This document shows, in pieces, positions 1-64,000 of a DNA stretch of 64,000 nt. The stretch comes from Candidatus Kaiserbacteria bacterium (GTDB taxonomy: Bacteria > Patescibacteriota > Minisyncoccia > Phycocordibacterales > JABMNX01). Location of the stretch: contig JACPLB010000002.1 of assembly GCA_016186705.1 (NCBI GenBank), forward strand, positions 20,811 through 84,810. The letters are read 5' to 3'. Both the position numbers and the translations under genes were made by a program. The notes under the pieces were generated by a model. The model was not told the DNA's origin. It worked only from the letters and a program-made list of their open reading frames with translations, and did no database searches. Positions within the stretch are counted from its first letter, which is position 1, and the number at the start of each line of letters is the position of its first letter.

Positions 1-277
1 GAAATTCTATTTTATACAGCTTGGATTTGAAGCGCGACTGCGAAGTCTCGTGGTGCTTGAGATGCTTCGACAGGCGCATATTTCCGTGTATCAATCGCTC
101 GGAAAATCACAACTCGCGGAACACCTGAAACTCGCCGAACAGCTCGAGATTCCCTACTGTATCATCATGGGGCATAAGGAAGCGCTTGAGCGAAGTGTCA
201 TTGTGCGCAACATGGATACCCGAGCCCAAGAGACGATCGTGGTTGACGGACTCCCGCGATACCTTAAGTCGATATAG
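1..277 (+). CDS. hisS: 3' partial CDS running in from upstream: C-terminal anticodon-binding domain of a class II aminoacyl-tRNA synthetase, most like histidyl-tRNA synthetase
   Basis: The frame is open from nt 2, so the ORF continues off the window. The sequence ...SQLAEHLKLAEQLEIPYCIIMGHKEALERSVIVRNMDTRAQETIVV resembles the HisRS/ThrRS-type anticodon-binding domain. HisRS is my best guess, not certain. Confidence 0.5.
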   Translation, partial: KFYFIQLGFEARLRSLVVLEMLRQAHISVYQSLGKSQLAEHLKLAEQLEIPYCIIMGHKEALERSVIVRNMDTRAQETIVVDGLPRYLKSI

Positions 278-282
278 CACGC

Positions 283-311
283 TTGACAAAAGTTCTAGTG
301 TATGATACAAT
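283..311 (+). promoter_or_regulatory. Near-consensus sigma70 promoter: TTGACA, 17-nt spacer, TG-extended TACAAT
   Basis: TTGACA at 283-288, 17-nt spacer, TG at 303-304, TACAAT at 306-311. A paralogous copy sits at 34835-34863. Confidence 0.6.
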
Positions 312-363
312 GGCAACAGGAGATAGGATGCTAAGCATCCTGTCAAAAACCAGGAGGAACGTC

Positions 364-492
364 ATGTTCGCAGGGTTCTATTCGCTTCACCAGTTCTCAT
401 CGGCGCCGCGCCCCACCTTCAAGCAGAAGTGCGTCCAGCTCGCCATCGTCCTGTCCGTGGGGGTAGCGCTCATGGTCACCGGCGTCATTTAA
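364..492 (+). CDS. Small hydrophobic peptide, 42 aa, with a single predicted TM helix
   Basis: AGGAGG Shine-Dalgarno at 352-357 lies 6 nt before ATG 364. Product is MFAGFYSLHQFSSAPRPTFKQKCVQLAIVLSVGVALMVTGVI. A palindromic hairpin AGGATGCTAAGCATCCT (325-341) sits in the 5'UTR. The promoter is upstream and a terminator downstream. Confidence 0.4.
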   Translation: MFAGFYSLHQFSSAPRPTFKQKCVQLAIVLSVGVALMVTGVI

Positions 493-522
493 GTTCAGCG
501 CCGACATCCCCCACCCCCTATC

Positions 523-558
523 GAGACCGTATGGTTCGCCCAGCGGTCTCTTTCTTTT
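523..558 (+). terminator. Rho-independent terminator
   Basis: GAGACCG ... CGGTCTC stem followed by TTTCTTTTAC. Confidence 0.6.
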
Positions 559-640
559 ACGTATCAAATATACATATGGGTATGCTTTCAGTTGTCTCCA
601 ACACAGGTCTGTGATAGAGTGTCCCTCGTGCAATACAAAC

Positions 641-898
641 ATGATTAACGTTGAAGTGACGAAAAACAACAACGAGAGCGCGACGAGTTTGGTACGGCGC
701 TTTACGAAACGGATGCAGGGCTCCGGGGTTCTCTCCCGGGTGAGAAGCGTCCGCTACCGAACGCGGCCGAATTCGGATTTTAAGAAAAAGAAACGGGCGC
801 TCCGAAAACTTGAACGGCGCGCGGCATACGAGCTTCTCTACAAGCAGGGCAAAATTGCCGAACAAAAGCCGGGCCGCCGAGGACGGGGCAGATTTTAA
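641..898 (+). CDS. rpsU: 30S ribosomal protein S21
   Basis: MINVEVTKNNNESATSLVRRFTKRMQGSGVLSRVRSVRYRTRPNSDFKKKKRALRKLERRAAYE matches the bS21 pattern, with a basic C-terminal extension. I chose the ATG at 641 over the track's 611 start. Confidence 0.8.
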   Translation: MINVEVTKNNNESATSLVRRFTKRMQGSGVLSRVRSVRYRTRPNSDFKKKKRALRKLERRAAYELLYKQGKIAEQKPGRRGRGRF

Positions 899-904
899 TA
901 CTCA

Positions 905-1297
905 ATGACGGTGAAAGATGGATGTCTTTCAGTGAAAAAAACAGTGCGAGGCAGGCTTCCGCGCCTGCCTTTTGCCTCTCTCAAACGTGCGATACTCGGA
1001 GAGCGTTATACGTTAAGCGTTGTTTTCATCGGAGATAAGAGAGCTCGCGCGCTCAATAAAAAGTACCGGAAGAAAGAGTATATCCCTGACATTCTTTCGT
1101 TCCCATTAAGCCCGCTCGAGGGAGAAATGTTCATCAATCAAAGGCAAGCGCGGAGACGCGCAAAGGAATTTGAGATGGACACGGAGACATTCCTCGGCTA
1201 CCTTCTTATCCACGGTCTGCTTCATTTGAAAGGGTTACGGCATGGTAGTAGAATGGAGCAAGCGGAGCAGAGGTATCTCAAGCGATTCTTTGGATAA
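905..1297 (+). CDS. ybeY: Endoribonuclease YbeY (rRNA maturation factor)
   Basis: HGLLHLKGLRH matches the H-x3-H-x5-H zinc-binding motif of the UPF0054/YbeY family. Its position after rpsU is also typical. Confidence 0.8.
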   Translation: MTVKDGCLSVKKTVRGRLPRLPFASLKRAILGERYTLSVVFIGDKRARALNKKYRKKEYIPDILSFPLSPLEGEMFINQRQARRRAKEFEMDTETFLGYLLIHGLLHLKGLRHGSRMEQAEQRYLKRFFG

Positions 1298-1393
1298 AAC
1301 GGCCTTGTCCGTTCTCTATCGTGTGCATTTTCTTGCGCACTATTAAAGTGTCGCATCGGCGCCGCGGCTGATTTTTTTCATTTTTTTCATTCT

Positions 1394-2566
1394 ATGGCGC
1401 GCAACATTACTACCGGCATTGATATTGGCACGTACCAAGTAAAAATTGTCGTTTCGGAGCGCGGCAAAGACAAAGACCGGCAGTTTCCGCGCATCATCGG
1501 GACCGGGTTTGCGGAGTCAAAAGGGCTCCGCCACGGCTACATCATCAATTCGGGAGACATCATCAAAAGTATCCGTCACGCGGTGGAGCAAGCTGAGAAA
1601 TCGTCCCAGACCCGCATCAAGCGCGCGTATCTCTCAATCGGCGGCGTCGGACTCGAAGAAATCCGTTCAAAAGGAGAGGTTATCATCACGCGCGCGGACG
1701 GAAGCGTAACCGACCTCGACCTCAAAAAAGCGTTTGATAACAGCGAGGAGAAAATCGCCTCGCGGATAGCAAACAGAAAGGTTATTCATCTCATTCCGCT
1801 TAAGTTTAAGATAGACGGCGGAACGGTGCTCGGACGTCCCATCGGCATGCACGGCTCAAGGCTCGAAGTTGAGACTCTTTTTATTACCTGCCTTGAACAA
1901 CACCTCAACGACCTCATACAGGCGGTTGAGGAAGCCGGTATTGAAGTTGACGACGTCATGGCGTCCCCCATTGCCGCAAGTCTCGTCACGCTCTCGAAAA
2001 CCCAGAAAATGGCGGGGTGCGTCCTCGCGAATATCGGCTCGGAAACCGTGTCCATGGCTGTTTTTGAAGACAATATCCCGATTTCCCTCAAGGTCTTTCC
2101 TATCGGCTCGACTGACATCACGAACGACATTGCGCTCGGACTCAAAGTATCGCTCGAAGAAGCGGAGCAGATTAAAAAAGGAGCCATTACGAGCACCGAG
2201 TACCCGAAAAAGAAGCTCGATGAAATTATAGTCGCGCGCCTCTCTGACATTTTTGAACTCATTGACAATCATTTGAAAAAAATCGGGAAGAACGGGCTTT
2301 TGCCTGCCGGCATTATCATTACCGGCGGCGGTTCCGGTATCGCCACGATTGAAGATTTGGCGAAAGCCGCGCTTAAGCTCCCGTCAAAGCTCGCGACACC
2401 ACGATTCGGCGACCAATCGAAAGTGCGGGACGCGTCGTGGGCAGTTGCCTACGGACTCACGATCTGGGGGCTTACTGCCGACGAAGACGAGAGTCCTGTC
2501 GGCATTGCGCTCGCGCAAAAAACCGGCAACAGAGTTCTTCAACTGCTCAAGCAATTTCTTCCCTAG
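1394..2566 (+). CDS. ftsA: Cell division protein FtsA
   Basis: Actin-like ATPase N-terminus GIDIGTYQVKIVV. It lies immediately upstream of ftsZ. Confidence 0.9.
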   Translation: MARNITTGIDIGTYQVKIVVSERGKDKDRQFPRIIGTGFAESKGLRHGYIINSGDIIKSIRHAVEQAEKSSQTRIKRAYLSIGGVGLEEIRSKGEVIITRADGSVTDLDLKKAFDNSEEKIASRIANRKVIHLIPLKFKIDGGTVLGRPIGMHGSRLEVETLFITCLEQHLNDLIQAVEEAGIEVDDVMASPIAASLVTLSKTQKMAGCVLANIGSETVSMAVFEDNIPISLKVFPIGSTDITNDIALGLKVSLEEAEQIKKGAITSTEYPKKKLDEIIVARLSDIFELIDNHLKKIGKNGLLPAGIIITGGGSGIATIEDLAKAALKLPSKLATPRFGDQSKVRDASWAVAYGLTIWGLTADEDESPVGIALAQKTGNRVLQLLKQFLP

Positions 2567-2723
2567 GAATTCACAGCGATTCAGCGTGGATGTGCTGTCC
2601 TCCGTCATGTAAAAGAACAGAAGGGAGGTCTTTAACCCTGAAACAAAACTGGGAAATGTCAACGGCTTCACTTTTTCCCCGACCCTGTTATAGTGTCCTC
2701 AATAATCAATAAGCCACAGGCAT

Positions 2724-3911
2724 ATGAAAAAAGTACAGCCAGACGTTGAAGCGTTCGCACGGATTCGGGTAGTCGGTGTCGGCGGTTCGGGATGCAACGC
2801 GGTCAACCACATGGTTGACTCAAAAGTGCGCGGGGTTGATTTTGTCGCCGTAAACACGGACGCACAAGATTTGCATAACACTCGCACGAAGAAAAAGATT
2901 CATATCGGAAAGAATTTGACACGCGGACTCGGTACGGGCATGAACCCCGACATGGGAAAGCGTGCGGCGGAAGAAACAAAGGAAGAAATCCAGGAAGCGC
3001 TCAAGAATTCCGACATGGTGTTCGTCACGTGCGGCATGGGCGGCGGCACAGGCACGGGCGCGGCGCCGGTTATCGCGAAGACCGCGCGGGAGACAGGAGC
3101 GCTTACCGTCGCGGTTGTCACGAAGCCATTCTCGTTTGAAGGACAACAGCGCATGCGGCTCGCGGAACTCGGACTTGAGGACCTGCGAAAGGAAGTTGAC
3201 GCGCTTGTTGTTATCCCGAACGACCGGCTTTTGGCGGTTGTACAGCGGGAAACAACGGTAAAAAGCGCTTTTGCGATGTGCGACGATATACTGAAGCAGG
3301 CCGTCGAAGGCATCTCCGACATCATTACCACTCCGGGCATCGTGAACGTTGACTTTGCCGACATCCGGGCAGTTATGGACAACGCGGGCTCGGCGCTCAT
3401 GGGCATCGGAGTCGCCTCCGGTGAAAAACGGGCGGAGGACGCGGCAAAAGCCGCTATTAACTCACCGCTTCTCGAAGTCTCTATTGCCGGAGCGAAAGGA
3501 GTGCTCTTCGCGATTGCCGGAGGAGACGACCTCTCCATGCTTGAGGTTCAAGACGCGGCAAAAATCATTACCGAATCAATTGACCCGAATGCGAAAGTTA
3601 TTTTCGGCGCCGTTTTTGACGCGACGTTGAAGAAAAACGAAGTGAAAATAACGGTTATCGCAACCGGCTTCCCGGAGCATTCAATGTCGGGCAAGAGCTC
3701 ATCGCTCTTCCAGCTTTCGAAGAAGGCTATGGATAAAGAAGAAAAAAAAGATAAAATATACAATTCAGTTTCGATTCTTGGGGGAGAAGAAACAAAGAAA
3801 GACGACAAGAAGAAATCAACCAAAGACAAAGGAGAAGAAACGAAGAAAGACGACGACAATGACGATTGGAGCACGATACCGGCATTTCTCCGCCGTTCTA
3901 AATTGAAGTAA
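2724..3911 (+). CDS. ftsZ: Cell division GTPase FtsZ
   Basis: GGGTGTGAAPVIA tubulin signature, plus the conserved C-terminal peptide DIPAFLRR. Confidence 0.95.
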   Translation: MKKVQPDVEAFARIRVVGVGGSGCNAVNHMVDSKVRGVDFVAVNTDAQDLHNTRTKKKIHIGKNLTRGLGTGMNPDMGKRAAEETKEEIQEALKNSDMVFVTCGMGGGTGTGAAPVIAKTARETGALTVAVVTKPFSFEGQQRMRLAELGLEDLRKEVDALVVIPNDRLLAVVQRETTVKSAFAMCDDILKQAVEGISDIITTPGIVNVDFADIRAVMDNAGSALMGIGVASGEKRAEDAAKAAINSPLLEVSIAGAKGVLFAIAGGDDLSMLEVQDAAKIITESIDPNAKVIFGAVFDATLKKNEVKITVIATGFPEHSMSGKSSSLFQLSKKAMDKEEKKDKIYNSVSILGGEETKKDDKKKSTKDKGEETKKDDDNDDWSTIPAFLRRSKLK

Positions 3912-3942
3912 TCAGTTGTTTCTCCATTTTTTAAGTATCACA

Positions 3943-3972
3943 AAACGCGGCAAACGCCGCGTTTTGTGGTAT
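3943..3972 (+). terminator. Rho-independent terminator after ftsZ
   Basis: CGCGGCAAACGCCGCG hairpin followed by a T-tract. Confidence 0.55.
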
Positions 3973-4013
3973 GGTAAAAGCTGTAACCTAAAAGCTGTAA
4001 ACTCACATCTCGT

Positions 4014-4940
4014 ATGTACGACACTATCATTATCGGAGGAGGTCCTGCGGGCATTGCCGCCGGCGTCTATGCGGCGCGCAAACAGTTGAGGACCGTGTTT
4101 ATAACAAAAGAGTGGGGCGGACAGAGCGTCGTCTCTCCCGACGTGCAGAACTGGATCGGCACGCCTTCCATCCCGGGAGCAGAGCTCGCAAAAAACCTCA
4201 AGACTCACCTTGAAACTGTCGGGGGTGAGACCGTTGAAATTATTGCCGACGCATGCGTGACTCGCGCAGAAAAGAAAAGTGTCAACTTTACCGTCACACT
4301 CGACAATGGGAAGATGTTGGAATCAAGAACGCTCCTCATCACGAGCGGCGCACGTCGGCGGAAATTGGAAGTGCCGGGAGCGAAAGAATTCGACCAAAAA
4401 GGCCTTACCTATTGCGCGTCCTGCGACGGACCGTTGTTTTCAGGACAGGACGTCGCGGTCATCGGCGGAGGGAACGCCGGTTTTGAGACTGCCGCCCAGC
4501 TTCTCGCCTACACGAAGAGCGTCACACTTCTTCATTACAGAGATGAGTTTAAGGCAGACCCCGTCACCGTTCAAAAAGTACTGAAAAATCCGAAAATGAA
4601 GGCAATTATGAATGCGAGTACGACTGCCATCCTCGGCGACAAGTTTGTGACCGGATTAAAGTACAAGGACACGGTTTCCGGCGAGGAAAAAGAGCTCAAC
4701 GTGACCGGCGTCTTTGTTGAAGTCGGTCTTTTGCCGAACACGGGATTTCTCGGAAACCTCCTTGAGCTTGATGAGTTCAAGCGCATTAAAGTTGACCCAA
4801 GAAATCAGCGTGCGTCAGTCGAGGGTGTCTGGGCCGCGGGAGACTGCACGGACGGTCTCTTTCACCAGAACAACATCGCCGCAGGCGACGCAGTGAAAGC
4901 TATCGAAGATATCTACAACTTCCTCCACACAAAGCAATAG
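4014..4940 (+). CDS. trxB: Thioredoxin-disulfide reductase
   Basis: FAD motif GGGPAGIAAG, redox-active CASCDG, and an NADPH-binding GGGNAG motif. Confidence 0.9.
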   Translation: MYDTIIIGGGPAGIAAGVYAARKQLRTVFITKEWGGQSVVSPDVQNWIGTPSIPGAELAKNLKTHLETVGGETVEIIADACVTRAEKKSVNFTVTLDNGKMLESRTLLITSGARRRKLEVPGAKEFDQKGLTYCASCDGPLFSGQDVAVIGGGNAGFETAAQLLAYTKSVTLLHYRDEFKADPVTVQKVLKNPKMKAIMNASTTAILGDKFVTGLKYKDTVSGEEKELNVTGVFVEVGLLPNTGFLGNLLELDEFKRIKVDPRNQRASVEGVWAAGDCTDGLFHQNNIAAGDAVKAIEDIYNFLHTKQ

Positions 4941-4958
4941 CACTCAAAGGGGGTCTTT

Positions 4959-6182
4959 CTAGGGCGCGCTCTTTAATATCCCGGAGACAATGTCTGTCTC
5001 TTTTGTAATTGACAAGCGGTTGTTGAGAAGAGTCACAAAAAGCGAGGCGATAGCCGCAATGAGAAAAGCGAATTTAATACTGAAGAAAAAGACTGTGACG
5101 CCGACAATGCCCAGAATAAGAACGCGTCCGAGATTGATGGATATCTCCTTGAGAACCGTGAATTCATCGATGTAATGCCCGTTATCGACCGCTTCGCTGT
5201 ATGTCGTCACGTCTATCGACATTTGATTGACTACCCTCCCAAGCCCGTGATAGGTGTCTACGATGAATATTTGAAACCCGGTCTCGATAAAAATTTTAAT
5301 GAACCATCCTGTTGCGTTGAGAATTGAGCCGATAGTAAGCGTTTTTCTTCTGCTCCATCGGTCCACCAAATCCCCTACCAGAAGACGGAGCATGATGACC
5401 GCAAAGATAGTCAATGAAGAAATCGCGCCGACGGTGAAATATTCTCCATTCAAAAGCAGAAAGATGAAGACGGGCCAGATGACGGCGGTTACGGCGGATT
5501 GAGCTCCGTCTCCCATGTACCCCACGAGAATGGAGCGATTCTGCGTACTGAAGAGTTTCCGGTACGTCTCCGTGTACGTGTAAGAGTAATGCTCATACTT
5601 ATCTCTGATAAAGAAAAGCGGAAAGACGGCAAAAATCAGGATGATGAGAGAGATAACAAACAAGTAATTGAACCCCGCAGCGATGATAATGCCTCCACCG
5701 ATAAGCGGCGTGACGACCGCGACGACTTCGGAAATGCTCAACAATATCGACATTTGCCTCCCTCTCGTCTTTTTGTCGGTAAAGGTCGCAAAGTCAACAT
5801 GATACGGCACCCAGTAGAGAACCTTGTACACCACTGACGCGAGCACAAGTCCGATCGGCGCGTAGAGAGGCGCGTAATCCCACAGGAGAAAAGGCAGAAT
5901 TGAGAGAAACGCAAAAGGCATCGCGTACATCATGAGTTTCTTCATGCCAACCTTGGATATCGCCATTGCGCCGAGAGGCGTAAAAATAATGCACAAAATG
6001 TATATCAAGGAGAGAAGCCCGATGACTTTTTCAAGCGACCCGTTGAATTTATTAAAAATAAAAATGATCTCAAAGATGCCGACGACTCCGAATCCGAGCT
6101 GTATTAAGAGCCGGTTAAGGTAGAGGGCGAGAATATCAAAAGAAAAATGGACCCCCTGATAGTCTTTGACGCTTAATTTCAT
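4959..6182 (-). CDS. MFS-type multi-TM transporter
   Basis: About 12 predicted hydrophobic helices. General MFS-like architecture. Confidence 0.65.
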   Translation of the reverse strand: MKLSVKDYQGVHFSFDILALYLNRLLIQLGFGVVGIFEIIFIFNKFNGSLEKVIGLLSLIYILCIIFTPLGAMAISKVGMKKLMMYAMPFAFLSILPFLLWDYAPLYAPIGLVLASVVYKVLYWVPYHVDFATFTDKKTRGRQMSILLSISEVVAVVTPLIGGGIIIAAGFNYLFVISLIILIFAVFPLFFIRDKYEHYSYTYTETYRKLFSTQNRSILVGYMGDGAQSAVTAVIWPVFIFLLLNGEYFTVGAISSLTIFAVIMLRLLVGDLVDRWSRRKTLTIGSILNATGWFIKIFIETGFQIFIVDTYHGLGRVVNQMSIDVTTYSEAVDNGHYIDEFTVLKEISINLGRVLILGIVGVTVFFFSIKFAFLIAAIASLFVTLLNNRLSITKETDIVSGILKSAP

Positions 6183-6269
6183 TGCTCTCTAGCGTAGCAT
6201 TTTCTGAACTAAAAACGGAGAAAAGTGGGTTGATATCTTTATGATAGTTAATCGTGAAGTCCAATCTAG

Positions 6270-6343
6270 TGCACGCACCAGGACTCGAACCTGGGACCTT
6301 CTCAACGTCAATGAGACGCTCTAGCCAACTGAGCTATGCGTGC
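6270..6343 (-). tRNA. tRNA-Val(GAC)
   Basis: The reverse complement folds as a cloverleaf with acceptor stem GCACGCA/TGCGTGC. The anticodon loop is TTGACGT. CCA is not encoded. Confidence 0.85.
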
Positions 6344-6459
6344 GCTCCGATTAGAGTGCACAAATTCTGCAAAAAGGTCAACGGAACTGGCGGGCTACCT
6401 CAAGCTACCTGTCCGACCCTGGAGGAGAACTCTGGTGAATCAAGCCCCGTAAGGCTATT

Positions 6460-7590
6460 CTAGCCCTTTTCCAAAGTTAAACCGAAGGTTCCCTGTGCGC
6501 CTTTTTTCAAGAGTTCTCTTTGTGACCTTTTAAACGCATTTTCGACAATATCCCAATATTGTTGAGAATTAACTTTCTCAAGATGCTCTTTTGGCCAATC
6601 GTTTCCATATGCATCCCATTTTAATTCCTTAAATTTCAAGCCATTTCCAAAATACTTTATCTTCGAGTACGTTTCTTTTCTAATAGAAACATTGTATGCA
6701 CTAGAAAACGTTACTGCTATATCATAAGTAAATTCATTATATCCCCAATAAGGTTCTCCAATATCACCATAAAGTATGGGATTGAAAACAAAGAAAAACA
6801 TTTGCAGTTTCTTGCCTCGGAATTTATAGACATCAAACTCACCTATAGTTGTAGACCACCCATAAAAATCATCGATATCAAAAAATCGCTCATTTAAATT
6901 TGCCATATTGCTCACAACTCCTATAAGATTAAAAACAAGCGATTTATCTTTTGAGTCATAGATGAAGAACCAATACTTATAACCCCTTAGTTCAATATCC
7001 GAAAGAATCTTAATTGGTCGTTTTTCTTTTGGATCATGCCGTTCAAATATTGATCTATCTCTTGGATTGAAATCTACTCGAAAATTTGCGCATTCCGCTA
7101 ATCCAGAAGGGCTCAACCCATAGTTTTTTGCTAAATATTCCCATTCGGTAATTTTACGAGGAGAAGGAGTATGTATTGTAAATGCCACTATCATTAAAAT
7201 CAAAATAACCGTTATATAAATTGCAAAGATTAGAAGTCCCGTATTATAGAAAATATAGGACAAAATATTTTCTTCACTAGGAATTGTGGCTAGAAACAAA
7301 AAGAAAGCCGCCAAACCCGTGGTTATTCCTCCCCAAACCAAAAAACGAATCGATTGTCTTATCTCTTGGTGTCTTAATTTATAGTCTTTTAGAATATCAG
7401 TAATTTGTTTTCTCTGTTCCTTCCTTTTGTTGTCACTTTTTTCTTCTAAAAATGATTTTGGTTTTATCAGTCTCCTTAGTCTTGCTCGAAACTCTCTTAA
7501 ATCTTTTAAGGATGGCACTATAAAAAGCGAGAATATGAAAGTATATAAGGCAAAGGTTGCGATTGTAAAAATAGGTGTATAAAGCTCCAT
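6460..7590 (-). CDS. Island gene A: membrane protein with 4 predicted TM helices and a ~220-aa aromatic-rich soluble C-terminal domain; no recognisable family
   Basis: AT-rich ORF, about 33% GC. The likely start is MELYTPIF; the track offers an alternative start at 7668. TM helices are followed by a W/Y/F-rich domain with no motif I recognise. Confidence 0.6.
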   Translation of the reverse strand: MELYTPIFTIATFALYTFIFSLFIVPSLKDLREFRARLRRLIKPKSFLEEKSDNKRKEQRKQITDILKDYKLRHQEIRQSIRFLVWGGITTGLAAFFLFLATIPSEENILSYIFYNTGLLIFAIYITVILILMIVAFTIHTPSPRKITEWEYLAKNYGLSPSGLAECANFRVDFNPRDRSIFERHDPKEKRPIKILSDIELRGYKYWFFIYDSKDKSLVFNLIGVVSNMANLNERFFDIDDFYGWSTTIGEFDVYKFRGKKLQMFFFVFNPILYGDIGEPYWGYNEFTYDIAVTFSSAYNVSIRKETYSKIKYFGNGLKFKELKWDAYGNDWPKEHLEKVNSQQYWDIVENAFKRSQRELLKKGAQGTFGLTLEKG

Positions 7591-7847
7591 AAACTTAATT
7601 AAGCACCTCGTGCTAGCTGTTAGATGCGGGGACGATTGCCGGAACTTTGAACCGAAAGCATGGCTCAAATTCGAGGATCTTGATAAAAGTATACAGAAAT
7701 TAAGGGCTATCTACAAAGTTCATCCAGAATGGTTTGAGGTACCAAAGCCTAAATCAAACAGAGGCAAGAGTGAAATTGATTATTCAGTATCTTGAGTAAT
7801 TGTTATGCCTCAATAGTTGACTCCTATACAGATTAAAGATTTTTATC

Positions 7848-9158
7848 TTAATCAATCTTAAAACCCTTCTTTTGCTGTTCTTTAAGAATTTTTTCGTATA
7901 TTCCACCTTTTCCATAAGGCACTCTTACGGGCATATCAATCTTGCATTCGATATTAGGTACTGTTCCCTTATGGGGAACTGGAATTTGAATATCGCCTTC
8001 TTCCATAAGAAGTTTTGCTAATTCAGCAACGTCATACTCTACAGTGCCAAGAGTTTCATCTTTTTTATCACCAAACATATGAATAATTACTTTGGGAATC
8101 TTACTTTTATCAAGATGCATGAGACAGCACTTCACGATATTAAGCATTTGATATTCATATTTGACTGATTCCTCTAGATGAACGATATCGTAAGCTTCTG
8201 CGGTGCCGAAAAATATTTGCTCATTTCTTCCGATGATTGGAGGATCGTATTTAAGTGATATTTCAAGTACTGTTCTATCATTATCTAATTTGAATTCTTT
8301 CAAAAGAAAACTGCGATTAGTCGCAAAGGACTCGGCTATTTCCTTGATTTCTCGAATTTTGTATACACGCTTGCTAACTATTTTTGCTTCAACGTCAGGA
8401 TTATTTTCCAAAAAGATTAGAAGTCCATTTCTTAAAATCCAGAGGTTAACTCTGCATGTTTGCAGAATGTCTCTTAGTTGTCTTTGCGTGAATTCATAGC
8501 GCTTCTTTTCTTTACCACTTTTATCATCAACCACCTTAAGGACAACCGTCTTATTATCAGTTGTTTCCCATCTATCGTGTCCGGCCCCAGCGTTACGTAT
8601 ATGGTTATCAAAGCCAGAGACTAGGTCCGGAAAATTACCATTCGGTAATGAAAAAGAGGTATTTTTTATCGTTTGAAATTTTTCTCCCGCTGAGACATCA
8701 ACAAACATCTCTGCATCTTTAACAGCATGAGTTTTGCCGTACTTTTTACATAGATAAAAGTATGGGGTCGTTCCATACAACCTAAAGTCACTCTCAAAAA
8801 GAGTTTTATATAAGCTCAACTGACAAGAGAAAATTGTTTCAAGCTCAGAACCTTTCAAAGCACTATAAAGAGAATCTTCGGCCTGTTCCGTCCGCAGACC
8901 GGAATCATTTGCAGTATCGATTATTGTACTAACAACTTGAAGGAATTCTGCCTCATTTTCTTTATATAATTGTTCACACAGTTCCTCGATAAATTTTGTT
9001 GCTTTGAGATCTTTCTGCTGAACAGAATGTCTCCAACCGAGCCAGCCTTGCTGAAAGAAATACCTTACATTCTTTGGTCGTTTGTTTGGATGCTTTAAAA
9101 GTGGTTGGATATAGACTTCAAAATATCTACTTTCTGCCGCTAAGTTTGAATCAAGCAT
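7848..9158 (-). CDS. Island gene B: 436-aa hypothetical protein with a candidate HEPN-like Rx5H motif
   Basis: AT-rich ORF. Contains FDNHIRNAGAGHDRWE, i.e. R-N-x4-H, which is compatible with the HEPN Rx4-6H signature. The start ATG overlaps the upstream gene's TGA by 8 nt. Confidence 0.6.
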   Translation of the reverse strand: MLDSNLAAESRYFEVYIQPLLKHPNKRPKNVRYFFQQGWLGWRHSVQQKDLKATKFIEELCEQLYKENEAEFLQVVSTIIDTANDSGLRTEQAEDSLYSALKGSELETIFSCQLSLYKTLFESDFRLYGTTPYFYLCKKYGKTHAVKDAEMFVDVSAGEKFQTIKNTSFSLPNGNFPDLVSGFDNHIRNAGAGHDRWETTDNKTVVLKVVDDKSGKEKKRYEFTQRQLRDILQTCRVNLWILRNGLLIFLENNPDVEAKIVSKRVYKIREIKEIAESFATNRSFLLKEFKLDNDRTVLEISLKYDPPIIGRNEQIFFGTAEAYDIVHLEESVKYEYQMLNIVKCCLMHLDKSKIPKVIIHMFGDKKDETLGTVEYDVAELAKLLMEEGDIQIPVPHKGTVPNIECKIDMPVRVPYGKGGIYEKILKEQQKKGFKID

Positions 9159-9867
9159 TGTTCTTTACTCTATACTCTAAAAGTAAGTACGAATTTTCGA
9201 GTGGCCTTGCCTGGATAAATTCAAGGGCCTTTATTTTTTTGAGTTCTCCCGAAGTATGTAACGATTCCCCATCCATTAAAGTCGATGTATTTTTGCCACC
9301 AATGAGAGCGGGAGCAACTACCAACCAAACACGATCAATTAAACCTTCTCGCACCAAGGTGGTATTTAAAGTTCCACCTGATTGAATTGTGAGTTTGTCA
9401 GCCCCGAAATCTTGTTTCAGTATCGTAAACAAATCATTGAAATCTACAACTTCTCCATATTCAAAAACGTAGAGGTTGTCAAAATCATTTTTGAGAGATA
9501 CTGCTGGATGATTTTTGTTTGTTGTAGCAATGATAAGATTCTTTGCTTTCTTCGCAAGATATGAGATTCCTTGAGCGGTGAGGTGTGGCTCGTTATCGAT
9601 AACCACAAAACTTACTGGTAATTTCTTCGGTTCATCTTTTTTCTCATTCATTCCAATCTTCGCAAAGACTCTTCCCGTGTTAAGGGAAAACAGGTCAGTT
9701 TGTTGCTCTAGATCGTAGTATTGTTGTAAACCTTCTTTGATACCTGAAATTTTAGGGAAATCCTTATCCACATCTAAAACATCGCTATCGCCAGTCGAGA
9801 TTTTGCCATCGACAGACATAAGCATGAATAGTGTTGTGTCCGGTCTGTTTTTATCTTTATTTTCCAT
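9151..9867 (-). CDS. Island gene C: RibD C-terminal domain / dihydrofolate-reductase-like family protein
   Basis: LFMLMSVDGKIS at the N-terminus, and GLIDRVWLVVAPALIGG ... YLLLEYRV at the C-terminus. These are typical of pfam RibD_C / YwjB-like reductases. Confidence 0.75.
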   Translation of the reverse strand: MENKDKNRPDTTLFMLMSVDGKISTGDSDVLDVDKDFPKISGIKEGLQQYYDLEQQTDLFSLNTGRVFAKIGMNEKKDEPKKLPVSFVVIDNEPHLTAQGISYLAKKAKNLIIATTNKNHPAVSLKNDFDNLYVFEYGEVVDFNDLFTILKQDFGADKLTIQSGGTLNTTLVREGLIDRVWLVVAPALIGGKNTSTLMDGESLHTSGELKKIKALEFIQARPLENSYLLLEYRVKNNA

Positions 9868-9886
9868 AGGTTCAAAGTTGCCAATC

Positions 9887-9976
9887 TGGCGGAGAGGGAG
9901 AGATTCGAACTCTCGATGCGGTTTCCCGCATGCCGGTTTTCGAAACCGGTGCCTTCAACCACTCAGCCACCTCTCC
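9887..9976 (-). tRNA. tRNA-Ser(CGA)
   Basis: Reverse complement is GGAGAGGTGGCTGAGTGGTTGAAGGCACCGGTTTCGAAAACCGG...CTCTCCGCCA. It has a long variable arm and encodes CCA. It closely resembles E. coli tRNA-Ser. Confidence 0.9.
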
Positions 9977-10143
9977 AATATACTATATGTGGTTGGCTTC
10001 AAGACTAGCACTTTTTGCCGAAATGCCCAAAGTATTGTACTATCTCAAAATAACACACGTGTATGTGTTATTTATTTTGGCTTACATAAAGTACCTAAAA
10101 GCTAAAAGCTCAAACCTGTAAGCTTCCGTCAACTGGCAGATAC

Positions 10144-10215
10144 GGCCCTATCGTCTAACGGTCAGGACACAGGCTTTTCAAGCCTGGAATCGGGGTTCGA
10201 TTCCCCGTAGGGTCA
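10144..10215 (+). tRNA. tRNA-Glu(TTC)
   Basis: GGCCCTATCGTCTAACGGTCAGGACACAGGCTTTTCAAGCCTG...GGTTCGATTCCCC. The anticodon loop is TTTTCAA. Confidence 0.85.
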
Positions 10216-10263
10216 TAAAAAGAAAGAGCCCAGTGAAGGGCCCTCAAGTGTCGCTTCTTGAAT

Positions 10264-11061
10264 CTAGGAGGGCGACTGAACTTTCTGCCGTGTGGTTTTT
10301 GCTTTGAGGTCTTCCATGATGGAATTGTATTGAGTTTCCGCGTCTTCTTCCAGCCGACCTTTTATTTCCTTCATGATCGAGGCGAATTCGTCCCGTGCGC
10401 GCCGCCATGTCTCATTCCAGAGGTCATGCCCGAAGAATTCTTGTATTTTCTCCAGGCGCTCTGGAGTGATTTTAGTCCGACCGTCGAGCAAGGCGCTGAT
10501 ATTGTTAGAAGAAAGACGATATGCAAGGTCTCTCTTTTTCTTCGTTCGCGCCTTGCCTTCGAAAAGAAGGTGGAGCGTGAGAATCGTCCTTTTCTTGATT
10601 ATGTCGAACCCGTTGAACCTTCGCAGGTCTCGGTGAGTAGAAAAAATTCGAGATCCTTTACATATTCTTTTTCGCCTGACAGTGCGTCGTGGCACTTGAG
10701 AGGTGCCCATGGAAGAATTGGGCTTGGAAACCTTCCTTGTGTCCGGCATTGGCACTACCCGCGTCTCGATTTTCCGTGAAGGCACTGCCTTGAAATTTTC
10801 ATGCACGATACGCTCGCCGTTGATGTCTGATTTCCCGAGCAGGAAGTCTGTCGCAACCTCAAGTGTCCAGGCAAAACTAGCGCATTCAACAATCGTCAAA
10901 CCGCCGTGCCCTCGCTTGAGATTGCTGTACCGGTCGCTGAGGACCTCTATGAGGTTTTTCCCACATCTCTTTGCCGCTTCTTCGAGACGAGGCCATACAT
11001 CCCTTGCGGAGACGGCCCACATCCCTTCCCTCATTTCCTTCTCCAAGGATTTATGGGCCAT
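10264..11061 (-). CDS. Hypothetical protein with a C-terminal XRE-like helix-turn-helix
   Basis: The C-terminus LAYRLSSNNISALLDGRTKITPERLEKIQEFFG is Cro/C1-like. I moved the start to MAHKSLEKEM because the longer track ORF would overlap tsaD. Confidence 0.45.
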   Translation of the reverse strand: MAHKSLEKEMREGMWAVSARDVWPRLEEAAKRCGKNLIEVLSDRYSNLKRGHGGLTIVECASFAWTLEVATDFLLGKSDINGERIVHENFKAVPSRKIETRVVPMPDTRKVSKPNSSMGTSQVPRRTVRRKRICKGSRIFSTHRDLRRFNGFDIIKKRTILTLHLLFEGKARTKKKRDLAYRLSSNNISALLDGRTKITPERLEKIQEFFGHDLWNETWRRARDEFASIMKEIKGRLEEDAETQYNSIMEDLKAKTTRQKVQSPS

Positions 11062-11196
11062 CGGACTACTCCTTGTCTCCCAAAATGTTGAAGAACATTC
11101 CCGCCATGCGGGAAGAACTTGAAAGACTATAGTACGAACCGCTCCGTGCCGCAAGACTTGAAAAAATGCCGGATATAGCGAAGGATAGAGGTACCT

Positions 11197-12420
11197 ATGC
11201 GTATTCTTGCAATTGAAACGAGTTGTGACGAAACGGCAGTGAGCTTGATTGAAGCAAAAGGACCTTTCGGCGCTATGTCTTTTACTATTCTCGGGAACTC
11301 TCTCCTCTCCCAGATTGAGCTTCATAAAGAATTCGGAGGCGTGTATCCCTCACTCGCAAAACGTGAGCACTCAAAAAATCTCGTTCCGCTTCTCCAAAAC
11401 ACTCTTTTTGAAGCGAGGATGTTTGAACAGACGCTCTCCCCGCTCTCCAAGAACGAGATCGGCACATTAAAGGAGCTTCTCTCGCGCGAGCCGGAGCTTT
11501 TTGTGCTTTTGATAGCGTTTCTCTCAAACGTGAAGAAGCCTGATGTAGATGTAATCGCGGTAACGCATGGACCGGGGCTTGAGCCGACGCTCTGGGTTGG
11601 CATTAATTTCGCAAAAGCTCTCTCGTCCGTCTGGAATATTCCTCTTATGCCGATTAACCACATGGAAGGGCACATTGTTTCAGCCGCTCTGAAACAGCTT
11701 TTAGAAAACAGCCCGAAACCCGCAGAAAAAATAAAGGGGGTCAAAACAATACAGCACTACGCGCTTGAAGATATTGATTTTCCCGCGCTTGCGCTTCTCA
11801 TCTCCGGCGGCCACACCCAGCTTGTCCTTGTACGAAAATGGGGAGCATACGAGATTGTGGGCGAGACGCGGGACGACGCCGTTGGTGAAGCGTTTGACAA
11901 GGTTGCCCGCATGCTTGAACTTCCCTATCCCGGAGGCCCTGAAATTTCAAAGCTTGCGGAATCGGCGCGGGAGGAAAATCTTGAACATCCGTACTCACTT
12001 CCTCGTCCGATGATAGACATAAATGATTTCAATTTTTCATTCTCCGGACTTAAAACAGCGGCTCTCTACCTCATACGCAAAAAAGGGACGCTTAACGAGA
12101 CGGATAAAAAGCAGATTGCGCGGGAATTTGAGAACGCAGTCGCCGATGTGCTCCTTGTGAAAACAAAACGCGCGATTGACACGTACGGCATACGAACGCT
12201 TCTCGTCGGCGGAGGAGTCTCTGCAAACAAACATGTCCGCTACACGCTTGAAACGCACCTCAAGAGGACGCACCTGGACATTGAGACATACATCCCGAGG
12301 AAGGAGTTGACGGGCGACAACGCTATCATGATAGCGGTCGCGGCATATCTCCGGAGGATGCTGAAAAAGGGAACGCCAAGCATAAAGACCATTGTCGCGC
12401 AAGGCAACGCGAGGATATAA
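11197..12420 (+). CDS. tsaD: tRNA N6-adenosine threonylcarbamoyltransferase TsaD/Kae1
   Basis: MRILAIETSCDETAVSL at the N-terminus and an INHMEGH metal-binding motif. Confidence 0.9.
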   Translation: MRILAIETSCDETAVSLIEAKGPFGAMSFTILGNSLLSQIELHKEFGGVYPSLAKREHSKNLVPLLQNTLFEARMFEQTLSPLSKNEIGTLKELLSREPELFVLLIAFLSNVKKPDVDVIAVTHGPGLEPTLWVGINFAKALSSVWNIPLMPINHMEGHIVSAALKQLLENSPKPAEKIKGVKTIQHYALEDIDFPALALLISGGHTQLVLVRKWGAYEIVGETRDDAVGEAFDKVARMLELPYPGGPEISKLAESAREENLEHPYSLPRPMIDINDFNFSFSGLKTAALYLIRKKGTLNETDKKQIAREFENAVADVLLVKTKRAIDTYGIRTLLVGGGVSANKHVRYTLETHLKRTHLDIETYIPRKELTGDNAIMIAVAAYLRRMLKKGTPSIKTIVAQGNARI

Positions 12421-12465
12421 AAAGGAAATCGCGCGGAAGTGTCCGCGCGTGCGCCATTTATAAGA

Positions 12466-12753
12466 TTAGGGTTTTATGAGCGCAAAAAGTTTTGCGTGCA
12501 TTCGGATGTGTTTCACATCCCCTTGTCCGCGTAACAGTCCCGCATACTCTCCTGATTGTATATTTTTTGCCGGGGTCCTGCATTCAATCTTAGCCCGATG
12601 GTGAAGGGCGAGATATCCGTCGGGATGCCTCTTGAGGTCTTTTTTGTTGAACTCCACCTCAAGACCCCTCGCAAAGACGGAGAGATGGTGTTCAAAGACA
12701 TCGAGGAGCGGGACTAGAATGTAGCTTCTGTACCTGTTTTTCTTTCCAATCAT
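12466..12753 (-). CDS. Small hypothetical protein, possibly a remnant of a 2H-phosphoesterase-like gene
   Basis: 95-aa ORF containing an HLSVF (H-x-S-x) motif. The assignment is weak. Confidence 0.25.
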   Translation of the reverse strand: MIGKKNRYRSYILVPLLDVFEHHLSVFARGLEVEFNKKDLKRHPDGYLALHHRAKIECRTPAKNIQSGEYAGLLRGQGDVKHIRMHAKLFALIKP

Positions 12754-12858
12754 CGCACTCTCCCGTCGAATCCTATATGAACTTCCGATACGATATCAGG
12801 TGTATGAAAACACCGCAAGCACTTTAATGTGCGTTCACATCCTGTTATTATAGGGCGT

Positions 12859-15108
12859 ATGGACCCTATATTCCTCAAGCCGTACGACCCGAAAGCGCAC
12901 GAGGATACTATCTACAAACGCTGGGAAGAGAGCGGTTTTTTCAACCCCGATAACCTGCCTCCCCTCAAAAAGAGAAAGAAGAGAGAGCCTTACTCTATCG
13001 TACTCCCCCCTCCGAATGTGACCGGAACGCTTCACATGGGGCACGCCGCGATGCTCGCGATACAGGACATTCTCATTCGCTTCAACCGCATGCGCGGAAA
13101 AAAGACCTTGTGGCTTCCGGGAGTGGACCACGCGGCAATCGCGACGCAATCAAAAGTCGAGAGCGATATTTACAAGAAAGAGAAAAAGACGAGGCATGAC
13201 CTCGGACGTGAAGTATTTCTAAAACGAGTGGAGGAGTTCGCGAAAGAAAGCCACGACACTATCGTCAATCAGATAAAGAAAATGGGTTCCTCCGTTGACT
13301 GGAGCCGCGAGGCATTCACGCTCGACGAAGTAAGGACGAAAGCGGTCTACACTGCATTCAAACAGATGTACGAGGATGGGCTTATCTATCGGAGCGCGCG
13401 CGTTTGCAACTGGGATCCTAAGGGACAGACGACGGTCTCGGACGACGAGACGGAACGAGAAGAGCGAGAGGCGATGCTCTATACATTCAGATACGACAAG
13501 GATTTTCCCATTGCCATTTCAACGACGCGCCCCGAAACAAAACTCGGAGATACGGGGGTCGCGGTACACCCGAGCGACACGCGGTACGCGAAATATGTCG
13601 GCAAGACATTTGATGCCTCATTTATGGGAGAGAAGCTCTCCATTAAGGTTGTCGCGGACAAAGAAGTAGATATGGAGTTCGGCACCGGAGCGGTCGGCGT
13701 AACGCCCGCGCACAGCTTTACCGACTGGGATATCGCCACGCGACACGACCTGCCCTTAAAACAGGTAATCAACGAGTACGCGCAGATGACTGCGGGGAAT
13801 GACAGCGTTAAAGGCAAAAAGGTGAAGGTCGCGCGGAACATTATCGTTGAGGAGCTTCGAAAGGCGGGGCTCATAGAGAAAGAAGAAAAAGTCATGCAAA
13901 GTGTCTTGATTGCTGAACGTACCGGAGGAGTCATTGAACCTCTACCGAAGCTTCAATGGTGGATTGATACCGAGAAGGAATTCAAGCTCAAACACTCGCG
14001 TATTAACGGGATTAAAAGCGGGAGCACTGTGACCTTAAAGCGGCTTATGAAGCACGTTGTTGAAAAAGGGCATATCAGCATTCTCCCCGAGCGCTTCACG
14101 AAAATTTACTACCATTGGATTGATAATCTGCGCCCGTGGTGCATTTCCCGCCAGATTTGGTATGGGCACCGCATCCCCATCTGGTATCATGAGCCGAGAT
14201 GTGTGCCGATACCCGGAAGGGAAGAAGAGGTATCGGAATGCGAAATGACGGTGCTATCGGAGACACAACCGAAGTGCGCACATTGTAATGCAATATATAT
14301 TCAGGACACTGACACGCTTGATACGTGGTTCTCGTCGGGACTGTGGACATTTTCAACCCTTGGCTGGCCGGAGAAAACCAACGACCTCAAGACGTACCAC
14401 CCGACCGACGTTCTTGAGACCGGTTATGACATTCTCTTTTTCTGGGTTGCACGCATGATTTTAATGAGCGGGTACCTCCTCGGCGATATTCCCTTCAGGA
14501 CGGTATATCTCCACGGACTCGTGCGAGACGAGAAGGGGCGAAAGATGTCAAAGTCTCTCGGCAACATTATTGACCCGTTGGACATGATTGAAAAATACGG
14601 AGGTGACGCGACGCGGCTTTCGCTTATCATCGGAGCGGCGGCCGGGAACGACTTACGACTTTCAGAAGAGAAGATTCGCGGCTACAAGCACTTCGTAAAT
14701 AAACTCTGGAATATCGCGCGATTCATTCTGGAAAACTATAACGAGGACGCACTAGATGCAAGATTTAACGATACGGATCAAAAGTTTATGGACAAGGAAG
14801 TACAGACAGCCGTTGAAAGGGTAACTAAGAACATTGAATCGTTTCGTCTCGATTTAGCTGCAGATGAAGTTTATCATTTCGTTTGGGACAAGTTTGCGGC
14901 TGTAGAAATTGAATTTACGAAAAGCGCTTTGAAAAACCCTGGGACTAAGGACTGGGCAAGAAAGTCCGCTCAACGGAAATTATATGATACGTTAGTAGTC
15001 TCTCTGAAACTTCTTCACCCGTTCATGCCGTTTGTCACCGAAACAATTTGGTCATACCTGCCACAGAAAGAAAAGACGCTCCTTATGGTAGAAGAATGGC
15101 CCGCATAA
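12859..15108 (+). CDS. valS: Valyl-tRNA synthetase, short form lacking the C-terminal coiled coil
   Basis: PPPNVTGTLHMGHA (HIGH-type motif) and KMSKSLGN. I preferred the start MDPIFLKPYD; the track's alternative is 12829. Confidence 0.9.
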   Translation: MDPIFLKPYDPKAHEDTIYKRWEESGFFNPDNLPPLKKRKKREPYSIVLPPPNVTGTLHMGHAAMLAIQDILIRFNRMRGKKTLWLPGVDHAAIATQSKVESDIYKKEKKTRHDLGREVFLKRVEEFAKESHDTIVNQIKKMGSSVDWSREAFTLDEVRTKAVYTAFKQMYEDGLIYRSARVCNWDPKGQTTVSDDETEREEREAMLYTFRYDKDFPIAISTTRPETKLGDTGVAVHPSDTRYAKYVGKTFDASFMGEKLSIKVVADKEVDMEFGTGAVGVTPAHSFTDWDIATRHDLPLKQVINEYAQMTAGNDSVKGKKVKVARNIIVEELRKAGLIEKEEKVMQSVLIAERTGGVIEPLPKLQWWIDTEKEFKLKHSRINGIKSGSTVTLKRLMKHVVEKGHISILPERFTKIYYHWIDNLRPWCISRQIWYGHRIPIWYHEPRCVPIPGREEEVSECEMTVLSETQPKCAHCNAIYIQDTDTLDTWFSSGLWTFSTLGWPEKTNDLKTYHPTDVLETGYDILFFWVARMILMSGYLLGDIPFRTVYLHGLVRDEKGRKMSKSLGNIIDPLDMIEKYGGDATRLSLIIGAAAGNDLRLSEEKIRGYKHFVNKLWNIARFILENYNEDALDARFNDTDQKFMDKEVQTAVERVTKNIESFRLDLAADEVYHFVWDKFAAVEIEFTKSALKNPGTKDWARKSAQRKLYDTLVVSLKLLHPFMPFVTETIWSYLPQKEKTLLMVEEWPA

Positions 15109-15117
15109 TAGTACGTA

Positions 15118-15825
15118 ATGATAAACGGAGAAACAATACTTTTCGCCGCCCTAGGAGGAATGCTCCCCGCGCTTCTATGGCTGTGGTTTTGGCTCTTTGA
15201 GGACAAAAAGCATCCCGAGCCGAAACGCCTCATTTTCCTCGCGTTCTTCATGGGGATGCTCACGATTCCCTTCGTTGTGCCGCTTCAGAAATACGCGCAA
15301 ACATTCCTCTTTGGCACTGCACTTATTGTCACGTGGGCGGCGATAGAAGAGCTTTTTAAGTATTTTTTCGCATATTTTTCGGTACTGCGGCGAAGAGAGG
15401 TGGATGAGCCCATAGACGCGGTTATTTACATGATAAGCGTCGCGCTCGGTTTTGCGGCGCTTGAGAACGCTCTCTTTTTGCTCGACCCTATCACAAACGG
15501 CGGTTTTGTTGAGGGTATTCTGACGGGCAACTTCCGATTCTTCGGGGCAACGCTTCTTCATACTCTCTCGTCCGCGACAGTCGGCGTCTTTATCGCGCTT
15601 GGGTTTTGCAAAAGCAGAGCCACAAAACGGCTTCTGACCGCCATCGGAATTATCCTCGCTATTTCATTGCATACATTGTTTAACTTTTTTATAATTAGAA
15701 GTAACGGAACGGACATATTGGTTGTGTTTGGGTTCGTGTGGGTGGGTATTATCGCACTTCTCCTCATGCTGGAGAGAATCAAAAACTTTAAAAACGTCTG
15801 TCTTGAATTCTTTAAGAGAAAATAA
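15118..15825 (+). CDS. PrsW-family intramembrane metalloprotease
   Basis: Polytopic membrane protein with the EELFKY and ALGFAALENALF motifs typical of PrsW/M82 proteases. Confidence 0.7.
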   Translation: MINGETILFAALGGMLPALLWLWFWLFEDKKHPEPKRLIFLAFFMGMLTIPFVVPLQKYAQTFLFGTALIVTWAAIEELFKYFFAYFSVLRRREVDEPIDAVIYMISVALGFAALENALFLLDPITNGGFVEGILTGNFRFFGATLLHTLSSATVGVFIALGFCKSRATKRLLTAIGIILAISLHTLFNFFIIRSNGTDILVVFGFVWVGIIALLLMLERIKNFKNVCLEFFKRK

Positions 15826-15827
15826 TC

Positions 15828-16328
15828 ATGGCAAAAGATAAACGCTCCTTTTTTGAACGCCTTACCGGCACCGCGTCCCTTGACGACTACAACGACTCGT
15901 TTGACGAGGAGATTATTCCGGCTCCGAAGAAAGACATCCGTGTTGAAATGGGCGCCGAAAAAAATGGTTTGCAAAACGGCTTTGCCGAAGAAGAAGAGGA
16001 AGGGCAATTGAGCGTTGACGTGTACCAAACGCCGGAACACATTGTGCTCAAAGCGGTTGTTGCGGGAGTCCGGCCGGACCATCTTGACGTTTCAATTACG
16101 AGAGACATGGTAACTATCAAGGGAAAACGCGAAGAGCAGAAAGAGGTTACGGAGGAGAATTATTTTTATAAAGAACTCTACTGGGGTTCGTTCTCACGCA
16201 CTATTCTTTTGCCGCAGGAAGTTGAAGTTGACGGAGCGGAAGCGACCGAGAAGCACGGCGTTTTGATAATCAAGCTTCCTAAGATTGACAAAGACCGCGA
16301 GACGAAACTTAAGGTTAAATCAAACTAG
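15828..16328 (+). CDS. Hsp20/alpha-crystallin small heat-shock protein
   Basis: Alpha-crystallin domain ...ELYWGSFSRTILLP...GVLIIKLPK. Confidence 0.85.
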   Translation: MAKDKRSFFERLTGTASLDDYNDSFDEEIIPAPKKDIRVEMGAEKNGLQNGFAEEEEEGQLSVDVYQTPEHIVLKAVVAGVRPDHLDVSITRDMVTIKGKREEQKEVTEENYFYKELYWGSFSRTILLPQEVEVDGAEATEKHGVLIIKLPKIDKDRETKLKVKSN

Positions 16329-16347
16329 TTTTTCTGTTTGCAAAAAA

Positions 16348-16380
16348 GCCCGCCATTCTCACGGCGGGCTTTTTTGTTTT
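16348..16380 (+). terminator. Rho-independent terminator
   Basis: GCCCGCC attctcac GGCGGGC stem followed by TTTTTTGTTTT. Confidence 0.7.
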
Positions 16381-16484
16381 GGCGTCAGCTCACTAATTCG
16401 CCCTACAACTTAATTAATTTTTGTCCTGATTACTAAGTGTTACGCGCTATAGGCTATAGAATGGAATATTTCTTTAATTTTATA

Positions 16485-16880
16485 TCAGGAATTTTCTTTA
16501 TTGCTAAGCATAAGTTCAAACACATATACCTTTCCTTGTTGTGAATTATTGATCTCTTTTGGAATATATTTATTAACAAAATTTTTATAGTCGACATCGA
16601 ACTTAACCCACAAAGGTTGTGCATTTAAATGGGCACCGCCTCGTTCTGCAAATTTAACCTTTATAGCACCTTCTTCTTTTAAAGAAAGGAATTTCATCCC
16701 AACGGCGTTACGGTTTTTATCAAAAAGTAACTTAACTGCCGCTGTGTTTTCAGCGGTTAGGTTGTATTTTCGAGTAAAACCAGCACTTAATCCTAAGCCG
16801 CCAGTTTCTACAAGACTTACCAATGGGGTAAATCTTCCCCCAGTAACCTCTAGCTCCTCAAAATTATAATCTGTTTCCAT
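16485..16880 (-). CDS. Hypothetical protein, 131 aa, in an AT-rich islet
   Basis: Intact ORF in a low-GC segment next to the 3' end of tRNA-Phe. No recognisable motif. Confidence 0.45.
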   Translation of the reverse strand: METDYNFEELEVTGGRFTPLVSLVETGGLGLSAGFTRKYNLTAENTAAVKLLFDKNRNAVGMKFLSLKEEGAIKVKFAERGGAHLNAQPLWVKFDVDYKNFVNKYIPKEINNSQQGKVYVFELMLSNKENS

Positions 16881-17196
16881 CCCTGTATCCTAACAAAGTA
16901 GACTTTGATTGTCAATAGGTATGTAAAAGGTGTGAGAAGTTGAGTAATAGTTTGACAAAATTTGTTTCTAGTGTTCTTTATGTGATATTCCGAGTTTTGC
17001 ACTTGCCACTTTCTCTCCAGTATGCATATAATACATACAGCAAAAGGGTCACGTGACCACGCGACCCCAATGCTCTTAGAAGCGGTGATGGAACTGAGAT
17101 CGGTGGTCACCGACGTTGAACGGTTCCAAAACCCCCTCGTTTGTTCAGTGTACAGTGACCTACGAGGGTAATCAACCCCGAAAGGGGAAAAGTAAA

Positions 17197-17373
17197 ATGA
17201 CAACCTTTGAAATTTATAAGGATGTCGCTGGATACTTTAGGTGGAGGTTGGTTGCGGCAAATGGAGAAAAAGTTGCAGCTAGTGAGGCTTACGTCTCAAA
17301 ACAAGGCGCAACAACCTCTGCAGAAAGAGTAAAGTATTGGGCGAGTGTAGCTCATATTGTTGCTCTCGTCTAA
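17197..17373 (+). CDS. DUF1508 (YegP-like, UPF0339) small protein
   Basis: MTTFEIYKDVAGYFRWRLVAANGEKVAASEAYVSKQGA fits the YegP repeat. AAAGGGGAAAAG Shine-Dalgarno lies 8 nt upstream. A terminator hairpin follows. Confidence 0.7.
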   Translation: MTTFEIYKDVAGYFRWRLVAANGEKVAASEAYVSKQGATTSAERVKYWASVAHIVALV

Positions 17374-17387
17374 ACACCAGACACAAA

Positions 17388-17415
17388 AAGACGCTGCGAG
17401 CGTCTTTTTGTGTCT
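17388..17415 (+). terminator. Rho-independent terminator
   Basis: AAAGACGCTGCGAGCGTCTTT stem followed by TTGTGT. Confidence 0.55.
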
Positions 17416-17509
17416 AAGAAATCATCCGATGGATAACTCTTGTAATTTAGTTAAGTTGTTTGAGAGTCAAAGTAAAGATAGTCACTCAAAATATCTTGAT
17501 TTTAATTTA

Positions 17510-17586
17510 TGGTGCTTGGGGGCGGACTCGAACCGCCGACCCTCTGCTCTTCAGGCAGATGCTCTAACCAACTGAGCTACCCAAGC
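17510..17586 (-). tRNA. tRNA-Phe(GAA)
   Basis: Reverse complement is GCTTGGGTAGCTCAGTTGGTTAGAGCATCTGCCTGAAGAGCAGAGGGTCGGCGGTTCGAGTCCGCCCCCAAGCACCA. CCA is encoded. Confidence 0.9.
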
Positions 17587-17589
17587 ATA

Positions 17590-17901
17590 TTACTGTCGTT
17601 TGAACAGATTGAGAATCTCTTGGATGCCGCTCTCCCCAAGCTGATTCTGGAGCTGTCCTTGTATATTTTCAACTTTTCCTCCGACTTCCTGTACCGTCTG
17701 CGCTGCTCCCACAACCTGGTCAAGAATTGGCGCAAGAAAATGAATGTAGAGATACACCGGTACGCCGATAATGACAGCAAGCCACACGAGCTTCATAATG
17801 CCGCCTAAAATTGCTCCACGGCGCATTTTTCTCAATAAGCGGTTATTCTCCTCGGTCAGTTCGAGATTCTTGCGTAACAGCTTCTCCGTGTCTTGTTCCA
17901 T
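17590..17901 (-). CDS. Small membrane protein, hypothetical
   Basis: Coiled-coil N-terminus plus one TM helix. Located between tRNA genes. Confidence 0.45.
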   Translation of the reverse strand: MEQDTEKLLRKNLELTEENNRLLRKMRRGAILGGIMKLVWLAVIIGVPVYLYIHFLAPILDQVVGAAQTVQEVGGKVENIQGQLQNQLGESGIQEILNLFKRQ

Positions 17902-17950
17902 ACCTTAGAGAGTATAGCAAACATACTTAAGAAATGAAGCGGCATACCAG

Positions 17951-18023
17951 TGCCCTCGGCAGGAATCGGACCTGCAATTGTCCCTTAGGACGGGACGGTT
18001 ATAATCCATTTAACTACGAGGGC
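17951..18023 (-). tRNA. tRNA-Arg(CCT)
   Basis: Reverse complement is GCCCTCGTAGTTAAATGGATTATAACCGTCCCGTCCTAAGGGAC...CCGATTCCTGCCGAGGGCA. Confidence 0.8.
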
Positions 18024-18094
18024 GGTGCATGTAATGTAGCATAGACGGAAAAAACCCGCACACAGCGGGCTCTTGTTTTCTAACGAGGGAGGCG

Positions 18095-18331
18095 CTAGAC
18101 ACCAAGGGCTTCCGAGAGTTTCTCTTTGTCAAACCCGACAAACATTCTCTCTCCGATAAAAATAACCGGTACTCCCATTTGTCCGCTTTTCTCAATCATT
18201 TCCTGCCGCTTATCCATGTCGGTCGCGACGTTGTAATCGGTATATTCAATTTTGTGCTCTTTTAAAAACTCTTTCGTCATCTGGCAGAAGTGACACGTCG
18301 GCGTACTATAAATTACAATGTTCTTCTCCAT
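18095..18331 (-). CDS. Glutaredoxin-like / NrdH-like redoxin (copy 1)
   Basis: Thioredoxin fold with a CHFC active site (YSTPTCHFCQ). A paralog lies at 54168-54404. Confidence 0.8.
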   Translation of the reverse strand: MEKNIVIYSTPTCHFCQMTKEFLKEHKIEYTDYNVATDMDKRQEMIEKSGQMGVPVIFIGERMFVGFDKEKLSEALGV

Positions 18332-18398
18332 AGTTTTTTCTTATATCTGTTAACGAACGGTTATTATAACATTTTCTTTTACACACAATCAATTTTTG

Positions 18399-18469
18399 TG
18401 CGAGTGGCGGGAATCGAACCCGCGCCAGATGCTTGGGAAGCACCTATTCTGCCACTAAACTACACTCGC
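18399..18469 (-). tRNA. tRNA-Gly(CCC)
   Basis: Reverse complement is GCGAGTGTAGTTTAGTGGCAGAATAGGTGCTTCCCAAGCATCTGGCGCGGGTTCGATTCCCGCCACTCGCA. Confidence 0.85.
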
Positions 18470-18472
18470 GTG

Positions 18473-18856
18473 TTAATTTCTAAAAAAGAAGCCGAAAAGT
18501 TTTTTAAAAAAGCCCGAGTTTCGAGAATTCTCCTCTGTCTCCGTCGCCTTGGGAGTATCAACAATGACAATGACCCTCTCTCCCTCCTTTGCGACCTCAA
18601 ATTTCTGCCGTATCTCCTCCTCAACTCCGCGCTCCGTATTCAATCGGTCAATTTCTTCCTGAAGCGCCTCTTCCCGTACGGTCAGCCCTTCAAGGTGAGA
18701 GAGCCGCTGGTTTTTATTAATCCGGGTTTCTTTTTCTTGCTGATACACTTCAAATACTCCCGGAACAAGCAGGACAGAGAGCGCGATGAGCACAATGAGC
18801 GAAGGCCATGAGTAGAGCAGTTGCCGTATTTTTCGGCGTTCGTAGAAATCAAACAT
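18473..18856 (-). CDS. FtsB/DivIC-like septum formation initiator
   Basis: N-terminal TM helix followed by a coiled coil. Confidence 0.5.
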   Translation of the reverse strand: MFDFYERRKIRQLLYSWPSLIVLIALSVLLVPGVFEVYQQEKETRINKNQRLSHLEGLTVREEALQEEIDRLNTERGVEEEIRQKFEVAKEGERVIVIVDTPKATETEENSRNSGFFKKLFGFFFRN

Positions 18857-18977
18857 AATACGAGTTAAAAGTGGAAAGTTTAAAGCGGAAAGGAGATGTG
18901 TGAAAAGATTGAAAGAAAAGCATATTTAGGTTATTATATTTTAACATCTGAAAGTGAGAAGCTAAAAGCTCTACGGT

Positions 18978-19100
18978 ATGCTTTTTCATAAGCGCACAAA
19001 AAAGGTGGTCAAATACGTTTGGATCGTGCTCGGGGTGCTCATTATCCTTAGCATGATACTGTTTTTCTCTCCGGGACTTATCCCCGGCGTCGGATATTAA
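18978..19100 (+). CDS. Possible unannotated 40-aa membrane peptide
   Basis: MLFHKRTKKVVKYVWIVLGVLIILSMILFFSPGLIPGVGY has a basic N-terminus and one TM helix. It is below the track's length cutoff, and there is no clear Shine-Dalgarno. Confidence 0.25.
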   Translation: MLFHKRTKKVVKYVWIVLGVLIILSMILFFSPGLIPGVGY

Positions 19101-19120
19101 CCCAATATCCTTTCGATACT

Positions 19121-20911
19121 TCATGCATCACCTTCTCCCCGCATAACCTTAAGGAAGACGTCTTGAGGAATGTTTACTTTCGCGTGCTGTTGCATGCGTT
19201 TTTTTCCTTTTTTCTGCTTTTCCCATAGTTTCTTTTTTCGGGTCACATCTCCTCCGTAAAGATACCCGGTGACGTCCTTTCGAAGCGCCGAGAGCTTGCG
19301 TGAGGCGAGTATTCTTCCAAGAGCGCGCGCCTGTATCTTCACGATTACCTGCTGGCGCGGAATGAGGGAGTAGAGCCGCTCCACCATATTTTCCGCTTCT
19401 TCATCCAGGCGCGCGCGGGACACGACACGAGAGAACGCGGGAACAAGCTCTTCGGCGACCAAAATGTCAAGCCGGACCACATCCGCCTCAAGCAGTCCCT
19501 CCAGATTATAGAGAATGGACGCGAAGCCTGACGACGCATTTTTGAGCTTGTCAAAGAAATTCCGCATGAGCTCGCGAAGCGGCATCCTGGCGTGGATGCG
19601 CGTCCGGTTATCGCCGAAATTTTCCGAGTCTCCGACAACCGCCTCGTGCTGAAAGAGAAGTGGCATAATGGTCCCGATATACTCCGGCGGCACGATAATC
19701 TCAATTTTTACCCACGGCTCAAGGATTTTTTCAAACGTATTATGCTCGGGAAATTGCGTCGCCGAATATATTTTTTTGTGTTCCCCGTTTCTCCGCACCA
19801 CCTCGTACGTAATGCTCGGAGTCGTTACCACAAGTTCAAGATTAAATTCGCGACGCAGGCGCTCGGTGATAATTTCAAGATGAAGCATCCCCAAAAAACC
19901 GCATCGAAACCCTCTGCCCATCACGCCGGACGTTTCCTCCTCAAAAGAAAGGGATGAGTCAGAGAGACTCAAGCGCATGAGCGCCTGTCGAAGCAGGGGA
20001 AAATCATCTTGGCTCTCGGGATAGACTGACGCCCAGACCACGGGAGACGGTTTCATGTATCCGGAGAGCGCCGGAGCAGTGCTTCCGAAAAATACCACGG
20101 TGTCTCCAACCGAGACGACCCCCGGCTTTTTTATTCCCGTGACGATGTATCCAATGGAACCTTCCGAGAGTGCGTTTACCGGTTTTTCTTCCGGAGAAAA
20201 AATGCCGATTTCAACGGCATTAAATTTTTCTTTTGCCGCTTTAAAAAGAAGCTGACGCCCCTTCCGCGCCTCTCCGTCGAGCACCCGGATATAGACGATG
20301 ACTCCGCGATGAGTGGAATATTCAAAGTCAAAGACAAGTCCTCTGAAGTCATCGTAGTGAGACTGCGGCGCCGGCACGCGCTCAATAACCTCGTCAAGAA
20401 GTTTGAGTACGCCCTCGCCGGTCTTTCCCGAGCACTCGAGAATATCTTCCGGGGCGCACCCAAGGAGCGCTGCGACTTCCCCACGTACTTCTTTGATGCG
20501 CGCAAGCGGCGAGTCAATTTTGCTTAAGACCGGCACAATGACCAAGCCAAGCTCTTGAGCCATGCGGAGCGTCGAGAGCGTCTGTGCCTGTACTCCCTGC
20601 GTGCTGTCCACCAAAAGGACAGTGCCTTCTACCGCTTTGAGCGCGCGGGATACTTCGTAGTAAAAATCAATATGCCCCGGCGTGTCAATCAAATTTAGAG
20701 TATAGCGTGTAGCGTTTTTGGTATAGGACATAGTAACGGGCTGCATTTTGATGGTAATGCCCCGTTCACGCTCAAGCTCCATGCTATCGAGTACTTGTTC
20801 TTTCATTTTCCGTTTTTCTACGGTCCCCGTCAGTTCAAGCATTCGGTCGGCGAGCGTTGATTTCCCGTGGTCAATATGCGCTATGATAGAAAAGTTTCGA
20901 ATATAATTCAT
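19121..20911 (-). CDS. lepA: Elongation factor 4 (LepA)
   Basis: MNYIRNFSIIAHIDHGKSTLADR GTPase N-terminus. Full-length EF4. Confidence 0.95.
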   Translation of the reverse strand: MNYIRNFSIIAHIDHGKSTLADRMLELTGTVEKRKMKEQVLDSMELERERGITIKMQPVTMSYTKNATRYTLNLIDTPGHIDFYYEVSRALKAVEGTVLLVDSTQGVQAQTLSTLRMAQELGLVIVPVLSKIDSPLARIKEVRGEVAALLGCAPEDILECSGKTGEGVLKLLDEVIERVPAPQSHYDDFRGLVFDFEYSTHRGVIVYIRVLDGEARKGRQLLFKAAKEKFNAVEIGIFSPEEKPVNALSEGSIGYIVTGIKKPGVVSVGDTVVFFGSTAPALSGYMKPSPVVWASVYPESQDDFPLLRQALMRLSLSDSSLSFEEETSGVMGRGFRCGFLGMLHLEIITERLRREFNLELVVTTPSITYEVVRRNGEHKKIYSATQFPEHNTFEKILEPWVKIEIIVPPEYIGTIMPLLFQHEAVVGDSENFGDNRTRIHARMPLRELMRNFFDKLKNASSGFASILYNLEGLLEADVVRLDILVAEELVPAFSRVVSRARLDEEAENMVERLYSLIPRQQVIVKIQARALGRILASRKLSALRKDVTGYLYGGDVTRKKKLWEKQKKGKKRMQQHAKVNIPQDVFLKVMRGEGDA

Positions 20912-20978
20912 AATGAGGTCTTTTTCTTAGAATACTTCAAAGACGCGGCGTGTTTCTCCACACCGCGTCGGGAAAGAA

Positions 20979-22652
20979 TCAAAGTTCGACACTTTCCTGC
21001 CCAACCGTCTGTGTCTTCCAAAACTTATGAAGGAGATAGTGCTGTATTTCCTTTATCTCCCGGTTTCCCAAGAGCTTCAGAAGAACGACGCCGGCGACAA
21101 TGCCGATGATTCCGGAGAAAAATCCTTGCGCAAATATACCCCAAAACGTATTTATATCAAAGATGTCGTCAAAAAAATCTAAAAGCTGATGGACCACGAA
21201 GCCCATAACAACGGACGCGGAGAGCACTTCAAAGAAGACTCGCAGGATTGGGCGTGAAAATTCGTGTGTGTCCCGCTGAAACAAAAACCAAAAGACGCCT
21301 GCGTTAATGAACATGCCGCATGAAAACGCCAAAGGGAGCATCAGTACTTCGGTGCCAGGGACGTCTTCTATTCGAAACAACGATTCAAAAAAATACCTGA
21401 TGATTTCCGCCGAACGGAATATTTCAAGGAAACCATACGCAAACAAAACGGTAAGTCCCGCAGAGAAAGCGTTTACCGCAAGCGGCAGACGAGTTTTTCC
21501 CGATGCGTAATAGCCGCGGACAAACAAGAGAACGAGTCCCTGGGCAATCAAGGAAAGTGTGAAAAGAGCGAGGAGCGCGGCGGTAAGACGCGTATCCGCC
21601 CAGTCGAATGCTCCGGAGCCAAGAATGACCCTGACGATCTGCGCTCGGAGTACGATGAAAAGAATGACGATGGGAGTGGACCAAAAAATAATATGCCGCG
21701 CGGCAGTAAGCATGTGAGCGATGAATTCCGCGCGGTTTCCGTTTGAGACGAGGCGCGCGAGTGTCGGGAAGGCGGCGACCGAATAGCTCGCGCCGATAAT
21801 CGCGAGGGGGACCGCTTGGAGATTGAACGAGAAATTAAAGACCGTGATGGAGCCCTCCGCCATGAGAGACGCGAGCGCTATAAGGAAAAGGAGTGCCAAA
21901 TGCTGTGCGGAGAGAGCAAGCGTTCGAGGAAGCGAGAGGAACACGACGTCTTTCAGTTCTTTGAAATCAAACCGCGTTGCTATACGGTCAAGAAAACCGC
22001 GCATGACAATGAAAGGCACTTGAATGCCCGCGTGGAGAAGCGCCCCGAGAAGGACGCCGTAGCCGAGGCCGAGAATGCCAATGGCGGGATAGAAGAAGAG
22101 TACGCCGACAATAATCCCCGCGTTGTAGAGAAGCGGCGCAAGTCCGTAGAGCACGAATCGTCCGTACACCTGGGTAACGCTTCCAAAGATGTTTGAAACC
22201 CCGAGCACTATCGGCTGAAGGAGGAGAATCCTCGTCAATAGAATGAGCGAGTCAAAGTGAGCCGAGTCAACAAGTCCCGGGAAGAGGTAGGGCACTATGC
22301 GCGGCACAAGAAAAAATAGAAGCACGCTCAAGATGGTAATAAAAAAGAGGAACGCGGAGAGGATGTGCCCGATAAAGCGTTGTTGGTAAAGATGGTCGTT
22401 CTCCCTGCTTAGAAAAGGAATGAGGGCGTATATTGACACCATTGACGCAACCGACACGAAGACCATGTCGGGAATACGAAACGCCGCGTAGTAGATATCG
22501 AGAAGCTCGCCTGCGCCAAAATAGTGGGCAAGCAGTCGGTCGCGTATCAATGCGAGTATCGCGGAGAAGAGCGCGAAGAGACCGAGGAAATAGGCGGCTT
22601 CGTGAAGGCTTCGTATCTCCCGATGGAGCGTTAAAAGAATGCGTCGAACCAT
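20979..22652 (-). CDS. murJ: Lipid II flippase MurJ/MviN
   Basis: About 14 TM helices with a MurJ-like N-terminal region. Confidence 0.8.
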   Translation of the reverse strand: MVRRILLTLHREIRSLHEAAYFLGLFALFSAILALIRDRLLAHYFGAGELLDIYYAAFRIPDMVFVSVASMVSIYALIPFLSRENDHLYQQRFIGHILSAFLFFITILSVLLFFLVPRIVPYLFPGLVDSAHFDSLILLTRILLLQPIVLGVSNIFGSVTQVYGRFVLYGLAPLLYNAGIIVGVLFFYPAIGILGLGYGVLLGALLHAGIQVPFIVMRGFLDRIATRFDFKELKDVVFLSLPRTLALSAQHLALLFLIALASLMAEGSITVFNFSFNLQAVPLAIIGASYSVAAFPTLARLVSNGNRAEFIAHMLTAARHIIFWSTPIVILFIVLRAQIVRVILGSGAFDWADTRLTAALLALFTLSLIAQGLVLLFVRGYYASGKTRLPLAVNAFSAGLTVLFAYGFLEIFRSAEIIRYFFESLFRIEDVPGTEVLMLPLAFSCGMFINAGVFWFLFQRDTHEFSRPILRVFFEVLSASVVMGFVVHQLLDFFDDIFDINTFWGIFAQGFFSGIIGIVAGVVLLKLLGNREIKEIQHYLLHKFWKTQTVGQESVEL

Positions 22653-22654
22653 GC

Positions 22655-24982
22655 TTATTCTTCCACGAGAGGCGGAGTGAAGTTCTCAAACGGCGCCCGG
22701 CCGACAATGAGATTTTCAATAATGCTGTTGACCTCTGAATTGCCAGGGTCAAGATTTTTCACAGTGGTCAATTCGCGAATGGCATCTTGAGTCCGACCGG
22801 CTTCATAGTACGAAAGCCCCAAGAAGTAACGAGCATTCGCATACCGACTGTCAATTGAAACTGCCCGTTCAAACGCGCCGATGGCGCCGGAGAAATCCCG
22901 CGTCGAATACTTAAGGAGTCCGAGCTGGAAGAACAGAAGACTATCCTGCGGAGAGAGAAGCGTTGCCGCTTCAACCGACTGAATTGCTCCCTTGGTATTA
23001 CCCTCCCCTATCTCTATCTGCGAGAGAAGTGAGATGGCATTCGTGTAATCATTTTTTATACGAAGCGCTTCGCCAATGTAATCCCGCGCTGTTTGATTGT
23101 TGCCATTAAGCGCTTCAACGCGCGCCAAGTTCAAGAGCATTCTCGGATTATTCGGATTGAGAGTTCGCGCCTGCTCATAAGCGATTTTTGCATTGTCATA
23201 CGCACCATTTATCCGAAGCGGAATGAGCGTCTCGTATATCCGACCGAGGAGAGCCCAGTTCTGGTAATTTCTTTCATCCGCAGACACCGCTTTCTGTGCG
23301 TTCTCTATAGCAGAGGTCAAGAGCGATTGAAACCGCCCCTGCAATTCTTCCGCACTGCCATCCTGATTAAGAAGTCCCGCAAGCCTAAGAAGAAATATCT
23401 CCGCGGATGCCCTGTGTGTTTGGTCGCTCTTGCTGAAAAGGAGCGCTCTGTCGGCGTTTCTTTGCGCCTCCGAAAGGTTGCCCGTCACGCGAAGGGCCAC
23501 GCCGGCGCGCTCTATGTAGACTGACGAGACAAATTTTTCCACGGAAGCGTACAGTCCTAAAGCAAAAGAGACGACGAGAACAAAGAGTAGTGCAACTATC
23601 GCAAACCCGATGCGCGGATTCTCATTAAAGGAGAGTTTCTCCGCTCGTATCCTCCCGGTCCACGTCTCTGCGGCAATGAATATTCCAGAGAAGAGAAATG
23701 CAAGGAAAAAGAGAGTCACGTGGGGAACGTAAAATACGGAAAGTATCCACAGGAAGAGCGCGGCAAAAAACGAGGACGTAGCGAGGTAATCGTCAAACAA
23801 TTTCGAATGCCTCTTGAGAAACGTGCGGGCGCCGCTTACGAGGAATAGGATAAAAAACGCGAGCCAGACAAGAGCGCCGAGAATGCCGTTCGTGATAAAG
23901 AGAGTCGGAATAATGCCGACTCCAAATGAAAAATCAACATCCCAAAACGGAGTCTGATTGGTTCTTAATGGTTTGCTGAGAAGCCATTCTTTTGTAAAAT
24001 TATTCGGTCCGGCGCCGAAGAGCGCTTCTTCCCTGTATACTTTTTCAAAGATTGCAAATGTGCTCTGCCACGAAGGCCGCGCCTCGACTTGAAACGTATT
24101 GAATTGCGCGTCAATAAATTTTTCAAATGAAGGTCCTGCGAATATAAAAAATGCCGAAATGACGAGAACGAATAGGGAGAACCCCGATATCTTTCGGGGG
24201 TGCATGTCCTGATTGGATATTGTCTCCGGAGACCCTTCTTGCGATTTTGTGAGAAATCGGGTTTCAAAAAAAGAGCGGATAAAAAGGAGTGCCGATATTC
24301 CCGCAAGAACGATCCATACCAGCGCGAAGTGGACAACGGCAATCATAAAGAGTCCCGCTATCAAATTTATGTACGAAAGAACCTTAAGCAATCCGCGCGG
24401 ACGAAGGACGTCAAGCGTTATGAGAGAGAGAATGACTATAAGCCCCGAGAAAATAGCGACGTCGTTCCACTTCCCGATTAAGTTTGATGTGCCCCCCGGG
24501 AAGACATTGAGCGGAGAAAATCCGCCGCTCAAAAACAACTGCGCAACATGGTAGACAAAAAAGATAAGCGCGGAGACCGCGAGCGTAAGGTAGAGCGTGA
24601 TAACTTTGTCTTTTGAGGTAAACAGAAACGCTCCGATTCCAAACCCGGCGGACATAACCGTGAGAAACAAGACTGTATCGAGGGCAAATCCCTGCCCGAG
24701 AAGAGAGTGAGTGAAGCTTCCGGAGAGGGCGCTCGAAATAAGGGCGACTATCGGCAATGCAAGGAGTGGGACAGCGAGCACGCCTTTGGGGAAAGTCAGT
24801 GTGTTATCTTTGAGACGAGCAACGCTCCAGAGAAGTCCCGCTAAAAAAACGCCGAGTCCAAGCATAAAAAGCTTTGTGTCGGACGCCGAAACCGATACAA
24901 AAGGAACGACGAAGATGGGTAGAAGAAACACAAGCACGAGAGTTACCAGTATCGCAAGTGAATCAAGTTTCTCGTTTGTCAT
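22655..24982 (-). CDS. O-antigen ligase (Wzy_C)-like polytopic membrane protein with a C-terminal TPR-repeat domain
   Basis: N-terminal multi-TM region plus C-terminal TPR repeats (ARYFLGLSYYEAGR etc.). Confidence 0.7.
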   Translation of the reverse strand: MTNEKLDSLAILVTLVLVFLLPIFVVPFVSVSASDTKLFMLGLGVFLAGLLWSVARLKDNTLTFPKGVLAVPLLALPIVALISSALSGSFTHSLLGQGFALDTVLFLTVMSAGFGIGAFLFTSKDKVITLYLTLAVSALIFFVYHVAQLFLSGGFSPLNVFPGGTSNLIGKWNDVAIFSGLIVILSLITLDVLRPRGLLKVLSYINLIAGLFMIAVVHFALVWIVLAGISALLFIRSFFETRFLTKSQEGSPETISNQDMHPRKISGFSLFVLVISAFFIFAGPSFEKFIDAQFNTFQVEARPSWQSTFAIFEKVYREEALFGAGPNNFTKEWLLSKPLRTNQTPFWDVDFSFGVGIIPTLFITNGILGALVWLAFFILFLVSGARTFLKRHSKLFDDYLATSSFFAALFLWILSVFYVPHVTLFFLAFLFSGIFIAAETWTGRIRAEKLSFNENPRIGFAIVALLFVLVVSFALGLYASVEKFVSSVYIERAGVALRVTGNLSEAQRNADRALLFSKSDQTHRASAEIFLLRLAGLLNQDGSAEELQGRFQSLLTSAIENAQKAVSADERNYQNWALLGRIYETLIPLRINGAYDNAKIAYEQARTLNPNNPRMLLNLARVEALNGNNQTARDYIGEALRIKNDYTNAISLLSQIEIGEGNTKGAIQSVEAATLLSPQDSLLFFQLGLLKYSTRDFSGAIGAFERAVSIDSRYANARYFLGLSYYEAGRTQDAIRELTTVKNLDPGNSEVNSIIENLIVGRAPFENFTPPLVEE

Positions 24983-25094
24983 GAGTCTTTACATTAAATG
25001 TTCATATAACTATACCAAATAACAACGCGTGAGGTAACGAATTCTGTGAGTATAAAAGAAAACAGCCCCGCTTGCGCGGGACTGTTTTCATATA

Positions 25095-25478
25095 TCTCAC
25101 TTGTATCTATAAGCCGAATTCTGTATCTCTCACTTGGATGATCTAGGTGAGGGGTGATAGCTATTTATCTGGTCCCGACGTTACCGTCGGGATCAAGCGG
25201 CACTTCCGCCGGCTGGCGGACGCGGCCTTGCATTCAGGTAAGGATTTAGCCGTTTCACCCCCTCACATGCACTGCATGTGAGGGACTGCGCCTCCAATTG
25301 AGGAGGCACCCATACGTCTTTCGTTGTACGGCGTCTCTGCTCGCACCTCTATCCTTGCGGACGACGGGTGTTACCCGCTACCCTGCTCCCCTCACATGCG
25401 TTGCAGGTGAGGGGGAATGTTCGGACTTTCCTCCAGACGCCGCAGAGGGCATCCGGCAACTATCCGATACAAGCTGTG
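25095..25478 (-). ncRNA. rnpB: RNase P RNA (bacterial type A)
   Basis: The minus strand contains GGAGGAAAGUCCGAAC (P4 5' strand) and ACAGAAUUCGGCUUAUAG (P4 3' strand). It also has GGUAACACC, GGGGGUGAAACGG and GCAAGGCC modules. A P1 helix CUUGUAUC/GAUACAAG joins the two ends. Confidence 0.85.
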
Positions 25479-25529
25479 AACAGCATACCACAAAAAGTAT
25501 AAAAAGCAATTACTCTGTACGGCTCTAGA

Positions 25530-25576
25530 GAGGCAAGAAAAAATGCCACAGGGGTATGGGGCATTTTTTATTTCTT
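25530..25576. terminator. Bidirectional intrinsic terminator between nrdJ 3' region and rnpB
   Basis: AAAAAATGCC-loop-GGCATTTTTT, a 10-bp stem with T-tracts on both sides. Confidence 0.6.
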
Positions 25577-25608
25577 TTCATCTGAGCGAAGACTGCCCAT
25601 TTGAAAGG

Positions 25609-25665
25609 CTTCGCAGGTTGAGCGGGCATGGTATCCTAAGACTTCCAGTATACTGGAAGTCTTAG
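25609..25665. repeat. Conserved ~57-nt hairpin RNA motif, copy 1 (TGAGCGGGCATGG - 36-nt hairpin - ATGAGCGAG)
   Basis: Same core as 34773-34829. The hairpin arms differ at four positions with compensatory changes that preserve pairing. Confidence 0.6.
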
Positions 25666-25745
25666 GATGAGCGAGACCGAGACTTGAGAGTGGGCGCCTG
25701 CTGGGCGCCCAACTCGTACTTTCAAATGGGCAGTGTGAGCGACCT

Positions 25746-28139
25746 TTATTCTATTTCACACGTCCCTCCCGCGCACGCGAGCTCTTTTTTAACTTCGGTC
25801 TCGTCCTGAAGTTCGTACGTCATAAGCTTTGAATAGTCAACGTTTTCGAACCGTTGAACGAGCTTCTCGTATTGTTCTTTCGTAATTTCTTCATATGGAG
25901 CAAGCTGATAGAGATGGTTGCTTCGCGGCAGGAATGAGAGTCCGCCGATGATATCCCAGTTCTTATACAGCCAGTCGGCGACGGTAATCCATTCGTTTTC
26001 TCCTACCGAAATCGTCGTTGATGGATTGTGCTCGGTGAAGTTCTTTTTGACTATCTTCCAATGTTCAAGCTGGTCGAGCGCGGTAATCTCATCTCGAAAG
26101 ACAGTGCCCTTCGGGGACTTGACCGGAAACTCCAATACGAACGTGTTGGCGCTCTCCATCGTCTGTCCAACTTCCGGATGAAACGGCACTCCTTGGTCTT
26201 TGAGCATCTTAAAGAGCGAGTCGGTTGCGGAAATGCGGATGCGGCGAATGTAATACGGAGCGTGCCGCGGATGCATGCCAGAGGCGCAGTTCACTGTCTG
26301 TGAGACTGTTCCCGACGGCTTGACGCAGGTAATTGCGTTTGAATGGTTGACGCCAAATTTTTTTGCGTACTGTTTGTTGACCTTGACGGTCTCGGCGCGA
26401 AGTTTCTTCAAAACCGGCGCCTGCCGAACCGCTTTTGAATCCCATTGACCGGTCAAGGAGACTCCAAGCAGACGTTCCGCTTCACAGTTTTCTTTCCAAT
26501 CTTTTGAAAGATATCTGAAATTCGTGAGTGTTGACTGATACGTGCCGAGAATTGTCGCGATGCGCACCTTGCGCAAAAGTGACGCTTCCGTGTCCTCCGC
26601 TCGGCAAATAACTTCGGAGAGATTGCAGAACTGCTTCGACTGTAAAATAATTTCCCCGCACGGGTTTGTTCCCGGTCGGTTGATGCCGTGCTGACCACCC
26701 TCATCAGAATTGTCCTTGTACTTATTTTTCAAATAGGCAAGGCGTCTCTCCGGCAATTGCTTCACGAGACTCCCGCGGTTAAAGATTCCGCGTTCGCCCG
26801 TGCCCGCTTTCATGAGCGCAAACCACTCTTCCATGAACTCAAGGTTTGATGGTCTCTCCTCATAGACGGCGGAATTATTCGCGAGCGAACGCTGTGGATT
26901 CGCAAGCCAAAACTGCCCGTTTTTCGCGTCCCTGACATCGTCATCATCGAGGTCGGAGAGAGAAATCATTGCCGAGCGGCGAACACCGCCAGAGACAATC
27001 GCTTCACCGATTTTGCAGATAATGTCGTGTGCGTCTATGTTGCGCAGACGCCGCCCTTGACGTGAAAGTACCCGTTCACGGGCAAAATTAAGCAATTGCC
27101 GCAGCGGTTCAGGTCCCGATGCTTTGCCGCCCATGGTCTTCAGCCGAGACCCCGCGGGACGGACGTTGGAGTAATCAAACGAAACATCTTTACCGTCAAA
27201 CCATGCTCGAAGACCATGAAGAAGAGCGTCTGCCCATCCTTCCGCCGAATCAGGTACGACGAAGACCTCGAGTTTTTTTCCAGTCTGCGGTTTGATCTGC
27301 GGAAGCTGTCCGATGTTCCAGCTCTCCACTCCAAAACCGACACCCGTTCCTTTTGACGAGAGGTAGAGAATTTCCGCGAAATCCTCGAGTCTCGTCGGCG
27401 CAATGTAGGAACAATTGTACGCGCAGACATTGCATTTGCGGGCGGCATCTCCGGCAAACTGCATGAGCCGCATTGACGGCATGACTTCCTGTTTGAGAAC
27501 TGCTTCCCGGATTTCCGTGTACTCTTTTGCGGTAAGTTTCGTCCCGAGATTCTCTTTCATAAAGCTGATGTAGCGGTCGACCGTTTCAATCCACGTCTCA
27601 CGCCGCCCCTCTTCACCTACCCAGCGCGCGTATGAACGCAGATACACAAAGTAGCCGAGGTCGTTTCCTTTAAAATATTTCGCGCTCTCCTCCGAAAGTT
27701 TTTTGACGCGCTCCGGTACGACAATGCCGAGCTCGCGAAGCTTTGCGCGTTCCGCCCGATAGAGAATGTACGATTTCGCAGTGACAACGTAATCGCCCAA
27801 AATGAGCTGCCGTTCTACTTCGTCCTGACATCCTTCGACGGTCGGCATGAAGTTACGGTATTTTCGCGCAATGCGAACCATGTCCGACGCCACCCGGTGC
27901 GCAACCATGATAGATTCCTCTTTTGAGCCCTCATTGCTTGCGACCATTGCCTTATGAATCGCGTGCGCAATCTTGTTGAAGTCAAATGGAACAATGCGTC
28001 CGTCGCGCTTTTGGATTTTACCGATAAATTTCTTGTAATCGGCTGCGTTGACGACATCTTTTTCTTGCGTGTCGACTTTTGTGTTCATAATCTCGTTAAT
28101 GTGCGCACGAGCTTTTTCCTGTTTGCGGGCATTGAGCAT
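25746..28139 (-). CDS. nrdJ: Ribonucleotide reductase, class II (adenosylcobalamin-dependent), with N-terminal ATP-cone
   Basis: NPCGEI active-site motif and C-terminal CAGGTCEIE redox tail. N-terminal ATP-cone (HINEIMNTKV...). Confidence 0.85.
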   Translation of the reverse strand: MLNARKQEKARAHINEIMNTKVDTQEKDVVNAADYKKFIGKIQKRDGRIVPFDFNKIAHAIHKAMVASNEGSKEESIMVAHRVASDMVRIARKYRNFMPTVEGCQDEVERQLILGDYVVTAKSYILYRAERAKLRELGIVVPERVKKLSEESAKYFKGNDLGYFVYLRSYARWVGEEGRRETWIETVDRYISFMKENLGTKLTAKEYTEIREAVLKQEVMPSMRLMQFAGDAARKCNVCAYNCSYIAPTRLEDFAEILYLSSKGTGVGFGVESWNIGQLPQIKPQTGKKLEVFVVPDSAEGWADALLHGLRAWFDGKDVSFDYSNVRPAGSRLKTMGGKASGPEPLRQLLNFARERVLSRQGRRLRNIDAHDIICKIGEAIVSGGVRRSAMISLSDLDDDDVRDAKNGQFWLANPQRSLANNSAVYEERPSNLEFMEEWFALMKAGTGERGIFNRGSLVKQLPERRLAYLKNKYKDNSDEGGQHGINRPGTNPCGEIILQSKQFCNLSEVICRAEDTEASLLRKVRIATILGTYQSTLTNFRYLSKDWKENCEAERLLGVSLTGQWDSKAVRQAPVLKKLRAETVKVNKQYAKKFGVNHSNAITCVKPSGTVSQTVNCASGMHPRHAPYYIRRIRISATDSLFKMLKDQGVPFHPEVGQTMESANTFVLEFPVKSPKGTVFRDEITALDQLEHWKIVKKNFTEHNPSTTISVGENEWITVADWLYKNWDIIGGLSFLPRSNHLYQLAPYEEITKEQYEKLVQRFENVDYSKLMTYELQDETEVKKELACAGGTCEIE

Positions 28140-28305
28140 GGTACAAAGGGGTATTGGTGACAGTGAGTAATTGTTTTTCTATTGTATCTCCAAAAGTCAT
28201 CCGCCGGTATGTGGAAAAGTGCTCAAAAATGCACCATGTAATAAAAAAAATATTCGGTCAACTAATGGAACGTGGGGTGCCTAGAGGAGGGCTTCTTCTC
28301 TGTCT

Positions 28306-28770
28306 CTATCGAGAGCTCCATTTCGCCCGCGAGCCGACCGCCACATCATATTTTTCCGAAAAACCGGCATTGACCTCAAGAACGTACCGTGCCGGAGACT
28401 TCGGATGGAATGTTTTAGGGTAGGTATCGGGAGAGACGTTGAGAGAGAGGTCAACAACGTGGAGATTTTCATCAAGCCAAATGATGTCTATGGGAAAAAG
28501 CATGTCTTTCATCCAAATGCCATGAAAGTCGGACTTTGGAAATACAAAAAGAAGTCCTTGTTTCTCACGAAGCGAAGAGAGATGCGAGAGTCCGAGACGT
28601 CGCGCCTGTGGAGTGTCCGCAATTGCGATCTCGATGTTTGTCGTGCCGATTGAAAACGTTGAGAGTGTGGTATGAAAGATGGTATTCTCGCTCTGCGACA
28701 CCGCTGCAAAAAAAGACGCACTCAAAAGGAGTGCCGCAGAGGCAAGCGTGCCGATGAAAAGGTGGCGCAT
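28306..28770 (-). CDS. DUF192 domain protein
   Basis: LLFVFP...IWMKDMLFPIDIIWLDENLHVV matches DUF192 (COG1430). Start placed at MRHLFIG. Confidence 0.7.
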   Translation of the reverse strand: MRHLFIGTLASAALLLSASFFAAVSQSENTIFHTTLSTFSIGTTNIEIAIADTPQARRLGLSHLSSLREKQGLLFVFPKSDFHGIWMKDMLFPIDIIWLDENLHVVDLSLNVSPDTYPKTFHPKSPARYVLEVNAGFSEKYDVAVGSRAKWSSR

Positions 28771-28841
28771 GATAGTATTATATAAACTCGCAAGCCAAAA
28801 TGACAGCAGAAAAATCCGAAACAGACAGATTGAGACGTTCC

Positions 28842-29564
28842 ATGAAAAAGATTTCACATCCGATTCGCATCAATCAATATTTGCATCTCAAAGGATATTG
28901 TTCGCGAAGACAGGCGGACAGACTTATTGAAGAGGGGGCGGTAATGATAAACGGAGCGACTGCAAAGCTCGGCGCGAAAATTTTTGAAAATGATGTTGTC
29001 AAAGTTTCAAAAAGAAATTCCGCTATACTGAACATGTACGCATATTTTGCATACCACAAACCACGTGGAGTTATTTCACACAGTCCACAGATGAAAGAAG
29101 TGAGTGTGCGAGAAGCGGCAAAACTGCGGAAAGATTTTTCTCCCGTGGGACGTCTTGATAAAGCGTCGAGTGGTCTCATGCTTCTCACGAACGACGGACG
29201 GATTGTCGAGCCGCTTTTAAATCCCCGGTACGGACATGAAAGAGAGTATGTCGTGAAAGTTGACAAGAAAATAAAAAATATGTTCCTGAAAAAAATGCGG
29301 GGAGGTGTGCAGATAGAGGGGTATGTGACAAAACCGGCTGCTGTTGAGAGAATTGACGACCTTTCCTTTCGTATAACCCTCACCGAAGGAAAGAAACACC
29401 AGATACGCAGAATGGCGGCGGCGCTCGGCTATCAGGTACGAGAGCTTACGCGTACGCGCATCATGCACATCAAGCTCGGTGGCTTAAAAAAGGGCGAAGC
29501 ACGTGAACTGACGCAAAAAGAGAGAAGGGAACTGCTTAAAGTCCTTGCTATTCAAGAGGCTTGA
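28842..29564 (+). CDS. RsuA/RluB-family pseudouridine synthase with S4 domain
   Basis: S4 domain IRINQYL...RRQADRLI and catalytic [16 protein letters not shown]. Confidence 0.85.
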
Positions 29565-29982
29565 AATCAAGCGAGCAAGAGTTGACGCAGTATCGCTTTC
29601 CTCCCTCTTCTTTCGGGCCGTCATCAAAGACGTGACCCAGGTGTCCTCCGCATTTTTTGCAAACAACCTCGGTACGAGACATACCATGGCTCGTATCTTC
29701 TCTTGTTTCTATCGCTTCAGCAACTTCGGGCTCCGTGAACGACGGCCAGCCAGTCCCTGAATCAAATTTCGTCTTTGACGAGAAAAGTTTTGCTCCACAC
29801 GCCGCACAGTAATACATGCCGTCATCCTTGTGATTCCAATATGCTCCGGTAAATGCAGGTTCAGTCCCCTTCTCACGCAGTACATTAAACTGCTGCGGGG
29901 TGAGTTCCTTTTCCCATTCCTCCTCCGATTTGTTTTTGAAATCTTTCATAACTTTATTATATAACTTTTGCGGGTTACTCAA
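29548..29982 (-). CDS. msrB: Peptide methionine-R-sulfoxide reductase MsrB
   Basis: CxxC...CxxC zinc site, GWPSF and RYCVNS motifs. Confidence 0.9.
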
Positions 29983-30075
29983 GGTTCAAACTTTTAAAAT
30001 GAGACCATGTAAGTGTTCTTTGACGGATTTTTGAGCGGTTAATTGGAGTCTCTGGGTCTGCTCATAGTATAGAAA

Positions 30076-30104
30076 ATGCCGCCCCGAGTGACACGGGGCG
30101 GCGA
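30076..30104 (-). terminator. Intrinsic terminator
   Basis: GCCGCCCCG-loop-CGGGGCGGC followed by a U-tract on the minus strand. Confidence 0.55.
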
Positions 30105-30124
30105 AGCGCGAGAAGAGTTGCAAT

Positions 30125-30562
30125 TTAGCAGGTGGTTGTTATGGACTTGGCACTGAACTGGCGGGATAGTAGAACGATTCCACCAATCGTAGTGCCAATG
30201 CCCAGCGGCAATGCTGTGGCAAGGACCGGGAGAAATTTCATACCCTGTTCCTCCCATTCGTCTCTGGCACAGAGAACCGCAACCACAGCGAATGCGAACC
30301 CGATGAGGACCGGGGCAAGCCCCGCGGCCAGAATTTCCAGGGTGATGATTCTGCCGACTCGGAGCCAGCGTGCGGACAAGGCGTCATTGTAGACTTTGTC
30401 CATGATCATATTGATTGGCATGCTGGCAACTCCTGCCCCTGTCGTAACGATCATTGTGACAGACAGAGATGTCTCGATGCTGCCGCCCAAGACGTACACT
30501 GCGGTACCGAGGCACAATTGCGCCACGAAAACCACGGTTGAACATATCCAGAGTTTGATCAT
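30125..30562 (-). CDS. Hypothetical 4-TM membrane protein
   Basis: Hydrophobic ORF with a terminator downstream. Confidence 0.45.
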   Translation of the reverse strand: MIKLWICSTVVFVAQLCLGTAVYVLGGSIETSLSVTMIVTTGAGVASMPINMIMDKVYNDALSARWLRVGRIITLEILAAGLAPVLIGFAFAVVAVLCARDEWEEQGMKFLPVLATALPLGIGTTIGGIVLLSRQFSAKSITTTC

Positions 30563-30700
30563 TTCCACCTCCTGCGGAAAAGCGTTACACCTGTAGTAAT
30601 GTTAACATAGAACTTAGAGAAAGTCAAGGTTTCGGCTAATCTTCCGAGGTCGCACCATCGCCCTCGGTTTCAAGGTTGGTCCGATACAAAAAACTTCGTG

Positions 30701-30785
30701 CGGAGGCGGTGAGATTCGAACTCACGATACCTTTCGGTATGCCGCCTTTCCAAGGCGGTGGAATAAACCACTATCCGACGCCTCC
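30701..30785 (-). tRNA. tRNA-Ser(GGA)
   Basis: Reverse complement is GGAGGCGTCGGATAGTGGTTTATTCCACCGCCTTGGAAAGGCGG...GAGTTCGAATCTCACCGCCTCCG, with a long variable arm. Confidence 0.8.
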
Positions 30786-30864
30786 ATAGAGCATAGTTAT
30801 AACATAAAATATAAAAAGAGAACGGCTCGCCCAAAAGGAGGGCGAGCCGCGAACCGTATTTTGA

Positions 30865-31542
30865 TTAGTCCCTTCGACGATCACCGCCACTCGTAAAGCG
30901 ACGTTGTTCTCCGAAGCCCCGTAAAGCAAGGATAGAGCAATTCCGACCGTCTCCTTTTGCTTTGTACAGAGCTCTGTCCGCGTATTCACGGAGCGACTTG
31001 AGATTGAATCCGAAATCGTCAACGAGGGCGATGCCGACGCTGACTGTGACGGAAATGATGTTCCTATCGGTGTCGTCCCCGACATAGATCGGTTTATTCT
31101 CGACTGCTTCGCGGATGCGTTCGGCCGTTACTTGCGCCGTCTTCTTACCGATACGGGGAAGAAATACGACAAATTCCTCGCCGCCGTACCGAGCAAAGAG
31201 ATCGCCGACGCGGAGCGACGAGCGCAACACTTGCGCGAACGAATGAAGTACCTTGTCGCCGGCGTCGTGCCCATACGTATCATTGACCTTTTTAAAGAGG
31301 TCGATGTCGATCATGAGAAACGCGCCGTGCTCTTCACCCTCGTTTTTTGTTTTCTCCCTGAAAGCACGGAGCAGATGTTCTTGCACCTGTCCTTCAAAGA
31401 ACCGACGGTTTGAAATTCCCGTTAGCTCATCAATGGTTGCCAGCTTTCGTATCCTAAGCGCGAAGGCGAGCAACTCTTCACGGGAAAATTTCTGAAGTTC
31501 CCTCTCGGTTACTTCTCTGACGTCCAAAGTGTGCTGTGGCAT
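30865..31542 (-). CDS. GGDEF-domain diguanylate cyclase
   Basis: RYGGEEF active-site motif plus an upstream ...DELTGISNRR. Confidence 0.85.
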   Translation of the reverse strand: MPQHTLDVREVTERELQKFSREELLAFALRIRKLATIDELTGISNRRFFEGQVQEHLLRAFREKTKNEGEEHGAFLMIDIDLFKKVNDTYGHDAGDKVLHSFAQVLRSSLRVGDLFARYGGEEFVVFLPRIGKKTAQVTAERIREAVENKPIYVGDDTDRNIISVTVSVGIALVDDFGFNLKSLREYADRALYKAKGDGRNCSILALRGFGEQRRFTSGGDRRRD

Positions 31543-31597
31543 GGCGTTTTTTCCTTTCCTGCCATTGAATTTATCTATTATTGGTTATACTATAAAA

Positions 31598-31646
31598 ATA
31601 TCGGGGTGTCAACAAACACAAAGGCGGTCGCGTACGCGACCGCCTT
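31598..31646 (-). terminator. Intrinsic terminator
   Basis: AAGGCGGTCGCGTACGCGACCGCCTT palindrome followed by UUUGUGUUUGUU on the minus strand. Confidence 0.65.
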
Positions 31647-31664
31647 ATTCTTCGAGACATACCT

Positions 31665-31937
31665 TTAAAAAAGGCCTCCTTTGTGTTTTCGGTTCCTTGA
31701 TGGAGTGCCGTAACCTAGTTCTCCGCCGGAATGCGCGGGACAACAAAGCATGTCCCCTTTCATAACCTGCGCAGATTGGTTGCCTCGAGATTTTTCGCGG
31801 GCACGAGTGAGTTTGTCCGGCGATATATCACGCCCGATGCCCCGCTTAGAACCCCCGTTTACTTTACGAATAAATCCGCCCTTGCGGTTGACGACTTCGG
31901 TCATTAGTTTCCCCCGTTTACCTTGAGTGAAGGACAA
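31665..31937 (-). CDS. Small basic hypothetical protein (80-90 aa)
   Basis: ORF with a terminator immediately downstream. No family recognised. It may start at MTEVV (31904). Confidence 0.35.
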   Translation of the reverse strand: MSFTQGKRGKLMTEVVNRKGGFIRKVNGGSKRGIGRDISPDKLTRAREKSRGNQSAQVMKGDMLCCPAHSGGELGYGTPSRNRKHKGGLF

Positions 31938-31994
31938 AAAAACAGAAACCTAAAGTATATCATACCACCTTTAGTAGCGTATGTCAATTAGTTA

Positions 31995-32885
31995 TTACTG
32001 CTGACGCAATGCGGCTACTCTCTCCTCTGTTGGCGGATGTGTCATGAAAAGCTTGTTGAGAAACTTTCCTTTTGTCGCGCTCCCGAACGGGTTTGAAATA
32101 AAGAGGTGCGCCGTTGCGTGGTTCGCCCGTTTCATCGGAGCGGCGTACCTGCTGATTTTCTCAAGCGCGGATGCGAGCCCTTCGGGATAACGCGTCAGGA
32201 GCGCGCCTGACGCGTCCGCGAGAAACTCGCGCTTCCGCGATATCGCAAGCTGAATGAGTTTTGCGATAATCGGAGAGAGAATCGCAAGCGCAAATCCGGC
32301 AACGATGAGGATAATACCGACGCGGCTGTCGCGGTCTCTGTGTCCGCCATACAGGGACATTCGGAGAAAGAAGTCCGAGAGAAGTGTAATGAAGCCGAGA
32401 AGCACAACGACAACGGTCATCACAAGCATGTCGCGGTTGCCGATATGAGAGAGCTCGTGCGCGATGACTCCTTCAAGCTCGTTTCGCTCAAGCATTGAGA
32501 GAAGCCCTGTCGTTACGGCGACGACCGCGTGTTCCGGGTCGCGTCCGGTTGCAAACGCGTTCGGCGCGCTATCCTCTATGATGTAGAGCTTCGGCATCGG
32601 GAGCCCCGCTGTAATAGAAAGATTTTCAAGAATGTTCCACAGTTCCCGGTGCGAGTCGCGAGAAACAGGTTTTGCCCCCGACATTTTAAGCACGAGTTTG
32701 TCCGAGTACCAGTACGCGCCGACATTCATGAGAACACTTATGATGACTGCGACCCAAAGGATAACGGGACTTTCAAGAATGTAGGAGAAGGACCACGCAA
32801 CGCCGACAATAACCAGGAAGAATGTGAGCATCAGAAACCACGTCTTTCGAATATTCTTATCTTTCTGTGTGTAGATTGTCGCCAT
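31995..32885 (-). CDS. htpX: Protease HtpX (M48 family)
   Basis: HELSHI zinc motif and 4 TM helices. Confidence 0.9.
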   Translation of the reverse strand: MATIYTQKDKNIRKTWFLMLTFFLVIVGVAWSFSYILESPVILWVAVIISVLMNVGAYWYSDKLVLKMSGAKPVSRDSHRELWNILENLSITAGLPMPKLYIIEDSAPNAFATGRDPEHAVVAVTTGLLSMLERNELEGVIAHELSHIGNRDMLVMTVVVVLLGFITLLSDFFLRMSLYGGHRDRDSRVGIILIVAGFALAILSPIIAKLIQLAISRKREFLADASGALLTRYPEGLASALEKISRYAAPMKRANHATAHLFISNPFGSATKGKFLNKLFMTHPPTEERVAALRQQ

Positions 32886-32894
32886 AGCGCAGAT

Positions 32895-33404
32895 TTATGA
32901 AAACAGCTCTATCGTTCTTTTAACTTCTTCTTTCACTCCGTCAATACAATTGTACTTTTGTACTTCGTCCGCATTCACCCACGCAAAATCGGTGAAGCTT
33001 CCTTTCTCCGGACGCACTTCGCCGCCTTTGTACTCCGCGGCAAACTTAACGAGGACTACCGGTACGCCGTCGGGCCGGACAAACGCGACACTGTTAAGAT
33101 AGAGAAGAACATCTTTAATCTCAATATTCGCCTCTTCTTTTGCTTCACGATGCAGTATGCCCTCAACCGCATCTTCAAAATCAAATATGTCTCCGTTCAT
33201 ACGCGTCGGTCGCTCAAGCGGTAAGTTATTCCACTCGAGTTTTCCTCCGATGACTCCCCACTTGCCGGGATGCGCGATTTCGCGTAGGGCGCGCTTCAGG
33301 ATAAGGCATCGTGCATCGTCCGTGCGGAGCACAACGACGTTTGCCACGAAGTAAAAGAGTTTGTTTTGTTTCGCCTTATCAAGAGAGATGCTGTGTGCCC
33401 GCAT
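32895..33404 (-). CDS. NUDIX hydrolase
   Basis: Nudix box GGKLEWNN...EGILHREAKEEANIEI is intact. Confidence 0.85.
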   Translation of the reverse strand: MRAHSISLDKAKQNKLFYFVANVVVLRTDDARCLILKRALREIAHPGKWGVIGGKLEWNNLPLERPTRMNGDIFDFEDAVEGILHREAKEEANIEIKDVLLYLNSVAFVRPDGVPVVLVKFAAEYKGGEVRPEKGSFTDFAWVNADEVQKYNCIDGVKEEVKRTIELFS

Positions 33405-33414
33405 GAAAAAGAGT

Positions 33415-33921
33415 TTACGAGAAGAGCTTGATAGTCTTCAGTACATCCATGTCTATATCCTCAATGTGGTCGTATTTCTTTATCTCTTCTTCGTTCACCC
33501 ACGCAAAATCGGTAAACCCCGCTTTCGGTTTTACTTCGCCTCCCAGATATCGGGCCCCGAACCGCACCAAGACCGACGGAGTGCCATCCGGACGCACGAA
33601 AAAGACGCTCTCAAGATACTGCGGACGGCTTCCGACTTCAATCCCCGCTTTTTCTTTCACAATAACGGCAACCTGTTTTTCAAGCGGACGGTTGAAGTTA
33701 AGGATTCCATTACTCTTCATATCCGGCTTTGATAGATTGAAGTCATCCCACGCGAGTTTGCCTCCCGGAAGCGCCCACTTGCCGGGATACACATCGTCTT
33801 TCATGTCGCGCTTCAGAATGAGGCACCTCCGGTCGCTCTCCCGATAGACGACAATGGTAGTGACAAAGTAGAAAAGCTTGTCCTTCTCGGCGTTATCAAG
33901 ACTAATCCGCTTCCTCGCCAT
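33415..33921 (-). CDS. NUDIX-fold paralog with degenerate Nudix box
   Basis: About 45% identical to the neighbouring gene. The REAKEE catalytic box is replaced by KEKAGIEV. Confidence 0.7.
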   Translation of the reverse strand: MARKRISLDNAEKDKLFYFVTTIVVYRESDRRCLILKRDMKDDVYPGKWALPGGKLAWDDFNLSKPDMKSNGILNFNRPLEKQVAVIVKEKAGIEVGSRPQYLESVFFVRPDGTPSVLVRFGARYLGGEVKPKAGFTDFAWVNEEEIKKYDHIEDIDMDVLKTIKLFS

Positions 33922-33925
33922 GGGG

Positions 33926-34486
33926 CTAGAACGTTACCTTAACAGGTTCTTTCGCGGCATTCTCGCCTTCTCCCAGTTCGAAGAACTCCTGTTTGCCGAA
34001 GTGAAATGTATTTCCGATGATATTCTGGGGAAACGATTCCAGAGCGGTGTTGAGGTCCCGCACATTGCCGTTGTAAAAGCGCCGCGCTGCCTGAATTTTG
34101 TTTTCGGTGTCGGAGAGTTCCCGTTGAAGCTCAAGAAAGTTCGCGTTTGCCTTAAGGTCGGGGTAACTCTCCGCAACCGCGAAGAGCGACTTGAGCGCGT
34201 CTGTAAGCATGTTCTCCGCCCGCCCTTTTTCGTTAAGCCCGCCCGCCTGCATTGCCTTTGCCCGCATCTCGGTCACTTGCGCAAGTGTCTTCTTTTCATG
34301 AGCCGCGTATCCCTGTACGGTATTCACCAAATTCGGAATGAGGTCGTAACGGCGTTTCAGCTGAACGTCAATGTCCGCCCACGCCTCCTTCGCGCGGTTC
34401 ATAAACGTTACAAACCGATTGTAGGCAAAAATCGCCCACAGTACGATAACCACGATAATTCCTAAGACAATATAGAGGGTAGTCAT
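33926..34486 (-). CDS. lemA: LemA family protein
   Basis: N-terminal TM helix plus the LemA signature ...RRYDLIPNLVNTV. Confidence 0.85.
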   Translation of the reverse strand: MTTLYIVLGIIVVIVLWAIFAYNRFVTFMNRAKEAWADIDVQLKRRYDLIPNLVNTVQGYAAHEKKTLAQVTEMRAKAMQAGGLNEKGRAENMLTDALKSLFAVAESYPDLKANANFLELQRELSDTENKIQAARRFYNGNVRDLNTALESFPQNIIGNTFHFGKQEFFELGEGENAAKEPVKVTF

Positions 34487-34772
34487 AATGTAGCTTTTAG
34501 GTGTTAGCTTTTAGGGTTAAAATTTACCAAGCAATTATACAACAATCGGGCAAAATAAAAAAGCTTTGTTTAATAGATGACCGATAAAAACGAGTGTGTC
34601 TCTTTTTGAAAGCTATCGGAGGCGGCAGAGCTTGGTTTCATTCTTTCCTTTTTAGCGAGAGAAAACAGGTTTCTGGAACATTCACAGGAAAATTGTGTAT
34701 ATTTCTTTTTCTATTCAAGCGAGTCTTCTGCTTGAGGAAGACTTTCCGCCGGAGGGGCGGATAAACTCCACC

Positions 34773-34829
34773 TGAGCGGGCATGGCATCCAAGGACTTCC
34801 AGTATATTGGAAGTCCTTGGATGAGCGAG
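34773..34829. repeat. Conserved ~57-nt hairpin RNA motif, copy 2
   Basis: TGAGCGGGCATGG + CATCCAAGGACTTCCAGTATATTGGAAGTCCTTGGATG + AGCGAG. Confidence 0.6.
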
Positions 34830-34834
34830 GTGCC

Positions 34835-34863
34835 TTGACAAAAGTTATAATATGGTATATAAT
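34835..34863 (+). promoter_or_regulatory. Consensus sigma70 promoter: TTGACA, 17-nt spacer, TATAAT
   Basis: CTTGACAAAAGTT...TATAAT. It is paralogous to the promoter at 283-311. Confidence 0.6.
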
Positions 34864-34916
34864 TAACAACAGGATTCAGATGATGTCATCTGGAATGGTT
34901 CAGAGGAAGTTTCACC

Positions 34917-35171
34917 ATGACTACATCGCAAACGCAAACCCAAATCAACGTGAGGACACTCTTCTTTGCGTGTGCCTTCGCTGGGCTCTTCGTTGTTTCG
35001 GCCTTGATCCCGGTTTTCTCAAGTCCGATCTTCAGCTACCTGGTCCTGGCACTCGATATGAACGTCCTGCTCGCGTACCTCCTGTCGAACTTCATCGTTG
35101 CCACGATCGCCTTCGTCGCCTTTCTCTTCTACATGCGGAAGATGACGCAACGAAAGCCGACCGGGGGCTAA
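34917..35171 (+). CDS. Small membrane protein, 84 aa, 2 TM helices
   Basis: Consensus promoter, a palindromic 5'UTR hairpin CAGATGATGTCATCTG, and a GAGGAAG Shine-Dalgarno precede the ORF. A strong terminator follows. Confidence 0.5.
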   Translation: MTTSQTQTQINVRTLFFACAFAGLFVVSALIPVFSSPIFSYLVLALDMNVLLAYLLSNFIVATIAFVAFLFYMRKMTQRKPTGG

Positions 35172-35185
35172 CAAGGTCCGACGCA

Positions 35186-35222
35186 CCCCGCCACTCTCTC
35201 TTTTGAGTGGCGGGGTTTAAGT
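35186..35222 (+). terminator. Rho-independent terminator
   Basis: CCCCGCCACTC-loop-GAGTGGCGGGG followed by TTTAAGTTTT. Confidence 0.7.
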
Positions 35223-35335
35223 TTTATCTACACGAATACTCAAGTGCTTTTATGCCTGAGAGCGTCCCGTCGAGGAGAAACTGAAGCATCGCGCCGCCGC
35301 GCTTTTCTTTTTAATTTTTCCACTTAAGCGAGCAA

Positions 35336-35454
35336 ATATAAGTTTATAGAACATTCGCAGGAAAATTTGCATGGTTCTGCGCAAGCAGAAAATTTTCCGA
35401 GGACGAAGAAAATCACTCGCTGGAGTGATTTTCTGATTCTATAAACTTATATTT
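35336..35454. repeat. 18-bp perfect inverted repeat pair flanking ~85 bp, downstream of groEL
   Basis: AAATATAAGTTTATAGAA ... TTCTATAAACTTATATTT. Internal smaller palindromes are present. Confidence 0.5.
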
Positions 35455-35467
35455 CACGAGCGACCCA

Positions 35468-37129
35468 TTACATCATCCCCGGCATCCCGCCTCCCATGCC
35501 GCCCATTGGAGGCATGCCGCCGCCTTTCTCTTCCTCTGGCTCGTCCGCGATCGCGACCTCCGTTGTAAGGAGCATTGCCGCAGCTGACGACGCATTCTGG
35601 AGACAGCTTCGTGTTACCTTGACCGGGTCGAGAATTCCAGCAGAGAGCATGTCGTCAACAATCATGTCTTGTTTCGCGTCATACCCGCAGTTTACTTTTC
35701 CGCTCTTTACTTTCTCGACAATGACGGAGCCGTCTTCCTTACCGGCATTGATGACGATTTGCTTCAATGGCGTCTCAAGCGCGCGAAGCACTATCTCAAA
35801 GCCGACGGCTTCTTCCTGGCTCATGTTGCCTTTATTCTTTTCAAATTGGTTGCGTACTTTTTGCGCGACTTTCACGAGCGCCGTCCCGCCACCCGGAACA
35901 ACGCCTTCTTCTACCGCCGCTTTCGTCGCATTGACCGCGTCTTCAATCTTAAGCTTGAGATACTTCATTTCAGTTTCAGTCGCCGCTCCGACACGAATAA
36001 TCGCAACTCCGCCGGAGAGTTTCGCGATTCGCTCCTCTATTTTCTCCGCGTCAAATTTCGAGTCAATCCCCTCAAGCTGTTTTCGCAACTGCGCGACACG
36101 TGCTTCAATGTCCGCCTTTTTCCCTTTCCCTCCGACAATAACGGTTTTGTCCTTGTTTGAAACGACACGGCTTGCTTTGCCGAGCATACCAAGTTCAGCT
36201 TTTTCGAAAGTAAGTCCCCGTTCCTCTGAAATGACTTCTCCGCCGACAACCGTCGCGATATCTTCAAGCATCGCTTTCTTTCGGTCGCCATACCCCGGAG
36301 CTTTCACAGCCAAAACATTAAACGCTCCGCGAAGTTTATTAACGACAAACGTTGCGAGTGCTTCTCCATCCACGTCATCCGCGATAATTACCAAATCTTT
36401 TCTGCCCGTCTGCGCGAGTTTTTCAAGAAGCGGAAGAACTTCCTGCACCGACGAAATTTTCTTGTCGGTAATGAGAATTTGAATGTCCTTGTATTCTGCC
36501 TCCATTCTTTCAGAATTTGTGACCATGTACGCGGAAACGTAGCCGTTGTCGAACTCAAGACCCTCAACCACTTCCTTTTCAATGCCAAGCGACTGCGATT
36601 CCTCAACGGTTACGACACCGTCTTTGCCGACTGCATTAATGGTGTCCGCGATAATTCTTCCGATATCGTCCGACTCCGCGGAAATTGTGGCGACCTGTTT
36701 TATTTCTTCCTTTCCCTGGATCGGTTTTGCGATTTTATAGAGCGCCGCCACAGCTTCTTTCGTCGCCTGCTCAATGCCGGAGCGGATACCCATGGCATTT
36801 ACTCCCATCGTTGCCTGCTTGAAACCTTCGTTCGCGATTGCCTGCGCAATAACGACTGATGTTGTTGTTCCGTCACCGGCAATTTCATTTGTTTTGTGGG
36901 CAACCTCTTTGATAATCTCGGCGCCCATGTTTTCAATTTTGTCCTTGAGACTTATTTCTTTCGCGATAGACACGCCGTCATTTGTAATCATCGGCGCTCC
37001 GAACCCCTTGTCCACAACCACGTTGCGTCCCCGAGGGCCGAGCGTTATTTTGACCGCATCCGCGACCTGGTCAATGCCTCTTTTCAGAAGGCGGCGAGCT
37101 TGTTCATCAAAAATAATCTGTTTTGCCAT
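35468..37129 (-). CDS. groL: Chaperonin GroEL
   Basis: Full-length Cpn60 with the C-terminal GGM repeat. Confidence 0.97.
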
Positions 37130-37196
37130 ATTGTTTTAATTTTAAATCTTGTAGATTTGAGACATTCCCTAAAAGCTCAAAGCTAACACCTAAAAG

Positions 37197-37511
37197 CTAT
37201 TTTATTACTGCTAAAATATTCTCTTCTTTTACGATGTAATACTTTACTTCGTCAACCGTAATCTCGTCGTATCCGTATTTCGAAAAGACGACCCGGTCAT
37301 TGACTTTCACTCTTACCGGAATCACTTCTCCCTTTTCGGTCACCCGACCGAGACCGACGGCAATGACTTTCCCCTCCTCCGGCTTTTCCTGACTCACGGT
37401 ATCCGGAATAATAATTCCACTTTTTGTTTTCTGCTCACGGGGCGGAATTTCAATCAATACCCTGTCCCCTAACGGGGAAATTCTCGGTTTTTTTGCTGAA
37501 CCTTTTGGCAT
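37197..37511 (-). CDS. groS: Co-chaperonin GroES
   Basis: Cpn10, located upstream of groEL. Confidence 0.95.
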   Translation of the reverse strand: MPKGSAKKPRISPLGDRVLIEIPPREQKTKSGIIIPDTVSQEKPEEGKVIAVGLGRVTEKGEVIPVRVKVNDRVVFSKYGYDEITVDEVKYYIVKEENILAVIK

Positions 37512-37643
37512 ACTATAGTGCGTAACTTTTACTGCTAATGTAAAAAATCCAAGTCGCCAATCATTATACTGGCGAGCGTTCCGTTGTCAAATCCTTCGCG
37601 GAAACTTGCGCGCCATTATAACTACTGGTATACTGTCCCGTAA

Positions 37644-37877
37644 ATGGAAACACTTGATGCGATAATGCCCTACATTCAAATCGCACTCTCCATCTTACTT
37701 GTCCTCGCTATCGTCCTACAACAGACGGGTGCGGGACTTGGTGGCGCATTTGGCGGAGATAATTTCAGCAGCGGATTTCACACGCGGAGGGGATTTGAAA
37801 AGACTTTATTCAACATTACAATCGTCATTGCGATTCTTTTTGCAGCTTCGGCATTCTTTATTCTTGCTATCCGTTAA
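37644..37877 (+). CDS. secG: Preprotein translocase subunit SecG
   Basis: 2 TM helices and a central GAGLGGAFGG glycine-rich loop. Confidence 0.7.
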   Translation: METLDAIMPYIQIALSILLVLAIVLQQTGAGLGGAFGGDNFSSGFHTRRGFEKTLFNITIVIAILFAASAFFILAIR

Positions 37878-37962
37878 CAATTCTTCATTTACCATACAAA
37901 CGTGCATTAGGCGGCGAATTTTTCGAATACATATCATGCCGCATCTGTAAAGATTCTCCCTT

Positions 37963-39711
37963 GTGAAAGATTTTCTGAAACATCTCATATCCGTTATCAA
38001 TGCGCGCCTTGATGCGCCGTTTGTCGTTGGCATCAAACGGGTTCTCTCTTCGCTCTCGCGCTTCGAGACAGTTGTACTATGGACGCTTGTCGGAATGCTT
38101 ATCCTAAGCGGTTTAAACCTCCTTTCTAAAGCAAATGGCTTGATTCTTGTTGAAGCAAAAGCACGGGGAGGGAGTTTTACCGAGGGAATCGTCGGGTCGC
38201 CTCGATTTATCAATCCCGTACTTGCACTCTCCGACGCCGACCGAGATCTTGCGTCTCTCGTGTATTCGGGACTTATGAAGGCAACGCCGGAAGGAGAGGT
38301 CGTTGAGGACGCGGCCCTTAATTACAGTATTTCTCCGGACGGGCTTTCATACGAATTCACCATCAGGGAAGACGCCTTGTTCCATGACGGCGAGCCAGTG
38401 ACTGCGGATGACGTGATATTTACCATTAATAAAACACTCGACCCTGCCATTAAAAGCGCGCAAAGAGCGAACTGGGACGGCGTCAAAGTGGAAAAGGTTG
38501 ATGAACATACCGTGCGGTTCGTGCTCCAGCGCCCATACGCGCCGTTTTTGCAGAATACGACAATGGGAATTCTGCCAAAGCATCTCTGGCAAGGTATTGA
38601 TTCGGGACAATTCCCTTTCAGCGAAATGAACGTGTCCCCTGTCGGCTCCGGACCGTATAAAGTCAAGACAGTCAAGAAAGACTCCACTGGCATCCCCGAA
38701 GTGTATATACTCGCGTCATTTAACGATTACGCACTCGGGAAACCGTACATAAAAAAAATTACTCTTCGCTTTTACTCCAATGAAACAGACCTTATGAGAG
38801 CATTCAAGAAAGGCGCGGTGGACGCAATAAGCGGCATCTCTCCCGAAAGCATCGGCACGCTCGGGGCACAGCGAATAGAGAGAAGCCCGCTCCCTCGTAT
38901 CTTTGGGGTATTTTTTAACCAAAACAGTGCTCAGATATTTTCACACAAAGAAGTGAGGGCGGCGCTTAACGCCGCGATTGATAAAAATATGATTGTCGAT
39001 CAAGTCCTCTCGGGATACGGCACCTCAATAGACAGTCCGATACCGCCCGGGAGCATTGACCGGCCGCATGCGACAACATCTCCCGAGGAGACGCGAGGAG
39101 GCGTCGAGGAAGCGAGAAATATACTTGGAAGAAGCGGCTGGACGTTTAATGAAGAAGAAGGCGTGTGGACATCACGCACCAAAGAAGAATTACGCTTCTC
39201 CCTTTCAACGTCAAATGTTCCGGAACTCAAAGCGGTTGCGAACATGCTGAAAGAAATGTGGGAAAAAGTCGGAGCACAAGTGGACATAAAGGTGTTTGAA
39301 GCAGGCAATCTAAACCAAAACGTCATCCGACCGCGGGAGTATGACGCGCTTCTTTTCGGCGAAGTAATCGGGCGCGAACTTGACCTGTTCGCATTTTGGC
39401 ATTCTTCTCAGCGAAACGACCCGGGGCTCAATATAGCGCTCTACGCGAATATCACCGCGGACGCGCTTCTGGAGAAAGGGCGCACAGAGCTCGATGCCGC
39501 TTTACGCGAGACGGTATATCTTAACTTTGAAAAAGAAATCAAAAAGGACGTGCCGGCGGTGTTTCTCTATTCCCCTGATTTCATTTACATACTGCCGGAA
39601 TACGTGCGTGGAGTACTTCTCACCTCCGTTACCACTTCGAAGGACAGGTTTCTCAACGTTCATGAATGGTATATACGAGCGGACAAGGTATGGGGTATTT
39701 TTTCGAAATAA
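37963..39711 (+). CDS. ABC transporter substrate-binding protein, family 5 (peptide/nickel type)
   Basis: Signal anchor plus SBP_bac_5-like length and pattern. Confidence 0.8.
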   Translation: MKDFLKHLISVINARLDAPFVVGIKRVLSSLSRFETVVLWTLVGMLILSGLNLLSKANGLILVEAKARGGSFTEGIVGSPRFINPVLALSDADRDLASLVYSGLMKATPEGEVVEDAALNYSISPDGLSYEFTIREDALFHDGEPVTADDVIFTINKTLDPAIKSAQRANWDGVKVEKVDEHTVRFVLQRPYAPFLQNTTMGILPKHLWQGIDSGQFPFSEMNVSPVGSGPYKVKTVKKDSTGIPEVYILASFNDYALGKPYIKKITLRFYSNETDLMRAFKKGAVDAISGISPESIGTLGAQRIERSPLPRIFGVFFNQNSAQIFSHKEVRAALNAAIDKNMIVDQVLSGYGTSIDSPIPPGSIDRPHATTSPEETRGGVEEARNILGRSGWTFNEEEGVWTSRTKEELRFSLSTSNVPELKAVANMLKEMWEKVGAQVDIKVFEAGNLNQNVIRPREYDALLFGEVIGRELDLFAFWHSSQRNDPGLNIALYANITADALLEKGRTELDAALRETVYLNFEKEIKKDVPAVFLYSPDFIYILPEYVRGVLLTSVTTSKDRFLNVHEWYIRADKVWGIFSK

Positions 39712-39739
39712 AGAATTTTAAAAACCCTAATATATAACA

Positions 39740-41587
39740 ATGGTAGAACGAAAAAATGAAGGTGGTCGTAGTCGGCAATTACCGCGACGTCGACTCTCGC
39801 GCGGCAGGCGAAATAGCGGACAGAAAATGCAGAGGAAGCAGGCGACGACAAGCAAGCGTATGGTGCACAGGCATCATACGGAGACTCCCTTAAGGCATAA
39901 GCACGAGCCTATCCCCGAGATTATAGACGGCGTCCGGATTGTTCCGCTCGGCGGGGTTGAGGAAGTCGGGAGAAACATGACGGTTGTGGAAACATCTACG
40001 GATATTCTTATTGTTGACGCCGGTTTTCAATTCGTGTCAGAAGAAACGCCGGGGGTTGATTACGTTCTCCCTAACACCCGCTACCTTGAAGAGAGGAAAG
40101 GAAAGATTCGCGCGCTTCTTATAACACACGGGCATCTTGACCACATCGGCGGCATTCCTTTTATTCTTGACCGTATCGGTAATCCTCCGATTTACACTGG
40201 CGAACTTACGTCCATCATGATAAAAAAACGGGCGGAAGAATTTGTCGGTATCAAGCACGATGTGAAAGTGCTTGACCCTCACGTGCCGATTACATTCGGC
40301 TCATTCAGAGTGCGCACTTTCCCCGTTACCCACTCGATTCCGGACTCAACCGGTATGATTATAGAGACCGAATACGGCAATGTTGTGTTAAGCGGCGACC
40401 TCAAGCTTGAGCATAAAGACGGAGTACCAACAAAAAAAGAGGAGGAGGTGTACGGCGCAATCGGCAAGGAAAAGAATCTGATATTTATTGCCGATTCAAC
40501 AAATGCGGAGAGAACCGGCTTTTCAATTCCAGAACAGGTCGTCTACGATACTATTGAGAATATTATCCGCACCACCGAAGGGCGCATTATTATAGGCACA
40601 TTTGCTTCCCAATTCGAGCGCATGATACGAATTATCGGCATTTGTGAGCAACTTGGCAAAAAGGTGATCACGGAAGGCCGAAGCATCAAGACTAACATTG
40701 AAATTGCCGAACGCGCAGGCCGTCTCAAACCGAAAAAAGGAACTATTATCCCCGTCCAAGAGATCGACAATTACCCGCCGGACAGAGTCGTTATTCTTGC
40801 GACCGGCGCGCAAGGGGAAGAGTTTGCGGCTCTCATGCGCATCGCAACTGGCAAACATAAATTTATCAAAATGACGAGGCGCGACACCGTCGTACTCTCC
40901 TCTTCGGTTATTCCGGGGAACGAGCTTTCCGTGCAACGTTTGAAAGACAACCTGTATCGGCACGCGGGGCACATCATCCACTACAGAGCGTCCGATGTAC
41001 ATTCGACCGGACACGGGAACACCGGAGAACTCGTATGGATAAACAAGAAGGTGGGAGCGAAATTTTTCATGCCGGCATACGGATATCATTCTATGCTTCG
41101 ATGTCATGCAAACGCGGTTATCGAATCGGGATTCCCAGAGAAGAATATCGCTGTGCCGGACAACGGCACAATCATTGATATCATTAAAGGTGAGCGGATG
41201 ATTGTGCAAAAGGCGACGGCTCCCTCGGGTCCTATGATGGTTGACGGCTTCTCGGTTGGTGGTGTCCAGGACGTAGTCATACGAGACCGGAAGACACTTG
41301 CGCAAGACGGCATGTTCGTCGTTATTGCGACTATTAATGTACGTACCGGAAAACTGCGAAAGTCTCCCGACATCATTTCCCGCGGATTCGTGTATCTGCG
41401 CGAGTCGCAGGAGCTTCTCCAGCAAACGCGGCTCATCATTAAAAAAAGCGTCGAGAGCTCGACTGAGGGAATGCATCCGATTAATTTCGACTACGTGAAG
41501 AATAATATTACCGACGCGGTAAGTGCGTTTCTCTTTCAAAAAACCAATAAGCACCCGATCGTCATACCGGTCCTTCTGGGAGTTTAA
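39740..41587 (+). CDS. rnj: Ribonuclease J
   Basis: HGHLDHIGG metallo-beta-lactamase motif in a beta-CASP architecture. The N-terminus has an Arg-rich extension, so the true start may be an internal Met near 39827-39860. Confidence 0.85.
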   Translation: MVERKNEGGRSRQLPRRRLSRGRRNSGQKMQRKQATTSKRMVHRHHTETPLRHKHEPIPEIIDGVRIVPLGGVEEVGRNMTVVETSTDILIVDAGFQFVSEETPGVDYVLPNTRYLEERKGKIRALLITHGHLDHIGGIPFILDRIGNPPIYTGELTSIMIKKRAEEFVGIKHDVKVLDPHVPITFGSFRVRTFPVTHSIPDSTGMIIETEYGNVVLSGDLKLEHKDGVPTKKEEEVYGAIGKEKNLIFIADSTNAERTGFSIPEQVVYDTIENIIRTTEGRIIIGTFASQFERMIRIIGICEQLGKKVITEGRSIKTNIEIAERAGRLKPKKGTIIPVQEIDNYPPDRVVILATGAQGEEFAALMRIATGKHKFIKMTRRDTVVLSSSVIPGNELSVQRLKDNLYRHAGHIIHYRASDVHSTGHGNTGELVWINKKVGAKFFMPAYGYHSMLRCHANAVIESGFPEKNIAVPDNGTIIDIIKGERMIVQKATAPSGPMMVDGFSVGGVQDVVIRDRKTLAQDGMFVVIATINVRTGKLRKSPDIISRGFVYLRESQELLQQTRLIIKKSVESSTEGMHPINFDYVKNNITDAVSAFLFQKTNKHPIVIPVLLGV

Positions 41588-41597
41588 GAAATACCGC

Positions 41598-42419
41598 TTA
41601 CGCAACTGAAGCAAATCCGCGCTTAACGGTCACTATCTCTTCACGAGAAAGAGCGTGGAGCTGCTCTAAAACGCGCTTCTTGCCGTACAGTTTGAGGCGT
41701 TGCGTCAGGGCAGAGATTGAATATTTTTTCTCAACAAGTGTGCGTACGATTACTCCGCGAACCTCTCTGTTTGAATTTTTGAAAGGACTTTGTTTCTTGT
41801 AATGACTGCTCCTTCTTGAGGGATTCTTTTCTTTTTTCTTGAGCATTGAGCCATAATCCATAAGCGCCGAATACCACTCGGCGACATTTTTTCTATCAAG
41901 CGTCTTTTCAATGAGAGGAATGATGTCACTGTCCTTCACTTGTGCTGTCCTTGAAAAAAAGAAGTGAATGAAGACCGAGCGGATATTCGTTTCAATAATG
42001 ATTGCGGGAAGATTGTATGCAAACGCGCGTATTGCTCCCGCAGTGTACGGACCGATGCCGGGAAGATGTGTGAGTGTTTTTTCGTCTTTTGGTATTTCCC
42101 CCTGATGTTCTTTCATAATCTGCCTTGCGGCGTTATGAAGCATTCTCGCGCGCCGGTTATAGCCAAGTCCCTGCCATTGGGCAAGCACTTCTTGAAATTC
42201 TGCATTCGCGAGGGACATAATCGTCGGAAAGCGTTTCACAAACATTTGATATTTCGGTATAACTCTTTCCGCTTGAGTCTGCTGAAGCATGATTTCGGAG
42301 ACGAGCACGCGGTACGCGCGTGTTTTAGACGACAAAGAACCTGTGGCGCGCCACGGAAACGCCCGTTTGTGCTCCAGATAATAATCCCGAATATCCTTCC
42401 GAAACACGTTCACTTTCAT
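41598..42419 (-). CDS. MutY-like HhH-GPD adenine DNA glycosylase, apparently lacking the 4Fe-4S loop
   Basis: FPWR motif and HhH-GPD ...LPGIGPYTAGAI. No C-terminal Cys cluster. Confidence 0.7.
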   Translation of the reverse strand: MKVNVFRKDIRDYYLEHKRAFPWRATGSLSSKTRAYRVLVSEIMLQQTQAERVIPKYQMFVKRFPTIMSLANAEFQEVLAQWQGLGYNRRARMLHNAARQIMKEHQGEIPKDEKTLTHLPGIGPYTAGAIRAFAYNLPAIIIETNIRSVFIHFFFSRTAQVKDSDIIPLIEKTLDRKNVAEWYSALMDYGSMLKKKEKNPSRRSSHYKKQSPFKNSNREVRGVIVRTLVEKKYSISALTQRLKLYGKKRVLEQLHALSREEIVTVKRGFASVA

Positions 42420-42523
42420 AATGCGTACCGAATTATACTCCCAAGAGAGCGGGCAAGTGCGTTACCAAGGAGAACAATAGCGGCAATAATAAGTATGAGG
42501 TAGAGGAATTTCTTGACGCGCAT
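42416..42523 (-). CDS. Possible unannotated ~34-aa membrane peptide, translationally coupled between pspC and the glycosylase gene
   Basis: MRVKKFLYLILIIAAIVLLGNALARSLGS... The ATG lies 1 nt after the pspC stop, and its stop overlaps the downstream ATG. Confidence 0.25.
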   Translation of the reverse strand: MRVKKFLYLILIIAAIVLLGNALARSLGSIIRYAL

Positions 42524-42524
42524 G

Positions 42525-42779
42525 CTACTTTTTCTTTGCCTTCCCTTTCATTTCTATAACGGTCGTCTGAAGGTGCTTCTCTCCTTCCGGCTCTTTCGGA
42601 ATAACAATCACCGCAATGAGGTATACGAGAGCCCCCGGCAAAATGCCGCTGAAAATGGTTACCGCAACCCACCCAAGACGCAGTATCGTCGGGTCAATGT
42701 CACAATACTGCCCGAGTCCTCCACAGACGCCTGATATCATTTTGTCACTTCTCGAGCGATACAGCTTTTGAGCTCCCAT
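42525..42779 (-). CDS. PspC-domain protein
   Basis: KLYRSRSDKMISGVCGGLGQYCDIDPTILRLGWV plus a TM helix. Confidence 0.7.
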   Translation of the reverse strand: MGAQKLYRSRSDKMISGVCGGLGQYCDIDPTILRLGWVAVTIFSGILPGALVYLIAVIVIPKEPEGEKHLQTTVIEMKGKAKKK

Positions 42780-42787
42780 ATGGGATA

Positions 42788-43474
42788 TTATAAATGATAA
42801 ATCACGTCTTTGCGTTCCACAATGACGCTCCAGCCCATGCGTTTTGCGTGCTGGTAGAGGTTCTTGTTCGGATTGAAACACAGAGGTCGTTCCACAAGCT
42901 CAAGGAACGGAATGTCTCCTTCGGTATCCCCGACTCCCACGGACCCTTTCAAGGTGAGGTGTTCTTTTTGAACGGCGCGCCGCACAATAGTCGCTTTGTT
43001 CATAATCAAATGCTCATCAACGACAATGCCGGTAAAAAGGTCTTGCGGCCCAATTTCATAAATACGCCCGTATACTTTGTCAAAACCGAGATTCCTGCAA
43101 AATTCGTCAACAGTGGTCTTTGGCGATTGGGAAATCGCGAGTATGTAGTGCCCGTCTTTTTTAAGTTCTTTGATCAAATCGCGCGTGTATTGGTAGACGC
43201 GTTTCCCCTGCCGCTCTACGACGCGCTTTGAAATATCGCAAAAAGTTCCGTAATGCACTCCTTTCACGTGTTTCATGAAGGTTTTTACGACGGCGTTAAT
43301 ATATTCTTCATATCCACCTTCCCGTTCAAACCATGTACGGTATTCGCGTTCGTACTCTTTTGCTACGTCTTTTGAAAAAATGCCTTCTTCAATGAGCGCT
43401 TCAACGAGCTCGATGACCATACTTGAACGGAAAACGGTCCCGTCGACGTCAAAAATAGCGACTTTTTGTTCCAT
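42788..43474 (-). CDS. HAD-superfamily hydrolase
   Basis: Motif I VAIFDVDGTVF and downstream HAD motifs. Confidence 0.8.
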   Translation of the reverse strand: MEQKVAIFDVDGTVFRSSMVIELVEALIEEGIFSKDVAKEYEREYRTWFEREGGYEEYINAVVKTFMKHVKGVHYGTFCDISKRVVERQGKRVYQYTRDLIKELKKDGHYILAISQSPKTTVDEFCRNLGFDKVYGRIYEIGPQDLFTGIVVDEHLIMNKATIVRRAVQKEHLTLKGSVGVGDTEGDIPFLELVERPLCFNPNKNLYQHAKRMGWSVIVERKDVIYHL

Positions 43475-43499
43475 ACAAAAATAGTACCACAACGGCCTC

Positions 43500-44423
43500 T
43501 TACAGCACCGACGAGATAATGTCCTTTACAACATTGATGGGGATGGAAAAACCGACGTTCTCGCTCCCGCGCGCCATCGCCACGTTAATACCGATGACGG
43601 CGCCGGAGAGGTCGGAGAGTGGCCCGCCGGAGTTTCCCGGATTTATCGCAGCGTCCGTCTGTATCACTCCACGAAGCTCTTCCGGGCCGTCCGCTCCGAG
43701 CGCGGAGAGTTCCCGATTGAGTCCGGAAATAATGCCAACCGAAACGGAGTTGTTAAACTCTCCGAGTGCGTTTCCGATTGCAAAGACCGATTGTCCGAGC
43801 TTCAGGGAGTCAGAATTACCTAAAACAACTCCGGGGTATCCCTCTCCGGAGACTTTGAGGATTGCAAAGTCAATGTCGGTGTCTCTATATATGACATCCG
43901 CCTGCTTTTGTGAACCGTCGGAGAGAACGACAGTATAAAGAGCATCAGCATCGCTTACGACATGGCGGTTCGTCGCGATATAGCCGTCACTCCTAAGGAA
44001 AAATCCTGTTCCGGCACCGACCTGTTGAACTTCAGTCCCTTTCTGCACAATGCGCGGCACCTGAATGTTGAAGTTGCGAAAGAACGGGTCGTCTCCGAAC
44101 GGGTTTTCATATACGATTTCAATCTTCGGCACATCCTTTGAGACGACAACGGAGACAACCGACGGAGCGATTTTTGCAACCGCGTCGGTTAGAAGCTCTT
44201 CTTGCGACTTTTGGCGGAGCGCTTCGCGGCGTTTGAGCTCATCCGCGGTGTCCGATGATTCTTGCGCGACTACTCCGACGTATCTTTCAAGTTCTTGCAC
44301 GCGCTCCGTGAGCGATTGAATTGTTTCGCTATCGGATGAGCCGAATGAAAAGCCGACTATCCCGCCCACAATAACAAGAAAAAGCACGAGGGTTGTGACA
44401 ATAATTCGATAAAGCGCATTCAT
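43500..44423 (-). CDS. Trypsin-like serine protease (S1C/HtrA-like, no PDZ)
   Basis: Catalytic GNSGGPL, His in TNRHVV, N-terminal TM anchor. Confidence 0.85.
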   Translation of the reverse strand: MNALYRIIVTTLVLFLVIVGGIVGFSFGSSDSETIQSLTERVQELERYVGVVAQESSDTADELKRREALRQKSQEELLTDAVAKIAPSVVSVVVSKDVPKIEIVYENPFGDDPFFRNFNIQVPRIVQKGTEVQQVGAGTGFFLRSDGYIATNRHVVSDADALYTVVLSDGSQKQADVIYRDTDIDFAILKVSGEGYPGVVLGNSDSLKLGQSVFAIGNALGEFNNSVSVGIISGLNRELSALGADGPEELRGVIQTDAAINPGNSGGPLSDLSGAVIGINVAMARGSENVGFSIPINVVKDIISSVL

Positions 44424-44442
44424 GACATTTTTATACCTTAAT

Positions 44443-44480
44443 TCTTCAAAAAAGAAAACCCGCCGTGCGATGCGGGTTGA
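44443..44480 (-). terminator. Rho-independent terminator
   Basis: AACCCGC-AUCGCAC-GGCGGGUU followed by UUUCUUUUUUG on the minus strand. Confidence 0.7.
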
Positions 44481-44700
44481 GGTGGTTCCGGAAGAGAATC
44501 AAGGCCTGCGAAATGTCTACATTTGCCCCCCATATCCGATGTCCTTTGAGCGTCTGACTCGGGAGAACTCTCCCTCATCCTTGGGTATGGACCCACAAGA
44601 ATGGTCAGCTTGCTTCCCCGGACACCAGTGAAGGTGACTGTGAAGCCACGAGGCACGCCTCAATGTGTCCTCCGGAACCATCTTTTATATTACACTCGCG
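44481..44700 (-). ncRNA. Candidate structured ncRNA of unknown class, ending at the terminator above
   Basis: About 250 nt of GC-rich non-coding sequence between nth and the protease gene. 5' GGUUCCGGAGG can pair with 3' CUUCCGGAACC. Several internal hairpins: GGGAGAGUUCUCCC, AAAUGUAGACAUUU, GAGGCGUGCCUC. Confidence 0.3.
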
Positions 44701-44732
44701 CGTATGATGAGTCAAGTAACAATGTGTGGATT

Positions 44733-45395
44733 CTAACGGGATTTCGGCCAGCGAAGAGCGGCTTTCGGAAATATCTTCGTGAGCGGATGCTTTGAGCAGT
44801 CGTGCACGCGCGCCGGGCAGACGTAGCGGCCGTACATGACCATTTGATGGTTGACGTATTTCCAGTCTTTTTTCGGAATAATCATCATCAGGTCCCGTTC
44901 AATCTGGACGGGATTTTTTGAGTCAGTCAGGTTGAACCGAATGGCAAGACGCCGTACGTGCGTATCAACGGCAATGCCCTCGTAGATGCCGTGTACATTT
45001 GCGAGTACAACATTCGCTGTCTTTCGCGCAACACCCGGAATAGTGACCATATCCTCAATCGTTCTGGGGATTTTACCCTTGAATCTCTCTTTAAGGACAT
45101 GGGCCGCGCTGAGAATATTTTTCGTTTTGCTTCTGTAGAAACCGGCTGAATGTATATCCTGTTCAAATTCGTTTCTCTTTGCTTTGAGATAATCGTTAAA
45201 CTTCGGGTATTTCCTAAAAAGTCTCCTCGTTACCTCATTGACCCGCTTGTCGGTACACTGCGCGGAGAGTATCACTGCGACCAAAAGCTCCCAGTCATTT
45301 CTATACTGCAATTCCGTTTTTGAATCCGGATAGAGCGCCCGGATCTTTTTGATTATTCTATGCGCGCGAGCTTTCCGCTCCGCAAGCTTTTTCAT
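44733..45395 (-). CDS. nth: Endonuclease III
   Basis: HhH-GPD domain and a C-terminal C-x6-C-x2-C-x5-C Fe-S loop. Confidence 0.9.
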   Translation of the reverse strand: MKKLAERKARAHRIIKKIRALYPDSKTELQYRNDWELLVAVILSAQCTDKRVNEVTRRLFRKYPKFNDYLKAKRNEFEQDIHSAGFYRSKTKNILSAAHVLKERFKGKIPRTIEDMVTIPGVARKTANVVLANVHGIYEGIAVDTHVRRLAIRFNLTDSKNPVQIERDLMMIIPKKDWKYVNHQMVMYGRYVCPARVHDCSKHPLTKIFPKAALRWPKSR

Positions 45396-45404
45396 ATTAA
45401 GAGC

Positions 45405-45899
45405 TTACCGAAGGGCTTGTATGTCGGCAAGTACTTCTTCTGCGTGTTTTTTGGGAGTAACGTTCTCATACACCTTTGCAATGATTCCTTCTGGGTTGAT
45501 GAGCACCGACGAGCGCACGACCCCCATGTGCTCGTCCCGCAATATGCGGGGCTTCCGTCCCATGGAACTCTTCTCCTGCCACACATCATAGCGTTCTAGG
45601 ACATCTTTCTCTTCATTTGAAAGAAGAGGAAAGCGCAAGTCGTACTTCTCGGCGAACTTTTTGTGCGATAACGCTGAATCCGGACTCATACCAAGAACAA
45701 CGGCTCCGAGCTTTTCAAATGACTCAAAATTATCCCGCAGCATTTCGGCTTCCGTCGTACACCCCGGAGTATCGTCTTTGGGGTAAAAATAAAGAAGTAT
45801 CCACTTACCCTTGTAGTGCGAAAGACTGTGCTCTGTGCCGCCCTGGTCTTTAAGCTTAAAATCAGGAGCTTTTTGTCCGGTTGCAATTTTCATTTCCAA
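45405..45899 (-). CDS. bcp: Peroxiredoxin Bcp
   Basis: FYPKDDTPGCTTEA peroxidatic-Cys motif. Confidence 0.9.
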   Translation of the reverse strand: MEMKIATGQKAPDFKLKDQGGTEHSLSHYKGKWILLYFYPKDDTPGCTTEAEMLRDNFESFEKLGAVVLGMSPDSALSHKKFAEKYDLRFPLLSNEEKDVLERYDVWQEKSSMGRKPRILRDEHMGVVRSSVLINPEGIIAKVYENVTPKKHAEEVLADIQALR

Positions 45900-45931
45900 T
45901 AATTGCAGTATATCAAAATATAAAGAGAGTA

Positions 45932-46414
45932 TTAAACCCGGCAGGTTTCTCCCCCTTTCTTTGCGATATACTGCTGATGGTATTCTTCCGCTTCAAAAAA
46001 ATCAGAGGCGGGAGCGATGTCCGTCACTATTTCATCGTGGTATTTTCCCGATGCGTCGAGTCTTGCTTTTGATTTTTCCGCTTTGCTTTTCTGCTCTTCG
46101 GTAAGATAAAAAATCGCCGAGCGGTACTGCGCCCCGACATCAGGGCCCTGCCGGTTATATTGCGTCGGGTCGTGAAGATTCCAGAATACGTCAAGAAGCT
46201 TTTCGTATGTTACTTTTGCAGAGTCAAACGTAACTTCAACCGTCTCGGCGTGCCCCGTGTCTCCGCGGCAAACATCTTCGTATGTCGGGTTCTTTAACAA
46301 CCCGCCCGTATACCCAACGCGCGTATCAACGACACCGGGAGTATTCCGAAACACCTCTTCGACTCCCCAAAAACACCCTGCGGCAAATATGGCTCTTTGT
46401 ATATTTCTCTTCAT
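45932..46414 (-). CDS. msrA: Peptide methionine-S-sulfoxide reductase MsrA
   Basis: AAGCFWG active site. Confidence 0.9.
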
Positions 46415-46426
46415 ACAATAAAGTGC

Positions 46427-47134
46427 TTAATTATTAGAAGTGACGGATACTATTGTGCCGTCGTCTATTACGACAGTTTTTTGCGCGACTTTTGCGTACT
46501 GCTCCTCGTGCGTAATCATAATGATTGTCTGACCTTCCTTATGAAGGTCTCTGAATATCTGCATAATGACTTGTGAGGATTCATTGTCAAGATTCGCAGT
46601 TGGCTCGTCTGCAAAGAGAACTTTTGGGTGATGGACGACGGCACGGGCGATTGAAACCCGCTGCTGCTCTCCGCCCGACATGTGGCTTGGAAGTTTGTGA
46701 AGCCGATGTTGAAGTTCAAGTTTAGTCAGGCTCTCTTCGGCTCTCGCGTACGCTTTATCCGACGGTATATTTTGCATCAAAAGAGGCAATGCGACATTTT
46801 CAAGCGCGGTTAAATCTGGAAGTAGCGCGTAGTCCTGAAACACATAGCCAAACATGGTAAGCCGAAAAGGAATTTTCTCTTCCACTTTCATCGTGTGGGT
46901 ATCGCGACCATAGATAATAACCTCTCCCGATGTCGGCTCATCAAGAAGGCTCATCTGATAGAGAAATGTGCTTTTGCCTGCGCCAGAGCGGCCCATGATG
47001 GAGATGAATTCGCCGTCCTCAACCTTGAAATCAATGCCCTTTAGGACTTTGGTTTCGGTTTCCCCGTCAAGAAACGTTTTTACGAGTTGCTTTGTTTCAA
47101 TCATGGCTTTAGTTTCTTCCGAGAATGGAATCAA
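46427..47134 (-). CDS. ABC transporter ATP-binding protein (MacB/LolD type)
   Basis: Walker A GRSGAGKST, signature LSGGEQQR, Walker B. Confidence 0.9.
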   Translation of the reverse strand: MIPFSEETKAMIETKQLVKTFLDGETETKVLKGIDFKVEDGEFISIMGRSGAGKSTFLYQMSLLDEPTSGEVIIYGRDTHTMKVEEKIPFRLTMFGYVFQDYALLPDLTALENVALPLLMQNIPSDKAYARAEESLTKLELQHRLHKLPSHMSGGEQQRVSIARAVVHHPKVLFADEPTANLDNESSQVIMQIFRDLHKEGQTIIMITHEEQYAKVAQKTVVIDDGTIVSVTSNN

Positions 47135-48368
47135 GGGTGTTTTTCCTGATAATCATCCAGGCGGGAATGTAACCGGCGATAATCGTTGAAAGTACCAGAA
47201 GCCCGACGCGCAGAGACGTCCCGCCAAAAGGGGCGACAAGAATCCCATCGCTGAATGGAAAGTCTATAGGGTGCCCGGCAATAAACGGCACAAGAAAACC
47301 GTATACCAAAGCTAACCCTATCAAAGACCCAAAAAGAGCGTAAAAGATTGATTGGAAGACGTATGAAAGACGGATAGCACCTCCATCAATGCCAATCCCT
47401 TTCATGATGCCGATGTATTTCCTGCGCGTGATCGCATTAATGAATACGACGATAAAAATCGTAATGGACGCAACGACAAGCCCGATTGAGCCAAAGGCAG
47501 TGCCAAGCATATTAAATGTCTTGATAACATCCTTAAGGAACTGCGGCTGGGCATCTTCAAATGTCTGTATTTTCGCGTACTTATCGGCGCCGCTCCGTTT
47601 AATTTTCTCGCGAACCGCGATAGGGTCGGCTCCCTCTTTAAGAAGTATCGCTATTTGAGCGACATTGCCGTCATTTCTCCCGATCATACTCCGAAACTGG
47701 GAGTCAACCATAAATACGTTTCTCGTCAGCGCATCCACCTTGCTCTTTATAATGCCTTTCACGGTCACCTCCCGTGTCACATCGCCGAGAGTAACCCGAA
47801 TCTTGCTTCCCACGGACACGTTATTGAGTGCGGCATAATTTGGGTCTTCAACCGGCACATACTGGCTTAAGAGGAACTGCCCTATAATGACCTGGTCATA
47901 GTCTCCGGGAGCGAGGTACGAGCCCTCCGTCACCGAAGAGGAGAGGTGCGTTACTCTGTCTTCGCTTTGCGGGTCAATGCCGAAAATCTGCGCATTTGCG
48001 GTGTTTGGCTTATCGGTCTCTTTTCTTGTCTTATAATTCGCCTCAAGTTCCGCGCCCGAACTGTACCGCGCCGAGAGCGTCTCAATTTCAGGGAAACTCT
48101 TCAGTAACGCAATGAGGTTGGGGCTGTTTTCAATGTATTTCTTATCGTCGGGTGCTGAGACGATGATGTCGCTCGTAAATTCAAAGCGTACTTGGTTGAC
48201 CGCCCCTTGAATAAGTCCGACAAGAATCCCTGAGACGACCACAAGGTTCAGAAAGGTCAGTACCATCACGAAAATAATGAGACCGGTAGTCCAAAGGCTC
48301 GCGCGACGTATCTGCCGCGTCGCAAGAAAAAATCCTATGCGAACATTGAGCGCTAGCCGCGAGAGCAT
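47109..48368 (-). CDS. ABC transporter permease, FtsX/MacB-like
   Basis: N-terminal TM helix, a periplasmic domain, and a C-terminal FtsX-like 3-TM bundle. Confidence 0.8.
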   Translation of the reverse strand: MLSRLALNVRIGFFLATRQIRRASLWTTGLIIFVMVLTFLNLVVVSGILVGLIQGAVNQVRFEFTSDIIVSAPDDKKYIENSPNLIALLKSFPEIETLSARYSSGAELEANYKTRKETDKPNTANAQIFGIDPQSEDRVTHLSSSVTEGSYLAPGDYDQVIIGQFLLSQYVPVEDPNYAALNNVSVGSKIRVTLGDVTREVTVKGIIKSKVDALTRNVFMVDSQFRSMIGRNDGNVAQIAILLKEGADPIAVREKIKRSGADKYAKIQTFEDAQPQFLKDVIKTFNMLGTAFGSIGLVVASITIFIVVFINAITRRKYIGIMKGIGIDGGAIRLSYVFQSIFYALFGSLIGLALVYGFLVPFIAGHPIDFPFSDGILVAPFGGTSLRVGLLVLSTIIAGYIPAWMIIRKNTLDSILGRN

Positions 48369-48374
48369 ATCATT

Positions 48375-49919
48375 TTACATTCCCGGATTAAGCAGTACTT
48401 TGTCTCCCTCTTCAAGTCCGGATATAATTTCCACCTCGCCAAGAGAGGAAACACTTCCTGTCTCCACCATGCGCTCAACAGTGCTCTCATCATTTTTAAC
48501 ATACACAATCTTCTGATTATCCCGTTTGAAGATAATCCCCTGCGGAATACTGATCACGTCTTTCTTCTGTTCAGTGGTAATCACGATATTTGCCGTCATG
48601 CCAGGCTTGATGCGAGCATCGCTCTCAAGAAATGTGAGCTTCGCGCGATACGTGGAAACTCCATCGCGGATGGTTTCCGCCGGGTCAATTGAAATAACGC
48701 GAGTCGGAAAAATAACGTCGGCGCCGTAGGCGTCAAGAGTGACTGCCGCCATGTCTCCCACCTTTACAAGAGGCGTGTTTATTTCAGGCATAAAACTCTC
48801 TACCTGGTACGCGTCCGTACTTATCATTGAAATAATTGACGTGTTTGCCGACGCGATTCCTCCGACTTTCGCGTCCATTTTGCTTACGACGCCGATAAAC
48901 GGCGCTACGACCAAAGTTTTTTGGTATCGTGCGCGAGCGCTCAAAAGGTCAGCTTCTGCTGCTTTGACTCGCGCCTTCTGTGCGTCAATATCCTCAGAAG
49001 TAACGCCGGCTTTTTCAAGAGTAAACTCTTTTTCAGCAAGAGAGAGCGCCGTTTCAGCTGACGATACGCTTCCGACCGCGGAGACAAGCGCCCCCTGCGC
49101 GGTACTTACGGCAGTGCGAGCTCCTGAAATGTCCGTCTTCCATCCGTCAATTTTGCTCTGTGAGAGCGAAGAAGACGCTTGAAGAGAGCTGAGTGCAAGT
49201 GCTGCTTTTTCAAGAAATGTCTTTACTTGTGCCGTATACTCAAGCGAAGACGCGGCAAGCTCCGAGAGAACGGTACCCCCTCCGATTGCGGTATTCCATT
49301 CGGTAAGCGAGTTTTCAAGCAGAACTCGCAAAGCAATGAGTTCCTGGCGCAACTGCCCATCAGTTTCAAAAATTAAGGTCGGGTTCGGAGATTTCGGATT
49401 GCTGAAAAACTGGTCCGCTTTCGTGCGAACCGCGTCGTCGGATTTTACGTACGCATCCGAAATTTTTTCTTTCAATGACTCTCGCGCGTCCGTAAGGTCG
49501 GCCTCCGCCGCGGTTACTTTTGCTTCGCTAATCGCAAGCTCTTCCGGGCGCGACCCGCGCGTGAGGTCAGCAAGTTTTGCATTCTCCGCTTCAAGCGACG
49601 CTTCCTTCTGGAGAATGTCCGCGCGCGCGTCGCCGTTTTCAATTGAGGCAAGTACCGCGCCTTGCAGTACTGTATCGCCCACCTTCGCAAAAACGCCCGA
49701 CACGCGACCTGTTTGATTAAATGCCAAATCAACGCTCTCCGCGGAAATAACTTTTCCCGATACCGACACCTCCTGGAGAAAATCTCCTCGTTTAATAACG
49801 AGTATTTCCTCACTGCTCTTTCCGTTCCGAAACAGATAGAACCCTCCAAGAAGGATAACAACGAATGCTAGAACGACGGCGAAAAGCGCGGGCGGCTTAA
49901 GTGTTTTAAGAAATTCCAT
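48375..49919 (-). CDS. HlyD-family membrane fusion (periplasmic adaptor) protein
   Basis: Signal anchor, long Ala/Glu coiled coils, C-terminal beta-barrel region. Start placed at MEFLKTL. Confidence 0.75.
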   Translation of the reverse strand: MEFLKTLKPPALFAVVLAFVVILLGGFYLFRNGKSSEEILVIKRGDFLQEVSVSGKVISAESVDLAFNQTGRVSGVFAKVGDTVLQGAVLASIENGDARADILQKEASLEAENAKLADLTRGSRPEELAISEAKVTAAEADLTDARESLKEKISDAYVKSDDAVRTKADQFFSNPKSPNPTLIFETDGQLRQELIALRVLLENSLTEWNTAIGGGTVLSELAASSLEYTAQVKTFLEKAALALSSLQASSSLSQSKIDGWKTDISGARTAVSTAQGALVSAVGSVSSAETALSLAEKEFTLEKAGVTSEDIDAQKARVKAAEADLLSARARYQKTLVVAPFIGVVSKMDAKVGGIASANTSIISMISTDAYQVESFMPEINTPLVKVGDMAAVTLDAYGADVIFPTRVISIDPAETIRDGVSTYRAKLTFLESDARIKPGMTANIVITTEQKKDVISIPQGIIFKRDNQKIVYVKNDESTVERMVETGSVSSLGEVEIISGLEEGDKVLLNPGM

Positions 49920-50021
49920 GCTTAGACAGTATACCTTATGAGATAAAAACGATGAAACACTTTTGCATGATTTTAATAAAACGTTGAGTGCAGAAGATTC
50001 CAAAAAATTCCAAGCACACCC

Positions 50022-50049
50022 TTTACAAGTAGAGGTATGTGGTTATAAT
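50022..50049 (+). promoter_or_regulatory. Sigma70-like promoter
   Basis: TTACAA ... TATAAT. An AGGAGG Shine-Dalgarno follows before ATG 50082. Confidence 0.45.
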
Positions 50050-50081
50050 GCGAATAAATCTGTATACGAAGGAGGTAGTGT

Positions 50082-50486
50082 ATGAGACGTTTTGGATTCG
50101 CGTGCATATCGTTCTTTATCATTTTTCTGTGGACGAATGCTGCGACATTCTCGGAAGACAAAAGGCCTTCGCTCGGAGATTACGGCTACCGGCATAAAGA
50201 ACTCCACGAGAGAGGAGTCGTCAAGAAGCTTATGGAGAAGTTCGGGACGACTTGCTGTGACGGAGGCAAAGGGGGCGAGTGCCGGGTAACGAGAATCGTA
50301 CGAACGGGAGCCGGCTCGCTCGCACTGCTCAATGGAAAATGGTGCCCGATCACCCTGGGCATTCGCTACGACATTGAACTTCCTAAAGATGCGTTCGCCG
50401 TCGTGTGCGCGAGCAAATACAACGGGAACAGTGACGATTACGGGTGCCCGGACGTATATTGCGCGGCAATGACGCCGGGAACGTAG
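50082..50486 (+). CDS. Secreted cysteine-rich small protein, 8 Cys, unknown function
   Basis: Signal peptide MRRFGFACISFFIIFLWTNAATFS. Strong promoter and Shine-Dalgarno. Confidence 0.55.
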   Translation: MRRFGFACISFFIIFLWTNAATFSEDKRPSLGDYGYRHKELHERGVVKKLMEKFGTTCCDGGKGGECRVTRIVRTGAGSLALLNGKWCPITLGIRYDIELPKDAFAVVCASKYNGNSDDYGCPDVYCAAMTPGT

Positions 50487-50699
50487 GTGTCTATCGAAAT
50501 GAAAACGGCGCGCCTTATAAAAAGGGCGCGCCGTCCTTGCGCTATTAGAGACGCTTGCTACACTATGTATATGTTTGGACAAGGATACGGATACATGATG
50601 TCGGGATTTGGAGGCATTGGTTTTATCCTGTGGCTTCTCATCATCATTGACCTTGCACTCCTCGGCATCTGGCTCTGGAAGAAAATTTCAAAGGAATAG
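50487..50699 (+). CDS. Small Gly-rich membrane protein, hypothetical
   Basis: ...GFGGIGFILWLLIIIDLALLGIWLWKK. The start is uncertain and may be 50565. Confidence 0.3.
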   Translation: MSIEMKTARLIKRARRPCAIRDACYTMYMFGQGYGYMMSGFGGIGFILWLLIIIDLALLGIWLWKKISKE

Positions 50700-50724
50700 T
50701 TCTCTTTGAGAGAGTTCTTAACGC

Positions 50725-51042
50725 TCACGAGAGTATTCCTGAAAAAAGCGCAATAAAGATAAGGGCGGTGATGCCAGCAAATATTGCCGTTGTTTGAATA
50801 AAAAGCTTGAACGCTTCCGTTTTTTCTCCGTTAAAGTAAAGCTGAAACGGCTGATAGAAGAAGAGAAAGCCCATAACAGACGCCGAAAGCACAAAAAGTG
50901 AGAGAAAGGCAATTGGTACGATGACGGTTTCTTTCGGAGCGGTAATTTTCGGTCCATAATACATAATAGACGTGACAATGGAGATGTAGAGTATGGCGAG
51001 AAGCGCGTTAAGAAACGGATTTCTGCTCATATCATAAGGCAT
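50725..51042 (-). CDS. Hypothetical 3-TM membrane protein
   Basis: Hydrophobic ORF. Confidence 0.45.
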   Translation of the reverse strand: MPYDMSRNPFLNALLAILYISIVTSIMYYGPKITAPKETVIVPIAFLSLFVLSASVMGFLFFYQPFQLYFNGEKTEAFKLFIQTTAIFAGITALIFIALFSGILS

Positions 51043-51092
51043 ATAACCGAGGCGCCGTCAAAAAGTTCGACTGCCGTTTCCCTGATTTGAAA

Positions 51093-51683
51093 TCATTCTC
51101 GGGCTGTTTTGAGAGCCCGTGTCCACCACAGAAGCTGCTCGATCATTTCTTTTGCTTTCTCGGAGAGCGACGAGAAGAGCTCGTCAGCGGAAGCCTTGCC
51201 GAAGAAGACCGGGAAGTAGCGCTCACCTGAAATGTGGATGGCGGTTCGTATCGGCGCCATCTGGAGTTCGATAGCAGTGAGACGCAGCTGCTCGATAGCG
51301 CGCGCACCGCCGACACTCCCGTAGCTTAGAAACGCAACCGGCTTGTTGTTCCACTCTTGGTATACCCAATCAATGGCATTTTTGAGCACGCCGGACGTCC
51401 CGCGGTTGTACTCTGGCGTGACGATAACGAACGCATCTCCCTCCCCGATCTTCAAAGTGAAGCGGGCAACCGCTTCGTTCGTGTAGGGCGCCTGTTTGAA
51501 GGACGGACTGACCGACTCATTGAAAAACGGCATGTCGTAGTCGCGCAGGTCGAGCACCTCGACCTTGACCCCTTCGTGTTTTTTTACTTCCTCCGCGATC
51601 CACGTTGCCGCCTTGTCGCTGAAGCGGCCTTCGCGGGTACTGCCGGCGATGACCTTGATGTGAAGTGATGTATCTTGTTCCAT
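51093..51683 (-). CDS. NADPH-dependent FMN reductase family flavoprotein
   Basis: Flavodoxin-like fold ...IKVIAGSTREGRFSDK... Confidence 0.8.
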   Translation of the reverse strand: MEQDTSLHIKVIAGSTREGRFSDKAATWIAEEVKKHEGVKVEVLDLRDYDMPFFNESVSPSFKQAPYTNEAVARFTLKIGEGDAFVIVTPEYNRGTSGVLKNAIDWVYQEWNNKPVAFLSYGSVGGARAIEQLRLTAIELQMAPIRTAIHISGERYFPVFFGKASADELFSSLSEKAKEMIEQLLWWTRALKTARE

Positions 51684-51727
51684 ACGTCGTTAGTAAGTTT
51701 GATAATGTCAGTCACACCCGAATACTC

Positions 51728-51880
51728 TTATGGGTCGGTCTCGATCGAGTGTTGGGTGATGTCCAAATTACAACTCTTGTGTCCCTTGCACCACGCATTG
51801 CACTTCTCCGCCCATTCTTTCTCGGAGTAGTGAAAGCCGCATTCACCGCACCTCCAGCCTCTTTCTTCACGAGTAACCAT
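51728..51880 (-). CDS. Unannotated 50-aa zinc-ribbon-like protein
   Basis: MVTREERGWRCGECGFHYSEKEWAEKCNAWCKGHKSCNLD..., with C-x2-C ... C-x3-C. It is below the track cutoff and sits 4 nt after the ccdA stop. Confidence 0.35.
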   Translation of the reverse strand: MVTREERGWRCGECGFHYSEKEWAEKCNAWCKGHKSCNLDITQHSIETDP

Positions 51881-51884
51881 GGTA

Positions 51885-52649
51885 TTAGAGATATTCTAGC
51901 AAACGGTCGTAGTTAATGAAATCAAAGAGTTCATACCCGTACTGGATGGTGAGTCCGAAGTTATCGGTCGCAAGGAGTAACCCAAGAAGAATTAAGAATA
52001 CACCTCCTACAACAGAGACGGCTTTGAGGTATTTTGAAATTTTTTCAATGTAGACAGTGGCTTTTGAAAAAGCGAGCGCAATAAGGAGAAACGGAATTGC
52101 AAGACCGATAGAAAAAACGCTGAGCATCAATCCCCCGGCAAGCGCCGTACCGGACGTGCCTGCGAGAAGAAGGATAGAGCCCAAGATTGGTCCTACGCAC
52201 GGCGTCCACCCAAGGGCAAACGTGCCTCCGATAAAGAGCGAACTTGAAGGCTTGCCGAGCGTGAGCCACTTTGGAATCGGGATTCGTTTGTCAGTTTGGA
52301 AAAATGGGAGCTTGAAAAAGCCGAGCATAAAAAGTCCGAAGAGAATCACGAGAATGCCGCCAATACGGGCAAGCCAAATACGATATGGCGCGAGCGCAGT
52401 GCCTAGAATACCGGCAAGAACGCCAAAGACGATGAATATAAGGGAAAAACCGACAATGAATGAAAGTCCGTTCAGGAAAATTTTTCGGCGAGCGGCTTCC
52501 GCTGTTTCAGGATTTTTAAGCGCTTCTTGGTCAACACCGCTGATAAAGCCGAGGTACGCCGGCACAAGCGGCAACGTGCATGGGGCCAGAAACGTGAGAA
52601 GTCCCGCAAAAAAAGATGCAACTATAAATCCGATGCCTATTTCTATCAT
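51885..52649 (-). CDS. ccdA: Cytochrome c-type biogenesis / disulfide reductant transporter CcdA (DsbD core)
   Basis: 6 TM helices with Cys in TM1 (LAPCTLPLVP) and TM4 (WTPCVGP). Confidence 0.85.
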   Translation of the reverse strand: MIEIGIGFIVASFFAGLLTFLAPCTLPLVPAYLGFISGVDQEALKNPETAEAARRKIFLNGLSFIVGFSLIFIVFGVLAGILGTALAPYRIWLARIGGILVILFGLFMLGFFKLPFFQTDKRIPIPKWLTLGKPSSSLFIGGTFALGWTPCVGPILGSILLLAGTSGTALAGGLMLSVFSIGLAIPFLLIALAFSKATVYIEKISKYLKAVSVVGGVFLILLGLLLATDNFGLTIQYGYELFDFINYDRLLEYL

Positions 52650-53185
52650 AGCGAAGTATCGTTAGCGTGTATAATCTTGTTCGCATGCTCTCTCATCTCG
52701 TTGAGGTCCATCGGTCCGCGTTTATGCACGACAATTTCCCCTTCCCTATTGATAAAGACAGTTTCGGGCATAGAGAATCCTCCTAGCGACTTATAAAATG
52801 AGTCATCTGAATCAAGAAGGAAGAGCATGTTGTCAGTAATACCAAGTTCGTCAGTATATCCTTTCGCTTTCTCAAGGGGTTCCTGCCGGTCAATTGCAAT
52901 AACAACAACGCGTTCGTCAAATTCCTTCTGAAGCTCCGCAAAATCCGGCAATTCCTGGCGGCAGAATGGGCACCATACCGCCCAGCTGTTTACAACAAGC
53001 GGTGTGCCTCTAAATTTTTCGAGTGATACAACGTTTCCTCTGTAGTCAATAAGAGAAAGAGAAGCGAGTCTGTCAAAATCGTTTACCTTTGTTTTTATAC
53101 TTGTATCAGAACTCCCGCCGGAACCAATAAAAAACCATATTCCTATGATAAGAATCCCGATTCCAATAATAATGATTTTTTTCAT
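52646..53185 (-). CDS. TlpA/ResA-like thiol-disulfide oxidoreductase
   Basis: WAVWCPFC thioredoxin motif and a signal anchor. Confidence 0.85.
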   Translation of the reverse strand: MKKIIIIGIGILIIGIWFFIGSGGSSDTSIKTKVNDFDRLASLSLIDYRGNVVSLEKFRGTPLVVNSWAVWCPFCRQELPDFAELQKEFDERVVVIAIDRQEPLEKAKGYTDELGITDNMLFLLDSDDSFYKSLGGFSMPETVFINREGEIVVHKRGPMDLNEMREHANKIIHANDTSL

Positions 53186-53193
53186 ATATACGT

Positions 53194-53514
53194 TTATGCA
53201 ACTATTTTCACGCCTTTCCAGAAAGCATAGTAACCCTTGATGGCTCGTGCCGCTTCGCTCGGTTCCGGATATGTCCATGCGGCATCGTGAAGCGTTTCGT
53301 CACCAACGATAATATCATAGTAGAAGGCTTTGCCTTTCCAGGGACATTGATATGTATTCCCGCTTTTATACAGATATTCCGCATGCAGAGAATCCGGCGG
53401 GAAATAGTGATTATTTTCCACTACGATTGTTTGGTCACTTCCCGCGATAATGGTGTTTTTGTATATTGCTTTCACTTTATGTAACAAGTTAATTATTACG
53501 CACCTGTTCAACAA
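53194..53514 (-). CDS. DUF427 domain protein
   Basis: NHYFP...YQCPWKG.AFYY...DAAW.YPEP...FW pattern. Confidence 0.7.
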   Translation of the reverse strand: MLNRCVIINLLHKVKAIYKNTIIAGSDQTIVVENNHYFPPDSLHAEYLYKSGNTYQCPWKGKAFYYDIIVGDETLHDAAWTYPEPSEAARAIKGYYAFWKGVKIVA

Positions 53515-54163
53515 GTGCGGCTATCTGCTGATACGGAAGTGCGCCACTAAACGGCGTGAGCTGTCCGTCAGGTGCTACGACGACTACGTACGGCGTGCCG
53601 CGACCGCCGGTATCTGTTGCCTCGCGAAAGTCTTTTTGTATATCGGCAACGACACCCCGGTCACTAATGCATCCTGAAAACGCTTCTGAATTAATACCAA
53701 ACGAAACGGCTACTTCTTCGTACCAAGAGTTGTCTAATTGTCTCTGATTTTCAAACGCTAAATCGGTAAATGACCAGAAATTTTCATTCGTGCCGAGCTG
53801 TGCTATGCACTCGGACGCAACTGCAGCAGAGAGAGCCCGTGAATGTATGGTCGAAAGCGGAAAATGGCGATATATCCATCTGACGTCGCTGTTTTCTGCG
53901 ACAATTTGTTTCAATGTGGGATGCAATCGCGCGCAGAAAGGACATTCAAGGTCACTGAATTCCACTATTGCGATAGGCGCGTCCGGATTACCACGCACAT
54001 GGTCGGTTTCGTTCGGCATTCGAAACTCACCATTGGACTTTAGTGCTGTACTTGAAACAACACTGCTATCCCTTTTAGGCAGAATGACTGCACCGGCAAT
54101 CAAGAGCCCGGCGATAACAATCGCTATCGGGATTCCGTATCGTGTCTGTGATGTACGTGCCAT
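53489..54163 (-). CDS. DsbA-like thioredoxin-fold oxidoreductase
   Basis: DLECPFCAR CxxC motif and a signal anchor. Start placed at MARTSQ to avoid overlap with the grx gene. Confidence 0.8.
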   Translation of the reverse strand: MARTSQTRYGIPIAIVIAGLLIAGAVILPKRDSSVVSSTALKSNGEFRMPNETDHVRGNPDAPIAIVEFSDLECPFCARLHPTLKQIVAENSDVRWIYRHFPLSTIHSRALSAAVASECIAQLGTNENFWSFTDLAFENQRQLDNSWYEEVAVSFGINSEAFSGCISDRGVVADIQKDFREATDTGGRGTPYVVVVAPDGQLTPFSGALPYQQIAALVEQVRNN

Positions 54164-54167
54164 GCTG

Positions 54168-54404
54168 TTACGCAATATCAAGAAGTGGCTTAAGTTTTGC
54201 TTCGTCAAAACCGATAATCATTTCATCGTCGACAAAAATAACCGGCACACCCATCTGTCCGCTCTTTTGAATCATCTCATCCCGCTTTGCCGTATCGGTT
54301 GAGACATCATAATTGGTGAATGCGATGTTGTACTCCTTGAAGAATGCTTTTGCCGCCTGGCAGAAGTGACAGGTGGGTGTTGAGTATATCGTTACGTTTT
54401 TCAT
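54168..54404 (-). CDS. Glutaredoxin-like / NrdH-like redoxin (copy 2)
   Basis: YSTPTCHFCQ active site. About 60% identical to 18095-18331. Confidence 0.8.
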   Translation of the reverse strand: MKNVTIYSTPTCHFCQAAKAFFKEYNIAFTNYDVSTDTAKRDEMIQKSGQMGVPVIFVDDEMIIGFDEAKLKPLLDIA

Positions 54405-54431
54405 AGTTTTATTTATTAACTACGTTAATAA

Positions 54432-55505
54432 TTACTTGAATAATTCCGTCTCCGGGTGCACCGCAAGCCAGGAGAACCAAAATCCTGGGATTGAGGCAAG
54501 TGGTTCTCCATTGACTGTGAAGCGAACCTCGCCTGCATCAGTTTTTGTGGCAACGATATTCTTTCCAGCAAACGTATCAGTTATCGTTCCAGAAAGTGCG
54601 TCATCGTGATACGCCTTATACTCCGCGCCAATTTCGAGTCCATGCACTAGAGCCTTCGGATGTAGGCGAGTATCGTTAAATGTTGCGCCGAACGACACTG
54701 ACTCGCTCGTGTAATATCCGCCGTACGGGTCACGACCATAATCACGAACGGAACCGGTATCCCGCGAGAGCACCTCTGTATCAGGATGGACTTGCTTCCA
54801 ATCGCCCCATCGGATAATATCAGACCGCACGATAGAAAGTTTCTTCCCGGTATCTACACCCAAGACCGCCTCTCCGAGCACCTGTGACCACAGAGATTCG
54901 TCCGCTTCGGTTTTTGCACGGTTGTACATCAAAAGATTTGACTGCCAGAGTCTTCCCGATACGCCGAACTCTTGTACTTCCCTGCCGACCCGCCGGTCAA
55001 ACACAATTCCGGTCGCGCACAGCGGGCAATACGTTACTAAAACGGGATTCCCAGCAATCGTGTCATTTACTATCTCGTGCCAGACGAGAATGCGGTACGG
55101 ATAGAAACGGCTCTCGCCCTGAACGGTAAGGCCGAGCCCGGGGTCGGAATCGTTAAGAAACGACGCGTCTTTTAAAGAGACGAATTGCGGTTCGTCAATA
55201 GACGGAATGCCGTCCTTGCCGGGGCCCCCGGATAATATTTCGTCCAGCGGGATTGAGTGTTTGACACCGTTTGTTGTAAATATTTCTCTCATGGATATCT
55301 CTGTTTTACGAACTATACTTTCTCCTATTGTTTTATTTTCTTCACCAGCTATTGTCTTATCTTTCTGTATGTCCCCACTGTTCTCCGCGTCAAGAAAGAG
55401 TTGGGTTTCTCCCGAAGGAACGGGAAACGTGTCTCGCGTAAAAAATAACAGACCAATGAGTACAATTGCCGCAATGAGAACCCAGAATGTGAGTTGGTGT
55501 TTCAT
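54432..55505 (-). CDS. DUF3179 family protein
   Basis: IPSIDEPQF ... VTYCPLCATG ... SGRLWQSNLLMYNR ... WSQVLGEA pattern. Confidence 0.75.
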   Translation of the reverse strand: MKHQLTFWVLIAAIVLIGLLFFTRDTFPVPSGETQLFLDAENSGDIQKDKTIAGEENKTIGESIVRKTEISMREIFTTNGVKHSIPLDEILSGGPGKDGIPSIDEPQFVSLKDASFLNDSDPGLGLTVQGESRFYPYRILVWHEIVNDTIAGNPVLVTYCPLCATGIVFDRRVGREVQEFGVSGRLWQSNLLMYNRAKTEADESLWSQVLGEAVLGVDTGKKLSIVRSDIIRWGDWKQVHPDTEVLSRDTGSVRDYGRDPYGGYYTSESVSFGATFNDTRLHPKALVHGLEIGAEYKAYHDDALSGTITDTFAGKNIVATKTDAGEVRFTVNGEPLASIPGFWFSWLAVHPETELFK

Positions 55506-55822
55506 AGCACGGAGAGCACGCGAAGTATTTTCTCAATACGCAAGACGAGTGAGCCGTCGGTTAGTTCGTAGCACATCTTCTGACCCTCCCTATAACAGAA
55601 GACAATTCCTCGCGCTTCCAACTTAGCAAGTTGATGAGATGTCGCTGACGGCGAGCTCCCGACTTCTTTCGCAATCTCATAGACACACATCCCTTCACGA
55701 TTCCGAAATAAGAGTTTCAGAATGCGCACACGCGTCGGGTCTGAAAGAATACCCATCGTCTCAGCCGCTTGATGTATCCCTCCTCTAGAAACTCTGGAAA
55801 TAATATATGAACGCATGTTCAT
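55502..55822 (-). CDS. ArsR/SmtB family transcriptional regulator
   Basis: wHTH ...LSDPTRVRILKLL...VYEIAKEVGSSPSATSHQLAKL. Confidence 0.85.
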   Translation of the reverse strand: MNMRSYIISRVSRGGIHQAAETMGILSDPTRVRILKLLFRNREGMCVYEIAKEVGSSPSATSHQLAKLEARGIVFCYREGQKMCYELTDGSLVLRIEKILRVLSVL

Positions 55823-55896
55823 ATATTAACTTATATACAATATAAATGCAACCCCCTGCTTTGTACAAGTAGAGAGCGCCTTAGAAAGAGGGGGAT

Positions 55897-56007
55897 TTAA
55901 CGTTTACGCTGTGCCGCAAGCCGCGCCGCCTTTATCGCAAGGCGCTTTTTTGTTTTCTTCGAGCGTGACGTTTTGTGCCACGTACTGACTGCCATCCTTT
56001 TTGCCAT
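55897..56007 (-). CDS. Possible small basic protein, 36 aa
   Basis: MAKRMAVSTWHKTSRSKKTKKRLAIKAARLAAQRKR. A TATAAT-like -10 element lies upstream. Confidence 0.25.
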   Translation of the reverse strand: MAKRMAVSTWHKTSRSKKTKKRLAIKAARLAAQRKR

Positions 56008-56447
56008 ATATATTAAGTGTACATTATATTTAAATAGAAAAACAAATTGGAGAAAACTTTCAAGCAAATCTATGGAGTTAAGAGAAACCCCGCACAAGAG
56101 GCGGGGCTGAAGCTGGAGAGTGAAAATAAATTGAAGAAAAAGAACCTAAAGACGGAGACTTTCCCGGCGGTAGAAACACCTTCCAAGCTCAATGCAGGTC
56201 GCGAAGCCTGCACAAAGGGTCATATCGAGCAATACCATGTAAGCTCGACCGGCCAAGTCCGCTCCCGCTAGGCAACAGCCTCGGGAGGCGCACTATTTCG
56301 CTCAACAAGATTTTCTGCAGAAAGTCCTGTCGAGTTACTTTGAGAGTGGTCACTCCATGTCCGTCTGCTTTTAGAAGTGTACCAAAATTATTTGAAAAAA
56401 GTCAAGGGATTGTTTTTAACTGCTTGTGAATATGATAATTCGCTCTG

Positions 56448-56518
56448 CTGCGGGACTTGGACTCGAACCAAGATACTCGCCTCCAGAGGGCGAAGTCCTA
56501 CCATTAGACGATCCCGCA
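56448..56518 (-). tRNA. tRNA-Gln(CTG)
   Basis: Reverse complement is TGCGGGATCGTCTAATGGTAGGACTTCGCCCTCTGGAGGCGAG...GGTTCGAGTCCAAGTCCCGCA G. The U1-A72 pair and G73 discriminator are typical of bacterial tRNA-Gln. Confidence 0.8.
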
Positions 56519-56587
56519 AGAAATTACACTTCTCCATCTTGCCGAAGAATCTAGTTAAATGCAAATAAAAGAGGAGGTGGGTTGAGA

Positions 56588-56857
56588 CTACGCGTTTCTG
56601 CTTGCCTTGAAGCAGTCGCGACAGAGAAGATTCCCTGTTTCACGCGGCTTGAAGGGGAGTTCAGTAATCGCTTTGCCACATCCGCTACAACTCCAGTTCC
56701 CCGCATGCATAATTCGCTCACCTTTGTCTCTCCCACTTGATTGTCTTTTCTTTCCGTGACAGTCCCGACAAAGAAGATTTGTCGTATTTTTCGGCTCAAA
56801 CGGAAGCTCTTTAATTACCGCTCCGCACCCGCTACAACTCCAATTTCCTGTGTGCAT
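56588..56857 (-). CDS. Tandem double zinc-ribbon protein
   Basis: Two ~40-aa repeats of MH.GNWSCSGCG..I.ELPF.P....NLLCRDC. Confidence 0.6.
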   Translation of the reverse strand: MHTGNWSCSGCGAVIKELPFEPKNTTNLLCRDCHGKKRQSSGRDKGERIMHAGNWSCSGCGKAITELPFKPRETGNLLCRDCFKASRNA

Positions 56858-56890
56858 ACGCTTATAAAATAATTTAATAATTAATGATAA

Positions 56891-58543
56891 TTATCGCTTG
56901 CGCCGTATCGCTGCTTTCATGAAGGCGGTAAACAGCGGGTGCGGGTTAAGCGGCTTTGCCTGGAATTCAGGGTGAAACTGCGTGCCGAGGAAAAATGGAT
57001 GTTTTGATTCGGGAAGTTCCGCTATTTCCATAAGCACCCTGTCGGGAGAGACGCCGGAAAAGACGAGTCCATTGGATGACAGCCGCTCAACATACTCCGG
57101 GTTCACCTCGTAGCGGTGCCGGTGCCGTTCTTCCACAATTTCCTTTCCGTACGCCCGCCGTGCAAGCGTTCCCCGCTTGAGGTATGCGGGATAGAGGCCG
57201 AGGCGCATCGTTCCGCCGTACTTGCTTTCCGCAAGCTTCTTTTTCTGGTCTTCCATGATGTTGATGACCAAATCAGGGCTTTTCGGGTCCACTTCCGGGG
57301 TGTGTGCGTGCTTAATGCCCAAAACATTCCGAGCGTACTCGATGACCATAAGCTGCATCCCGTAACAGAGCCCGAAGTAGGGAATTCTTTTCTTCCGAGC
57401 GTACTCGATGACCGCAAGCTTTCCGTTAATTCCTTTTTCACCGAAGCCGCCGGGAACAATAATGCCATGATATCGCTTCAGTGTATCGAGTCCGCGCTTT
57501 TTCTCAAAGCTCTGGGAGGAGAGCCAGTGGATATCCGGCTCGACGCCGAGCTTGTAGGCGGAAAACTTGATTGCCTCAATCACCGAGAGATACGAGTCGG
57601 AGAGCGTAAAATCGCCGGTCTTGAAATATTTTCCGACAATTGCGATTTTAACCGCTTTTTTCTTCTTTTGTATCCTCGTGACAAGATGTTTCCATTGGAT
57701 GAGATTGGTTCGCTTCGTTTTCTTATGGAGATCAAGTTTCATCGCGATGATATCGCTTAAGTGCTCGCGCTCGAAATTAATCGGCACGTCATAGATGCTC
57801 TCAATGTCCGGCGCCGAAATGACGTCTTCGCTTCTCACACTGCAGGAAATCGCAATTTTGTCTTTTCGTTTCTTATCAAGGGAAGTTTCGCTCCGTGCGA
57901 TGATAATGTCCGGCTGAACGCCATATGAATTGAGCGCCCGAATCGCGTTTTGCGTCGGTTTTGTCTTCATTTCTCCGATTTTCCCCGGAATCGGAAGGTA
58001 GGTAAGAATAATGAAGATGACATTTCCCGGATACTGCATGTGCATCACGCGCGCCGCCTCAATAAAAAGCGCGTTCTGGAAATCGCCGATGGTGCCGCCG
58101 ATTTCAATGACTGAAATTTCGGAGCCGTTGTACTCCGCCGCGGCTTCAATGCGGCGGATTATCTCGTCGCGGATATGCGGAATCGCTTCAACGCACCTTC
58201 CTCCATAGCCGAGATTCCGCTCGCGCTCAATGACGTGCTGGTACACCATGCCGCTCGTAATGTAATTTTCCTCGCCGAGATCCTTCCCCAAAAAGCGCTC
58301 GTAGTTTCCCATGTCCTGGTCGGTCTCAAGTCCGCTTTTCAAGACAAAAACCTCTCCGTGTTCGGTCGGATTCATCGTGCCCGCGTCAACATTGAGATAC
58401 GGGTCAATCTTCACCAGATTTACGTTAAAACCTTTTGACTGAAGAATCATGCCGATTGAGGACGTGGCGATGCCTTTCCCGACCCCGGACATGACCCCTC
58501 CCACGACAAATATGTACTTGTGTCCTTTTTTCTTCATCATCAC
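56891..58543 (-). CDS. pyrG: CTP synthase
   Basis: N-terminal synthase domain plus C-terminal glutamine amidotransferase with GLCYGMQ. Confidence 0.95.
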   Translation of the reverse strand: MMMKKKGHKYIFVVGGVMSGVGKGIATSSIGMILQSKGFNVNLVKIDPYLNVDAGTMNPTEHGEVFVLKSGLETDQDMGNYERFLGKDLGEENYITSGMVYQHVIERERNLGYGGRCVEAIPHIRDEIIRRIEAAAEYNGSEISVIEIGGTIGDFQNALFIEAARVMHMQYPGNVIFIILTYLPIPGKIGEMKTKPTQNAIRALNSYGVQPDIIIARSETSLDKKRKDKIAISCSVRSEDVISAPDIESIYDVPINFEREHLSDIIAMKLDLHKKTKRTNLIQWKHLVTRIQKKKKAVKIAIVGKYFKTGDFTLSDSYLSVIEAIKFSAYKLGVEPDIHWLSSQSFEKKRGLDTLKRYHGIIVPGGFGEKGINGKLAVIEYARKKRIPYFGLCYGMQLMVIEYARNVLGIKHAHTPEVDPKSPDLVINIMEDQKKKLAESKYGGTMRLGLYPAYLKRGTLARRAYGKEIVEERHRHRYEVNPEYVERLSSNGLVFSGVSPDRVLMEIAELPESKHPFFLGTQFHPEFQAKPLNPHPLFTAFMKAAIRRKR

Positions 58544-59529
58544 ACTTTAAGGTACCGCCGAACCGCCAAGTAGCTCGACACTGCCCCGAGGAAAATCCCC
58601 GTTCCCATAATGATGAGGAATATCTGCCCAAAATTATCGAGGTAGTACTGGAAGATATTGATATCGTTGAAGAATCCTTCGGTAATCGGTCCGAGCCAGA
58701 GCGTCAAGGGATAAAAAAGCACGAGTGTAACGATACCCGCAACAACTCCGTAGAGCACTCCTTCAAACACGAAGGGTCCCCGGACGTATGAATTTTCCGC
58801 GCCGACGAGCTTCATGACCGATATTTCGTCGCGCGCGGTGTAAATCGCGAGCCGGATGGTATTGAGCGTAATCATGACTGACGCGATTAAAAGAAAGATG
58901 ATGATGGCAAGACCGAATTGCTCCGAGGAATCAATAACGCGCGTGAGCCGGTCAATGGCGGCTTTATTTTGAAAGAAGTTAATTTTTTCTATAATCGGTG
59001 TTTCGCCTGCAGTCACTGCGGCGTCACTTTCCAAGAACTTAGCGATTCCTTCGTACTGCGAAGTCTCTTTCGCGCGAATACTCAAACTCGCGCCGAGGGG
59101 ATTCTCGTCAAGCTCGTCAAGCGCTTGGAGCGTGAGTTGGTCGTTTTGATGCCGCATGCGGAACGCTTCAAGTGCCTGCTCCTTTGAGATATACTCGACT
59201 GACTTTACTTCGGGAAGCGCTTCGATTGATTTCTTGAGCGAGAGAATGTTTCCTTCGGGAGCGGTTGTTACGAAATAAACATTGACATCAACTTTGTCGC
59301 GCACTTGATTGAGCGTCGTCGTGAGTATCGCGCCGATAAAAATGAGAGAACCGATAACGAAAAGCGTGATTGTCATGACGAGAATGGTCGAGAGAGAGAC
59401 AAAACTGTTCCGGATGAAACCGATTGACCCGTATTTGATGATTCGTTTTGCGTTTATCCACCACATAGATAGAAGTATATCGTACCTCCGGTTAAAGCGC
59501 GTAGCGACCGGTTTTGTCATCGCGAACAA
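58540..59529 (-). CDS. ftsX: Cell division ABC transporter permease FtsX
   Basis: FtsX topology. Overlaps ftsE. Confidence 0.85.
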   Translation of the reverse strand: MFAMTKPVATRFNRRYDILLSMWWINAKRIIKYGSIGFIRNSFVSLSTILVMTITLFVIGSLIFIGAILTTTLNQVRDKVDVNVYFVTTAPEGNILSLKKSIEALPEVKSVEYISKEQALEAFRMRHQNDQLTLQALDELDENPLGASLSIRAKETSQYEGIAKFLESDAAVTAGETPIIEKINFFQNKAAIDRLTRVIDSSEQFGLAIIIFLLIASVMITLNTIRLAIYTARDEISVMKLVGAENSYVRGPFVFEGVLYGVVAGIVTLVLFYPLTLWLGPITEGFFNDINIFQYYLDNFGQIFLIIMGTGIFLGAVSSYLAVRRYLKV

Positions 59530-60172
59530 CTCGTCCGCTGTCCATGGTAATCACACGGCGACCAAGAGAATCGATGACTCCCTTGTTGTGCGTCGCGAGA
59601 ATCACCGTCGTGCCGAGGTCATTGATTTTCTTGAGAATTTGGACTATGTCAAAGGTGCTTACGGGGTCAAGGTTCCCCGTCGGCTCGTCGGCGATTACCA
59701 CATCGGGCTGGTTCACGATTGCGCGCGCGATTGCCACTCGCTGTTTCTCGCCTCCTGAAAGTTCGCGGGGAAAATTCCAAATTTTGTCGCCGAGGTCGAC
59801 AAGGTCAAGTACGTACGGCACATCGGTTGCGATTTCCTCTTCATTCCGCCCCGCCGCCTCCATGGCAAATGCGATGTTTTCGTACGCCGTCTTGTTCGGC
59901 AAAAGACGAAAATCCTGAAAAACCATGCCGATTCTGCGGCGCAAACGATTGAGCCCTTCCCGATTGAGATTGTGAATATTGGTTGATTCAAAAAAGACAG
60001 AACCGTCCGTGGGACGGTCTTCGGCAAGGAGCATTTTGAGAAGCGTCGTCTTGCCCGCGCCAGAATGTCCGACGATGGAGACGAATTCGCTCGGTTCAAT
60101 TGAGAGCGTTACCCCCTCGAGCGCGGGTGAACTGCCGTTATAAATTTTCGATACGTTATCGAAGTAAATCAT
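59492..60172 (-). CDS. ftsE: Cell division ATP-binding protein FtsE
   Basis: Walker A GHSGAGKTT, signature LSGGEKQR. Confidence 0.9.
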   Translation of the reverse strand: MIYFDNVSKIYNGSSPALEGVTLSIEPSEFVSIVGHSGAGKTTLLKMLLAEDRPTDGSVFFESTNIHNLNREGLNRLRRRIGMVFQDFRLLPNKTAYENIAFAMEAAGRNEEEIATDVPYVLDLVDLGDKIWNFPRELSGGEKQRVAIARAIVNQPDVVIADEPTGNLDPVSTFDIVQILKKINDLGTTVILATHNKGVIDSLGRRVITMDSGRVVRDDKTGRYAL

Positions 60173-60188
60173 ACAAACACTGTCAATG

Positions 60189-61070
60189 TTACTCCAGATT
60201 CCGCTCGGCGTCTATGAACATCTGGATGTCTCCATTGAGTACCGCATCAGTGTCCCGCACTTCCGCCCCTGTGCGGTGGTCTTTGACCATTTTGTAGGGG
60301 TGAAGCACGTAGGAGCGAATCTGGTTTCCCCACTCGATATTGGTCGTTTTTGAGACAGAGAGTCCGTGCTCCTCTTTTTTTCTGTCTTCCTCCCGTTTCT
60401 TGAAGAGTTTCCCTTTCAATATCTCAAGCGCCCGCGCTTTATTCTGCGCCTGGCTTCGCTCGGATTCGACATGAACCGAAATGTTCGTTGGCTTATGCAC
60501 TACCCGTACTGCGGTTTCCCGTTTATTGACATTTTGCCCCCCCGGTCCGCTCGATTTCGCAAACGTCACCTCAACGTCGCTCTCGGAAAGCTCGACATCA
60601 TCCGTCGTCGGTATCTCTGGCACGACTTCCACCATTGAAAATGACGTGTGGCGGAGTTTTTTTGCGTTAAACGGAGAGAGGCGCACGAGTCGATGTACAC
60701 CCGATTCATTCTTAAGCGTTCCGTATGCGTCTTTCCCTGATATTTCAAACGTAATATTACGGTAGCCGCCGTGGTCATTCATGTTTTTATGCACCACGGA
60801 AAGTCCCCAGCCCTTCCGTTCGGCGTACCGTTCGTACATGCGGAAGAGCATGGAGGAGAAATCTTCCGCGTCATCCCCTCCGGCTCCGGAAAAAACAGTG
60901 ATAATGGCGTTTCCCTTGTCGTAGATGCCGCCCCCTTCCAATTCCGCTTTGAGCTCTTTCAGCTCCTTGATGGCTGCCTGCGCCTTGTTTTTATCCTGCC
61001 AGAAATCGGCCGCGTTTATGCTTTTTTCGAGCGTCTCAATTCTTTGTTTGAGTATTTTTTTGTCGGACAT
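60189..61070 (-). CDS. prfB: Peptide chain release factor 2, short single-ORF form
   Basis: SPF tripeptide and GGQ motif (SGPGGQNVNK). The N-terminal domain is shortened, and I see no +1 frameshift site. Confidence 0.85.
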   Translation of the reverse strand: MSDKKILKQRIETLEKSINAADFWQDKNKAQAAIKELKELKAELEGGGIYDKGNAIITVFSGAGGDDAEDFSSMLFRMYERYAERKGWGLSVVHKNMNDHGGYRNITFEISGKDAYGTLKNESGVHRLVRLSPFNAKKLRHTSFSMVEVVPEIPTTDDVELSESDVEVTFAKSSGPGGQNVNKRETAVRVVHKPTNISVHVESERSQAQNKARALEILKGKLFKKREEDRKKEEHGLSVSKTTNIEWGNQIRSYVLHPYKMVKDHRTGAEVRDTDAVLNGDIQMFIDAERNLE

Positions 61071-61209
61071 TTACATAGTATACCAGCAAAAATGAAGCCG
61101 GAGCGGGAGGAGGTGTGCTCCCGTTCCGGCTATTGTGTGTGCGGGGAGTCCGGCCGCAAGCTGGCTCACGAATTACCGCGCACACAAAAACCAAAAGGAC
61201 TTTACCTTG

Positions 61210-61282
61210 AGCCGAGGGGGAGAATTGAACTCCCGACCTACGGTTTACGATACCGTTGCTCTACCAACTGAGCTACCTCGGC
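61210..61282 (-). tRNA. tRNA-Thr(CGT)
   Basis: Reverse complement is GCCGAGGTAGCTCAGTTGGTAGAGCAACGGTATCGTAAACCGTAGGTCGGGAGTTCAATTCTCCCCCTCGGCT. Confidence 0.85.
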
Positions 61283-61325
61283 GGTACCGCACAATATATC
61301 ATGATTCTATTTATTCCGAGAACTT

Positions 61326-61766
61326 TTATGTTAGAAACCGACCTTCCTTTGCTCTTTTGCTCATTGCGCGATTTTTCCTTCCATTCCCTCTATTTAATCC
61401 TGCATAAGTCGGGCTAAGGGCGTCACAGTTAGGACATATTAATCTCAGGTTCTTCTCCGTATTATTACGCCAGTTACCGTCAATATGATCGGCAACCAGA
61501 GGGACTTTTCCGGTTTTTGGATTCACTTTTGACCATCCACACAGACAACACCTGTTTCTAAATTTCCTTCGTAAATATTTCTTAACATATAGAGAGACAA
61601 CACCATGCCCCTGTAAACCGTTCTCGGCGCCGGACTTCCATTTTCTTATGTATGTTTGGTGCTGATGTTCGAGTTGACACGCATTACTGCAATATTTATA
61701 GCTCGGTCTCGCTGGTTCTGCACCACACATTAAGCATGCTGACCTCGGCTTTCTCGGCATCGGCAT
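61326..61766 (-). CDS. HNH endonuclease
   Basis: CCLCGW...VPLVADHIDGNWRNNTEKNLRLICPNCD is an HNH motif with flanking Cys pairs. Start placed at MPMPRK so that it does not overlap the tRNA. Confidence 0.7.
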   Translation of the reverse strand: MPMPRKPRSACLMCGAEPARPSYKYCSNACQLEHQHQTYIRKWKSGAENGLQGHGVVSLYVKKYLRRKFRNRCCLCGWSKVNPKTGKVPLVADHIDGNWRNNTEKNLRLICPNCDALSPTYAGLNRGNGRKNRAMSKRAKEGRFLT

Positions 61767-61831
61767 ACGTGTATGATACCGCGAATCAACGACCAATAGA
61801 AAGAGGTGGGATTGGTCGTATGTTGATAAAC

Positions 61832-61907
61832 TGGAGCCCAAGGGCGGGATTGAACCGCCGACCTCGTCCTTACCATGGACGTGCTCTACCAACTGAGCTA
61901 CCTGGGC
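61832..61907 (-). tRNA. tRNA-Thr(GGT)
   Basis: Reverse complement is GCCCAGGTAGCTCAGTTGGTAGAGCACGTCCATGGTAAGGACGAGGTCGGCGGTTCAATCCCGCCCTTGGGCTCCA. CCA is encoded. Confidence 0.85.
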
Positions 61908-62069
61908 AACAGCTTAAAACATACACTATTTGAAGGAGAAATTAAATGCCTCATACCTATGAGGCATTTTTTATAATCAACTTTTTTGCGGGAAGGTGGG
62001 GACATGAATTCGCTTATTCGCCTGCTAACGGAAAGCGGTTTCTGTCTCGGCTCAAAACAAGGTCTTTGT

Positions 62070-64000
62070 TTAATCAGCAATCTGTCCCTGCTCCACCTTG
62101 CAGTTGATAGTGTACGTCGTTCCAGACTTGAGAGGACCGGCATTTACAGAGCCGGTATTTGTTTCGGTAGTAAAGAGGAATCCATCAGTTCCGGAGATAG
62201 TACAGTTAGATAGAGGGGCTGTCCAGGTTAGAATCGCTTCATTGCGCACGTGCCTCAATGTAATAGTAGGATTTTGAGAGAGTTCGGATTCTTTGAGGAA
62301 ATCAAAAGCCGCAGTTCTGGTTTGTGAACCGCCGGGACCTGTGCACGTCAGTGTGTACTTAGTGCTTGCTGTTTGAGTTATCGAGACAGACCCGGACGTT
62401 TCTCCGTTTGTCTCAAAAGGGGTGCCTGTACAGGAAGTCGCGTTTGTGCTCTTCCACGAAAGTGTGATTTCCCGACCGGAAAAGTCAGAGGAGGCATTCA
62501 ATATGACGGTTGGAAGCGGAACAGACAGGGATGCGGGCGGGGAAATGATGATTGAGCGAGTGGTCTTGTTTCCACGTAACGCGGTGCATGTGAGCGTGTA
62601 TGTAGTGGTTTCGGTTGGCATCACATGAGTCTCACCTTTTACCTCATTGTACGTTTGAAAATTACTTCCAACACAATTCTGTGCACGGTTACTATTCCAG
62701 CGCAATATCGCAACGCCTTCCGTATCTCCGCGAGAGACCGTAAATTCAACATCCGGAGGCGGCTCGCGGTTAAATATAATCTGCTGTTGTAAGCCCTCAC
62801 TGGACTTCTCATTTTTATTAGTAAATCCTTTTTTGAGAATATCAGAGATATTTCTCTTTGTTGATACCTGCGCACCGGAGGCAGTTTTTACTTTACTTGC
62901 ATTTTGAATTTCAGAAACTACCTGATCACCAAGTGCTTGCACGGCGACAAAGGTGGCATTCAAGAGGTCCCTTTGCCCTTCCCACGTACGCTGAGTAAAT
63001 AATAATGGATCAACGGACTGAAGTCCTTCTAATGTGTCTATTGATTTTGAGATAAGGTCGCTCGCAGTTTGCAAAGTATATCGTCCCGTATTTCCGGCAT
63101 ATTCTATAAGACGTGCGTTAGGGTCAAATGATTTTTGAATTTCATTAAGCGCTCGTTTTAGGAAACCAAGAAGATTCGGGGAAGCATCTGAAACCGCTGC
63201 GGTATCTAGAGATTCAGGAAATCTGTTCCGGTTAAAAGCCGAAAAGATATTGTAAAAAATCAGATTGAGAGGGGTAAGGTCTATTGAACCGACTCCTGCG
63301 CCTATCTTTTTGCCCTCTCCGCTATCAGAAGGTATTTCACTTAAGGCGCTTTGAAGAGAGGTTTCAAAACTTTGAACCTCTTGCGTGGCAACTTGCGTCT
63401 CCGTGTTTGCCGGAGTAGATGCTAAATTATTTTCTGAAACTACCGCGTCAATAGTATCCAAAGCTTCGTCAACGGCCTTAACCGCGTTTTCCACCGCCTC
63501 TGTCGCGCTTGCGACAGCCGCTGTCGTTTCTGCCGGAGACTCATCTTCACTTTCAGCTTCTGTGTCATCTTCTGTAGATTCGGCGGGAGCAACCGAGGGA
63601 GCTTCGGCAACACTCGTTTCAGTCTCCGCTTCAGGAGCGGAAGTGATATTGGAAATTGCTTCGGCGATTGCTTCGGCGACTGCATGACCTATGACGCCGA
63701 GACCAAATGTTGCGGGCGCGGACAGCTTTGCAGCAAAACCTATGAGGTTGGAAAAGACTGAAACAACGGCTCTTTGTGCGGTTACAACTTCATTGAGCGC
63801 ACTTGTTATGCTATTGATTGCCACTTGCGTAGCAACTGCTTCGGCGGCAGCTTCTGCCGCGGCATTTGCCGCCTCTGCTTCAGCTGCGGCTTCCGCCTCT
63901 CCCAGCCCAAACCCCGACTCGGGTCCAAAATCCGCAGCGGTTGCTTCCGCTTCAGCATCAGCTGGAGCATCCGCCCCCTCTCCACCTTCAGAATCAGCAT
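62070..64000 (-). CDS. 5'-partial large secreted/surface protein with an acidic Ala/Glu-rich low-complexity region and C-terminal repeated Ig-like modules
   Basis: The track shows a GTG at 63824, but the frame stays open upstream to the window edge (…ADSEGGEGADAPADAEAEA…). The C-terminus has repeated ...TYTLTC(T) modules. Confidence 0.55.
   Translation of the reverse strand, partial: ADSEGGEGADAPADAEAEATAADFGPESGFGLGEAEAAAEAEAANAAAEAAAEAVATQVAINSITSALNEVVTAQRAVVSVFSNLIGFAAKLSAPATFGLGVIGHAVAEAIAEAISNITSAPEAETETSVAEAPSVAPAESTEDDTEAESEDESPAETTAAVASATEAVENAVKAVDEALDTIDAVVSENNLASTPANTETQVATQEVQSFETSLQSALSEIPSDSGEGKKIGAGVGSIDLTPLNLIFYNIFSAFNRNRFPESLDTAAVSDASPNLLGFLKRALNEIQKSFDPNARLIEYAGNTGRYTLQTASDLISKSIDTLEGLQSVDPLLFTQRTWEGQRDLLNATFVAVQALGDQVVSEIQNASKVKTASGAQVSTKRNISDILKKGFTNKNEKSSEGLQQQIIFNREPPPDVEFTVSRGDTEGVAILRWNSNRAQNCVGSNFQTYNEVKGETHVMPTETTTYTLTCTALRGNKTTRSIIISPPASLSVPLPTVILNASSDFSGREITLSWKSTNATSCTGTPFETNGETSGSVSITQTASTKYTLTCTGPGGSQTRTAAFDFLKESELSQNPTITLRHVRNEAILTWTAPLSNCTISGTDGFLFTTETNTGSVNAGPLKSGTTYTINCKVEQGQIAD

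Follow-up and report, generated by a model that had tools for sequence, protein, structure and literature searches.

Two small stand-alone genes, here called module 1 and module 2, were found in a 64-kb stretch of DNA (the window, meaning everything that was analysed) from a metagenome-assembled genome of Candidatus Kaiserbacteria, an uncultured CPR bacterium. We consider them most probably moron-like, horizontally acquired, autonomous genes for small membrane proteins that stand on a related promoter and leader (probability of roughly 0.6). Each unit is anatomically complete, lineage-specific in its presence and orphan in its product. Both show atypical codon use, and their promoters are alike beyond chance. 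The sequence was seen in two assemblies, a 93-kb NCBI contig and Logan contigs. A contig from another sample (L023) begins at window position 597, just past module 1; considered as a hint of strain polymorphism, it carries no information.

Anatomy and coding character of the two units

Module 1 lies between hisS and rpsU-ybeY-ftsA-ftsZ. Module 2 lies between lemA and groEL-groES, with groEL convergent to it. The original prediction had listed a promoter, a 5'UTR palindrome, a purine-rich RBS, a hydrophobic ORF and an intrinsic terminator for both, and all were found where stated (Table 1). Each module is a self-contained promoter-ORF-terminator unit, as had been proposed. The perfect 5'UTR palindrome attributed to both was found in module 1, but in module 2 the element consists of 7-nt arms around a central TG. 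The module 1 terminator hairpin was found by folding, as a terminator scan with an 8-nt loop limit had passed over it.

Table 1. Positions of the features of modules 1 and 2 and of nearby elements in the window
Feature	Position	Strand	Remarks
Module 1 promoter	282-311	+	extended -35 CTTGACAAAAGTT at 282-294, 17-nt spacer
Module 1 -35 TTGACA	283-288	+	inside CTTGACAAAAGTT
Module 1 -10 TACAAT	306-311	+	TG-extended
Module 1 start-site box CAACAGGA	314-321	+	common to module 2; predicted transcription start ~316-318, from distance to -10
Module 1 5'-proximal stem-loop	322-344	+	10-bp stem, 3-nt loop; -15.3 kcal/mol, z = -3.4
Module 1 palindrome AGGATGCTAAGCATCCT	325-341	+	within stem-loop 322-344
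Module 1 Shine-Dalgarno AGGAGG	352-357	+	6 nt upstream of ATG 364; unpaired in predicted (centroid) fold
ORF42	364-492	+	42 aa, MFAGFYSLHQFSSAPRPTFKQKCVQLAIVLSVGVALMVTGVI; GC3 0.86
Module 1 intrinsic terminator	523-558	+	hairpin 523-550, then TTTCTTTT; -16.2 kcal/mol
rpsU own promoter	592-620		downstream of module 1 terminator
59-nt direct repeat, left copy	34636-34694	+	76% identity to right copy; brackets module 2
57-nt hairpin unit	34773-34829		5 nt upstream of module 2 -35
Module 2 promoter	34834-34863	+	CTTGACAAAAGTT at 34834-34846, 17-nt spacer; 12/12 consensus matches
Module 2 -35 TTGACA	34835-34840	+	inside CTTGACAAAAGTT
Module 2 -10 TATAAT	34858-34863	+	consensus
Module 2 start-site box CAACAGGA	34867-34874	+	predicted transcription start ~34869-34871
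Module 2 5'-proximal stem-loop	34875-34894	+	8 bp; contains CAGATGATGTCATCTG 34877-34892
Module 2 second hairpin	34895-34916		weak, 5+3 bp; abuts ATG 34917
Module 2 purine-rich RBS AGAGGAAG	34902-34909	+	partly within weak second hairpin
ORF84	34917-35171	+	84 aa, HYW58_00845; GC3 0.76
Module 2 intrinsic terminator	35185-35228	+	perfect 12-bp GC-rich stem, 8-nt loop, then TTTAAGTTTTAT; hairpin 35185-35216, -27.8 kcal/mol, z = -5.5
59-nt direct repeat, right copy	35309-35367	+	runs into long hairpin element 3' of groEL
RNase J gene	39740-41587		encoded by host

The two genes had been thought to be possibly missing from annotations. NCBI has both as hypothetical proteins, HYW58_00635 for module 1 and HYW58_00845 for module 2. 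The annotated HYW58_00635 has 54 aa, counted from ATG 328, an in-frame codon inside the stem-loop of module 1. Its true start is probably ATG 364, a point of use for annotation.

The GC contents at the first, second and third codon positions were 0.57, 0.40 and 0.86 in ORF42 and 0.48, 0.39 and 0.76 in ORF84, against a host-gene GC3 mean of 0.52 (sd 0.08). A GC3 of at least 0.86 was seen in none of the 13,399 host 42-codon windows, and one of at least 0.76 in 0.16% of the host 84-codon windows, though GC3 estimates are noisy because the ORFs are short. Codon choice differed in the same way: the modules used TTC, ATC and CTG at 86%, 86% and 33%, compared with 39%, 34% and 9% in host genes. A Shine-Dalgarno-like match of at least 4 nt was present in 4 of 39 host genes in the window, and module 1 has AGGAGG. 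The antisense frame of ORF42 has the same wobble positions as ORF42 itself.

The N-terminal half of ORF42 is polar and basic, and its single TM segment (residues ~22-42) lies at the very end of the protein. ORF84 has a polar N-terminus, a long hydrophobic core (residues ~12-73) and a basic C-terminal tail, RKMTQRKPTGG; AlphaFold placed helices at 3-33, 37-45 and 48-78 (single sequence, pTM 0.42). The strong period-3 GC pattern, the GC3 values and the hydrophobic segments suggest that both ORFs genuinely code for small membrane proteins, in agreement with the original prediction.

It is unlikely that the modules are instead small non-coding RNA genes whose ORFs are incidental. The layout itself, a promoter-plus-terminator unit of ~240 or ~360 nt, is typical of an sRNA, neither peptide has a protein homologue, and the folds predicted for the transcripts are slightly better than those of shuffled sequences (z = -2.2 and -2.7). 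These z-scores are modest, however, and are due to the 5' hairpin and the terminator. In addition, the period-3 signal is strong with its third-position peak in exactly these frames, the RBS motifs are correctly spaced from ATG starts, and the translations are coherent TM-type sequences. With E relaxed to 10, Rfam gave nothing for module 1 and, for module 2, only matches below threshold and at chance level. A known RNA family was tried as a candidate over the whole window at the Rfam gathering score and gave no match. Searches for a tmRNA or tRNA at the modules were also negative.

Likeness between the promoters and leaders

Within the 64 kb, TTGACA-N17-TAYAAT occurs without mismatch in the two modules alone. 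With up to one mismatch allowed, 4 sites were observed where 0.35 were expected. The only other promoter of equal quality, that of groES, is without both motifs common to the modules (CTTGACAAAAGTT around the -35, CAACAGGA over the predicted start). From the -35 to +10, 31 of 41 nt are identical (76%, manual count). The alignment of the modules from the -35 to the ATG was better than those of 5000 shuffles (p ~2e-4); beyond CAACAGGA the leaders showed a weak likeness (p ~0.014). The leaders are nearly equal in length and carry their elements in identical order.

The original prediction had described a duplicated expression cassette. What stood of this is a related promoter and start-site region of ~41 nt and the weak likeness in the leader. 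ORF42 and ORF84 are unrelated, as are most of the 3' ends, and the likeness of the modules stops at the promoter and leader.

One could therefore suppose two independent genes, with neither common origin nor cassette, whose promoters had converged on an optimal sigma-70 design. The lack of relationship outside the promoter would fit this, as would the behaviour of the bare 13-mer repeat, which was not significant in 64 kb (blastn E 0.2-0.4; 13-mers with up to two mismatches occurred at chance level). Yet seven extra identical bases beside the -35 and the whole of CAACAGGA lie outside the sigma-70 consensus. Given that both sites are consensus promoters, the joint chance of 7 or more identical nucleotides in a row next to the -35 and of a shared 8-mer just past the -10 is ~2e-7. 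The groES promoter, equally strong, does without both motifs, and convergence on promoter design would leave the matching leaders and the atypical codon bias common to both ORFs to be explained. We regard convergence as improbable.

One observation in favour of convergence came from outside the genome. A pattern scan of JGI metagenomes and IMG/VR for copies of the promoter-leader returned only a phage primase coding region (L007, L008 and L016) and one promoter, that of a rubrerythrin gene on an unrelated metagenome contig of 56% GC (L009), which has the same motifs as GCTTGACAAAAGTTCT...TATAAT...AACAGGA. No module copy was found there or in the fetched relatives, contrary to the expectation that the module would be repeated elsewhere. 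A search of the rest of the window for a sequence from which the modules might derive gave just chance 11-14-mers.

Presence in relatives and orphan status

In all five relatives in which hisS and rpsU are still adjacent (HisRS 58-71% identical), rpsU follows after a spacer of 48-90 nt that lacks module 1. The nearest of them is only 71% identical in HisRS, and loss of module 1 in the relatives, rather than gain here, is formally still conceivable. Module 2 is absent in a relative with 95% identical GroEL (L010). Since groEL DNA is only 85% identical in the nearest relative, the gain of module 2 need not have been very recent. In other relatives, the groEL-lemA spacer is ~125 nt or holds different self-contained small genes, each with, by sequence, a consensus-like promoter, an SD-like site and a terminator hairpin. 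One such product, a ~100-aa membrane protein in L014 and L021, is unrelated to ORF84.

Module 1 shows no mobility signature at its flanks: terminal inverted repeats, a target duplication and a recombinase are all lacking. When module 2 was examined as a MITE- or IS-type element, it was found to be bracketed only by the 59-nt direct repeat, the diverged copies of which lie ~140 nt and ~90 nt outside it. A paralogue of the 57-nt hairpin unit, 89% identical and with two compensatory double changes, lies at 25619-25675; at the site beside module 2, the unit is missing in L010, the closest relative. A search for a donor of the modules found none. With neither donor nor homologue, horizontal origin is argued solely from composition and from absence in relatives.

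Among 5.8 billion clustered proteins, the two peptides matched themselves alone. Exhaustive HMMER with ORF84 against 1.84 billion representatives returned ORF84 itself and a spurious 27-residue match in a 2104-aa protein. PHROGs, NCBIfam and PADLOC gave no match for the modules, nor did plasmids (tblastn), INPHARED phages (blastn) or IMG/VR. The only result of the family searches was that of ORF84 with Phage_holin_3_6 (PF07332; E 0.0011, 19.4 bits, below the 28.4-bit cut-off). Six-frame translation of both modules revealed no recognisable fragment of a disguised gene. Conservation of the peptides in relatives, looked for as a check on the original prediction, was thus not found. This result and the lack of copies elsewhere argue against a conserved family, not against the modules being genes.

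The original prediction had included type I toxin-like peptides, that is, type I toxin-antitoxin loci in which an antisense RNA, together with the structure of the mRNA, keeps a membrane-damaging peptide in check. This now appears quite unlikely. ORF42 is shorter than 60 aa and has one TM segment, both mRNAs have a structured 5'UTR and their own terminator, and type I toxins, like these ORFs, often seem orphan in searches. Read-through from groEL could in principle yield an antisense RNA to module 2. However, a consensus scan of the opposite strand, which an atypical promoter could escape, showed no promoter-like site within or beside the ORFs, even with the threshold lowered to 8 of 12 matches. 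The promoters on the toxin side are of consensus strength, equal to that of groES, and the 5' hairpins leave the RBS uncovered, with the Shine-Dalgarno of module 1 unpaired. ORF84 exceeds the typical size of a type I toxin, the TM segment of ORF42 has no charged tail behind it, and PADLOC, Pfam and NCBIfam held no match.

A leader or regulatory peptide, another of the functions first suggested, does not agree with the arrangement of module 1, which has its own terminator, with the own promoter of rpsU beyond it, and is absent in relatives. As a candidate leader peptide or attenuator of rpsU, module 1 was rejected: it stands upstream of rpsU in none of five relatives. No alternative pairing with a terminator arm was seen in its fold. 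As no antisense RNA, sequestered RBS or known RNA family was found, little speaks for a type I toxin, a leader peptide or an sRNA.

That ORF84 is what is left of a phage holin or of some other part of a prophage, and that ORF42 is phage-derived too, is very unlikely, for although the moron-like architecture, the weak holin match and the holin-like layout of ORF84 (polar N-terminus, hydrophobic helices, basic tail) all recall phage genes, that match is sub-threshold, the phage collections gave nothing, and core genes lie on both flanks with no adjacent endolysin or phage gene.

Interpretation and comparison with known systems

In the reading that we prefer, autonomous and horizontally acquired small membrane-protein genes, the units would have been added to this Kaiserbacteria lineage between the core genes hisS and rpsU and between lemA and groEL. 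They would most likely have come by horizontal transfer, the source being richer in GC and a user of Shine-Dalgarno sites. The consensus sigma-70 promoter would give strong, constitutive transcription. The predicted transcript begins a few nucleotides (~4-5) before a stable stem-loop, which may shield the 5' end from 5'-end-dependent decay in this RNase J-encoding host. The exposed purine-rich RBS would then allow a small integral membrane protein to be made, from module 1 one of 42 aa anchored by its C-terminus and from module 2 a multi-helix one of 84 aa with a basic tail, and the rho-independent terminator would insulate the adjoining genes. Common ancestry of the units, or their rebuilding on one template, would concern the promoter, start site and leader only. 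As for function, one can only guess at an accessory role in the membrane, for example in excluding phages or in interacting with a host. The genomes of CPR bacteria are tiny, and their way of life is believed to rely on interactions with hosts at the cell surface, so that small membrane proteins which are strongly expressed and confined to one lineage could plausibly take part in it.

A more far-reaching reading takes promoter, start-site box, 5' hairpin and RBS together as a reusable 'expression chassis' for diverse orphan small membrane-protein ORFs, which would be delivered to, or assembled in, CPR intergenic hot spots. It would amount to a chromosomal, phage-independent moron system, possibly with a dedicated insertion mechanism tied to the GAGCGA-flanked hairpin repeats around module 2. 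We consider this reading improbable. If the shared leader is a reused chassis, it would represent one route to the immediate expression of accessory genes after transfer.

As it stands, the locus offers two hypothetical proteins that are orphans and have good signals for expression, a fairly ordinary and unsurprising gain of accessory genes. It is nevertheless a clean case of gene arrival. The units are complete from promoter to terminator and foreign in codon usage, module 1 at least carries a canonical Shine-Dalgarno, which most of the genome's own genes do not have, and the landing spacers also hold different cargo in relatives.

Type I toxin peptides such as Hok, TisB, Fst, Ibs and Ldr are usually shorter than 60 aa. 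The modules resemble their loci in having a short hydrophobic peptide gene, a structured leader and a terminator of its own. They differ in lacking an antisense RNA gene and RBS sequestration, and in their consensus promoter, their single copy and the 84-aa member.

The ompA, papA, aprE and ermC leaders are known examples of 5'-terminal stem-loops that stabilise mRNA. In organisms with RNase J, a hairpin that lies at the 5' end of an mRNA, or close to it, has a stabilising effect (PMC3997798). The modules are similar in that a stable hairpin lies within ~5 nt of the predicted 5' end and is followed by a strong RBS, in an RNase J host; unlike in those leaders, the transcription starts are predicted, not mapped, and a stabilising role is putative.

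Putative mobile promoters have been identified by requiring that upstream regions agree at 80% or more over 50 nt or longer (Matus-Garcia, Nijveen and van Passel 2012; PMC3575422). As in those cases, a related promoter precedes non-homologous genes in one genome. The identity between the modules (31/41 nt, 76%) is below that criterion, and it covers -35 to +10, not -150 to -50.

Gene 15 of HK97, which encodes a small inner-membrane protein, is an example of a phage moron. Morons are defined by their own promoter and terminator, a deviating GC content and their presence as extra genes relative to related genomes (PMC3594210). Unlike phage morons, the modules are flanked by CPR chromosomal housekeeping genes and not by a prophage, and no phage genes are near. 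In other respects the two are alike: both are extra DNA between two conserved genes, with their own sigma-70 promoter and factor-independent terminator, a base composition unlike that of the neighbours (here GC3 0.86 and 0.76 versus 0.52) and a product that, in phage morons, is often a small membrane protein.

Two modules with related promoters and leaders

The source is a metagenome-assembled genome of Candidatus Kaiserbacteria (CPR/Patescibacteria; locus tags HYW58). Module 1 follows the 3′ end of hisS and precedes rpsU-ybeY-ftsA-ftsZ, and module 2 lies between lemA and groEL, in a direction that faces the 3′ end of groEL. The observation of two such modules was confirmed, and a sequence check found every element listed in the original prediction where it had been placed. 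The NCBI contig and independent Logan assemblies gave an identical sequence for module 1 and its flanks, so the sequence is no assembler artefact.

Positions of the two modules and of other features in the window
Feature	Sequence or size	Position	Strand
Promoter, module 1	TTGACA-17 nt-TACAAT	283-311	+
Promoter, module 2	TTGACA-17 nt-TATAAT	34835-34863	+
Common 13-mer	CTTGACAAAAGTT	282 and 34834	
Common 8-mer	CAACAGGA	314 and 34867	
5′ stem-loop, module 1	-15.3 kcal/mol, z -3.4	322-344	
5′ stem-loop, module 2		34875-34894	
Ribosome-binding site (RBS), module 1	AGGAGG	352-357	
RBS, module 2	AGAGGAAG	34902-34909	
ORF42	42 aa	364-492	
ORF84	84 aa	34917-35171	
Terminator, module 1		523-558	
Terminator, module 2		35185-35228	
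hisS stop codon		275-277	
rpsU promoter	TTGTCT-17-TAGAGT	592-620	
lemA		33926-34486	-
groEL		35468-37129	-
groES promoter		37590-37563	-
RNase J gene		39740-41587	
57-nt unit, two copies	TGAGCGGGCATGG, 16-bp hairpin, ATGAGCGAG	34773-34829 and 25619-25675	
Long hairpin 3′ of groEL		35334-35454	
Long hairpin 3′ of ribonucleotide reductase (RNR) gene		25595-25730	
59-nt direct repeat		34636-34694 and 35309-35367	
Motif, often doubled	(C)CTAAAAGCT	34491-34515, 37167-37192, 3972-4010, 10093-10117	
Low-GC island		~6000-10000	
tRNA-Val		6269-6343	
tRNA-Ser		9887-9976	
RNase P RNA (bacterial class A)		25094-25475	-
Inverted repeat pair in RNase P RNA	27 nt	25258-25284 and 25389-25415	
Candidate ncRNA		~56130-56400	-
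Short hydrophobic ORF	40 aa	18978-19100	+
Short hydrophobic ORF	34 aa	50595-50699	+

Within the 64 kb, a perfect TTGACA-N17-TAYAAT is found only in the two modules; when spacers of 16-18 nt were scanned, only the groES promoter was of equal quality. The exact 13-nt repeat alone is not significant in a window of this size: its blastn E value was 0.2-0.4, alongside other chance 13-mers, and with up to 2 mismatches it occurred at chance level, the other near-matches being no promoters. The resemblance gains its significance from the context of the consensus promoters. Given two such promoters, the probability is ~4e-4 for an identical run of 7 nt or more next to the -35, and ~5e-4 for a common 8-mer that follows the -10 by no more than 16 nt at almost equal offsets (product ~2e-7). 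This joint value makes pure convergence of two strong promoters unlikely, although the same motifs are seen in one unrelated metagenomic promoter. In that case (8920-8963 of metagenome locus L009, contig VOFE01001726.1, 56% GC), GCTTGACAAAAGTTCT...TATAAT...AACAGGA stands upstream of an unrelated rubrerythrin gene, with a 16-nt match to the -35 region of module 1. This likeness is either a coincidence or a widespread design of strong promoters.

A global alignment of the modules from -35 to ATG scored above all 5000 shuffles. The leaders are weakly similar 3′ of the common 8-mer (p ~0.014), are of near-equal length, and both carry GATG...CATC hairpin arms followed by CAG(G)AGGAA and ATG. The 3′UTRs have in common only CCGAC and a C-rich run, 6-8 nt past the stop codon (p ~0.04), and ORF42 and ORF84 show no similarity at the DNA or protein level. 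The alignment and flank statistics, together with the dissimilar ORFs, indicate that promoter and leader are related while the cargo is not. The interpretation in the original prediction, a "duplicated expression cassette", was partly supported but overstates the likeness of the two modules. A search for the module elsewhere by its promoter-leader pattern, in JGI metagenome contigs, IMG/VR and the fetched loci, gave no true homologue.

Coding capacity of ORF42 and ORF84

GC content by codon position is 0.57/0.40/0.86 in ORF42 and 0.48/0.39/0.76 in ORF84, a classic coding pattern well outside that of the window's host genes (GC3 mean 0.52, sd 0.08, maximum 0.70). Among 13,399 sliding 42-codon windows of 43 host genes, none attained a GC3 of 0.86, and only 0.16% of 84-codon windows attained 0.76. 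Synonymous codon choice is shifted in the same direction in both ORFs, with shares in modules and host of 86% and 39% for TTC, 86% and 34% for ATC, and 33% and 9% for CTG. When all small intergenic ORFs of the window were compared, these two stood out as both GC3-rich and hydrophobic. Several things thus point to real coding sequence. The alternative that the modules are sRNA genes is weakened by the codon-position signal and by the RBS-ATG geometry; neither module matched a known RNA family.

The N-terminal half of ORF42 is polar and basic, and the protein ends in a single TM-length segment that includes its last residue. In ORF84, a polar N-terminus precedes ~60 residues of hydrophobic core, and the tail is basic; the single-sequence AlphaFold model of ORF84 has helices at 3-33, 37-45 and 48-78 (mean pLDDT 70.6, pTM 0.42). 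The suggestion that such genes were missing from annotations did not hold, as both are hypothetical proteins at NCBI: HYW58_00845 (93-kb contig) is identical to ORF84, and HYW58_00635 is a 54-aa version of ORF42 that starts at ATG 328. This ATG lies inside a 10-bp stem, ~10 nt from the predicted transcript start, and ATG 364 lies 6 nt after AGGAGG; the 42-aa product is therefore favoured on sequence grounds. The Logan gene call also has the 42-aa version from ATG 364.

Conservation of the peptides, raised in the original prediction, was not seen: in 5.8 billion clustered proteins, neither had a homologue other than itself. When 1.84 billion representatives were searched exhaustively with HMMER, ORF84 likewise had no homologue but itself. 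PHROGs, NCBIfam and PADLOC gave nothing. The sole family-library result was ORF84 against Phage_holin_3_6 (19.4 bits, below the 28.4 cut-off). The reading as a holin or prophage remnant has no support beyond this sub-threshold match and a topology that is generic.

The two other short hydrophobic intergenic ORFs listed in the table have host-like GC3 (0.59-0.60) and may be native small membrane proteins.

Genomic context and other features of the window

The hisS-rpsU-ybeY-ftsA order is kept in five species-level relatives (HisRS 58-71% identical), where the hisS-rpsU spacer is only 48-90 nt long and contains just the rpsU promoter. Here the spacer is 363 nt, the extra DNA extending from directly past the hisS stop to near 560, with the rpsU promoter downstream of it. 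In the relatives, rpsU appears nearly leaderless (-10 TACAGT ~11 nt before ATG). That ORF42 serves as an rpsU leader peptide, another option raised originally, is excluded by the module 1 terminator, the separate rpsU promoter and the absence in relatives.

The order groES-groEL-spacer-lemA-NUDIX-M48 was conserved in 10 fetched relatives, with a highly variable spacer. In L015 and L017 it is 123-129 nt with only a terminator-like hairpin, and in L010, which is the closest relative (GroEL identity 95% in protein and 85% in DNA), it is 373 nt without an ORF. It holds a 127-144-aa GDVxxI-repeat protein on the opposite strand in L011 and L018, a Cys-rich 129-aa ORF in L019, and a conserved two-TM protein of ~100 aa on the groEL strand in L014/L012 and L021 (49% identical between L014 and L021, unrelated to ORF84). 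As read from the spacer sequences, all of these cargo genes come with their own consensus-like promoter, SD-like site and terminator hairpin. The spacer is thus a hot spot of small accessory genes that are self-contained, and the ORF84 version is unique to this genome. The cargo leaders of L019 and L018 have an apparent hairpin at the start, predicted by eye.

Hairpin repeats surround module 2. The two copies of a 57-nt unit are 89% identical, both stem differences being compensatory double changes, and fold at -34 and -33 kcal/mol (z -5.5 and -7.1). One copy is 5 nt upstream of the module 2 -35, and the other is within a larger hairpin 3′ of the RNR gene; the unit is absent from the groEL-lemA site of L010. 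Long multi-branched hairpins (120-150 nt, z -6.4 to -9.5) directly follow the groEL and RNR stop codons. Their flanks carry direct GAGCGA/AGCGAG motifs and a tract rich in T (purine-rich in the sense direction), and it is in these two 3′ spacers that intergenic GAGCGA motifs cluster. At the orthologous position 3′ of groEL, L010, L011, L018 and L019 have a different hairpin sequence with the same flanks. These hairpins could be a fast-evolving structured 3′UTR element or a REP/MITE-like repeat family; Rfam gave no match for 25470-25760 and 34500-35500. Module 2 and the hairpin unit lie between the two copies of a 59-nt direct repeat (76% identical, at a spacing of 673 nt), which may be a trace of the segment's insertion route. 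The left copy resembles a partly duplicated T-rich/AAGCGAG unit together with the left arm of the groEL 3′ hairpin.

The (C)CTAAAAGCT motif, which stands shortly before the start codons of lemA, groES and the gene at 4014 and also adjoins tRNA-Glu, may be a non-SD leader or regulatory motif. The low-GC island (GC 0.37-0.38 vs ~0.49 elsewhere; GC3 ~0.30) has three ORFs (402, 436 and 238 aa); its GC and its tRNA-Val and tRNA-Ser ends mark it as probably a separate horizontally acquired segment. The RNase P RNA scored 103.5 bits, just above the gathering score of 100, and its inverted repeat pair suggests lineage-specific helices. Downstream of tRNA-Gln, a promoter-like TTGACT...TACACT is followed by GC-rich sequence that looks non-coding (~250 nt) and then by a T-rich tract, a candidate unannotated ncRNA with only sub-threshold Rfam matches (GcvB, 19.6 bits). 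Two tandem CxxC...CxxC zinc-ribbon mini-ORFs lie upstream of it.

Origin, proposed working and known systems

In a scan of 25 nt upstream of 39 ATG-start genes across the window, only four host genes had a suitably spaced SD-like match of 4 nt or more, and none was found in groEL, groES, ftsZ, ftsA, lemA or the RNase J gene. The module ORFs are preceded by a perfect AGGAGG (module 1) and by GAGGAAG (module 2). Acquisition from a GC-richer, SD-using organism, which we infer, as no donor was identified, is in keeping with three observations: the codon bias, the absence from relatives and the canonical SD in module 1.

Each module would be an autonomous monocistronic gene, transcribed constitutively and strongly. 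Transcription is predicted to start ~7 nt past the -10, within the common 8-mer, which would put the stem-loops 4-5 nt from the transcript 5′ end. In organisms with RNase J, which this host encodes, downstream mRNA is stabilised by a hairpin located close to or at the 5′ end, as it is by a strong RBS (review PMC3997798, section 7), and the palindromes may accordingly be 5′ stabilisers rather than operators. They differ in sequence and half-site spacing, which argues against a common repressor site. The module 1 terminator would insulate rpsU, and that of module 2 would stop antisense transcription into groEL.

The original prediction had also offered type I toxins. This reading is weakened, since no opposite-strand promoter was found at the modules, the promoters on the toxin side are of consensus strength, and the RBS is accessible in the predicted fold. 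A more unusual possibility, that of a reusable expression chassis or of an insertion system linked to the hairpin repeats nearby, has little direct support. The modules are lineage-specific, moron-like genes for small membrane proteins; their promoters and leaders are related, and the genes were probably acquired horizontally.

With related promoters before ORFs that are not related, the modules resemble promoter reuse (PMC3575422), but at 31/41 nt the promoter similarity is below the criterion of that study. Phage morons are defined by their own promoter and terminator, deviating GC, and being extra DNA relative to related genomes (PMC3594210). Both modules match this architecture, but here they are in the chromosome, between housekeeping genes.

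Follow-up and report, generated by a model that had tools for sequence, protein, structure and literature searches.

The window, a 64,000-nt stretch of DNA from a Candidatus Kaiserbacteria genome, contains a small AT-rich islet between the genes for tRNA-Val(GAC) (6269..6343; ARAGORN, Rfam 69.7 bits) and tRNA-Ser(CGA) (9887..9976; ARAGORN, Rfam tRNA 58 bits), both located on the minus strand. The Rfam search returned tRNAs only; position 6270, given as the start of tRNA-Val in a preliminary description of this DNA, is that of Rfam and differs by one base from the ARAGORN result. As described there, three genes on the minus strand fill the interval, namely g1 (9151..9867, 238 aa), g2 (7848..9158, 436 aa), and g3 (6460..7590, 376 aa from the ATG or 402 aa if an upstream TTG is the start codon). 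Genes g1 and g2 overlap by 8 nt (9151-9158), g2 and g3 are separated by 257 nt (7591-7847). The 3' end of tRNA-Ser forms the proximal border of the islet, which begins 19 nt after this gene. The distal border is formed by a spacer on the minus strand (6344..6459) reaching from the end of g3 to the 5' end of tRNA-Val, where the GC content is back at host level.

The GC content of the region 6460-9886 was determined as 0.358 as compared to 0.487 ± 0.017 for segments of equal length elsewhere (minimum 0.429), corresponding to z = -7.7. In 400-nt windows, the dip at ~6400-9900 is the deepest of the entire stretch, with values of 0.32-0.40 versus ~0.48-0.55 in the flanks. Hence, the previously reported drop is real, with a value of about 0.36 rather than 0.33, and foreign composition at the 3' end of a tRNA gene is supported. 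Low GC is retained by the homologs of g1, g2, and g3 irrespective of the locus in which they reside; g1 itself has a GC content of 0.381.

Gene g1 encodes a RibD_C/DHFR-family reductase. The Pfam RibD_C profile was matched over positions 4-190 of 197 with E = 1.5e-19 and 71 bits (gathering cut-off 24.1), and the nearest PDB chains, 2azn, 5xv5, and 6p8c (E 1e-10 to 1e-13), are homologous archaeal and bacterial pyrimidine reductases. The full-length RibD_C match is shared with RibD C-terminal (pyrimidine reductase) and DHFR proteins. In contrast to RibD/RibG, however, g1 stands alone and scores far under the NCBIfam equivalog cut-offs for riboflavin RibD/RibG (TIGR00227, 63 versus 150; TIGR01508, 59.5 versus 186; TIGR00326, 21 versus 156). 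The bacteria in which it stands alone are for the most part not known to synthesise riboflavin. The number of homologs is high (n = 7538), with 67-81% identity across many CPR classes; g1 is an independent cargo gene widespread in CPR bacteria. The 19-nt leader between tRNA-Ser and g1 (9868..9886, minus strand) is conserved in other loci together with the first codons of g1. This sequence (CCGCCAGAT..GAACCTATGGAAAA..) recurs upstream of RibD_C in locus L025, where the g1 homolog is located ~260 nt after a tRNA-Ser, and after tRNA-Ser(TGA) in locus L019. A displaced tRNA 3' end considered upstream of RibD_C in L025 was not significant.

The g3 protein has three to four transmembrane helices, because three hydrophobic segments (5-28, 81-103, 109-144) are present. 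They make up its N-terminal part, which is followed by a beta-rich and aromatic-rich C-terminal domain. The soluble part is 19% aromatic, in agreement with the earlier description. With seven homologs, g3 is a rare orphan. Homologs follow tRNA-Ser by 108 nt in L024 and by 459 nt in L022, and g3 is an independent cargo gene as well.

The family of g2, for which no annotation exists, comprises ~100 clusters at 50% identity, and its members are ~435 aa long. A metagenome scan for this family was carried out using alignment A1 as the query, and all sources named so far are CPR/Patescibacteria. No match to g2 was obtained in Pfam, NCBIfam, PADLOC, PHROGs, or among PDB sequences; a profile search of the PDB also gave no match, and a Foldseek search against the PDB returned nothing usable. 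For ten distant family members, no functional name was found in the source records, the single name given being "hypothetical protein". A literature search on DUF7229 and on HEPN defence in Patescibacteria revealed nothing relevant. The dN/dS values of g2 range from 0.04 to 0.15, and the gene is under strong purifying selection.

The RNAGAGH motif pointed out earlier is indeed present at residues 188-194 of the g2 translation (8577..8597, minus strand) and represents the most conserved feature of the family. Among 73 diverse members with a mean column identity of 27%, R188 is invariant and both N189 and H194 are conserved to at least 90%. The resulting R-N-x4-H signature agrees with the HEPN pattern R-x4-6-H with a polar residue following the arginine. 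The protein consists of an N-terminal helical, HEPN-like domain and a C-terminal part with two ferredoxin-like alpha/beta domains, which resemble the C-terminal domain of CDF transporters, RimP, and BolA. The surroundings of the motif are atypical for HEPN: the spacing is x5, two glycines are present, pLDDT is low at 192-194, and the motif leads into a 30-residue beta insertion and not directly into a helix. Furthermore, none of the HEPN profiles in Pfam, NCBIfam, or PADLOC matched g2, and a Pfam scan of the 73 members gave a single weak match to HEPN_pEK499_p136 (E = 0.037). In PADLOC-DB v2, none of the three proteins had a matching family even at an E-value limit of 1; a HEPN or defence family, as anticipated in the preliminary description, was not returned by HMM searches for any of them. 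As compared to HEPN defence and toxin proteins (HepT/MNT, AbiD/F, AbiJ, the AbiA C-terminal domain, and Csm6/Csx1), g2 differs by the missing Pfam/PADLOC profile match, by its 436-aa single-gene design with extra N-terminal helices and the two C-terminal ferredoxin-like domains, and by a glycine-rich x5 motif followed by the beta insertion. Unlike in HepT/MNT-type systems, an MNT or antitoxin partner was not seen. A HEPN fold of g2 is plausible but unproven.

Comparison with related loci revealed that the islet is a mosaic. DNA homology to other g2 contexts spans exactly the region from 9158, the ATG of g2, to 7626. Because this homology starts at the g2 ATG, the 8-nt overlap of g1 and g2 is a recombination junction and not evidence of an ancient operon; the natural end of g1 (..VKN, stop) was overwritten by the g2 block. 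On the other side, the border of the g2 tail lies at one and the same base (7626) although what follows differs between four contexts, with the break directly after ..ATCGTC.CCGC. This g2-linked 3' tail (7626..7847, minus strand) shows 75-81% nucleotide identity in L008-L013, L019, and L029. The 257-nt gap has the length reported before and no terminator-like site was seen in it, but it is not an empty spacer since its part 7626-7847 moves with g2. Copies of g2 with 90-95% identity occupy quite different neighbourhoods; the g2 block is mobile.

Within the tail, a 55-codon frame convergent to g2 (7628..7795, plus strand) shows amino-acid conservation with dN/dS of 0.17-0.37. Its start codon is missing in L019 and L029, the frame is decaying in L029, and no Pfam or PHROGs match was found. 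For these reasons, a complete small gene or an antitoxin was rejected, and we read the frame as what is left of the 3' part of a convergent gene that has been lost. A serine-recombinase remnant was also considered for the gap; tblastn with five large serine recombinases (LSRs) was negative, and the convergent frame is unrelated to LSR C-termini.

Relatives of g1, g2, and g3 were each found without the other two in ~25 other loci. The g2-family loci with readable flanks contained no relative of g1 or g3, and tblastn of the three genes against all fetched loci showed co-occurrence only in the window's own strain. These comparisons comprised ~18 distinct contexts for g2, two for g3 (L022, L024), and two for g1 (L025, L026). 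The g3 and g1 homologs lie in unrelated contexts, and those of L025 and L026 also differ from each other. On the basis of these loci, g1, g2, and g3 do not constitute a module.

Traces of integration were searched for in the islet and in related elements. The window contains no integrase or recombinase, and no remnant was found by tblastn with the five related LSRs. Direct repeats of the tRNA-Ser 3' end, proposed as a possible trace inside the islet, did not exceed shuffled controls in exact, ungapped, and gapped searches. Likewise, att repeats around the g2-LSR elements L001, L004, and L005 were not significant as compared to shuffled controls, and L019 showed no repeat above such controls. 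The g2 tail end (..CCGC, followed after the break by CA) was examined as a pseudo-tRNA att site and was unsupported in local alignment against shuffles. Serine recombinases require just very short shared cores; therefore, the missing att repeats are weak evidence against an LSR origin. As the window has neither a recombinase nor an att repeat, we infer acquisition from mosaicism only.

The islet can be compared to tRNA-seeded additive islands as described by the tycheposon model for Prochlorococcus, where serine tRNAs are among the targets (bioRxiv 10.1101/2020.12.28.424599). In both cases, cargo builds up directly beside a full-length tRNA gene, elements carrying a recombinase arrive and disappear again, and degenerate remnants and cargo remain. 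The differences are that the g2-linked recombinase is a large serine recombinase of CPR bacteria, that partial-tRNA repeats were not found, and that the islet comprises only 3.4 kb and three genes.

Homologs of g2 are located 39-43 nt after tRNA-Ser (L001, L004), 61 nt after tRNA-Gln (L032), and 130 nt after tRNA-Arg (L005). In L001, L003, L004, L005, L007, and L035, g2 is directly followed by a convergent LSR. Additionally, restriction-modification genes were identified as g2 neighbours, encoding an MvaI/BcnI REase and a LexA-S24-MTase in L019 and L029, a LexA-MTase in L036, an Eco57I/MmeI-type MTase in L034, and N6_N4 MTases in L003. Two g2 lineages that are distant from each other, L019/L029/L008-12 (90-95% identity) and L036 (42%), both have divergent LexA-S24-MTase genes next to g2. 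In IMG/VR contigs, 33 relatives of the LSR family linked to g2 were identified. They share the layout of an LSR and convergent variable cargo, and a tRNA gene lies within ~3 kb in 11 of them. When ten cargo proteins from these slots were scanned, at least six belonged to restriction-modification or PADLOC families, that is, to known or candidate defence genes (raw counts). The matches were PDC-S53 (E = 0), a type III REase, a type IIG REase-MTase, a mad8/HerA-like protein, a type I HsdS, and a RelA_SpoT protein; one further occupant is a ResIII+SNF2 helicase (Pfam). By guilt by association, g2 is located in a defence hotspot, and in this respect the earlier interpretation as a defence candidate is supported.

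Defence hotspots next to a recombinase are known from prophages and satellites, such as those of P2/P4. The g2 slot resembles them as a variable slot beside an integrase with interchangeable defence genes; it differs in that the marker is a large and not a small serine recombinase, that its hosts are CPR bacteria, and that the recombinase has been lost from the window copy of g2. Serine recombinases have been described as markers for defence genes (PMC13552941).

The preliminary description had proposed that g1, g2, and g3 form one horizontally acquired defence operon consisting of a DHFR-like protein, a HEPN RNase, and a membrane effector. The common strand, the tight packing with an 8-nt overlap, the terminator-free gap, and the AT-richness of all three genes would agree with such a module. 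However, among the loci compared any pairing of these genes is confined to the window's own strain, the overlap marks a recombination junction, the gap between g2 and g3 contains the remnant of a convergent gene, and PADLOC gave no match. Comparative support for the pairing of a HEPN protein with a membrane effector was not obtained either, and we regard the operon as largely refuted. It is also very improbable that the region is native, that is, vertically inherited low-GC accessory DNA without recent transfer and with a coincidental tRNA adjacency. Such an origin would be compatible with the lack of an integrase and of att repeats in the window, and the leader from tRNA-Ser to g1 might point to an old arrangement, as it is also conserved in two further CPR loci. 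Yet the strongly deviant GC content, the sharp homology breakpoints at 9158 and 7626, and the g2 copies of 90-95% identity in quite different neighbourhoods argue against it, as does an internal control: the tRNA-Ser(GGA) of the same genome (30700-30785) has genes of host GC downstream.

Two further explanations concern the function of g2. The gene may serve the mobile element as an addiction toxin, a superinfection-exclusion or lysogeny gene, or an LSR accessory, with the window copy being a decayed prophage-like leftover. This is consistent with the tight convergent linkage to the LSR in six loci, with terminase-like and ParB-MTase genes in the same elements (L003, L007), and with an LSR family common in viral contigs. 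On the other hand, g2 is intact and under purifying selection without a recombinase in the window, L019, L029, L020, L034, L036, and L037, it is better conserved than its LSR (71-85% versus 56-68% identity), the other occupants of the slot are host-type defence genes, and IMG/VR viral contigs contained no relatives of g2, nor of g1 or g3. We consider this explanation improbable; it overlaps with our main one, because superinfection exclusion would itself count as defence. Alternatively, g2 may not be a HEPN RNase, and R-N-x4-H may constitute another catalytic or binding site, possibly of a DNA-directed nuclease or effector partnering the adjacent LexA-fused methyltransferases. The missing HEPN profile match and the atypical motif context point in this direction, as do the divergent LexA-S24-MTase neighbours in two distant lineages, with no separate REase seen on the short contig of L036. 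We consider this possibility unlikely.

We favour, with a probability of about 0.6, a patchwork islet of independent cargo with g2 as a stand-alone defence effector. In this view, the region is a small additive islet for which the 3' end of tRNA-Ser(CGA) of this CPR genome was the seed. Its three cargo genes were taken up independently of each other and now lie back to back without free space, and the recombinase delivering at least one of them has since been lost. Most likely, g2 is an effector that works on its own in anti-phage defence or abortive infection. The helical N-terminal domain would carry a HEPN-type R-N-x4-H active site cutting RNA, and the C-terminal alpha/beta domains would sense infection and thereby trigger RNA cutting. 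Of the three genes in the islet, only g2 is a credible candidate for defence by a single gene, because in other loci it is found in the slot between tRNA and recombinase or beside restriction-modification genes, and in viral contigs this slot holds known or candidate defence genes in at least six of ten cases; it is location alone that points to this role.

The islet itself is of an ordinary kind, a tRNA-seeded patch of imported genes, and its mosaic structure does away with the misleading idea that a DHFR-like protein is at the centre of a new three-gene system. The gain is a well-conserved and wholly unannotated family with a clear candidate active site. Furthermore, the tRNA-to-LSR slot gives a specific position in the genome at which defence genes carried by CPR bacteria and their mobile elements are apparently swapped. 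Since the usual screens centred on E. coli cannot reach CPR bacteria, this recombinase-anchored hotspot represents a practical route to their immune genes, with g2 as a testable first case. More tentatively, g2 may be the founding member of a new immune effector family whose proteins act on their own, combine a highly divergent HEPN-like nuclease with their own C-terminal sensors, travel in the tRNA-LSR cargo slot, and in some lineages share a divergent promoter with a LexA-fused DNA methyltransferase. If so, the shared promoter would tie g2 expression to a damage or infection signal, and the tRNA-to-LSR slot would be a general, minable defence hotspot of these little-studied bacteria.

The GC content, determined in windows of 400 nt, fell to 0.32-0.40 at about 6400-9900 as compared to about 0.45-0.55 in the surrounding DNA, which is the deepest GC dip of the 64-kb window. 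For the segment 6460-9886 a GC content of 0.358 was obtained; segments of equal length located elsewhere gave 0.487 ± 0.017 with a minimum of 0.429 (z = -7.7), confirming that the GC anomaly claimed in the preliminary description is real. The islet is bordered by tRNA-Val(GAC) (6269-6343) and tRNA-Ser(CGA) (9887-9976), both located on the minus strand and called with ARAGORN and Rfam; farther out, an MFS gene (4959-6182) and tsaD (11197-12420) flank it. Three open reading frames, g1 (9867..9151, 238 aa), g2 (9158..7848, 436 aa), and g3 (7590..6460, 376 aa counted from ATG), are present on the minus strand as described before; the 8-nt overlap of g1 and g2, the 257-nt gap between g2 and g3, and the motif RNAGAGH, found at g2 residues 188-194, had also been given correctly. 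The sequence AGATTGG is common to the bases following tRNA-Val (6262-6268) and tRNA-Ser(CGA) (9880-9886) and is found with none of the 8 other tRNAs of the window; a chance match is possible.

The three genes had been proposed to form a defence module, and neighborhoods of about 18 distinct g2-family loci, two g3 loci, and two g1 loci were inspected. In these, tblastn with all three proteins found no two of them together in any fetched locus except L014-L018, which belong to the window's own strain. DNA similarity of the window to other g2 contexts starts exactly at the g2 ATG (9158) and stops at 7626 in relatives of 90-95% identity, and near the g2 stop codon in more distant ones. Furthermore, g1 homologs end with VKN and a stop codon, whereas g1 of the window runs as VKNNA-stop into g2, its own stop overwritten by the g2 block. 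Thus, the g1/g2 overlap is a recombination junction, since homology begins at the g2 start codon and the g2 block replaces the g1 stop. With no co-occurrence outside the own strain and an overlap of this kind, a three-gene defence module is unsupported.

The gap between g2 and g3 consists mostly of a tail (7626-7847) which travels with g2 and breaks at one constant base before four different downstream genes. It holds a frame of 55 codons convergent to g2 (7628-7795, plus strand); across four different contexts this frame is conserved (dN/dS 0.17-0.37). This frame has no start codon in the loci L019 and L029, is decaying in L029, and is cut at the same base everywhere; we take it for the remaining 3' part of a gene that was lost. 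A serine-recombinase fragment was considered and rejected, as comparison with the recombinases gave no match. In independent Logan assemblies of the same population, L015, L016, and L018 end at window positions 7670-7709, inside the g2 tail, and L014-L017 begin at 9898-9916, inside tRNA-Ser. These breaks near the ends of homology hint that the sequences occur in several contexts within the same samples.

Searches of Pfam, NCBIfam, PADLOC, PHROGs, and PDB sequences gave no match for g2. The protein is not an orphan: 26 close relatives were found, and a profile search yielded 97 representatives of clusters formed at the 50% level; almost all are 415-460 aa long and match end to end. Strong purifying selection is indicated by a dN/dS of 0.04-0.15. 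When 73 diverse members were aligned (mean column identity 27%), R188 was the sole invariant residue, with Y117, E122, K160, N189, and H194 conserved to at least 90%. Judged from this alignment, RNAGAGH is the signature of the g2 family, because it comprises R188, N189, and H194. The AlphaFold model of g2 is confident (pLDDT 86, pTM 0.78). The region of residues 1-280 is helical, with a beta insertion (197-224) immediately behind the motif, and alpha/beta domains form the C-terminal part; a Foldseek search of the model against the PDB gave no match. Membership in the HEPN families, suspected earlier from the motif, is plausible at about even odds rather than established, since no HEPN profile matches g2 (PADLOC; Pfam on the 73 family members) and the motif is glycine-rich, has an x5 spacing, and shows low local model confidence. 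The suspicion raised for the middle gene holds in part: judged by location, g2 makes a good candidate for a single-gene defence and has a possible HEPN-type nuclease site.

In a Parcubacteria genome, a g2 homolog is reduced to its first ~81 codons (L021:7612-7855, best segment 90% identical), a decayed copy. A distant relative (44% identity) at L002:7526-10219 is flanked by overlapping ORFs of 160 aa and 284 aa, both without a Pfam match, and the group sits between two tyrosine integrases; this arrangement may represent a distinct form of the g2 family that comprises several genes.

In six loci (L001, L003, L004, L005, L007, and L035), with a g2 68-90% identical to that of the window, g2 is directly followed, in tail-to-tail orientation, by the gene of a large serine recombinase (LSR) with the domains Resolvase, Recombinase, and Zn_ribbon_recom. 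The stop codons of both genes are -4 to +80 nt apart (measured in L001-L007), and g2 is better conserved than the adjoining recombinase (71-85% vs. 56-68% identity). Terminase-like and ParB-methylase genes are also present in L003 and L007. The LSR family has 33 relatives in IMG/VR viral contigs (L040-L072, 45-72% identical) with the same layout, in which the recombinase is followed by highly variable convergent cargo of 143-1629 aa; a tRNA lies within ~3 kb in 11 of these 33 loci (four Ser, three Gln, and one each of Asp, Trp, Glu, and Lys). Ten proteins of this cargo slot, which lies between the LSR and the tRNA gene where one was detected, were scanned: a full-length PDC-S53 (E = 0), a type III restriction enzyme, a type IIG restriction-methylase, a mad8/HerA-like ATPase, a type I specificity subunit, a RelA_SpoT protein with a weak PDC-S33 match, a ResIII+SNF2 helicase, a recombinase fragment, and two unknowns. 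At least six of the ten belong to restriction-modification (RM) or PADLOC families; the slot occupied by g2 is thus a defence-gene hotspot. L059, L061, and L064 share a 204-aa RelA_SpoT protein (>92% identical), and one of similar size occupies the L042 slot.

Independently of the LSR loci, g2 homologs without a recombinase adjoin RM genes. An MvaI/BcnI endonuclease and a LexA-S24-methylase fusion lie beside g2 in L019 and L029, such a fusion also in L036 (g2 42% identical), and an Eco57I/MmeI-type enzyme in L034. The start of the LexA-S24-methylase is also found upstream of the 95% relatives L009-L012; the 54-nt upstream stretch in L008 covers only the same intergenic sequence. The DNA methyltransferases that carry a complete LexA module (LexA_DNA_bind and Peptidase_S24) as a fusion are located at L019:6068-7969, L029:733-2634, and L036:136-1611, with another at L001:13252-14760, and are oriented divergently to neighboring g2 homologs in two distant lineages of the family. 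In L019, the intergenic region shared by the two divergent genes measures ~75 nt. The presence of a self-cleaving LexA repressor domain on an RM methylase suggests control that responds to damage or infection.

The gene g1 belongs to the RibD_C/DHFR family (Pfam, 1.5e-19), and its scores fall far short of the NCBIfam cut-offs for riboflavin RibD equivalogs; its closest solved structures are archaeal-type pyrimidine reductases (E 1e-10 to 1e-13). Its relatives number thousands, are 67-81% identical, and are spread over many classes of the CPR bacteria, to which the host belongs; the identical g1 protein is recorded for Candidatus Kaiserbacteria on a contig of 93 kb. Irrespective of the host locus, GC contents are 0.39-0.41 for homologs of g1, 0.35-0.41 for g2, and 0.31-0.33 for g3.

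Homologs of all three genes were found 3' of tRNA genes. A g1 homolog lies ~260 nt after a tRNA-Ser in L025, and the leader of 19 nt that separates tRNA-Ser from g1 recurs with the first g1 codons in L025 and L019. Both g3 contexts are located just 3' of a tRNA-Ser, at 108 and 459 nt. The g2 homologs of L001 and L004 follow tRNA-Ser(GGA) or tRNA-Ser(GCT) at a distance of 39-43 nt, that of L032 follows tRNA-Gln at 61 nt, and that of L005 follows tRNA-Arg at 130 nt; in L019, g2 is part of a 4-kb islet beginning at tRNA-Ser(TGA). Therefore, genes of these bacteria land recurrently in the 3' flank of serine tRNA genes, and three such cargoes are stacked in the window. As an internal control, the other tRNA-Ser(GGA) (30700-30785) is followed by genes with host GC.

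A trailer TTT(A/T)(G/T)TATCGG(A/T) follows this unoccupied tRNA-Ser(GGA) (30650-30700) and the tRNA-Ser ahead of g2 in L001 (7963-8000) and L004 (3760-3801); it also occurs in L020 (50-101) after a tRNA-3'-like stretch with no tRNA called. The trailer looks like the native tRNA-Ser flank and so would mark the host junction of g2 elements. Additionally, a milder low-GC patch (0.39) at 16400-17400 adjoins tRNA-Phe (17510-17586) and contains a 131-aa ORF without a Pfam match (16485-16880, minus strand) and an 85-aa DUF1508 protein (17116-17373, plus strand); it may be another small tRNA-adjacent islet. Between tRNA-Glu and tsaD, long ORFs overlap on opposite strands (10264-11325, minus; 10258-10779, plus), of which the 353-aa ORF has no Pfam match.

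In the window, tblastn with related LSRs detected no remaining recombinase, and the direct repeats of the tRNA-Ser 3' end that the preliminary description had suggested as a check, which would be left as att sites, were not found. Three unrelated cargo genes make up the region, which is a small additive islet seeded at tRNA-Ser. It is consistent with a published model of transient elements that bear a recombinase and leave behind remnants and cargo beside a tRNA (bioRxiv 10.1101/2020.12.28.424599), and also with the proposal that serine recombinases are markers of defence loci (PMC13552941).

Follow-up and report, generated by a model that had tools for sequence, protein, structure and literature searches.

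The spacer downstream of nrdJ in a Candidatus Kaiserbacteria genome contains an element with strong predicted folding, which raises the question of what the element is and whether it serves the ribonucleotide reductase gene next to it. The window, which is the whole 64-kb stretch of DNA that was analysed, carries nrdJ on its minus strand (25746–28139). The 797-residue-long product is a class II ribonucleotide reductase with an ATP-cone (Pfam domains ATP-cone, RNR_Alpha, RNR-II_ins_dom, and Ribonuc_red_lgC), and it is 100% identical to a ribonucleoside-triphosphate reductase of Candidatus Kaiserbacteria (CPR). In the direction of the minus strand, the stop codon of nrdJ (25746–25748) is followed by the element, a hairpin at positions 25541–25571, rnpB, the gene of a TPR protein, and MurJ. 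The 3′ GAGCGA flank of the element (25737–25742) is 3 nt from the stop codon. The rnpB gene encodes class A RNase P RNA (25094–25475, minus strand; Rfam RF00010, 103.5 bits, relative to a gathering score of 100). The hairpin between the element and rnpB has 8 + 2 base pairs and is flanked by U runs on both strands; its predicted fold suggests that it functions as a bidirectional terminator, and a simple consensus scan did not call it. An earlier note on this DNA placed the element correctly between the nrdJ stop codon and this hairpin, and proposed that it is an RNA switch, a stabilizer, or a small RNA processed from the 3′ untranslated region of nrdJ. Because of its position, the element should indeed be co-transcribed with nrdJ; however, nrdJ is encoded on the minus strand, and its transcript therefore carries the complement of the strand that the note described. 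The strand conserved in the family presented below is the plus strand, which is antisense to both nrdJ and rnpB.

Two further observations were made on the neighbours of the element. The minus strand of rnpB contains two near-identical hairpins (CCCCTCACATGC..GCATGTGAGGG) at positions 25259–25284 and 25388–25413. In the rnpB of one relative (L006), both of these sites are occupied by another sequence, which is again duplicated, and the rnpB of the closest relative (L128) also contains a near-identical hairpin twice, so that from the sequences the two helices look like a case of concerted evolution. The terminator-like hairpin at 25541–25571 shares its flanks (AAATGCC...GGCATTTTTTAT), together with a different interior, with hairpins at 61944–61974 and 10048–10078; judged by these flanks, such hairpins may constitute a second small repeat class.

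Structure of the element downstream of nrdJ

The element occupies positions 25584–25742 of the plus strand and is delimited by GAGCGA flanks (25584–25589 and 25737–25742). Its outer stem, P1, is formed by the 5′ arm ACTGCCCATTTGAAAG (25592–25607) and the 3′ arm CTTTCAAATGGGCAGT (25719–25734), which are complementary in 16 of 16 positions and separated by 111 nt, in agreement with the outer repeat enclosing about 110 nt in the earlier note. The sequence of the 5′ arm does not occur a second time in the 64-kb window. Inside the stem is the conserved core TGAGCGGGCATGG (25619–25631), which includes a GA/GC junction and the bulge GGGCAUGG, and the same 13-mer is present in copies from other phyla. 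The core is followed by a variable hairpin, hp1, which an inverted-repeat search identified as a perfect 36-nt palindrome (25633–25668), and by the family-conserved junction motif GAGCGAG (25669–25675). The motif pairs with GAGC of the core through tandem G·A pairs and GC/GC pairs, the latter of which are nearly invariant in the alignment of the family. The second hairpin, hp2, has the sequence AGTGGGCGCC-TGCT-GGGCGCCCAACT (25689–25714), aligns to positions 79–100 of the covariance model described below, and contains a GC stem in which TGGGCGCC (25691–25698) pairs with GGCGCCCA (25704–25711). It carries the GCUGGG loop motif of the family, with the loop UGCUGGG in this copy, and GC.GGG is invariant in the family alignment. 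The outer stem is bracketed by GCGA (25586–25589) and GAGC (25737–25740), and other copies are arranged likewise. All of the inverted repeats listed in the earlier note, including the perfect internal palindrome, are present; only their coordinates were about 10 nt too low.

The predicted stability of the whole fold is far beyond that expected by chance. The folding energy of a 211-nt stretch as RNA is −87.9 kcal/mol (z −9.35) for the minus strand and −99.5 kcal/mol (z −8.19) for the plus strand, and the 147-nt element reaches z-scores of −9.8 and −10.2 as RNA and −11.0 and −10.7 with DNA parameters. These values, about −8 to −10 as RNA, bear out the fold suggested in the note. By contrast, the mutually exclusive pairings on which its switch was built do not hold up. 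The alternative is a local hairpin in which GCGAAGACT (25586–25594) faces AGGCTTCGC (25606–25614) with eight of nine positions paired. The calculated energies of this GCGAAG/CTTCGC hairpin are −9.2 and −9.9 kcal/mol, with z-scores of −1.2 and −1.5 (about −1.3), and 16–20 of 200 shuffled sequences fold equally well. In these calculations, the local hairpin does not exceed chance and is no competitor for the 16-bp outer stem. The element was also considered as an intrinsic terminator, and this was rejected because the nrdJ strand lacks a U run after the outer stem; it is the separate hairpin at 25541–25571 that has the form of a terminator.

Copies of the element in other genomes

Copies of the element are dispersed in many other genomes. 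A pattern scan of one genome per species with TGAGCGGGCATGG-N28-48-GAGCGAG identified at least 118 loci. Among the matches listed, about 60–70 loci are true copies with a common architecture, and some others are chance matches in high-GC coding DNA. The hosts, by record title and among the matches listed, are Aminicenantes, Omnitrophota, Desulfaltia, and ‘uncultured Eubacteriales’, together with the CPR groups Nealsonbacteria, Portnoybacteria, Saccharibacteria, and other Patescibacteria. The phylum labels are those of the depositors of the metagenome-assembled genomes (MAGs), and some copies labelled ‘Eubacteriales’ are nearly identical to those from Aminicenantes (for example, L046 and L039). 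The diversity of the hosts is nevertheless supported by the GC content of the loci, which ranges from 35 to 66%, and by the leucyl-tRNA synthetases (LeuRS) of two hosts, which are only 50% identical.

A covariance model, R1, was built from 20 copies of other genomes, without any sequence from the window. The model matches the nrdJ-adjacent element at full length (25601–25729, plus strand) with a score of 63.2 bits and an E-value of about 1e-16. The segment 25616–25678, which spans the core, the variable hairpin, GAGCGA(A/G), and the short closing helix, aligns to R1, and the 13-mer of the core and the 7-mer of the junction are exact. The nrdJ-adjacent element is thus a member of the family. 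When applied to 0.57 Mb of loci from the pattern scan, R1 identified 80 copies, including about ten that the exact pattern of the scan does not match. Since the pattern fixed the core and inflates its apparent invariance, only these approximately ten copies found by the model test the conservation of the core; in the four of them that are full-length, the core is kept with one to three base changes.

Members of the family are about 150–220 nt long, intergenic, and multi-copy, and some of them are partial modules or form mosaics with other repeats. At least 31 loci share a single MAG-specific signature, with a repeat unit of about 185 nt and 89–98% identity, and are often situated at contig ends, mixed with other repeat modules. 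One copy contains a tandem duplication of the GAGCGGGCATGG core (L105, 506–560). A second conserved module, GTGAACCACGACAGGACCCGTCGGGTG, is found about +123 to +128 nt from the core in L009, L020, L119, L124, and others; it is absent from the copies in the window.

Architecture, covariation, and strand asymmetry

The purine-rich strand of the family has a common order of parts. In the 5′ to 3′ direction, its first half consists of GCGA, the 5′ arm of the outer stem, one or two short helices, UGAGCGGGCAUGG, the variable hairpin, and GAGCGA(A/G). The second half consists of the closing strands of the short helices, GAGCGAG, the hairpin with the GCYGGG loop, (C)GAGCG, the 3′ arm of the outer stem, and GAGC. 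The UGAGCGGGCAUGG core, the GAGCGA junctions, and the GCYGGG loop are kept in all copies, and every helix covaries. In the facing GAGCGA motifs, GC pairs with GC, with tandem G·A pairs alongside. The core and the loop of hp2 are unchanged across hosts of 35–66% GC. The variable hairpin is usually closed by a C-GNA-G triloop, and GCGAAGC is among the sequences that occur.

Among 71 distinct sequences, 94.8% of the cells at paired positions are standard pairs, compared with 39–57% when the partners are slid, in an alignment that was itself fitted to the model. Double changes occur in 17 of 19 pairs, and covariation was also obtained in an independent RNAalifold analysis. The perfect long stems could also be kept by gene conversion within the palindromes instead of by selection.

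The two strands of the family are not equivalent. In each of 41 distinct copies, the predicted fold of the purine-rich strand is more stable than that of its complement, by a mean of 14 kcal/mol, and the purine-rich strand contains 227 G·U pairs, whereas the complement contains 99. A U·G pair in hp2 is conserved in 21 of 28 sequences. This asymmetry in stability and in G·U pairs, together with the conserved U·G pair, indicates that the family is constrained as a single strand.

Additional copies in the window

The window contains two more copies of the family. A partial copy, made up of the core, hp1, and GAGCGAG only, is located at positions 34772–34830, of which 34773–34829 are 89% identical to 25619–25675; it matches positions 18–63 of R1 with 24.9 bits. 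The hp1 of this copy (34786–34822) differs from that of the nrdJ-adjacent copy (25633–25668) by compensatory changes in the stem. A diverged full-length third copy at positions 35328–35462 is matched by R1 with 23.5 bits (E about 3e-5) and has a fold z-score of −7.9. Its outer stem (35334–35351 and 35437–35454) is a perfect 18-bp inverted repeat with the flanks AGCGAGC and CGAGCG. The outer stems of the copies at 25592–25607 and 35334–35351 are unrelated in sequence, and the same is true across loci. All three copies are on the plus strand, which is the strand of negative GC skew, although three copies are few and the orientation of paired copies in other loci is mixed.

The surroundings of the second and third copies have several features of their own. 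A sigma-70 consensus promoter with 12 of 12 matching positions (TTGACA-17-TATAAT) is located at 34835–34863, with its −35 box 4 nt past the end of the partial copy. Downstream of the promoter is an 84-residue ORF of a predicted membrane protein (34917–35171), which is bracketed by the two repeat copies. Just upstream of the partial copy, at 34718–34760, are two small hairpins, AGCGAGTCTTC..GAAGACT and CCGCC-GGAG-GGGCGG; the AGCGAG tag on the AGCGAGTCTTC hairpin suggests, from its sequence, a mosaic of hairpin modules.

Other repeats of the window were noted in passing. The motif CTAAAAGCTAACACCTAAAAGCTA occurs at 34481–34514, 37176–37209, and 10094–10117, of which the first two look by eye like the start of a LemA-like gene and a groES/groEL-like spacer, respectively, and the third precedes a tRNA. 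A 188-nt repeat (18117–18304 and 54193–54380) has an identity of 74%, or a mean column identity of 84% over a 221-nt alignment. It is coding on the minus strand and includes a CxxC motif; the two copies are probably parts of paralogous glutaredoxin/NrdH-like genes.

History of the nrdJ site

The element is absent from the orthologous site in five Kaiserbacteria-like relatives (L004, L005, L006, L131, and L132), the NrdJ proteins of which are 80–82% identical to that of the window. In these genomes, nrdJ, rnpB, and the TPR gene have the same order, as does MurJ where the locus reaches that far, and nrdJ is followed by its stop codon, a short spacer, and a simple terminator only. A search of the five spacers after nrdJ with R1, with filters switched off, found nothing. 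In two of the relatives, rnpB is inverted relative to the window (L004, 5392–6018; L131, 3892–4597).

The closest relative, with an NrdJ identity of 91%, differs from the other five. Its nrdJ contig ends 36 nt past the stop codon, and a second contig of the same sample, which contains rnpB and the TPR gene, begins about 95 nt ahead of rnpB. At these two ends are arms of ~20 nt that are complementary to each other, GCGCATCTCTTTTTTGAAAC and GTTTCCAAAAAAGAGATGCGC, with GAGCG-like flanks. The arms differ in sequence from the outer stem of the window copy, yet they pair with each other, and comparison of the sequences indicates that the outer stem has been kept, either by compensation or by conversion between its arms. 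Since the element is present in the closest relative and absent from the five others, it predates the split of the two species and postdates the wider clade. Absence from related genomes, which the earlier note had regarded as evidence against its reading, was thus found in five relatives and not in the closest one.

The ends of contigs at the element have a pattern of their own. The Logan contigs L001 and L002 end inside hp1, at the equivalent of position 25639 of the window, and the 3′ end of L003 and the 5′ end of L128 are inside or at the element. Short-read contigs of both this species and its closest relative stop at the element, which indicates that the palindromes break assemblies.

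Searches for known identity and partner genes

In Rfam 15, the copies from the window and an Aminicenantes copy had only miRNA-type matches at chance level (E at least 0.06), and 16 loci had no match at the gathering score. BLAST searches of phage and plasmid records with the window element and an Aminicenantes-type copy, and a pattern scan of IMG/VR, found no match, and two metagenome scans directed at the Kaiserbacteria-type hairpin and subfamily yielded zero matches. Literature searches by sequence returned unrelated primers only and those by keyword returned general papers on REP sequences and MITEs only; a 2026 preprint on the mining of non-coding elements describes other families. In strength, the covariation of the family equals that of curated RNA families. 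Nevertheless, neither Rfam 15 nor the phage, plasmid, and viral collections contain the family, and it does not appear in the searchable literature.

Several known classes were compared with the family and rejected. A coding function was considered because the core contains an ATG on both strands; however, the ORFs are 3–40 codons long, vary in length, and cross the covarying stems. The consensus positions of the hammerhead (CUGANGA...GAAA), K-turn, and T-box do not fit by eye, in agreement with Rfam. The GTTGAGC of the window copy fits the GTTRRRY of integron attC sites, but these bases are not conserved in the family. A retron msr/msd RNA, in which inverted repeats surround a structured RNA beside a reverse transcriptase gene, does not fit, since the neighbours of the window copy are nrdJ and rnpB and no gene recurs beside other copies.

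The copies are intergenic and have no orientation bias relative to neighbouring genes: of 35 copies, 14 are antisense to both neighbours, nine are sense to both, seven are in divergent positions, and five in convergent ones. A search for partner genes, which covered about 3 kb on either side of 68 copies, showed no protein that recurs as a neighbour. The recurrent clusters were limited to spurious ORFs that cross the repeat and to two kinds of common housekeeping genes, those of class I aminoacyl-tRNA synthetases and of ABC ATPases, and they were rejected as partners. A promoter search upstream of the copies found no shared motif, and a consensus scan found no promoter-like site near the nrdJ-adjacent copy. 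No transposase, target-site duplication, or polymorphism between empty and filled sites was found; therefore, the mobility of the family is deduced from its distribution only.

Comparison with known repeats and structured elements

REP sequences are palindromic units of 20–40 bp, one end of which bears an unpaired GTAG or CGTC tag (PMC3733652). The R1 family resembles REP, BIME, and REPIN sequences in being intergenic, multi-copy, palindromic, modular, and mosaic with other repeats, and REP sequences, too, are often positioned just 3′ of genes, are co-transcribed with them, and are thought to stabilize the 3′ ends of mRNAs (PMC3733652, PMC2817692, PMC3116915). Both have a short conserved purine tag beside each hairpin, and strand-specific recognition as a single strand is proposed for both. 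However, REP units differ between genera, whereas members of the R1 family are about 150–220 nt long and branched, with a GAGCG(A/G) tag and an unpaired core that is identical across phyla. REP sequences are moved by RAYT tyrosine (Y1) transposases, and no RAYT gene was seen within the approximately 8 kb inspected around each copy of the R1 family.

Like MITEs and modular repeats such as Correia, ERIC, RUP, and BOX, members of the family have long terminal inverted repeats and no coding capacity, belong to the same size class, are inserted into the 3′ regions of genes, where they become parts of transcripts, and occur as partial modules (see also PMC3184786). By contrast, the termini of MITEs are conserved and their interiors drift, whereas the termini of the R1 family covary freely and its interior is fixed. 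The family is without clear target-site duplication and is distributed beyond one genus, which also sets it apart from MITEs.

The CGAG blocks and GCGNAGC mini-hairpins are unusually stable motifs of single-stranded DNA (PMC10085684; PMC13037366). The pairing of GAGCGA with GAGCGA amounts to two CGAG-type blocks, and many apical loops of the family are of the C-GNA-G type, including GCGAAGC. However, those motifs have been studied in oligonucleotides and a human promoter and not in genomic repeats, and the likeness is no proof of action as DNA here. Structured elements of 3′ untranslated regions and small RNAs derived from them resemble the nrdJ-adjacent element in their stable fold and their location between stop codon and terminator. 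By contrast, such elements are in sense orientation and conserved with their gene, whereas the nrdJ-adjacent element has the antisense orientation, is part of a dispersed family, and is missing at orthologous loci.

Origin and possible function

The nrdJ-adjacent element is probably, with a likelihood that we estimate at about 0.7, one copy of a dispersed, non-coding, non-autonomous, and uncatalogued structured repeat of the REP/MITE type. In the mechanism that we propose, the long outer stem of the purine-rich strand would close a branched junction held together by GAGCGA motifs that pair mutually (C:G, sheared G:A, A:G, and G:C). The junction would also bear the bulge GGGCAUGG and two hairpins, one of them variable and the other with the GCYGGG loop, and the bulge is predicted to make contact with a loop (GGC with GCY). 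The insertion of a copy after the nrdJ stop codon, ahead of the terminator, would have taken place in the common ancestor, before this Kaiserbacteria species separated from its closest relative. The mRNA of nrdJ would then carry only the complement of the family-sense strand, which is still predicted to fold into very stable hairpins. The local effect of the insertion is most likely to be passive, with the hairpins serving as a barrier to 3′ exonucleases or as an insulator ahead of rnpB, as has been proposed for REP sequences. An effect on nrdJ would be at most that of a passive 3′ hairpin; of the stabilizer suggested in the earlier note, a passive function at the 3′ end may stand, whereas one dedicated to nrdJ does not.

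The nucleic acid in which the fold of the family acts can be judged from indirect pointers. About even odds are given to the reading that the family acts as folded single-stranded DNA in replication or transposition, recognized by a factor encoded elsewhere. The absence of a link to the direction of transcription, the modular and mosaic copies, the CGAG blocks, and the C-GNA-G and GCGAAGC loops point to DNA. Action as sense-strand RNA comes second and is tentatively considered somewhat less probable; the invariant unpaired nucleotides, the conserved U·G pair, and the retention of diverged copies in a small CPR genome point to it. Conservation of unpaired bases across phyla, the U·G pair of hp2, and a junction-rich fold are also expected of a functional RNA, and they count against the reading as a repeat. 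The three copies in the window are highly diverged, which fits long-term maintenance better than a recent burst. It is possible, if not the favoured reading, that the family represents a kind of functional single-stranded element not described before, acting as a structured RNA or as a signal in single-stranded DNA, with a branched core of tandem G·A pairs, which is common to distant uncultivated phyla including the CPR and is spread or used by way of a trans-acting partner.

The same features could suggest a family of independently expressed small structured RNAs, transcribed from the purine-rich strand and trans-acting, protein-sequestering, or catalytic, of which the nrdJ-adjacent copy would be a paralogue. 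The strand-specific conservation (the G·A junctions, the U·G pair, and the greater stability of the sense strand in all 41 copies), the invariance of the unpaired core and loop across distant hosts while all helices covary, and the retention of the fold in old and diverged copies of a small genome would all be explained. However, there is no promoter-like site near the window copy, and a terminator is immediately upstream of it on the sense strand; the copies have no common upstream motif, and 14 of 35 are antisense to both neighbours. The more than 30 near-identical copies that break the assembly of one genome are unusual for genes of small RNAs, perfect stems of 20–30 bp would be substrates of RNase III, and no Rfam family matches. 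A small-RNA family is therefore unlikely. A classical MITE, which would have arisen from an insertion sequence by deletion and been moved by a DDE transposase bound to the terminal inverted repeats, is far less probable still, in spite of the perfect 16-bp terminal inverted repeat, the length of about 150 nt, the multi-copy intergenic occurrence, and the 7-nt TGAGCGA on both flanks of the window copy. From copy to copy and from lineage to lineage, the terminal stems are entirely different and the interior is conserved, which is the reverse of a MITE; the flanking GCGA...GAGC is a structural feature of the family in all copies, elsewhere as here, and probably no target duplication. Moreover, no related transposase or insertion sequence is near any copy, and the strand asymmetry is strong.

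The least probable of the readings, and one to which hardly any weight can be given, is that of the earlier note, in which the element is a dedicated cis-acting part of the nrdJ 3′ untranslated region that functions as a riboswitch-like switch or a precursor of a small RNA. Its position from stop codon to terminator, with the co-transcription that follows, and the structured element at the same site in the closest relative speak for it. Nevertheless, the alternative hairpin folds no better than expected by chance, the strand conserved in the family runs antisense to nrdJ, copies are situated beside unrelated genes in many genomes, the element is missing from five syntenic relatives, and Rfam provides no match. 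A tempting interpretation of the locus as a regulator is thereby removed, and the structure is not a regulator that evolved to serve ribonucleotide reductase.

Should the family prove functional, it would be a candidate for a new structured RNA or a new signal in single-stranded DNA, in lineages that have very little non-coding DNA. The recognition of its assembly-breaking palindromes would aid the finishing and annotation of MAGs.

Follow-up and report, generated by a model that had tools for sequence, protein, structure and literature searches.

Background

The REP, BIME and REPIN elements of proteobacteria are repetitive extragenic palindromes that are mobilised by RAYT transposases. A REP is short and imperfectly palindromic, bears a conserved GT(A/G)G tetranucleotide at its 5' end and has a stem of ~10-15 bp, and tens to hundreds of copies are found per genome. 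MITEs (Correia, ERIC and RUP are examples) are, like the small dispersed repeats that occur nested in cyanobacteria, 100-160 nt in size and delimited by terminal inverted repeats and short flanking direct repeats. [quoted passage not shown] REPINs have been described elsewhere (PMC3116915). In CPR bacteria, stem-loop tigRNAs have variable palindromic stems and are conserved only near their box motifs, and in a CPR TasR clade the loop bears an extended hairpin (PMC12045711; bioRxiv 10.64898/2026.09.09.750476).

The DNA analysed here (the window) is a 64-kb stretch of a reduced CPR genome, assembled from a metagenome and belonging to Candidatus Kaiserbacteria (Patescibacteria). A preliminary description had picked out in this stretch a 57-nt hairpin motif occurring twice. 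We report herein that the hairpin pair is a real, non-random, structured repeat, and that it is part of a previously unrecorded, small and lineage-specific family of elements, designated E1, E2 and E3 (Table 1). How this family relates to the palindromic repeats named above, and whether it acts as DNA or as RNA, is weighed below.

Table 1. Elements, modules and neighbouring genes in the window
Feature	Position	Strand	Remarks
MurJ and TPR protein	22655-24982	-	
Terminator-like hairpin	25541-25571	.	With A-tract and T-tract; separates E1 from the RNase P RNA gene
Element E1	25583-25744	+	Three-way junction, ~160 nt; based on fold z-scores, inverted repeats, missing in relatives
TGAGCGA	25583-25589	+	TGAGCG(A/G) motif 1 of 4 in E1, all in the same sense; others at 25619, 25668 and 25736
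E1, 5' part			TGAGCGA, P1 arm (25592-25607, 16 bp), TTCGCAGG, TGAGCGG-GCATGGT, P2
Hairpin module, copy 1	25619-25675	+	TGAGCGG-GCATGGT, 18-bp palindrome 25633-25668, then GAGCGAG; P2 arm of E1
E1, 3' part			GAGCGAG..CCGAGAC, P3 (25692-25698 / 25704-25710), P1' (25719-25734), TGAGCGACC
Class II, ATP-cone ribonucleotide reductase (nrdJ-like RNR)	25746-28139	-	
M48 peptidase, two NUDIX genes	between RNR and LemA	-	
LemA	33926-34486	-	
E2, 5' part	34652-34772	+	Decayed chimeric element; repeat D9; E3-like AGCGAG, P1-like arm 34662-34678, CATTCACAGGAAAATT
Hairpin module, copy 2	34773-34829	+	TGAGCGG-GCATGGC, 16-bp stem, 34786-34823, GAGCGAG; inside decayed E2
Consensus sigma-70-type promoter	34835-34863	+	TTGACA-17-TATAAT, 12/12; serves the 84-aa ORFan
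84-aa predicted membrane protein, ORFan	34917-35171	+	Own terminator at 35185-35216
Element E3	35324-35465	+	Sister of E1; based on three-helix fold, shared motifs, missing in relatives
E3, 5' part			AAGCGAG, P1 arm (35334-35351, 18 bp), TTCGCAGG, GCATGGT, P2
E3, P2			Lower 35360-35368 / 35390-35398; upper 35376-35380 / 35385-35389, GCAA loop
E3, 3' part			CCGAGGAC, P3 (35407-35418 / 35423-35434), P1' (35437-35454), CGAGCGACC
groEL, then groES	35468-37129 (groEL)	-	

Results

The hairpin module is present in two copies

The two copies of the module are identical at 51 of 57 nt. Their local alignment scores 84, whereas none of 1000 shuffles exceeded 28, and a covariance model built from the pair recovered the pair and no other site in the window (90 bits, E~4e-20); these values lie far beyond chance. 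The homology between them ends abruptly, at TGAGCG on the left and at GAGCGAG on the right. A recent duplication of some longer segment had been named in the preliminary description as an explanation that would dispose of the repeat; because the homology stops exactly at the 57-nt borders, the module is not the by-product of such an event.

Copy 1 is a perfect 18-bp palindrome, equivalently a 16-bp stem with a TATA loop, and copy 2 forms a 16-bp stem (arms 34786-34801 and 34808-34823) with a loop of 6 nt. On either side, TGAGCGGGCATGG and GGATGAGCGAG match in both copies, which agrees with the identical flanks reported at the outset. The preliminary description gave copy 2 its true position (34773-34829) but put copy 1 at 25609-25665, 10 nt away from where it lies (25619-25675). 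The embedded reading frames do differ, as it had said (M-V-S-stop in one copy and 18 aa in the other, by inspection of the sequence). A small peptide as the conserved product was rejected on the sequence; conservation does not lie at the protein level, and its earlier placing at the RNA or DNA level stands.

All six differences between the copies (alignment columns 14, 19, 21, 35, 44 and 46) fall at paired positions. The earlier claim that changes in the arms preserve every base pair is correct, although the pairs compensated number two, not three. These two are changed on both sides (U-A to A-U and A-U to G-C), and two further pairs are changed on one side (U-G/C-G and G-C/G-U). When six substitutions were placed at random in a simulation, at least two compensated pairs arose with P=5.6e-4; a shuffle control on the covariation of the copies is powerless with n=2 sequences. 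The two wobble pairs fit the + strand, while on the - strand they would be A-C mismatches. Since both are located at helix ends, they are weak evidence in favour of the + strand. With 51 of 57 nt shared and the pairing kept, the proposal of a small repeated element with a maintained hairpin is supported.

Copy 1 is an arm of the nested element E1

The module had been conceived as a stand-alone regulatory hairpin. This is unsupported, as copy 1 proved to be an arm of a larger nested structure and copy 2 sits in a decayed element. Copy 1 is enclosed by the perfect 16-bp outer stem P1 (25592-25607 / 25719-25734), alongside a second hairpin (25692-25710). The E1 region (175 nt) is predicted to fold at -89.9 kcal/mol, with z=-9.7 on the + strand and z=-8.8 on the - strand. 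Read on the - strand, E1 starts 8 nt past the stop codon of the RNR gene (25746), ahead of a terminator-like hairpin, and given the position of that hairpin E1 would lie inside the RNR transcription unit.

Within the 160 nt of E1 there are four TGAGCG(A/G) motifs, compared with 35 on the same strand across 64 kb; they form direct repeats that border the outer stem and also the inner hairpin. In an integron attC site, by contrast, an inverse core (RYYYAAC) and a core (GTTRRRY) pair with each other, and an integrase is encoded nearby. This candidate was rejected: the TGAGCGA flanks are direct, not inverted, repeats, and there is no integrase in the window.

An intrinsic terminator would likewise be a stable, G+C-containing hairpin directly past a gene, and relatives have plain ones at the same sites. 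However, neither strand has a U-tract behind P1, P2 or P3, a terminator scan did not list the hairpins of the E elements, and a separate terminator-like hairpin comes after E1. For the lack of a T-run behind the hairpins on either strand, this reading was rejected.

The terminator-like hairpin at 25541-25571 has counterparts at 61944-61974 and 10048-10078, all with A- and T-tracts; the three are 71-81% mutually identical and make up a small repeat family. Beyond it, the RNase P RNA gene (25094-25475, - strand) scores 103.5 bits in Rfam, barely above the threshold of 100. Within it, a hairpin at 25258-25284 recurs almost unchanged at 25389-25415, the two being 89% complementary; in one relative, this gene contains a 19-bp stem with a 99-nt loop (L021:5880-6016). 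On the other side of the RNR gene, the adjacent NUDIX genes (32895-33404 and 33415-33921) are diverged tandem paralogues (~71%; repeats D4 and D7), of which relatives have one or two.

E3 is a sister of E1, and E2 is a chimera

On the - strand, E3 starts 3 nt past the stop codon of groEL (35468), at a distance of ~500 nt from copy 2. It folds into a junction of three helices, as E1 does (z=-6.3). The stems of the two elements are unrelated in sequence, including P1, which is ACTGCCCATTTGAAAG in E1 and AAATATAAGTTTATAGAA in E3. What they have in common is a set of short motifs at corresponding positions: AGCGA 2 nt ahead of P1, TTCGCAGG from 3 nt after the P1 arm, GCATGGT abutting P2, GCTGG within the P3 loop, and GAGCGACC 2-3 nt after P1'. 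A covariance model made from E3 alone aligns the whole of E1, in the same orientation (23.3 bits, E~0.002), an E-value that is not relied on, as plain long hairpins in the relatives score as high as E1 under the same model. A collinear k-mer chain statistic was marginal (43 for E1/E3 vs a maximum of 46 in window controls). The case for the homology of E1 and E3 is carried by the position-anchored motifs, not by the covariance-model score.

E2 combines features of both. Its 5' part is like that of E3 (repeat D9, 34636-34694 / 35309-35367, 76% identity; alignment score 44 vs a shuffle maximum of 30), and its P2 is like the hairpin of E1, being copy 2 itself. Its P1-like arm has no partner anywhere in the 64-kb window. 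Between CATTCACAGGAAAATT and copy 2 lie ~79 nt that contain AGCGAG once more, as well as two short hairpins. E2 is intergenic and runs directly into the promoter of the 84-aa ORFan.

That promoter matches the consensus at 12 of 12 positions and begins 5 nt after copy 2, in line with the adjoining promoter of the preliminary description, which had suggested a protein-binding hairpin. A dimeric regulator might then bind the 36-bp palindrome as an operator and control transcription of the ORFan; the palindrome is perfect and directly upstream of the -35 box, and the symmetric changes between the copies preserve its dyad symmetry. We nevertheless hold an operator to be very improbable. Copy 1 has no promoter within reach, but lies between a stop codon and a terminator-like hairpin, within a larger fold, and the gene so regulated would be an ORFan for which a search of 5.8 billion proteins returned no homologue besides itself. 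Typical operators are much shorter than a perfect palindrome of 36-38 bp. In addition, the -35 box (TTGACA) aligns with TTGAGA of E1, which suggests that the promoter arose beside or from element DNA. Thus, an operator function tied to the promoter is unsupported. Because copy 2 sits in a decayed chimeric copy of the element, its closeness to the -35 box looks incidental; the promoter belongs to an inserted ORFan gene and is probably not under the control of the hairpin.

In the spacer between groEL and LemA (34487-35467), the ORFan with its promoter and terminator is bracketed by E-element DNA (34636-34694 / 35309-35367). A separate motif, CCTAAAAGCT, often doubled, occurs at 3972-4010, 10093-10124, 34491-34516 and 37167-37198. 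It is found near gene starts or a tRNA and in both orientations, and its sites include the LemA leader and the groES-groEL spacer.

The elements are missing from syntenic loci of relatives

Syntenic loci were compared in three relatives (L016, L017 and L021), whose RNR genes are 81-82% identical to the one studied here. All three have plain terminator hairpins after the RNR gene, and E1 is missing. Their groEL-LemA spacers measure 123-133 nt, compared with 981 nt here; E2, E3 and the ORFan, which together account for ~850 nt between groEL and LemA, are missing as well. The DNA of the closest relative (SRR22388126; RNR 91%) is ~90% identical up to 8 nt past the RNR stop codon. From there, at the very position where E1 starts, it has a different stem of 20 bp (GCGCATCTCTTTTTTGAAAC / GTTTCCAAAAAAGAGATGCGC), seen at L020:3172-3208 and L101:1-50 in two contigs that both end just inside the stem. 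On account of this different stem, the site 8 nt past the RNR stop codon is a hotspot of palindrome turnover.

Perfect intergenic palindromes of unusual length, with stems of 20-22 bp, are also found elsewhere in the three relatives (L016:19660-19703, L016:7514-7623, L017:20721-20761 and L021:14704-14748). Their sequences are unrelated to the E elements.

Short-read contigs break within copy 1, at the centre of the palindrome, which might be taken as a sign of an assembly artefact. However, independent Logan assemblies from several runs of the source samples reproduced both loci at every base, and the contig ends fit the effect expected of a perfect palindrome longer than k=31. Together with the 57-nt borders and the alignment scores, the assemblies led us to reject chance similarity, artefact and a fragment of a recent larger duplication, an explanation whose probability we consider negligible.

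The same comparison bears on a role as RNA. E1 and E3 may be selected three-way junctions in 3' UTRs, with the 57-nt hairpin as the P2 arm and copy 2 as a remnant, and such cis-acting RNAs could conceivably protect the RNR and groEL mRNAs from 3' exonucleases, end transcription, or offer a platform for processing or binding. Both elements lie in the same orientation and begin 3-8 nt past a stop codon, each after a highly expressed gene, with E1 before a terminator-like hairpin; their junction motifs are kept while their stems, entirely different, are perfectly paired; six of six substitutions between the hairpin copies keep pairing; and the stability of the folds is very high (z from -6 to -10). 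On the other hand, the relatives keep these genes with ordinary terminators and lack the elements at the same sites, and copy 2 is outside any 3' UTR. Of the stem pairs in E1, E2 and E3, 101 of 101 are Watson-Crick, with no internal G-U pair and no mismatch. Such stems are expected of DNA palindromes, and would be unusual had selection acted on the RNA for long. The two wobble pairs of the module fit the + strand, whereas the carrier genes are on the - strand, and there is no Rfam match. We therefore regard a functional cis-acting RNA, including the roles proposed for it, as unlikely, though it is the main rival of the reading preferred below.

Searches for further copies and partner genes

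The preliminary description had expected that a functional motif would have further copies and covariation in homologues. No further copies came to light, and the only covariation is that of the two copies and the sister element E3, which goes part of the way towards the refutation that the description had itself named. The hairpin covariance model, run on the window and ~75 kb of relatives, returned only the two known copies. The flank pattern TGAGCGGGCATGG-N32-42-GATGAGCG had 12 matches in 185,579 species genomes (the source genome not among them); scattered over taxa and with no hairpin in any, all 12 were rejected as chance. In JGI metagenomes the hairpin pattern had two matches, neither a further copy: one was unpaired, and the other was an ordinary terminator after an SSB-like gene. 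Three patterns gave chance or coding matches only in viral contigs, and blastn against phages and plasmids gave no matches. Rfam 15, at permissive thresholds, yielded no family, only hairpins resembling miRNA precursors at 13-22 bits against thresholds of 52-100. The count so far stands at two copies of the hairpin and three elements, and of the 64-kb window a stretch of 10 kb contains them all.

No transposase, RAYT or integrase was found among the window's ORFs of at least 100 aa. There is likewise no Nop/Tas or IS110 protein among the window ORFs, and none of the unannotated ORFs matches TasR among PDB sequences. These results count against a further reading, in which the elements would be guide-RNA-like parts of an RNA-guided system, comparable by analogy to the stem-loop TIGR tigRNAs of CPR bacteria or to IS110 bridge RNAs. 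Such a reading, which we consider improbable, would account for the variable long stems, the loop hairpin and the box motifs; the GAGCG in the internal loop of P2 would match the element's own flanks, and E1 does carry TGAGCG both in that loop and at both flanks. Published descriptions of CPR stem-loop tigRNAs resemble the E elements (PMC12045711; bioRxiv 10.64898/2026.09.09.750476). The rule for these units requires box C (CNA/CUU), a spacer of 8-10 nt and box D (YG), twice, with a gap of at most 15 nt, flanked by a stem. Re-implemented here, it matched no unit in E1, E2 or E3 on either strand, even when the gap was relaxed to 60 nt. Moreover, the loops of the E elements span 85-111 nt and include an extra hairpin, and there is no tandem arrangement of the elements. 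By the same analogy, and with as little probability, they might be the RNA or folded single-stranded DNA part of an undescribed CPR system whose partner is encoded elsewhere, in which GAGCG in the P2 loop addresses the flanking GAGCG. A self-addressing element of this kind, doubtful as it is, would be a guide or a recombination substrate with a distant likeness to TIGR stem-loop tigRNAs or IS110 bridge RNAs.

Three other regions of the window were recorded during these searches. Between tRNA-Val and tRNA-Ser lies an island of low G+C content (6344-9886; 37-38% vs ~50%), whose two ORFs (402 and 436 aa) match nothing in Pfam, NCBIfam, PADLOC or PDB sequences. An ORF resembling HNH or homing endonucleases (61326-61892, - strand; PADLOC HEase, E=2.5e-12; no Pfam match) is wedged between the tRNA-Thr genes at 61209-61282 and 61832-61907. 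Finally, a 188-nt repeat (18117-18304 / 54193-54380, 74% identical) overlaps 78-aa ORFs at 18095-18331 and 54168-54404, which are probably paralogous small genes.

Discussion

The reading we prefer, to which we give about an even chance, is that the hairpin is a unit of a lineage-specific mosaic palindromic repeat, of the REP/BIME or MITE kind, that spreads at the DNA level and is co-transcribed in 3' UTRs. Perfect stems, the shuffling and nesting of modules, and presence or absence among close relatives are the reasons for assigning it to this kind. A complete element measures ~140-160 nt, with a long perfect P1 enclosing the hairpins P2 and P3, short conserved single-stranded motifs at the junctions, and (T)GAGCGA in the same sense just outside the stems. 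Such elements would arise and spread as DNA, either through transposition of a hairpin-forming single strand or through template switching and gene conversion between copies at GAGCG microhomologies. DNA-level spread would account for the perfect Watson-Crick stems, for the shuffled modules (E2 being an E3-like 5' part joined to an E1-like P2), and for the presence and absence of elements. The ability to form a hairpin may be preserved through selection for mobility or through hairpin-templated correction, and the compensatory changes between the copies would follow from this.

The complete elements, E1 and E3, share one orientation directly after the stop codons of the nrdJ-like RNR gene and groEL. 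Because of this position, and because a terminator-like hairpin follows E1, both are probably transcribed together with these genes, as 3'-UTR structures of great stability, and could incidentally stabilise the RNR and groEL mRNAs or end them. The E elements are, most likely, selfish or structural DNA and not a regulator.

Several points speak against a mosaic repeat spread as DNA. A truly mobile family should show more copies than these, although only 64 kb were read. No window ORF of at least 100 aa encodes a transposase, RAYT or integrase, and the covariance model supports the homology of E1 and E3 no better than it does plain long hairpins. The outer stems of E1 and E3 differ wholly while the junction motifs are kept, which is the opposite of what ordinary MITEs do and fits a functional folded RNA. 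Moreover, the flanking direct repeats have the same sequence at different sites, and hence are not ordinary target-site duplications.

If the E elements turn over fast after highly expressed genes, then the dynamics of hairpin-based repeats extend to CPR bacteria as well. Nested palindromic elements would also flag the sites at which short-read assemblies break. Should the elements instead be functional RNAs or guides, which is unlikely, they would constitute a new CPR-specific class of RNA.

Like TIGR stem-loop arrays, the E elements occur in a CPR host and are flexible in genomic position; their palindromic stems vary, what is conserved lies only near the loop, and the loop holds a secondary hairpin. 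However, their loops are far longer, they form no tandem array, and no Tas gene is present in the 64 kb.

The likeness to MITEs and to the cyanobacterial repeats lies in size, in the 16-bp inverted repeat of E1 with TGAGCGA on either side, in the nesting of one palindromic unit within another, and in insertion relative to syntenic loci, the elements being missing at the corresponding sites of L016, L017 and L021. Unlike MITEs, they have no known parent insertion sequence. Terminal inverted repeats are not conserved, since P1 differs altogether between E1 and E3 while the interiors share motifs, and in place of site-specific target duplications the same (T)GAGCGA stands at every element at fixed offsets. 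For these two reasons the family does not belong to the MITEs.

With REP, BIME and REPIN elements, the E elements share hairpin units that are extragenic and lie just past stop codons within transcription units (8 nt for E1 and 3 nt for E3, with E2 intergenic), compensated variation of the stem beside a fixed short unpaired motif, a mosaic make-up of palindromic units and short motifs, and presence or absence between close relatives. They differ from REPs in that the neighbour of the hairpin is GGCATGG(T/C) and not a GTAG/GTGG head, in their perfect stems of 16-18 bp, in the nesting of units in a three-way junction where REPs are arranged as inverted pairs, in their number (two to three copies in the 64-kb window, with no RAYT gene among its ORFs of at least 100 aa), and in their host, a reduced CPR genome. 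Without a GTAG head, and with no RAYT seen in the window, they lack defining features of REPs. As far as sequence comparison can place them, the E elements appear to stand outside REPs and MITEs proper, as a variant of that general kind.
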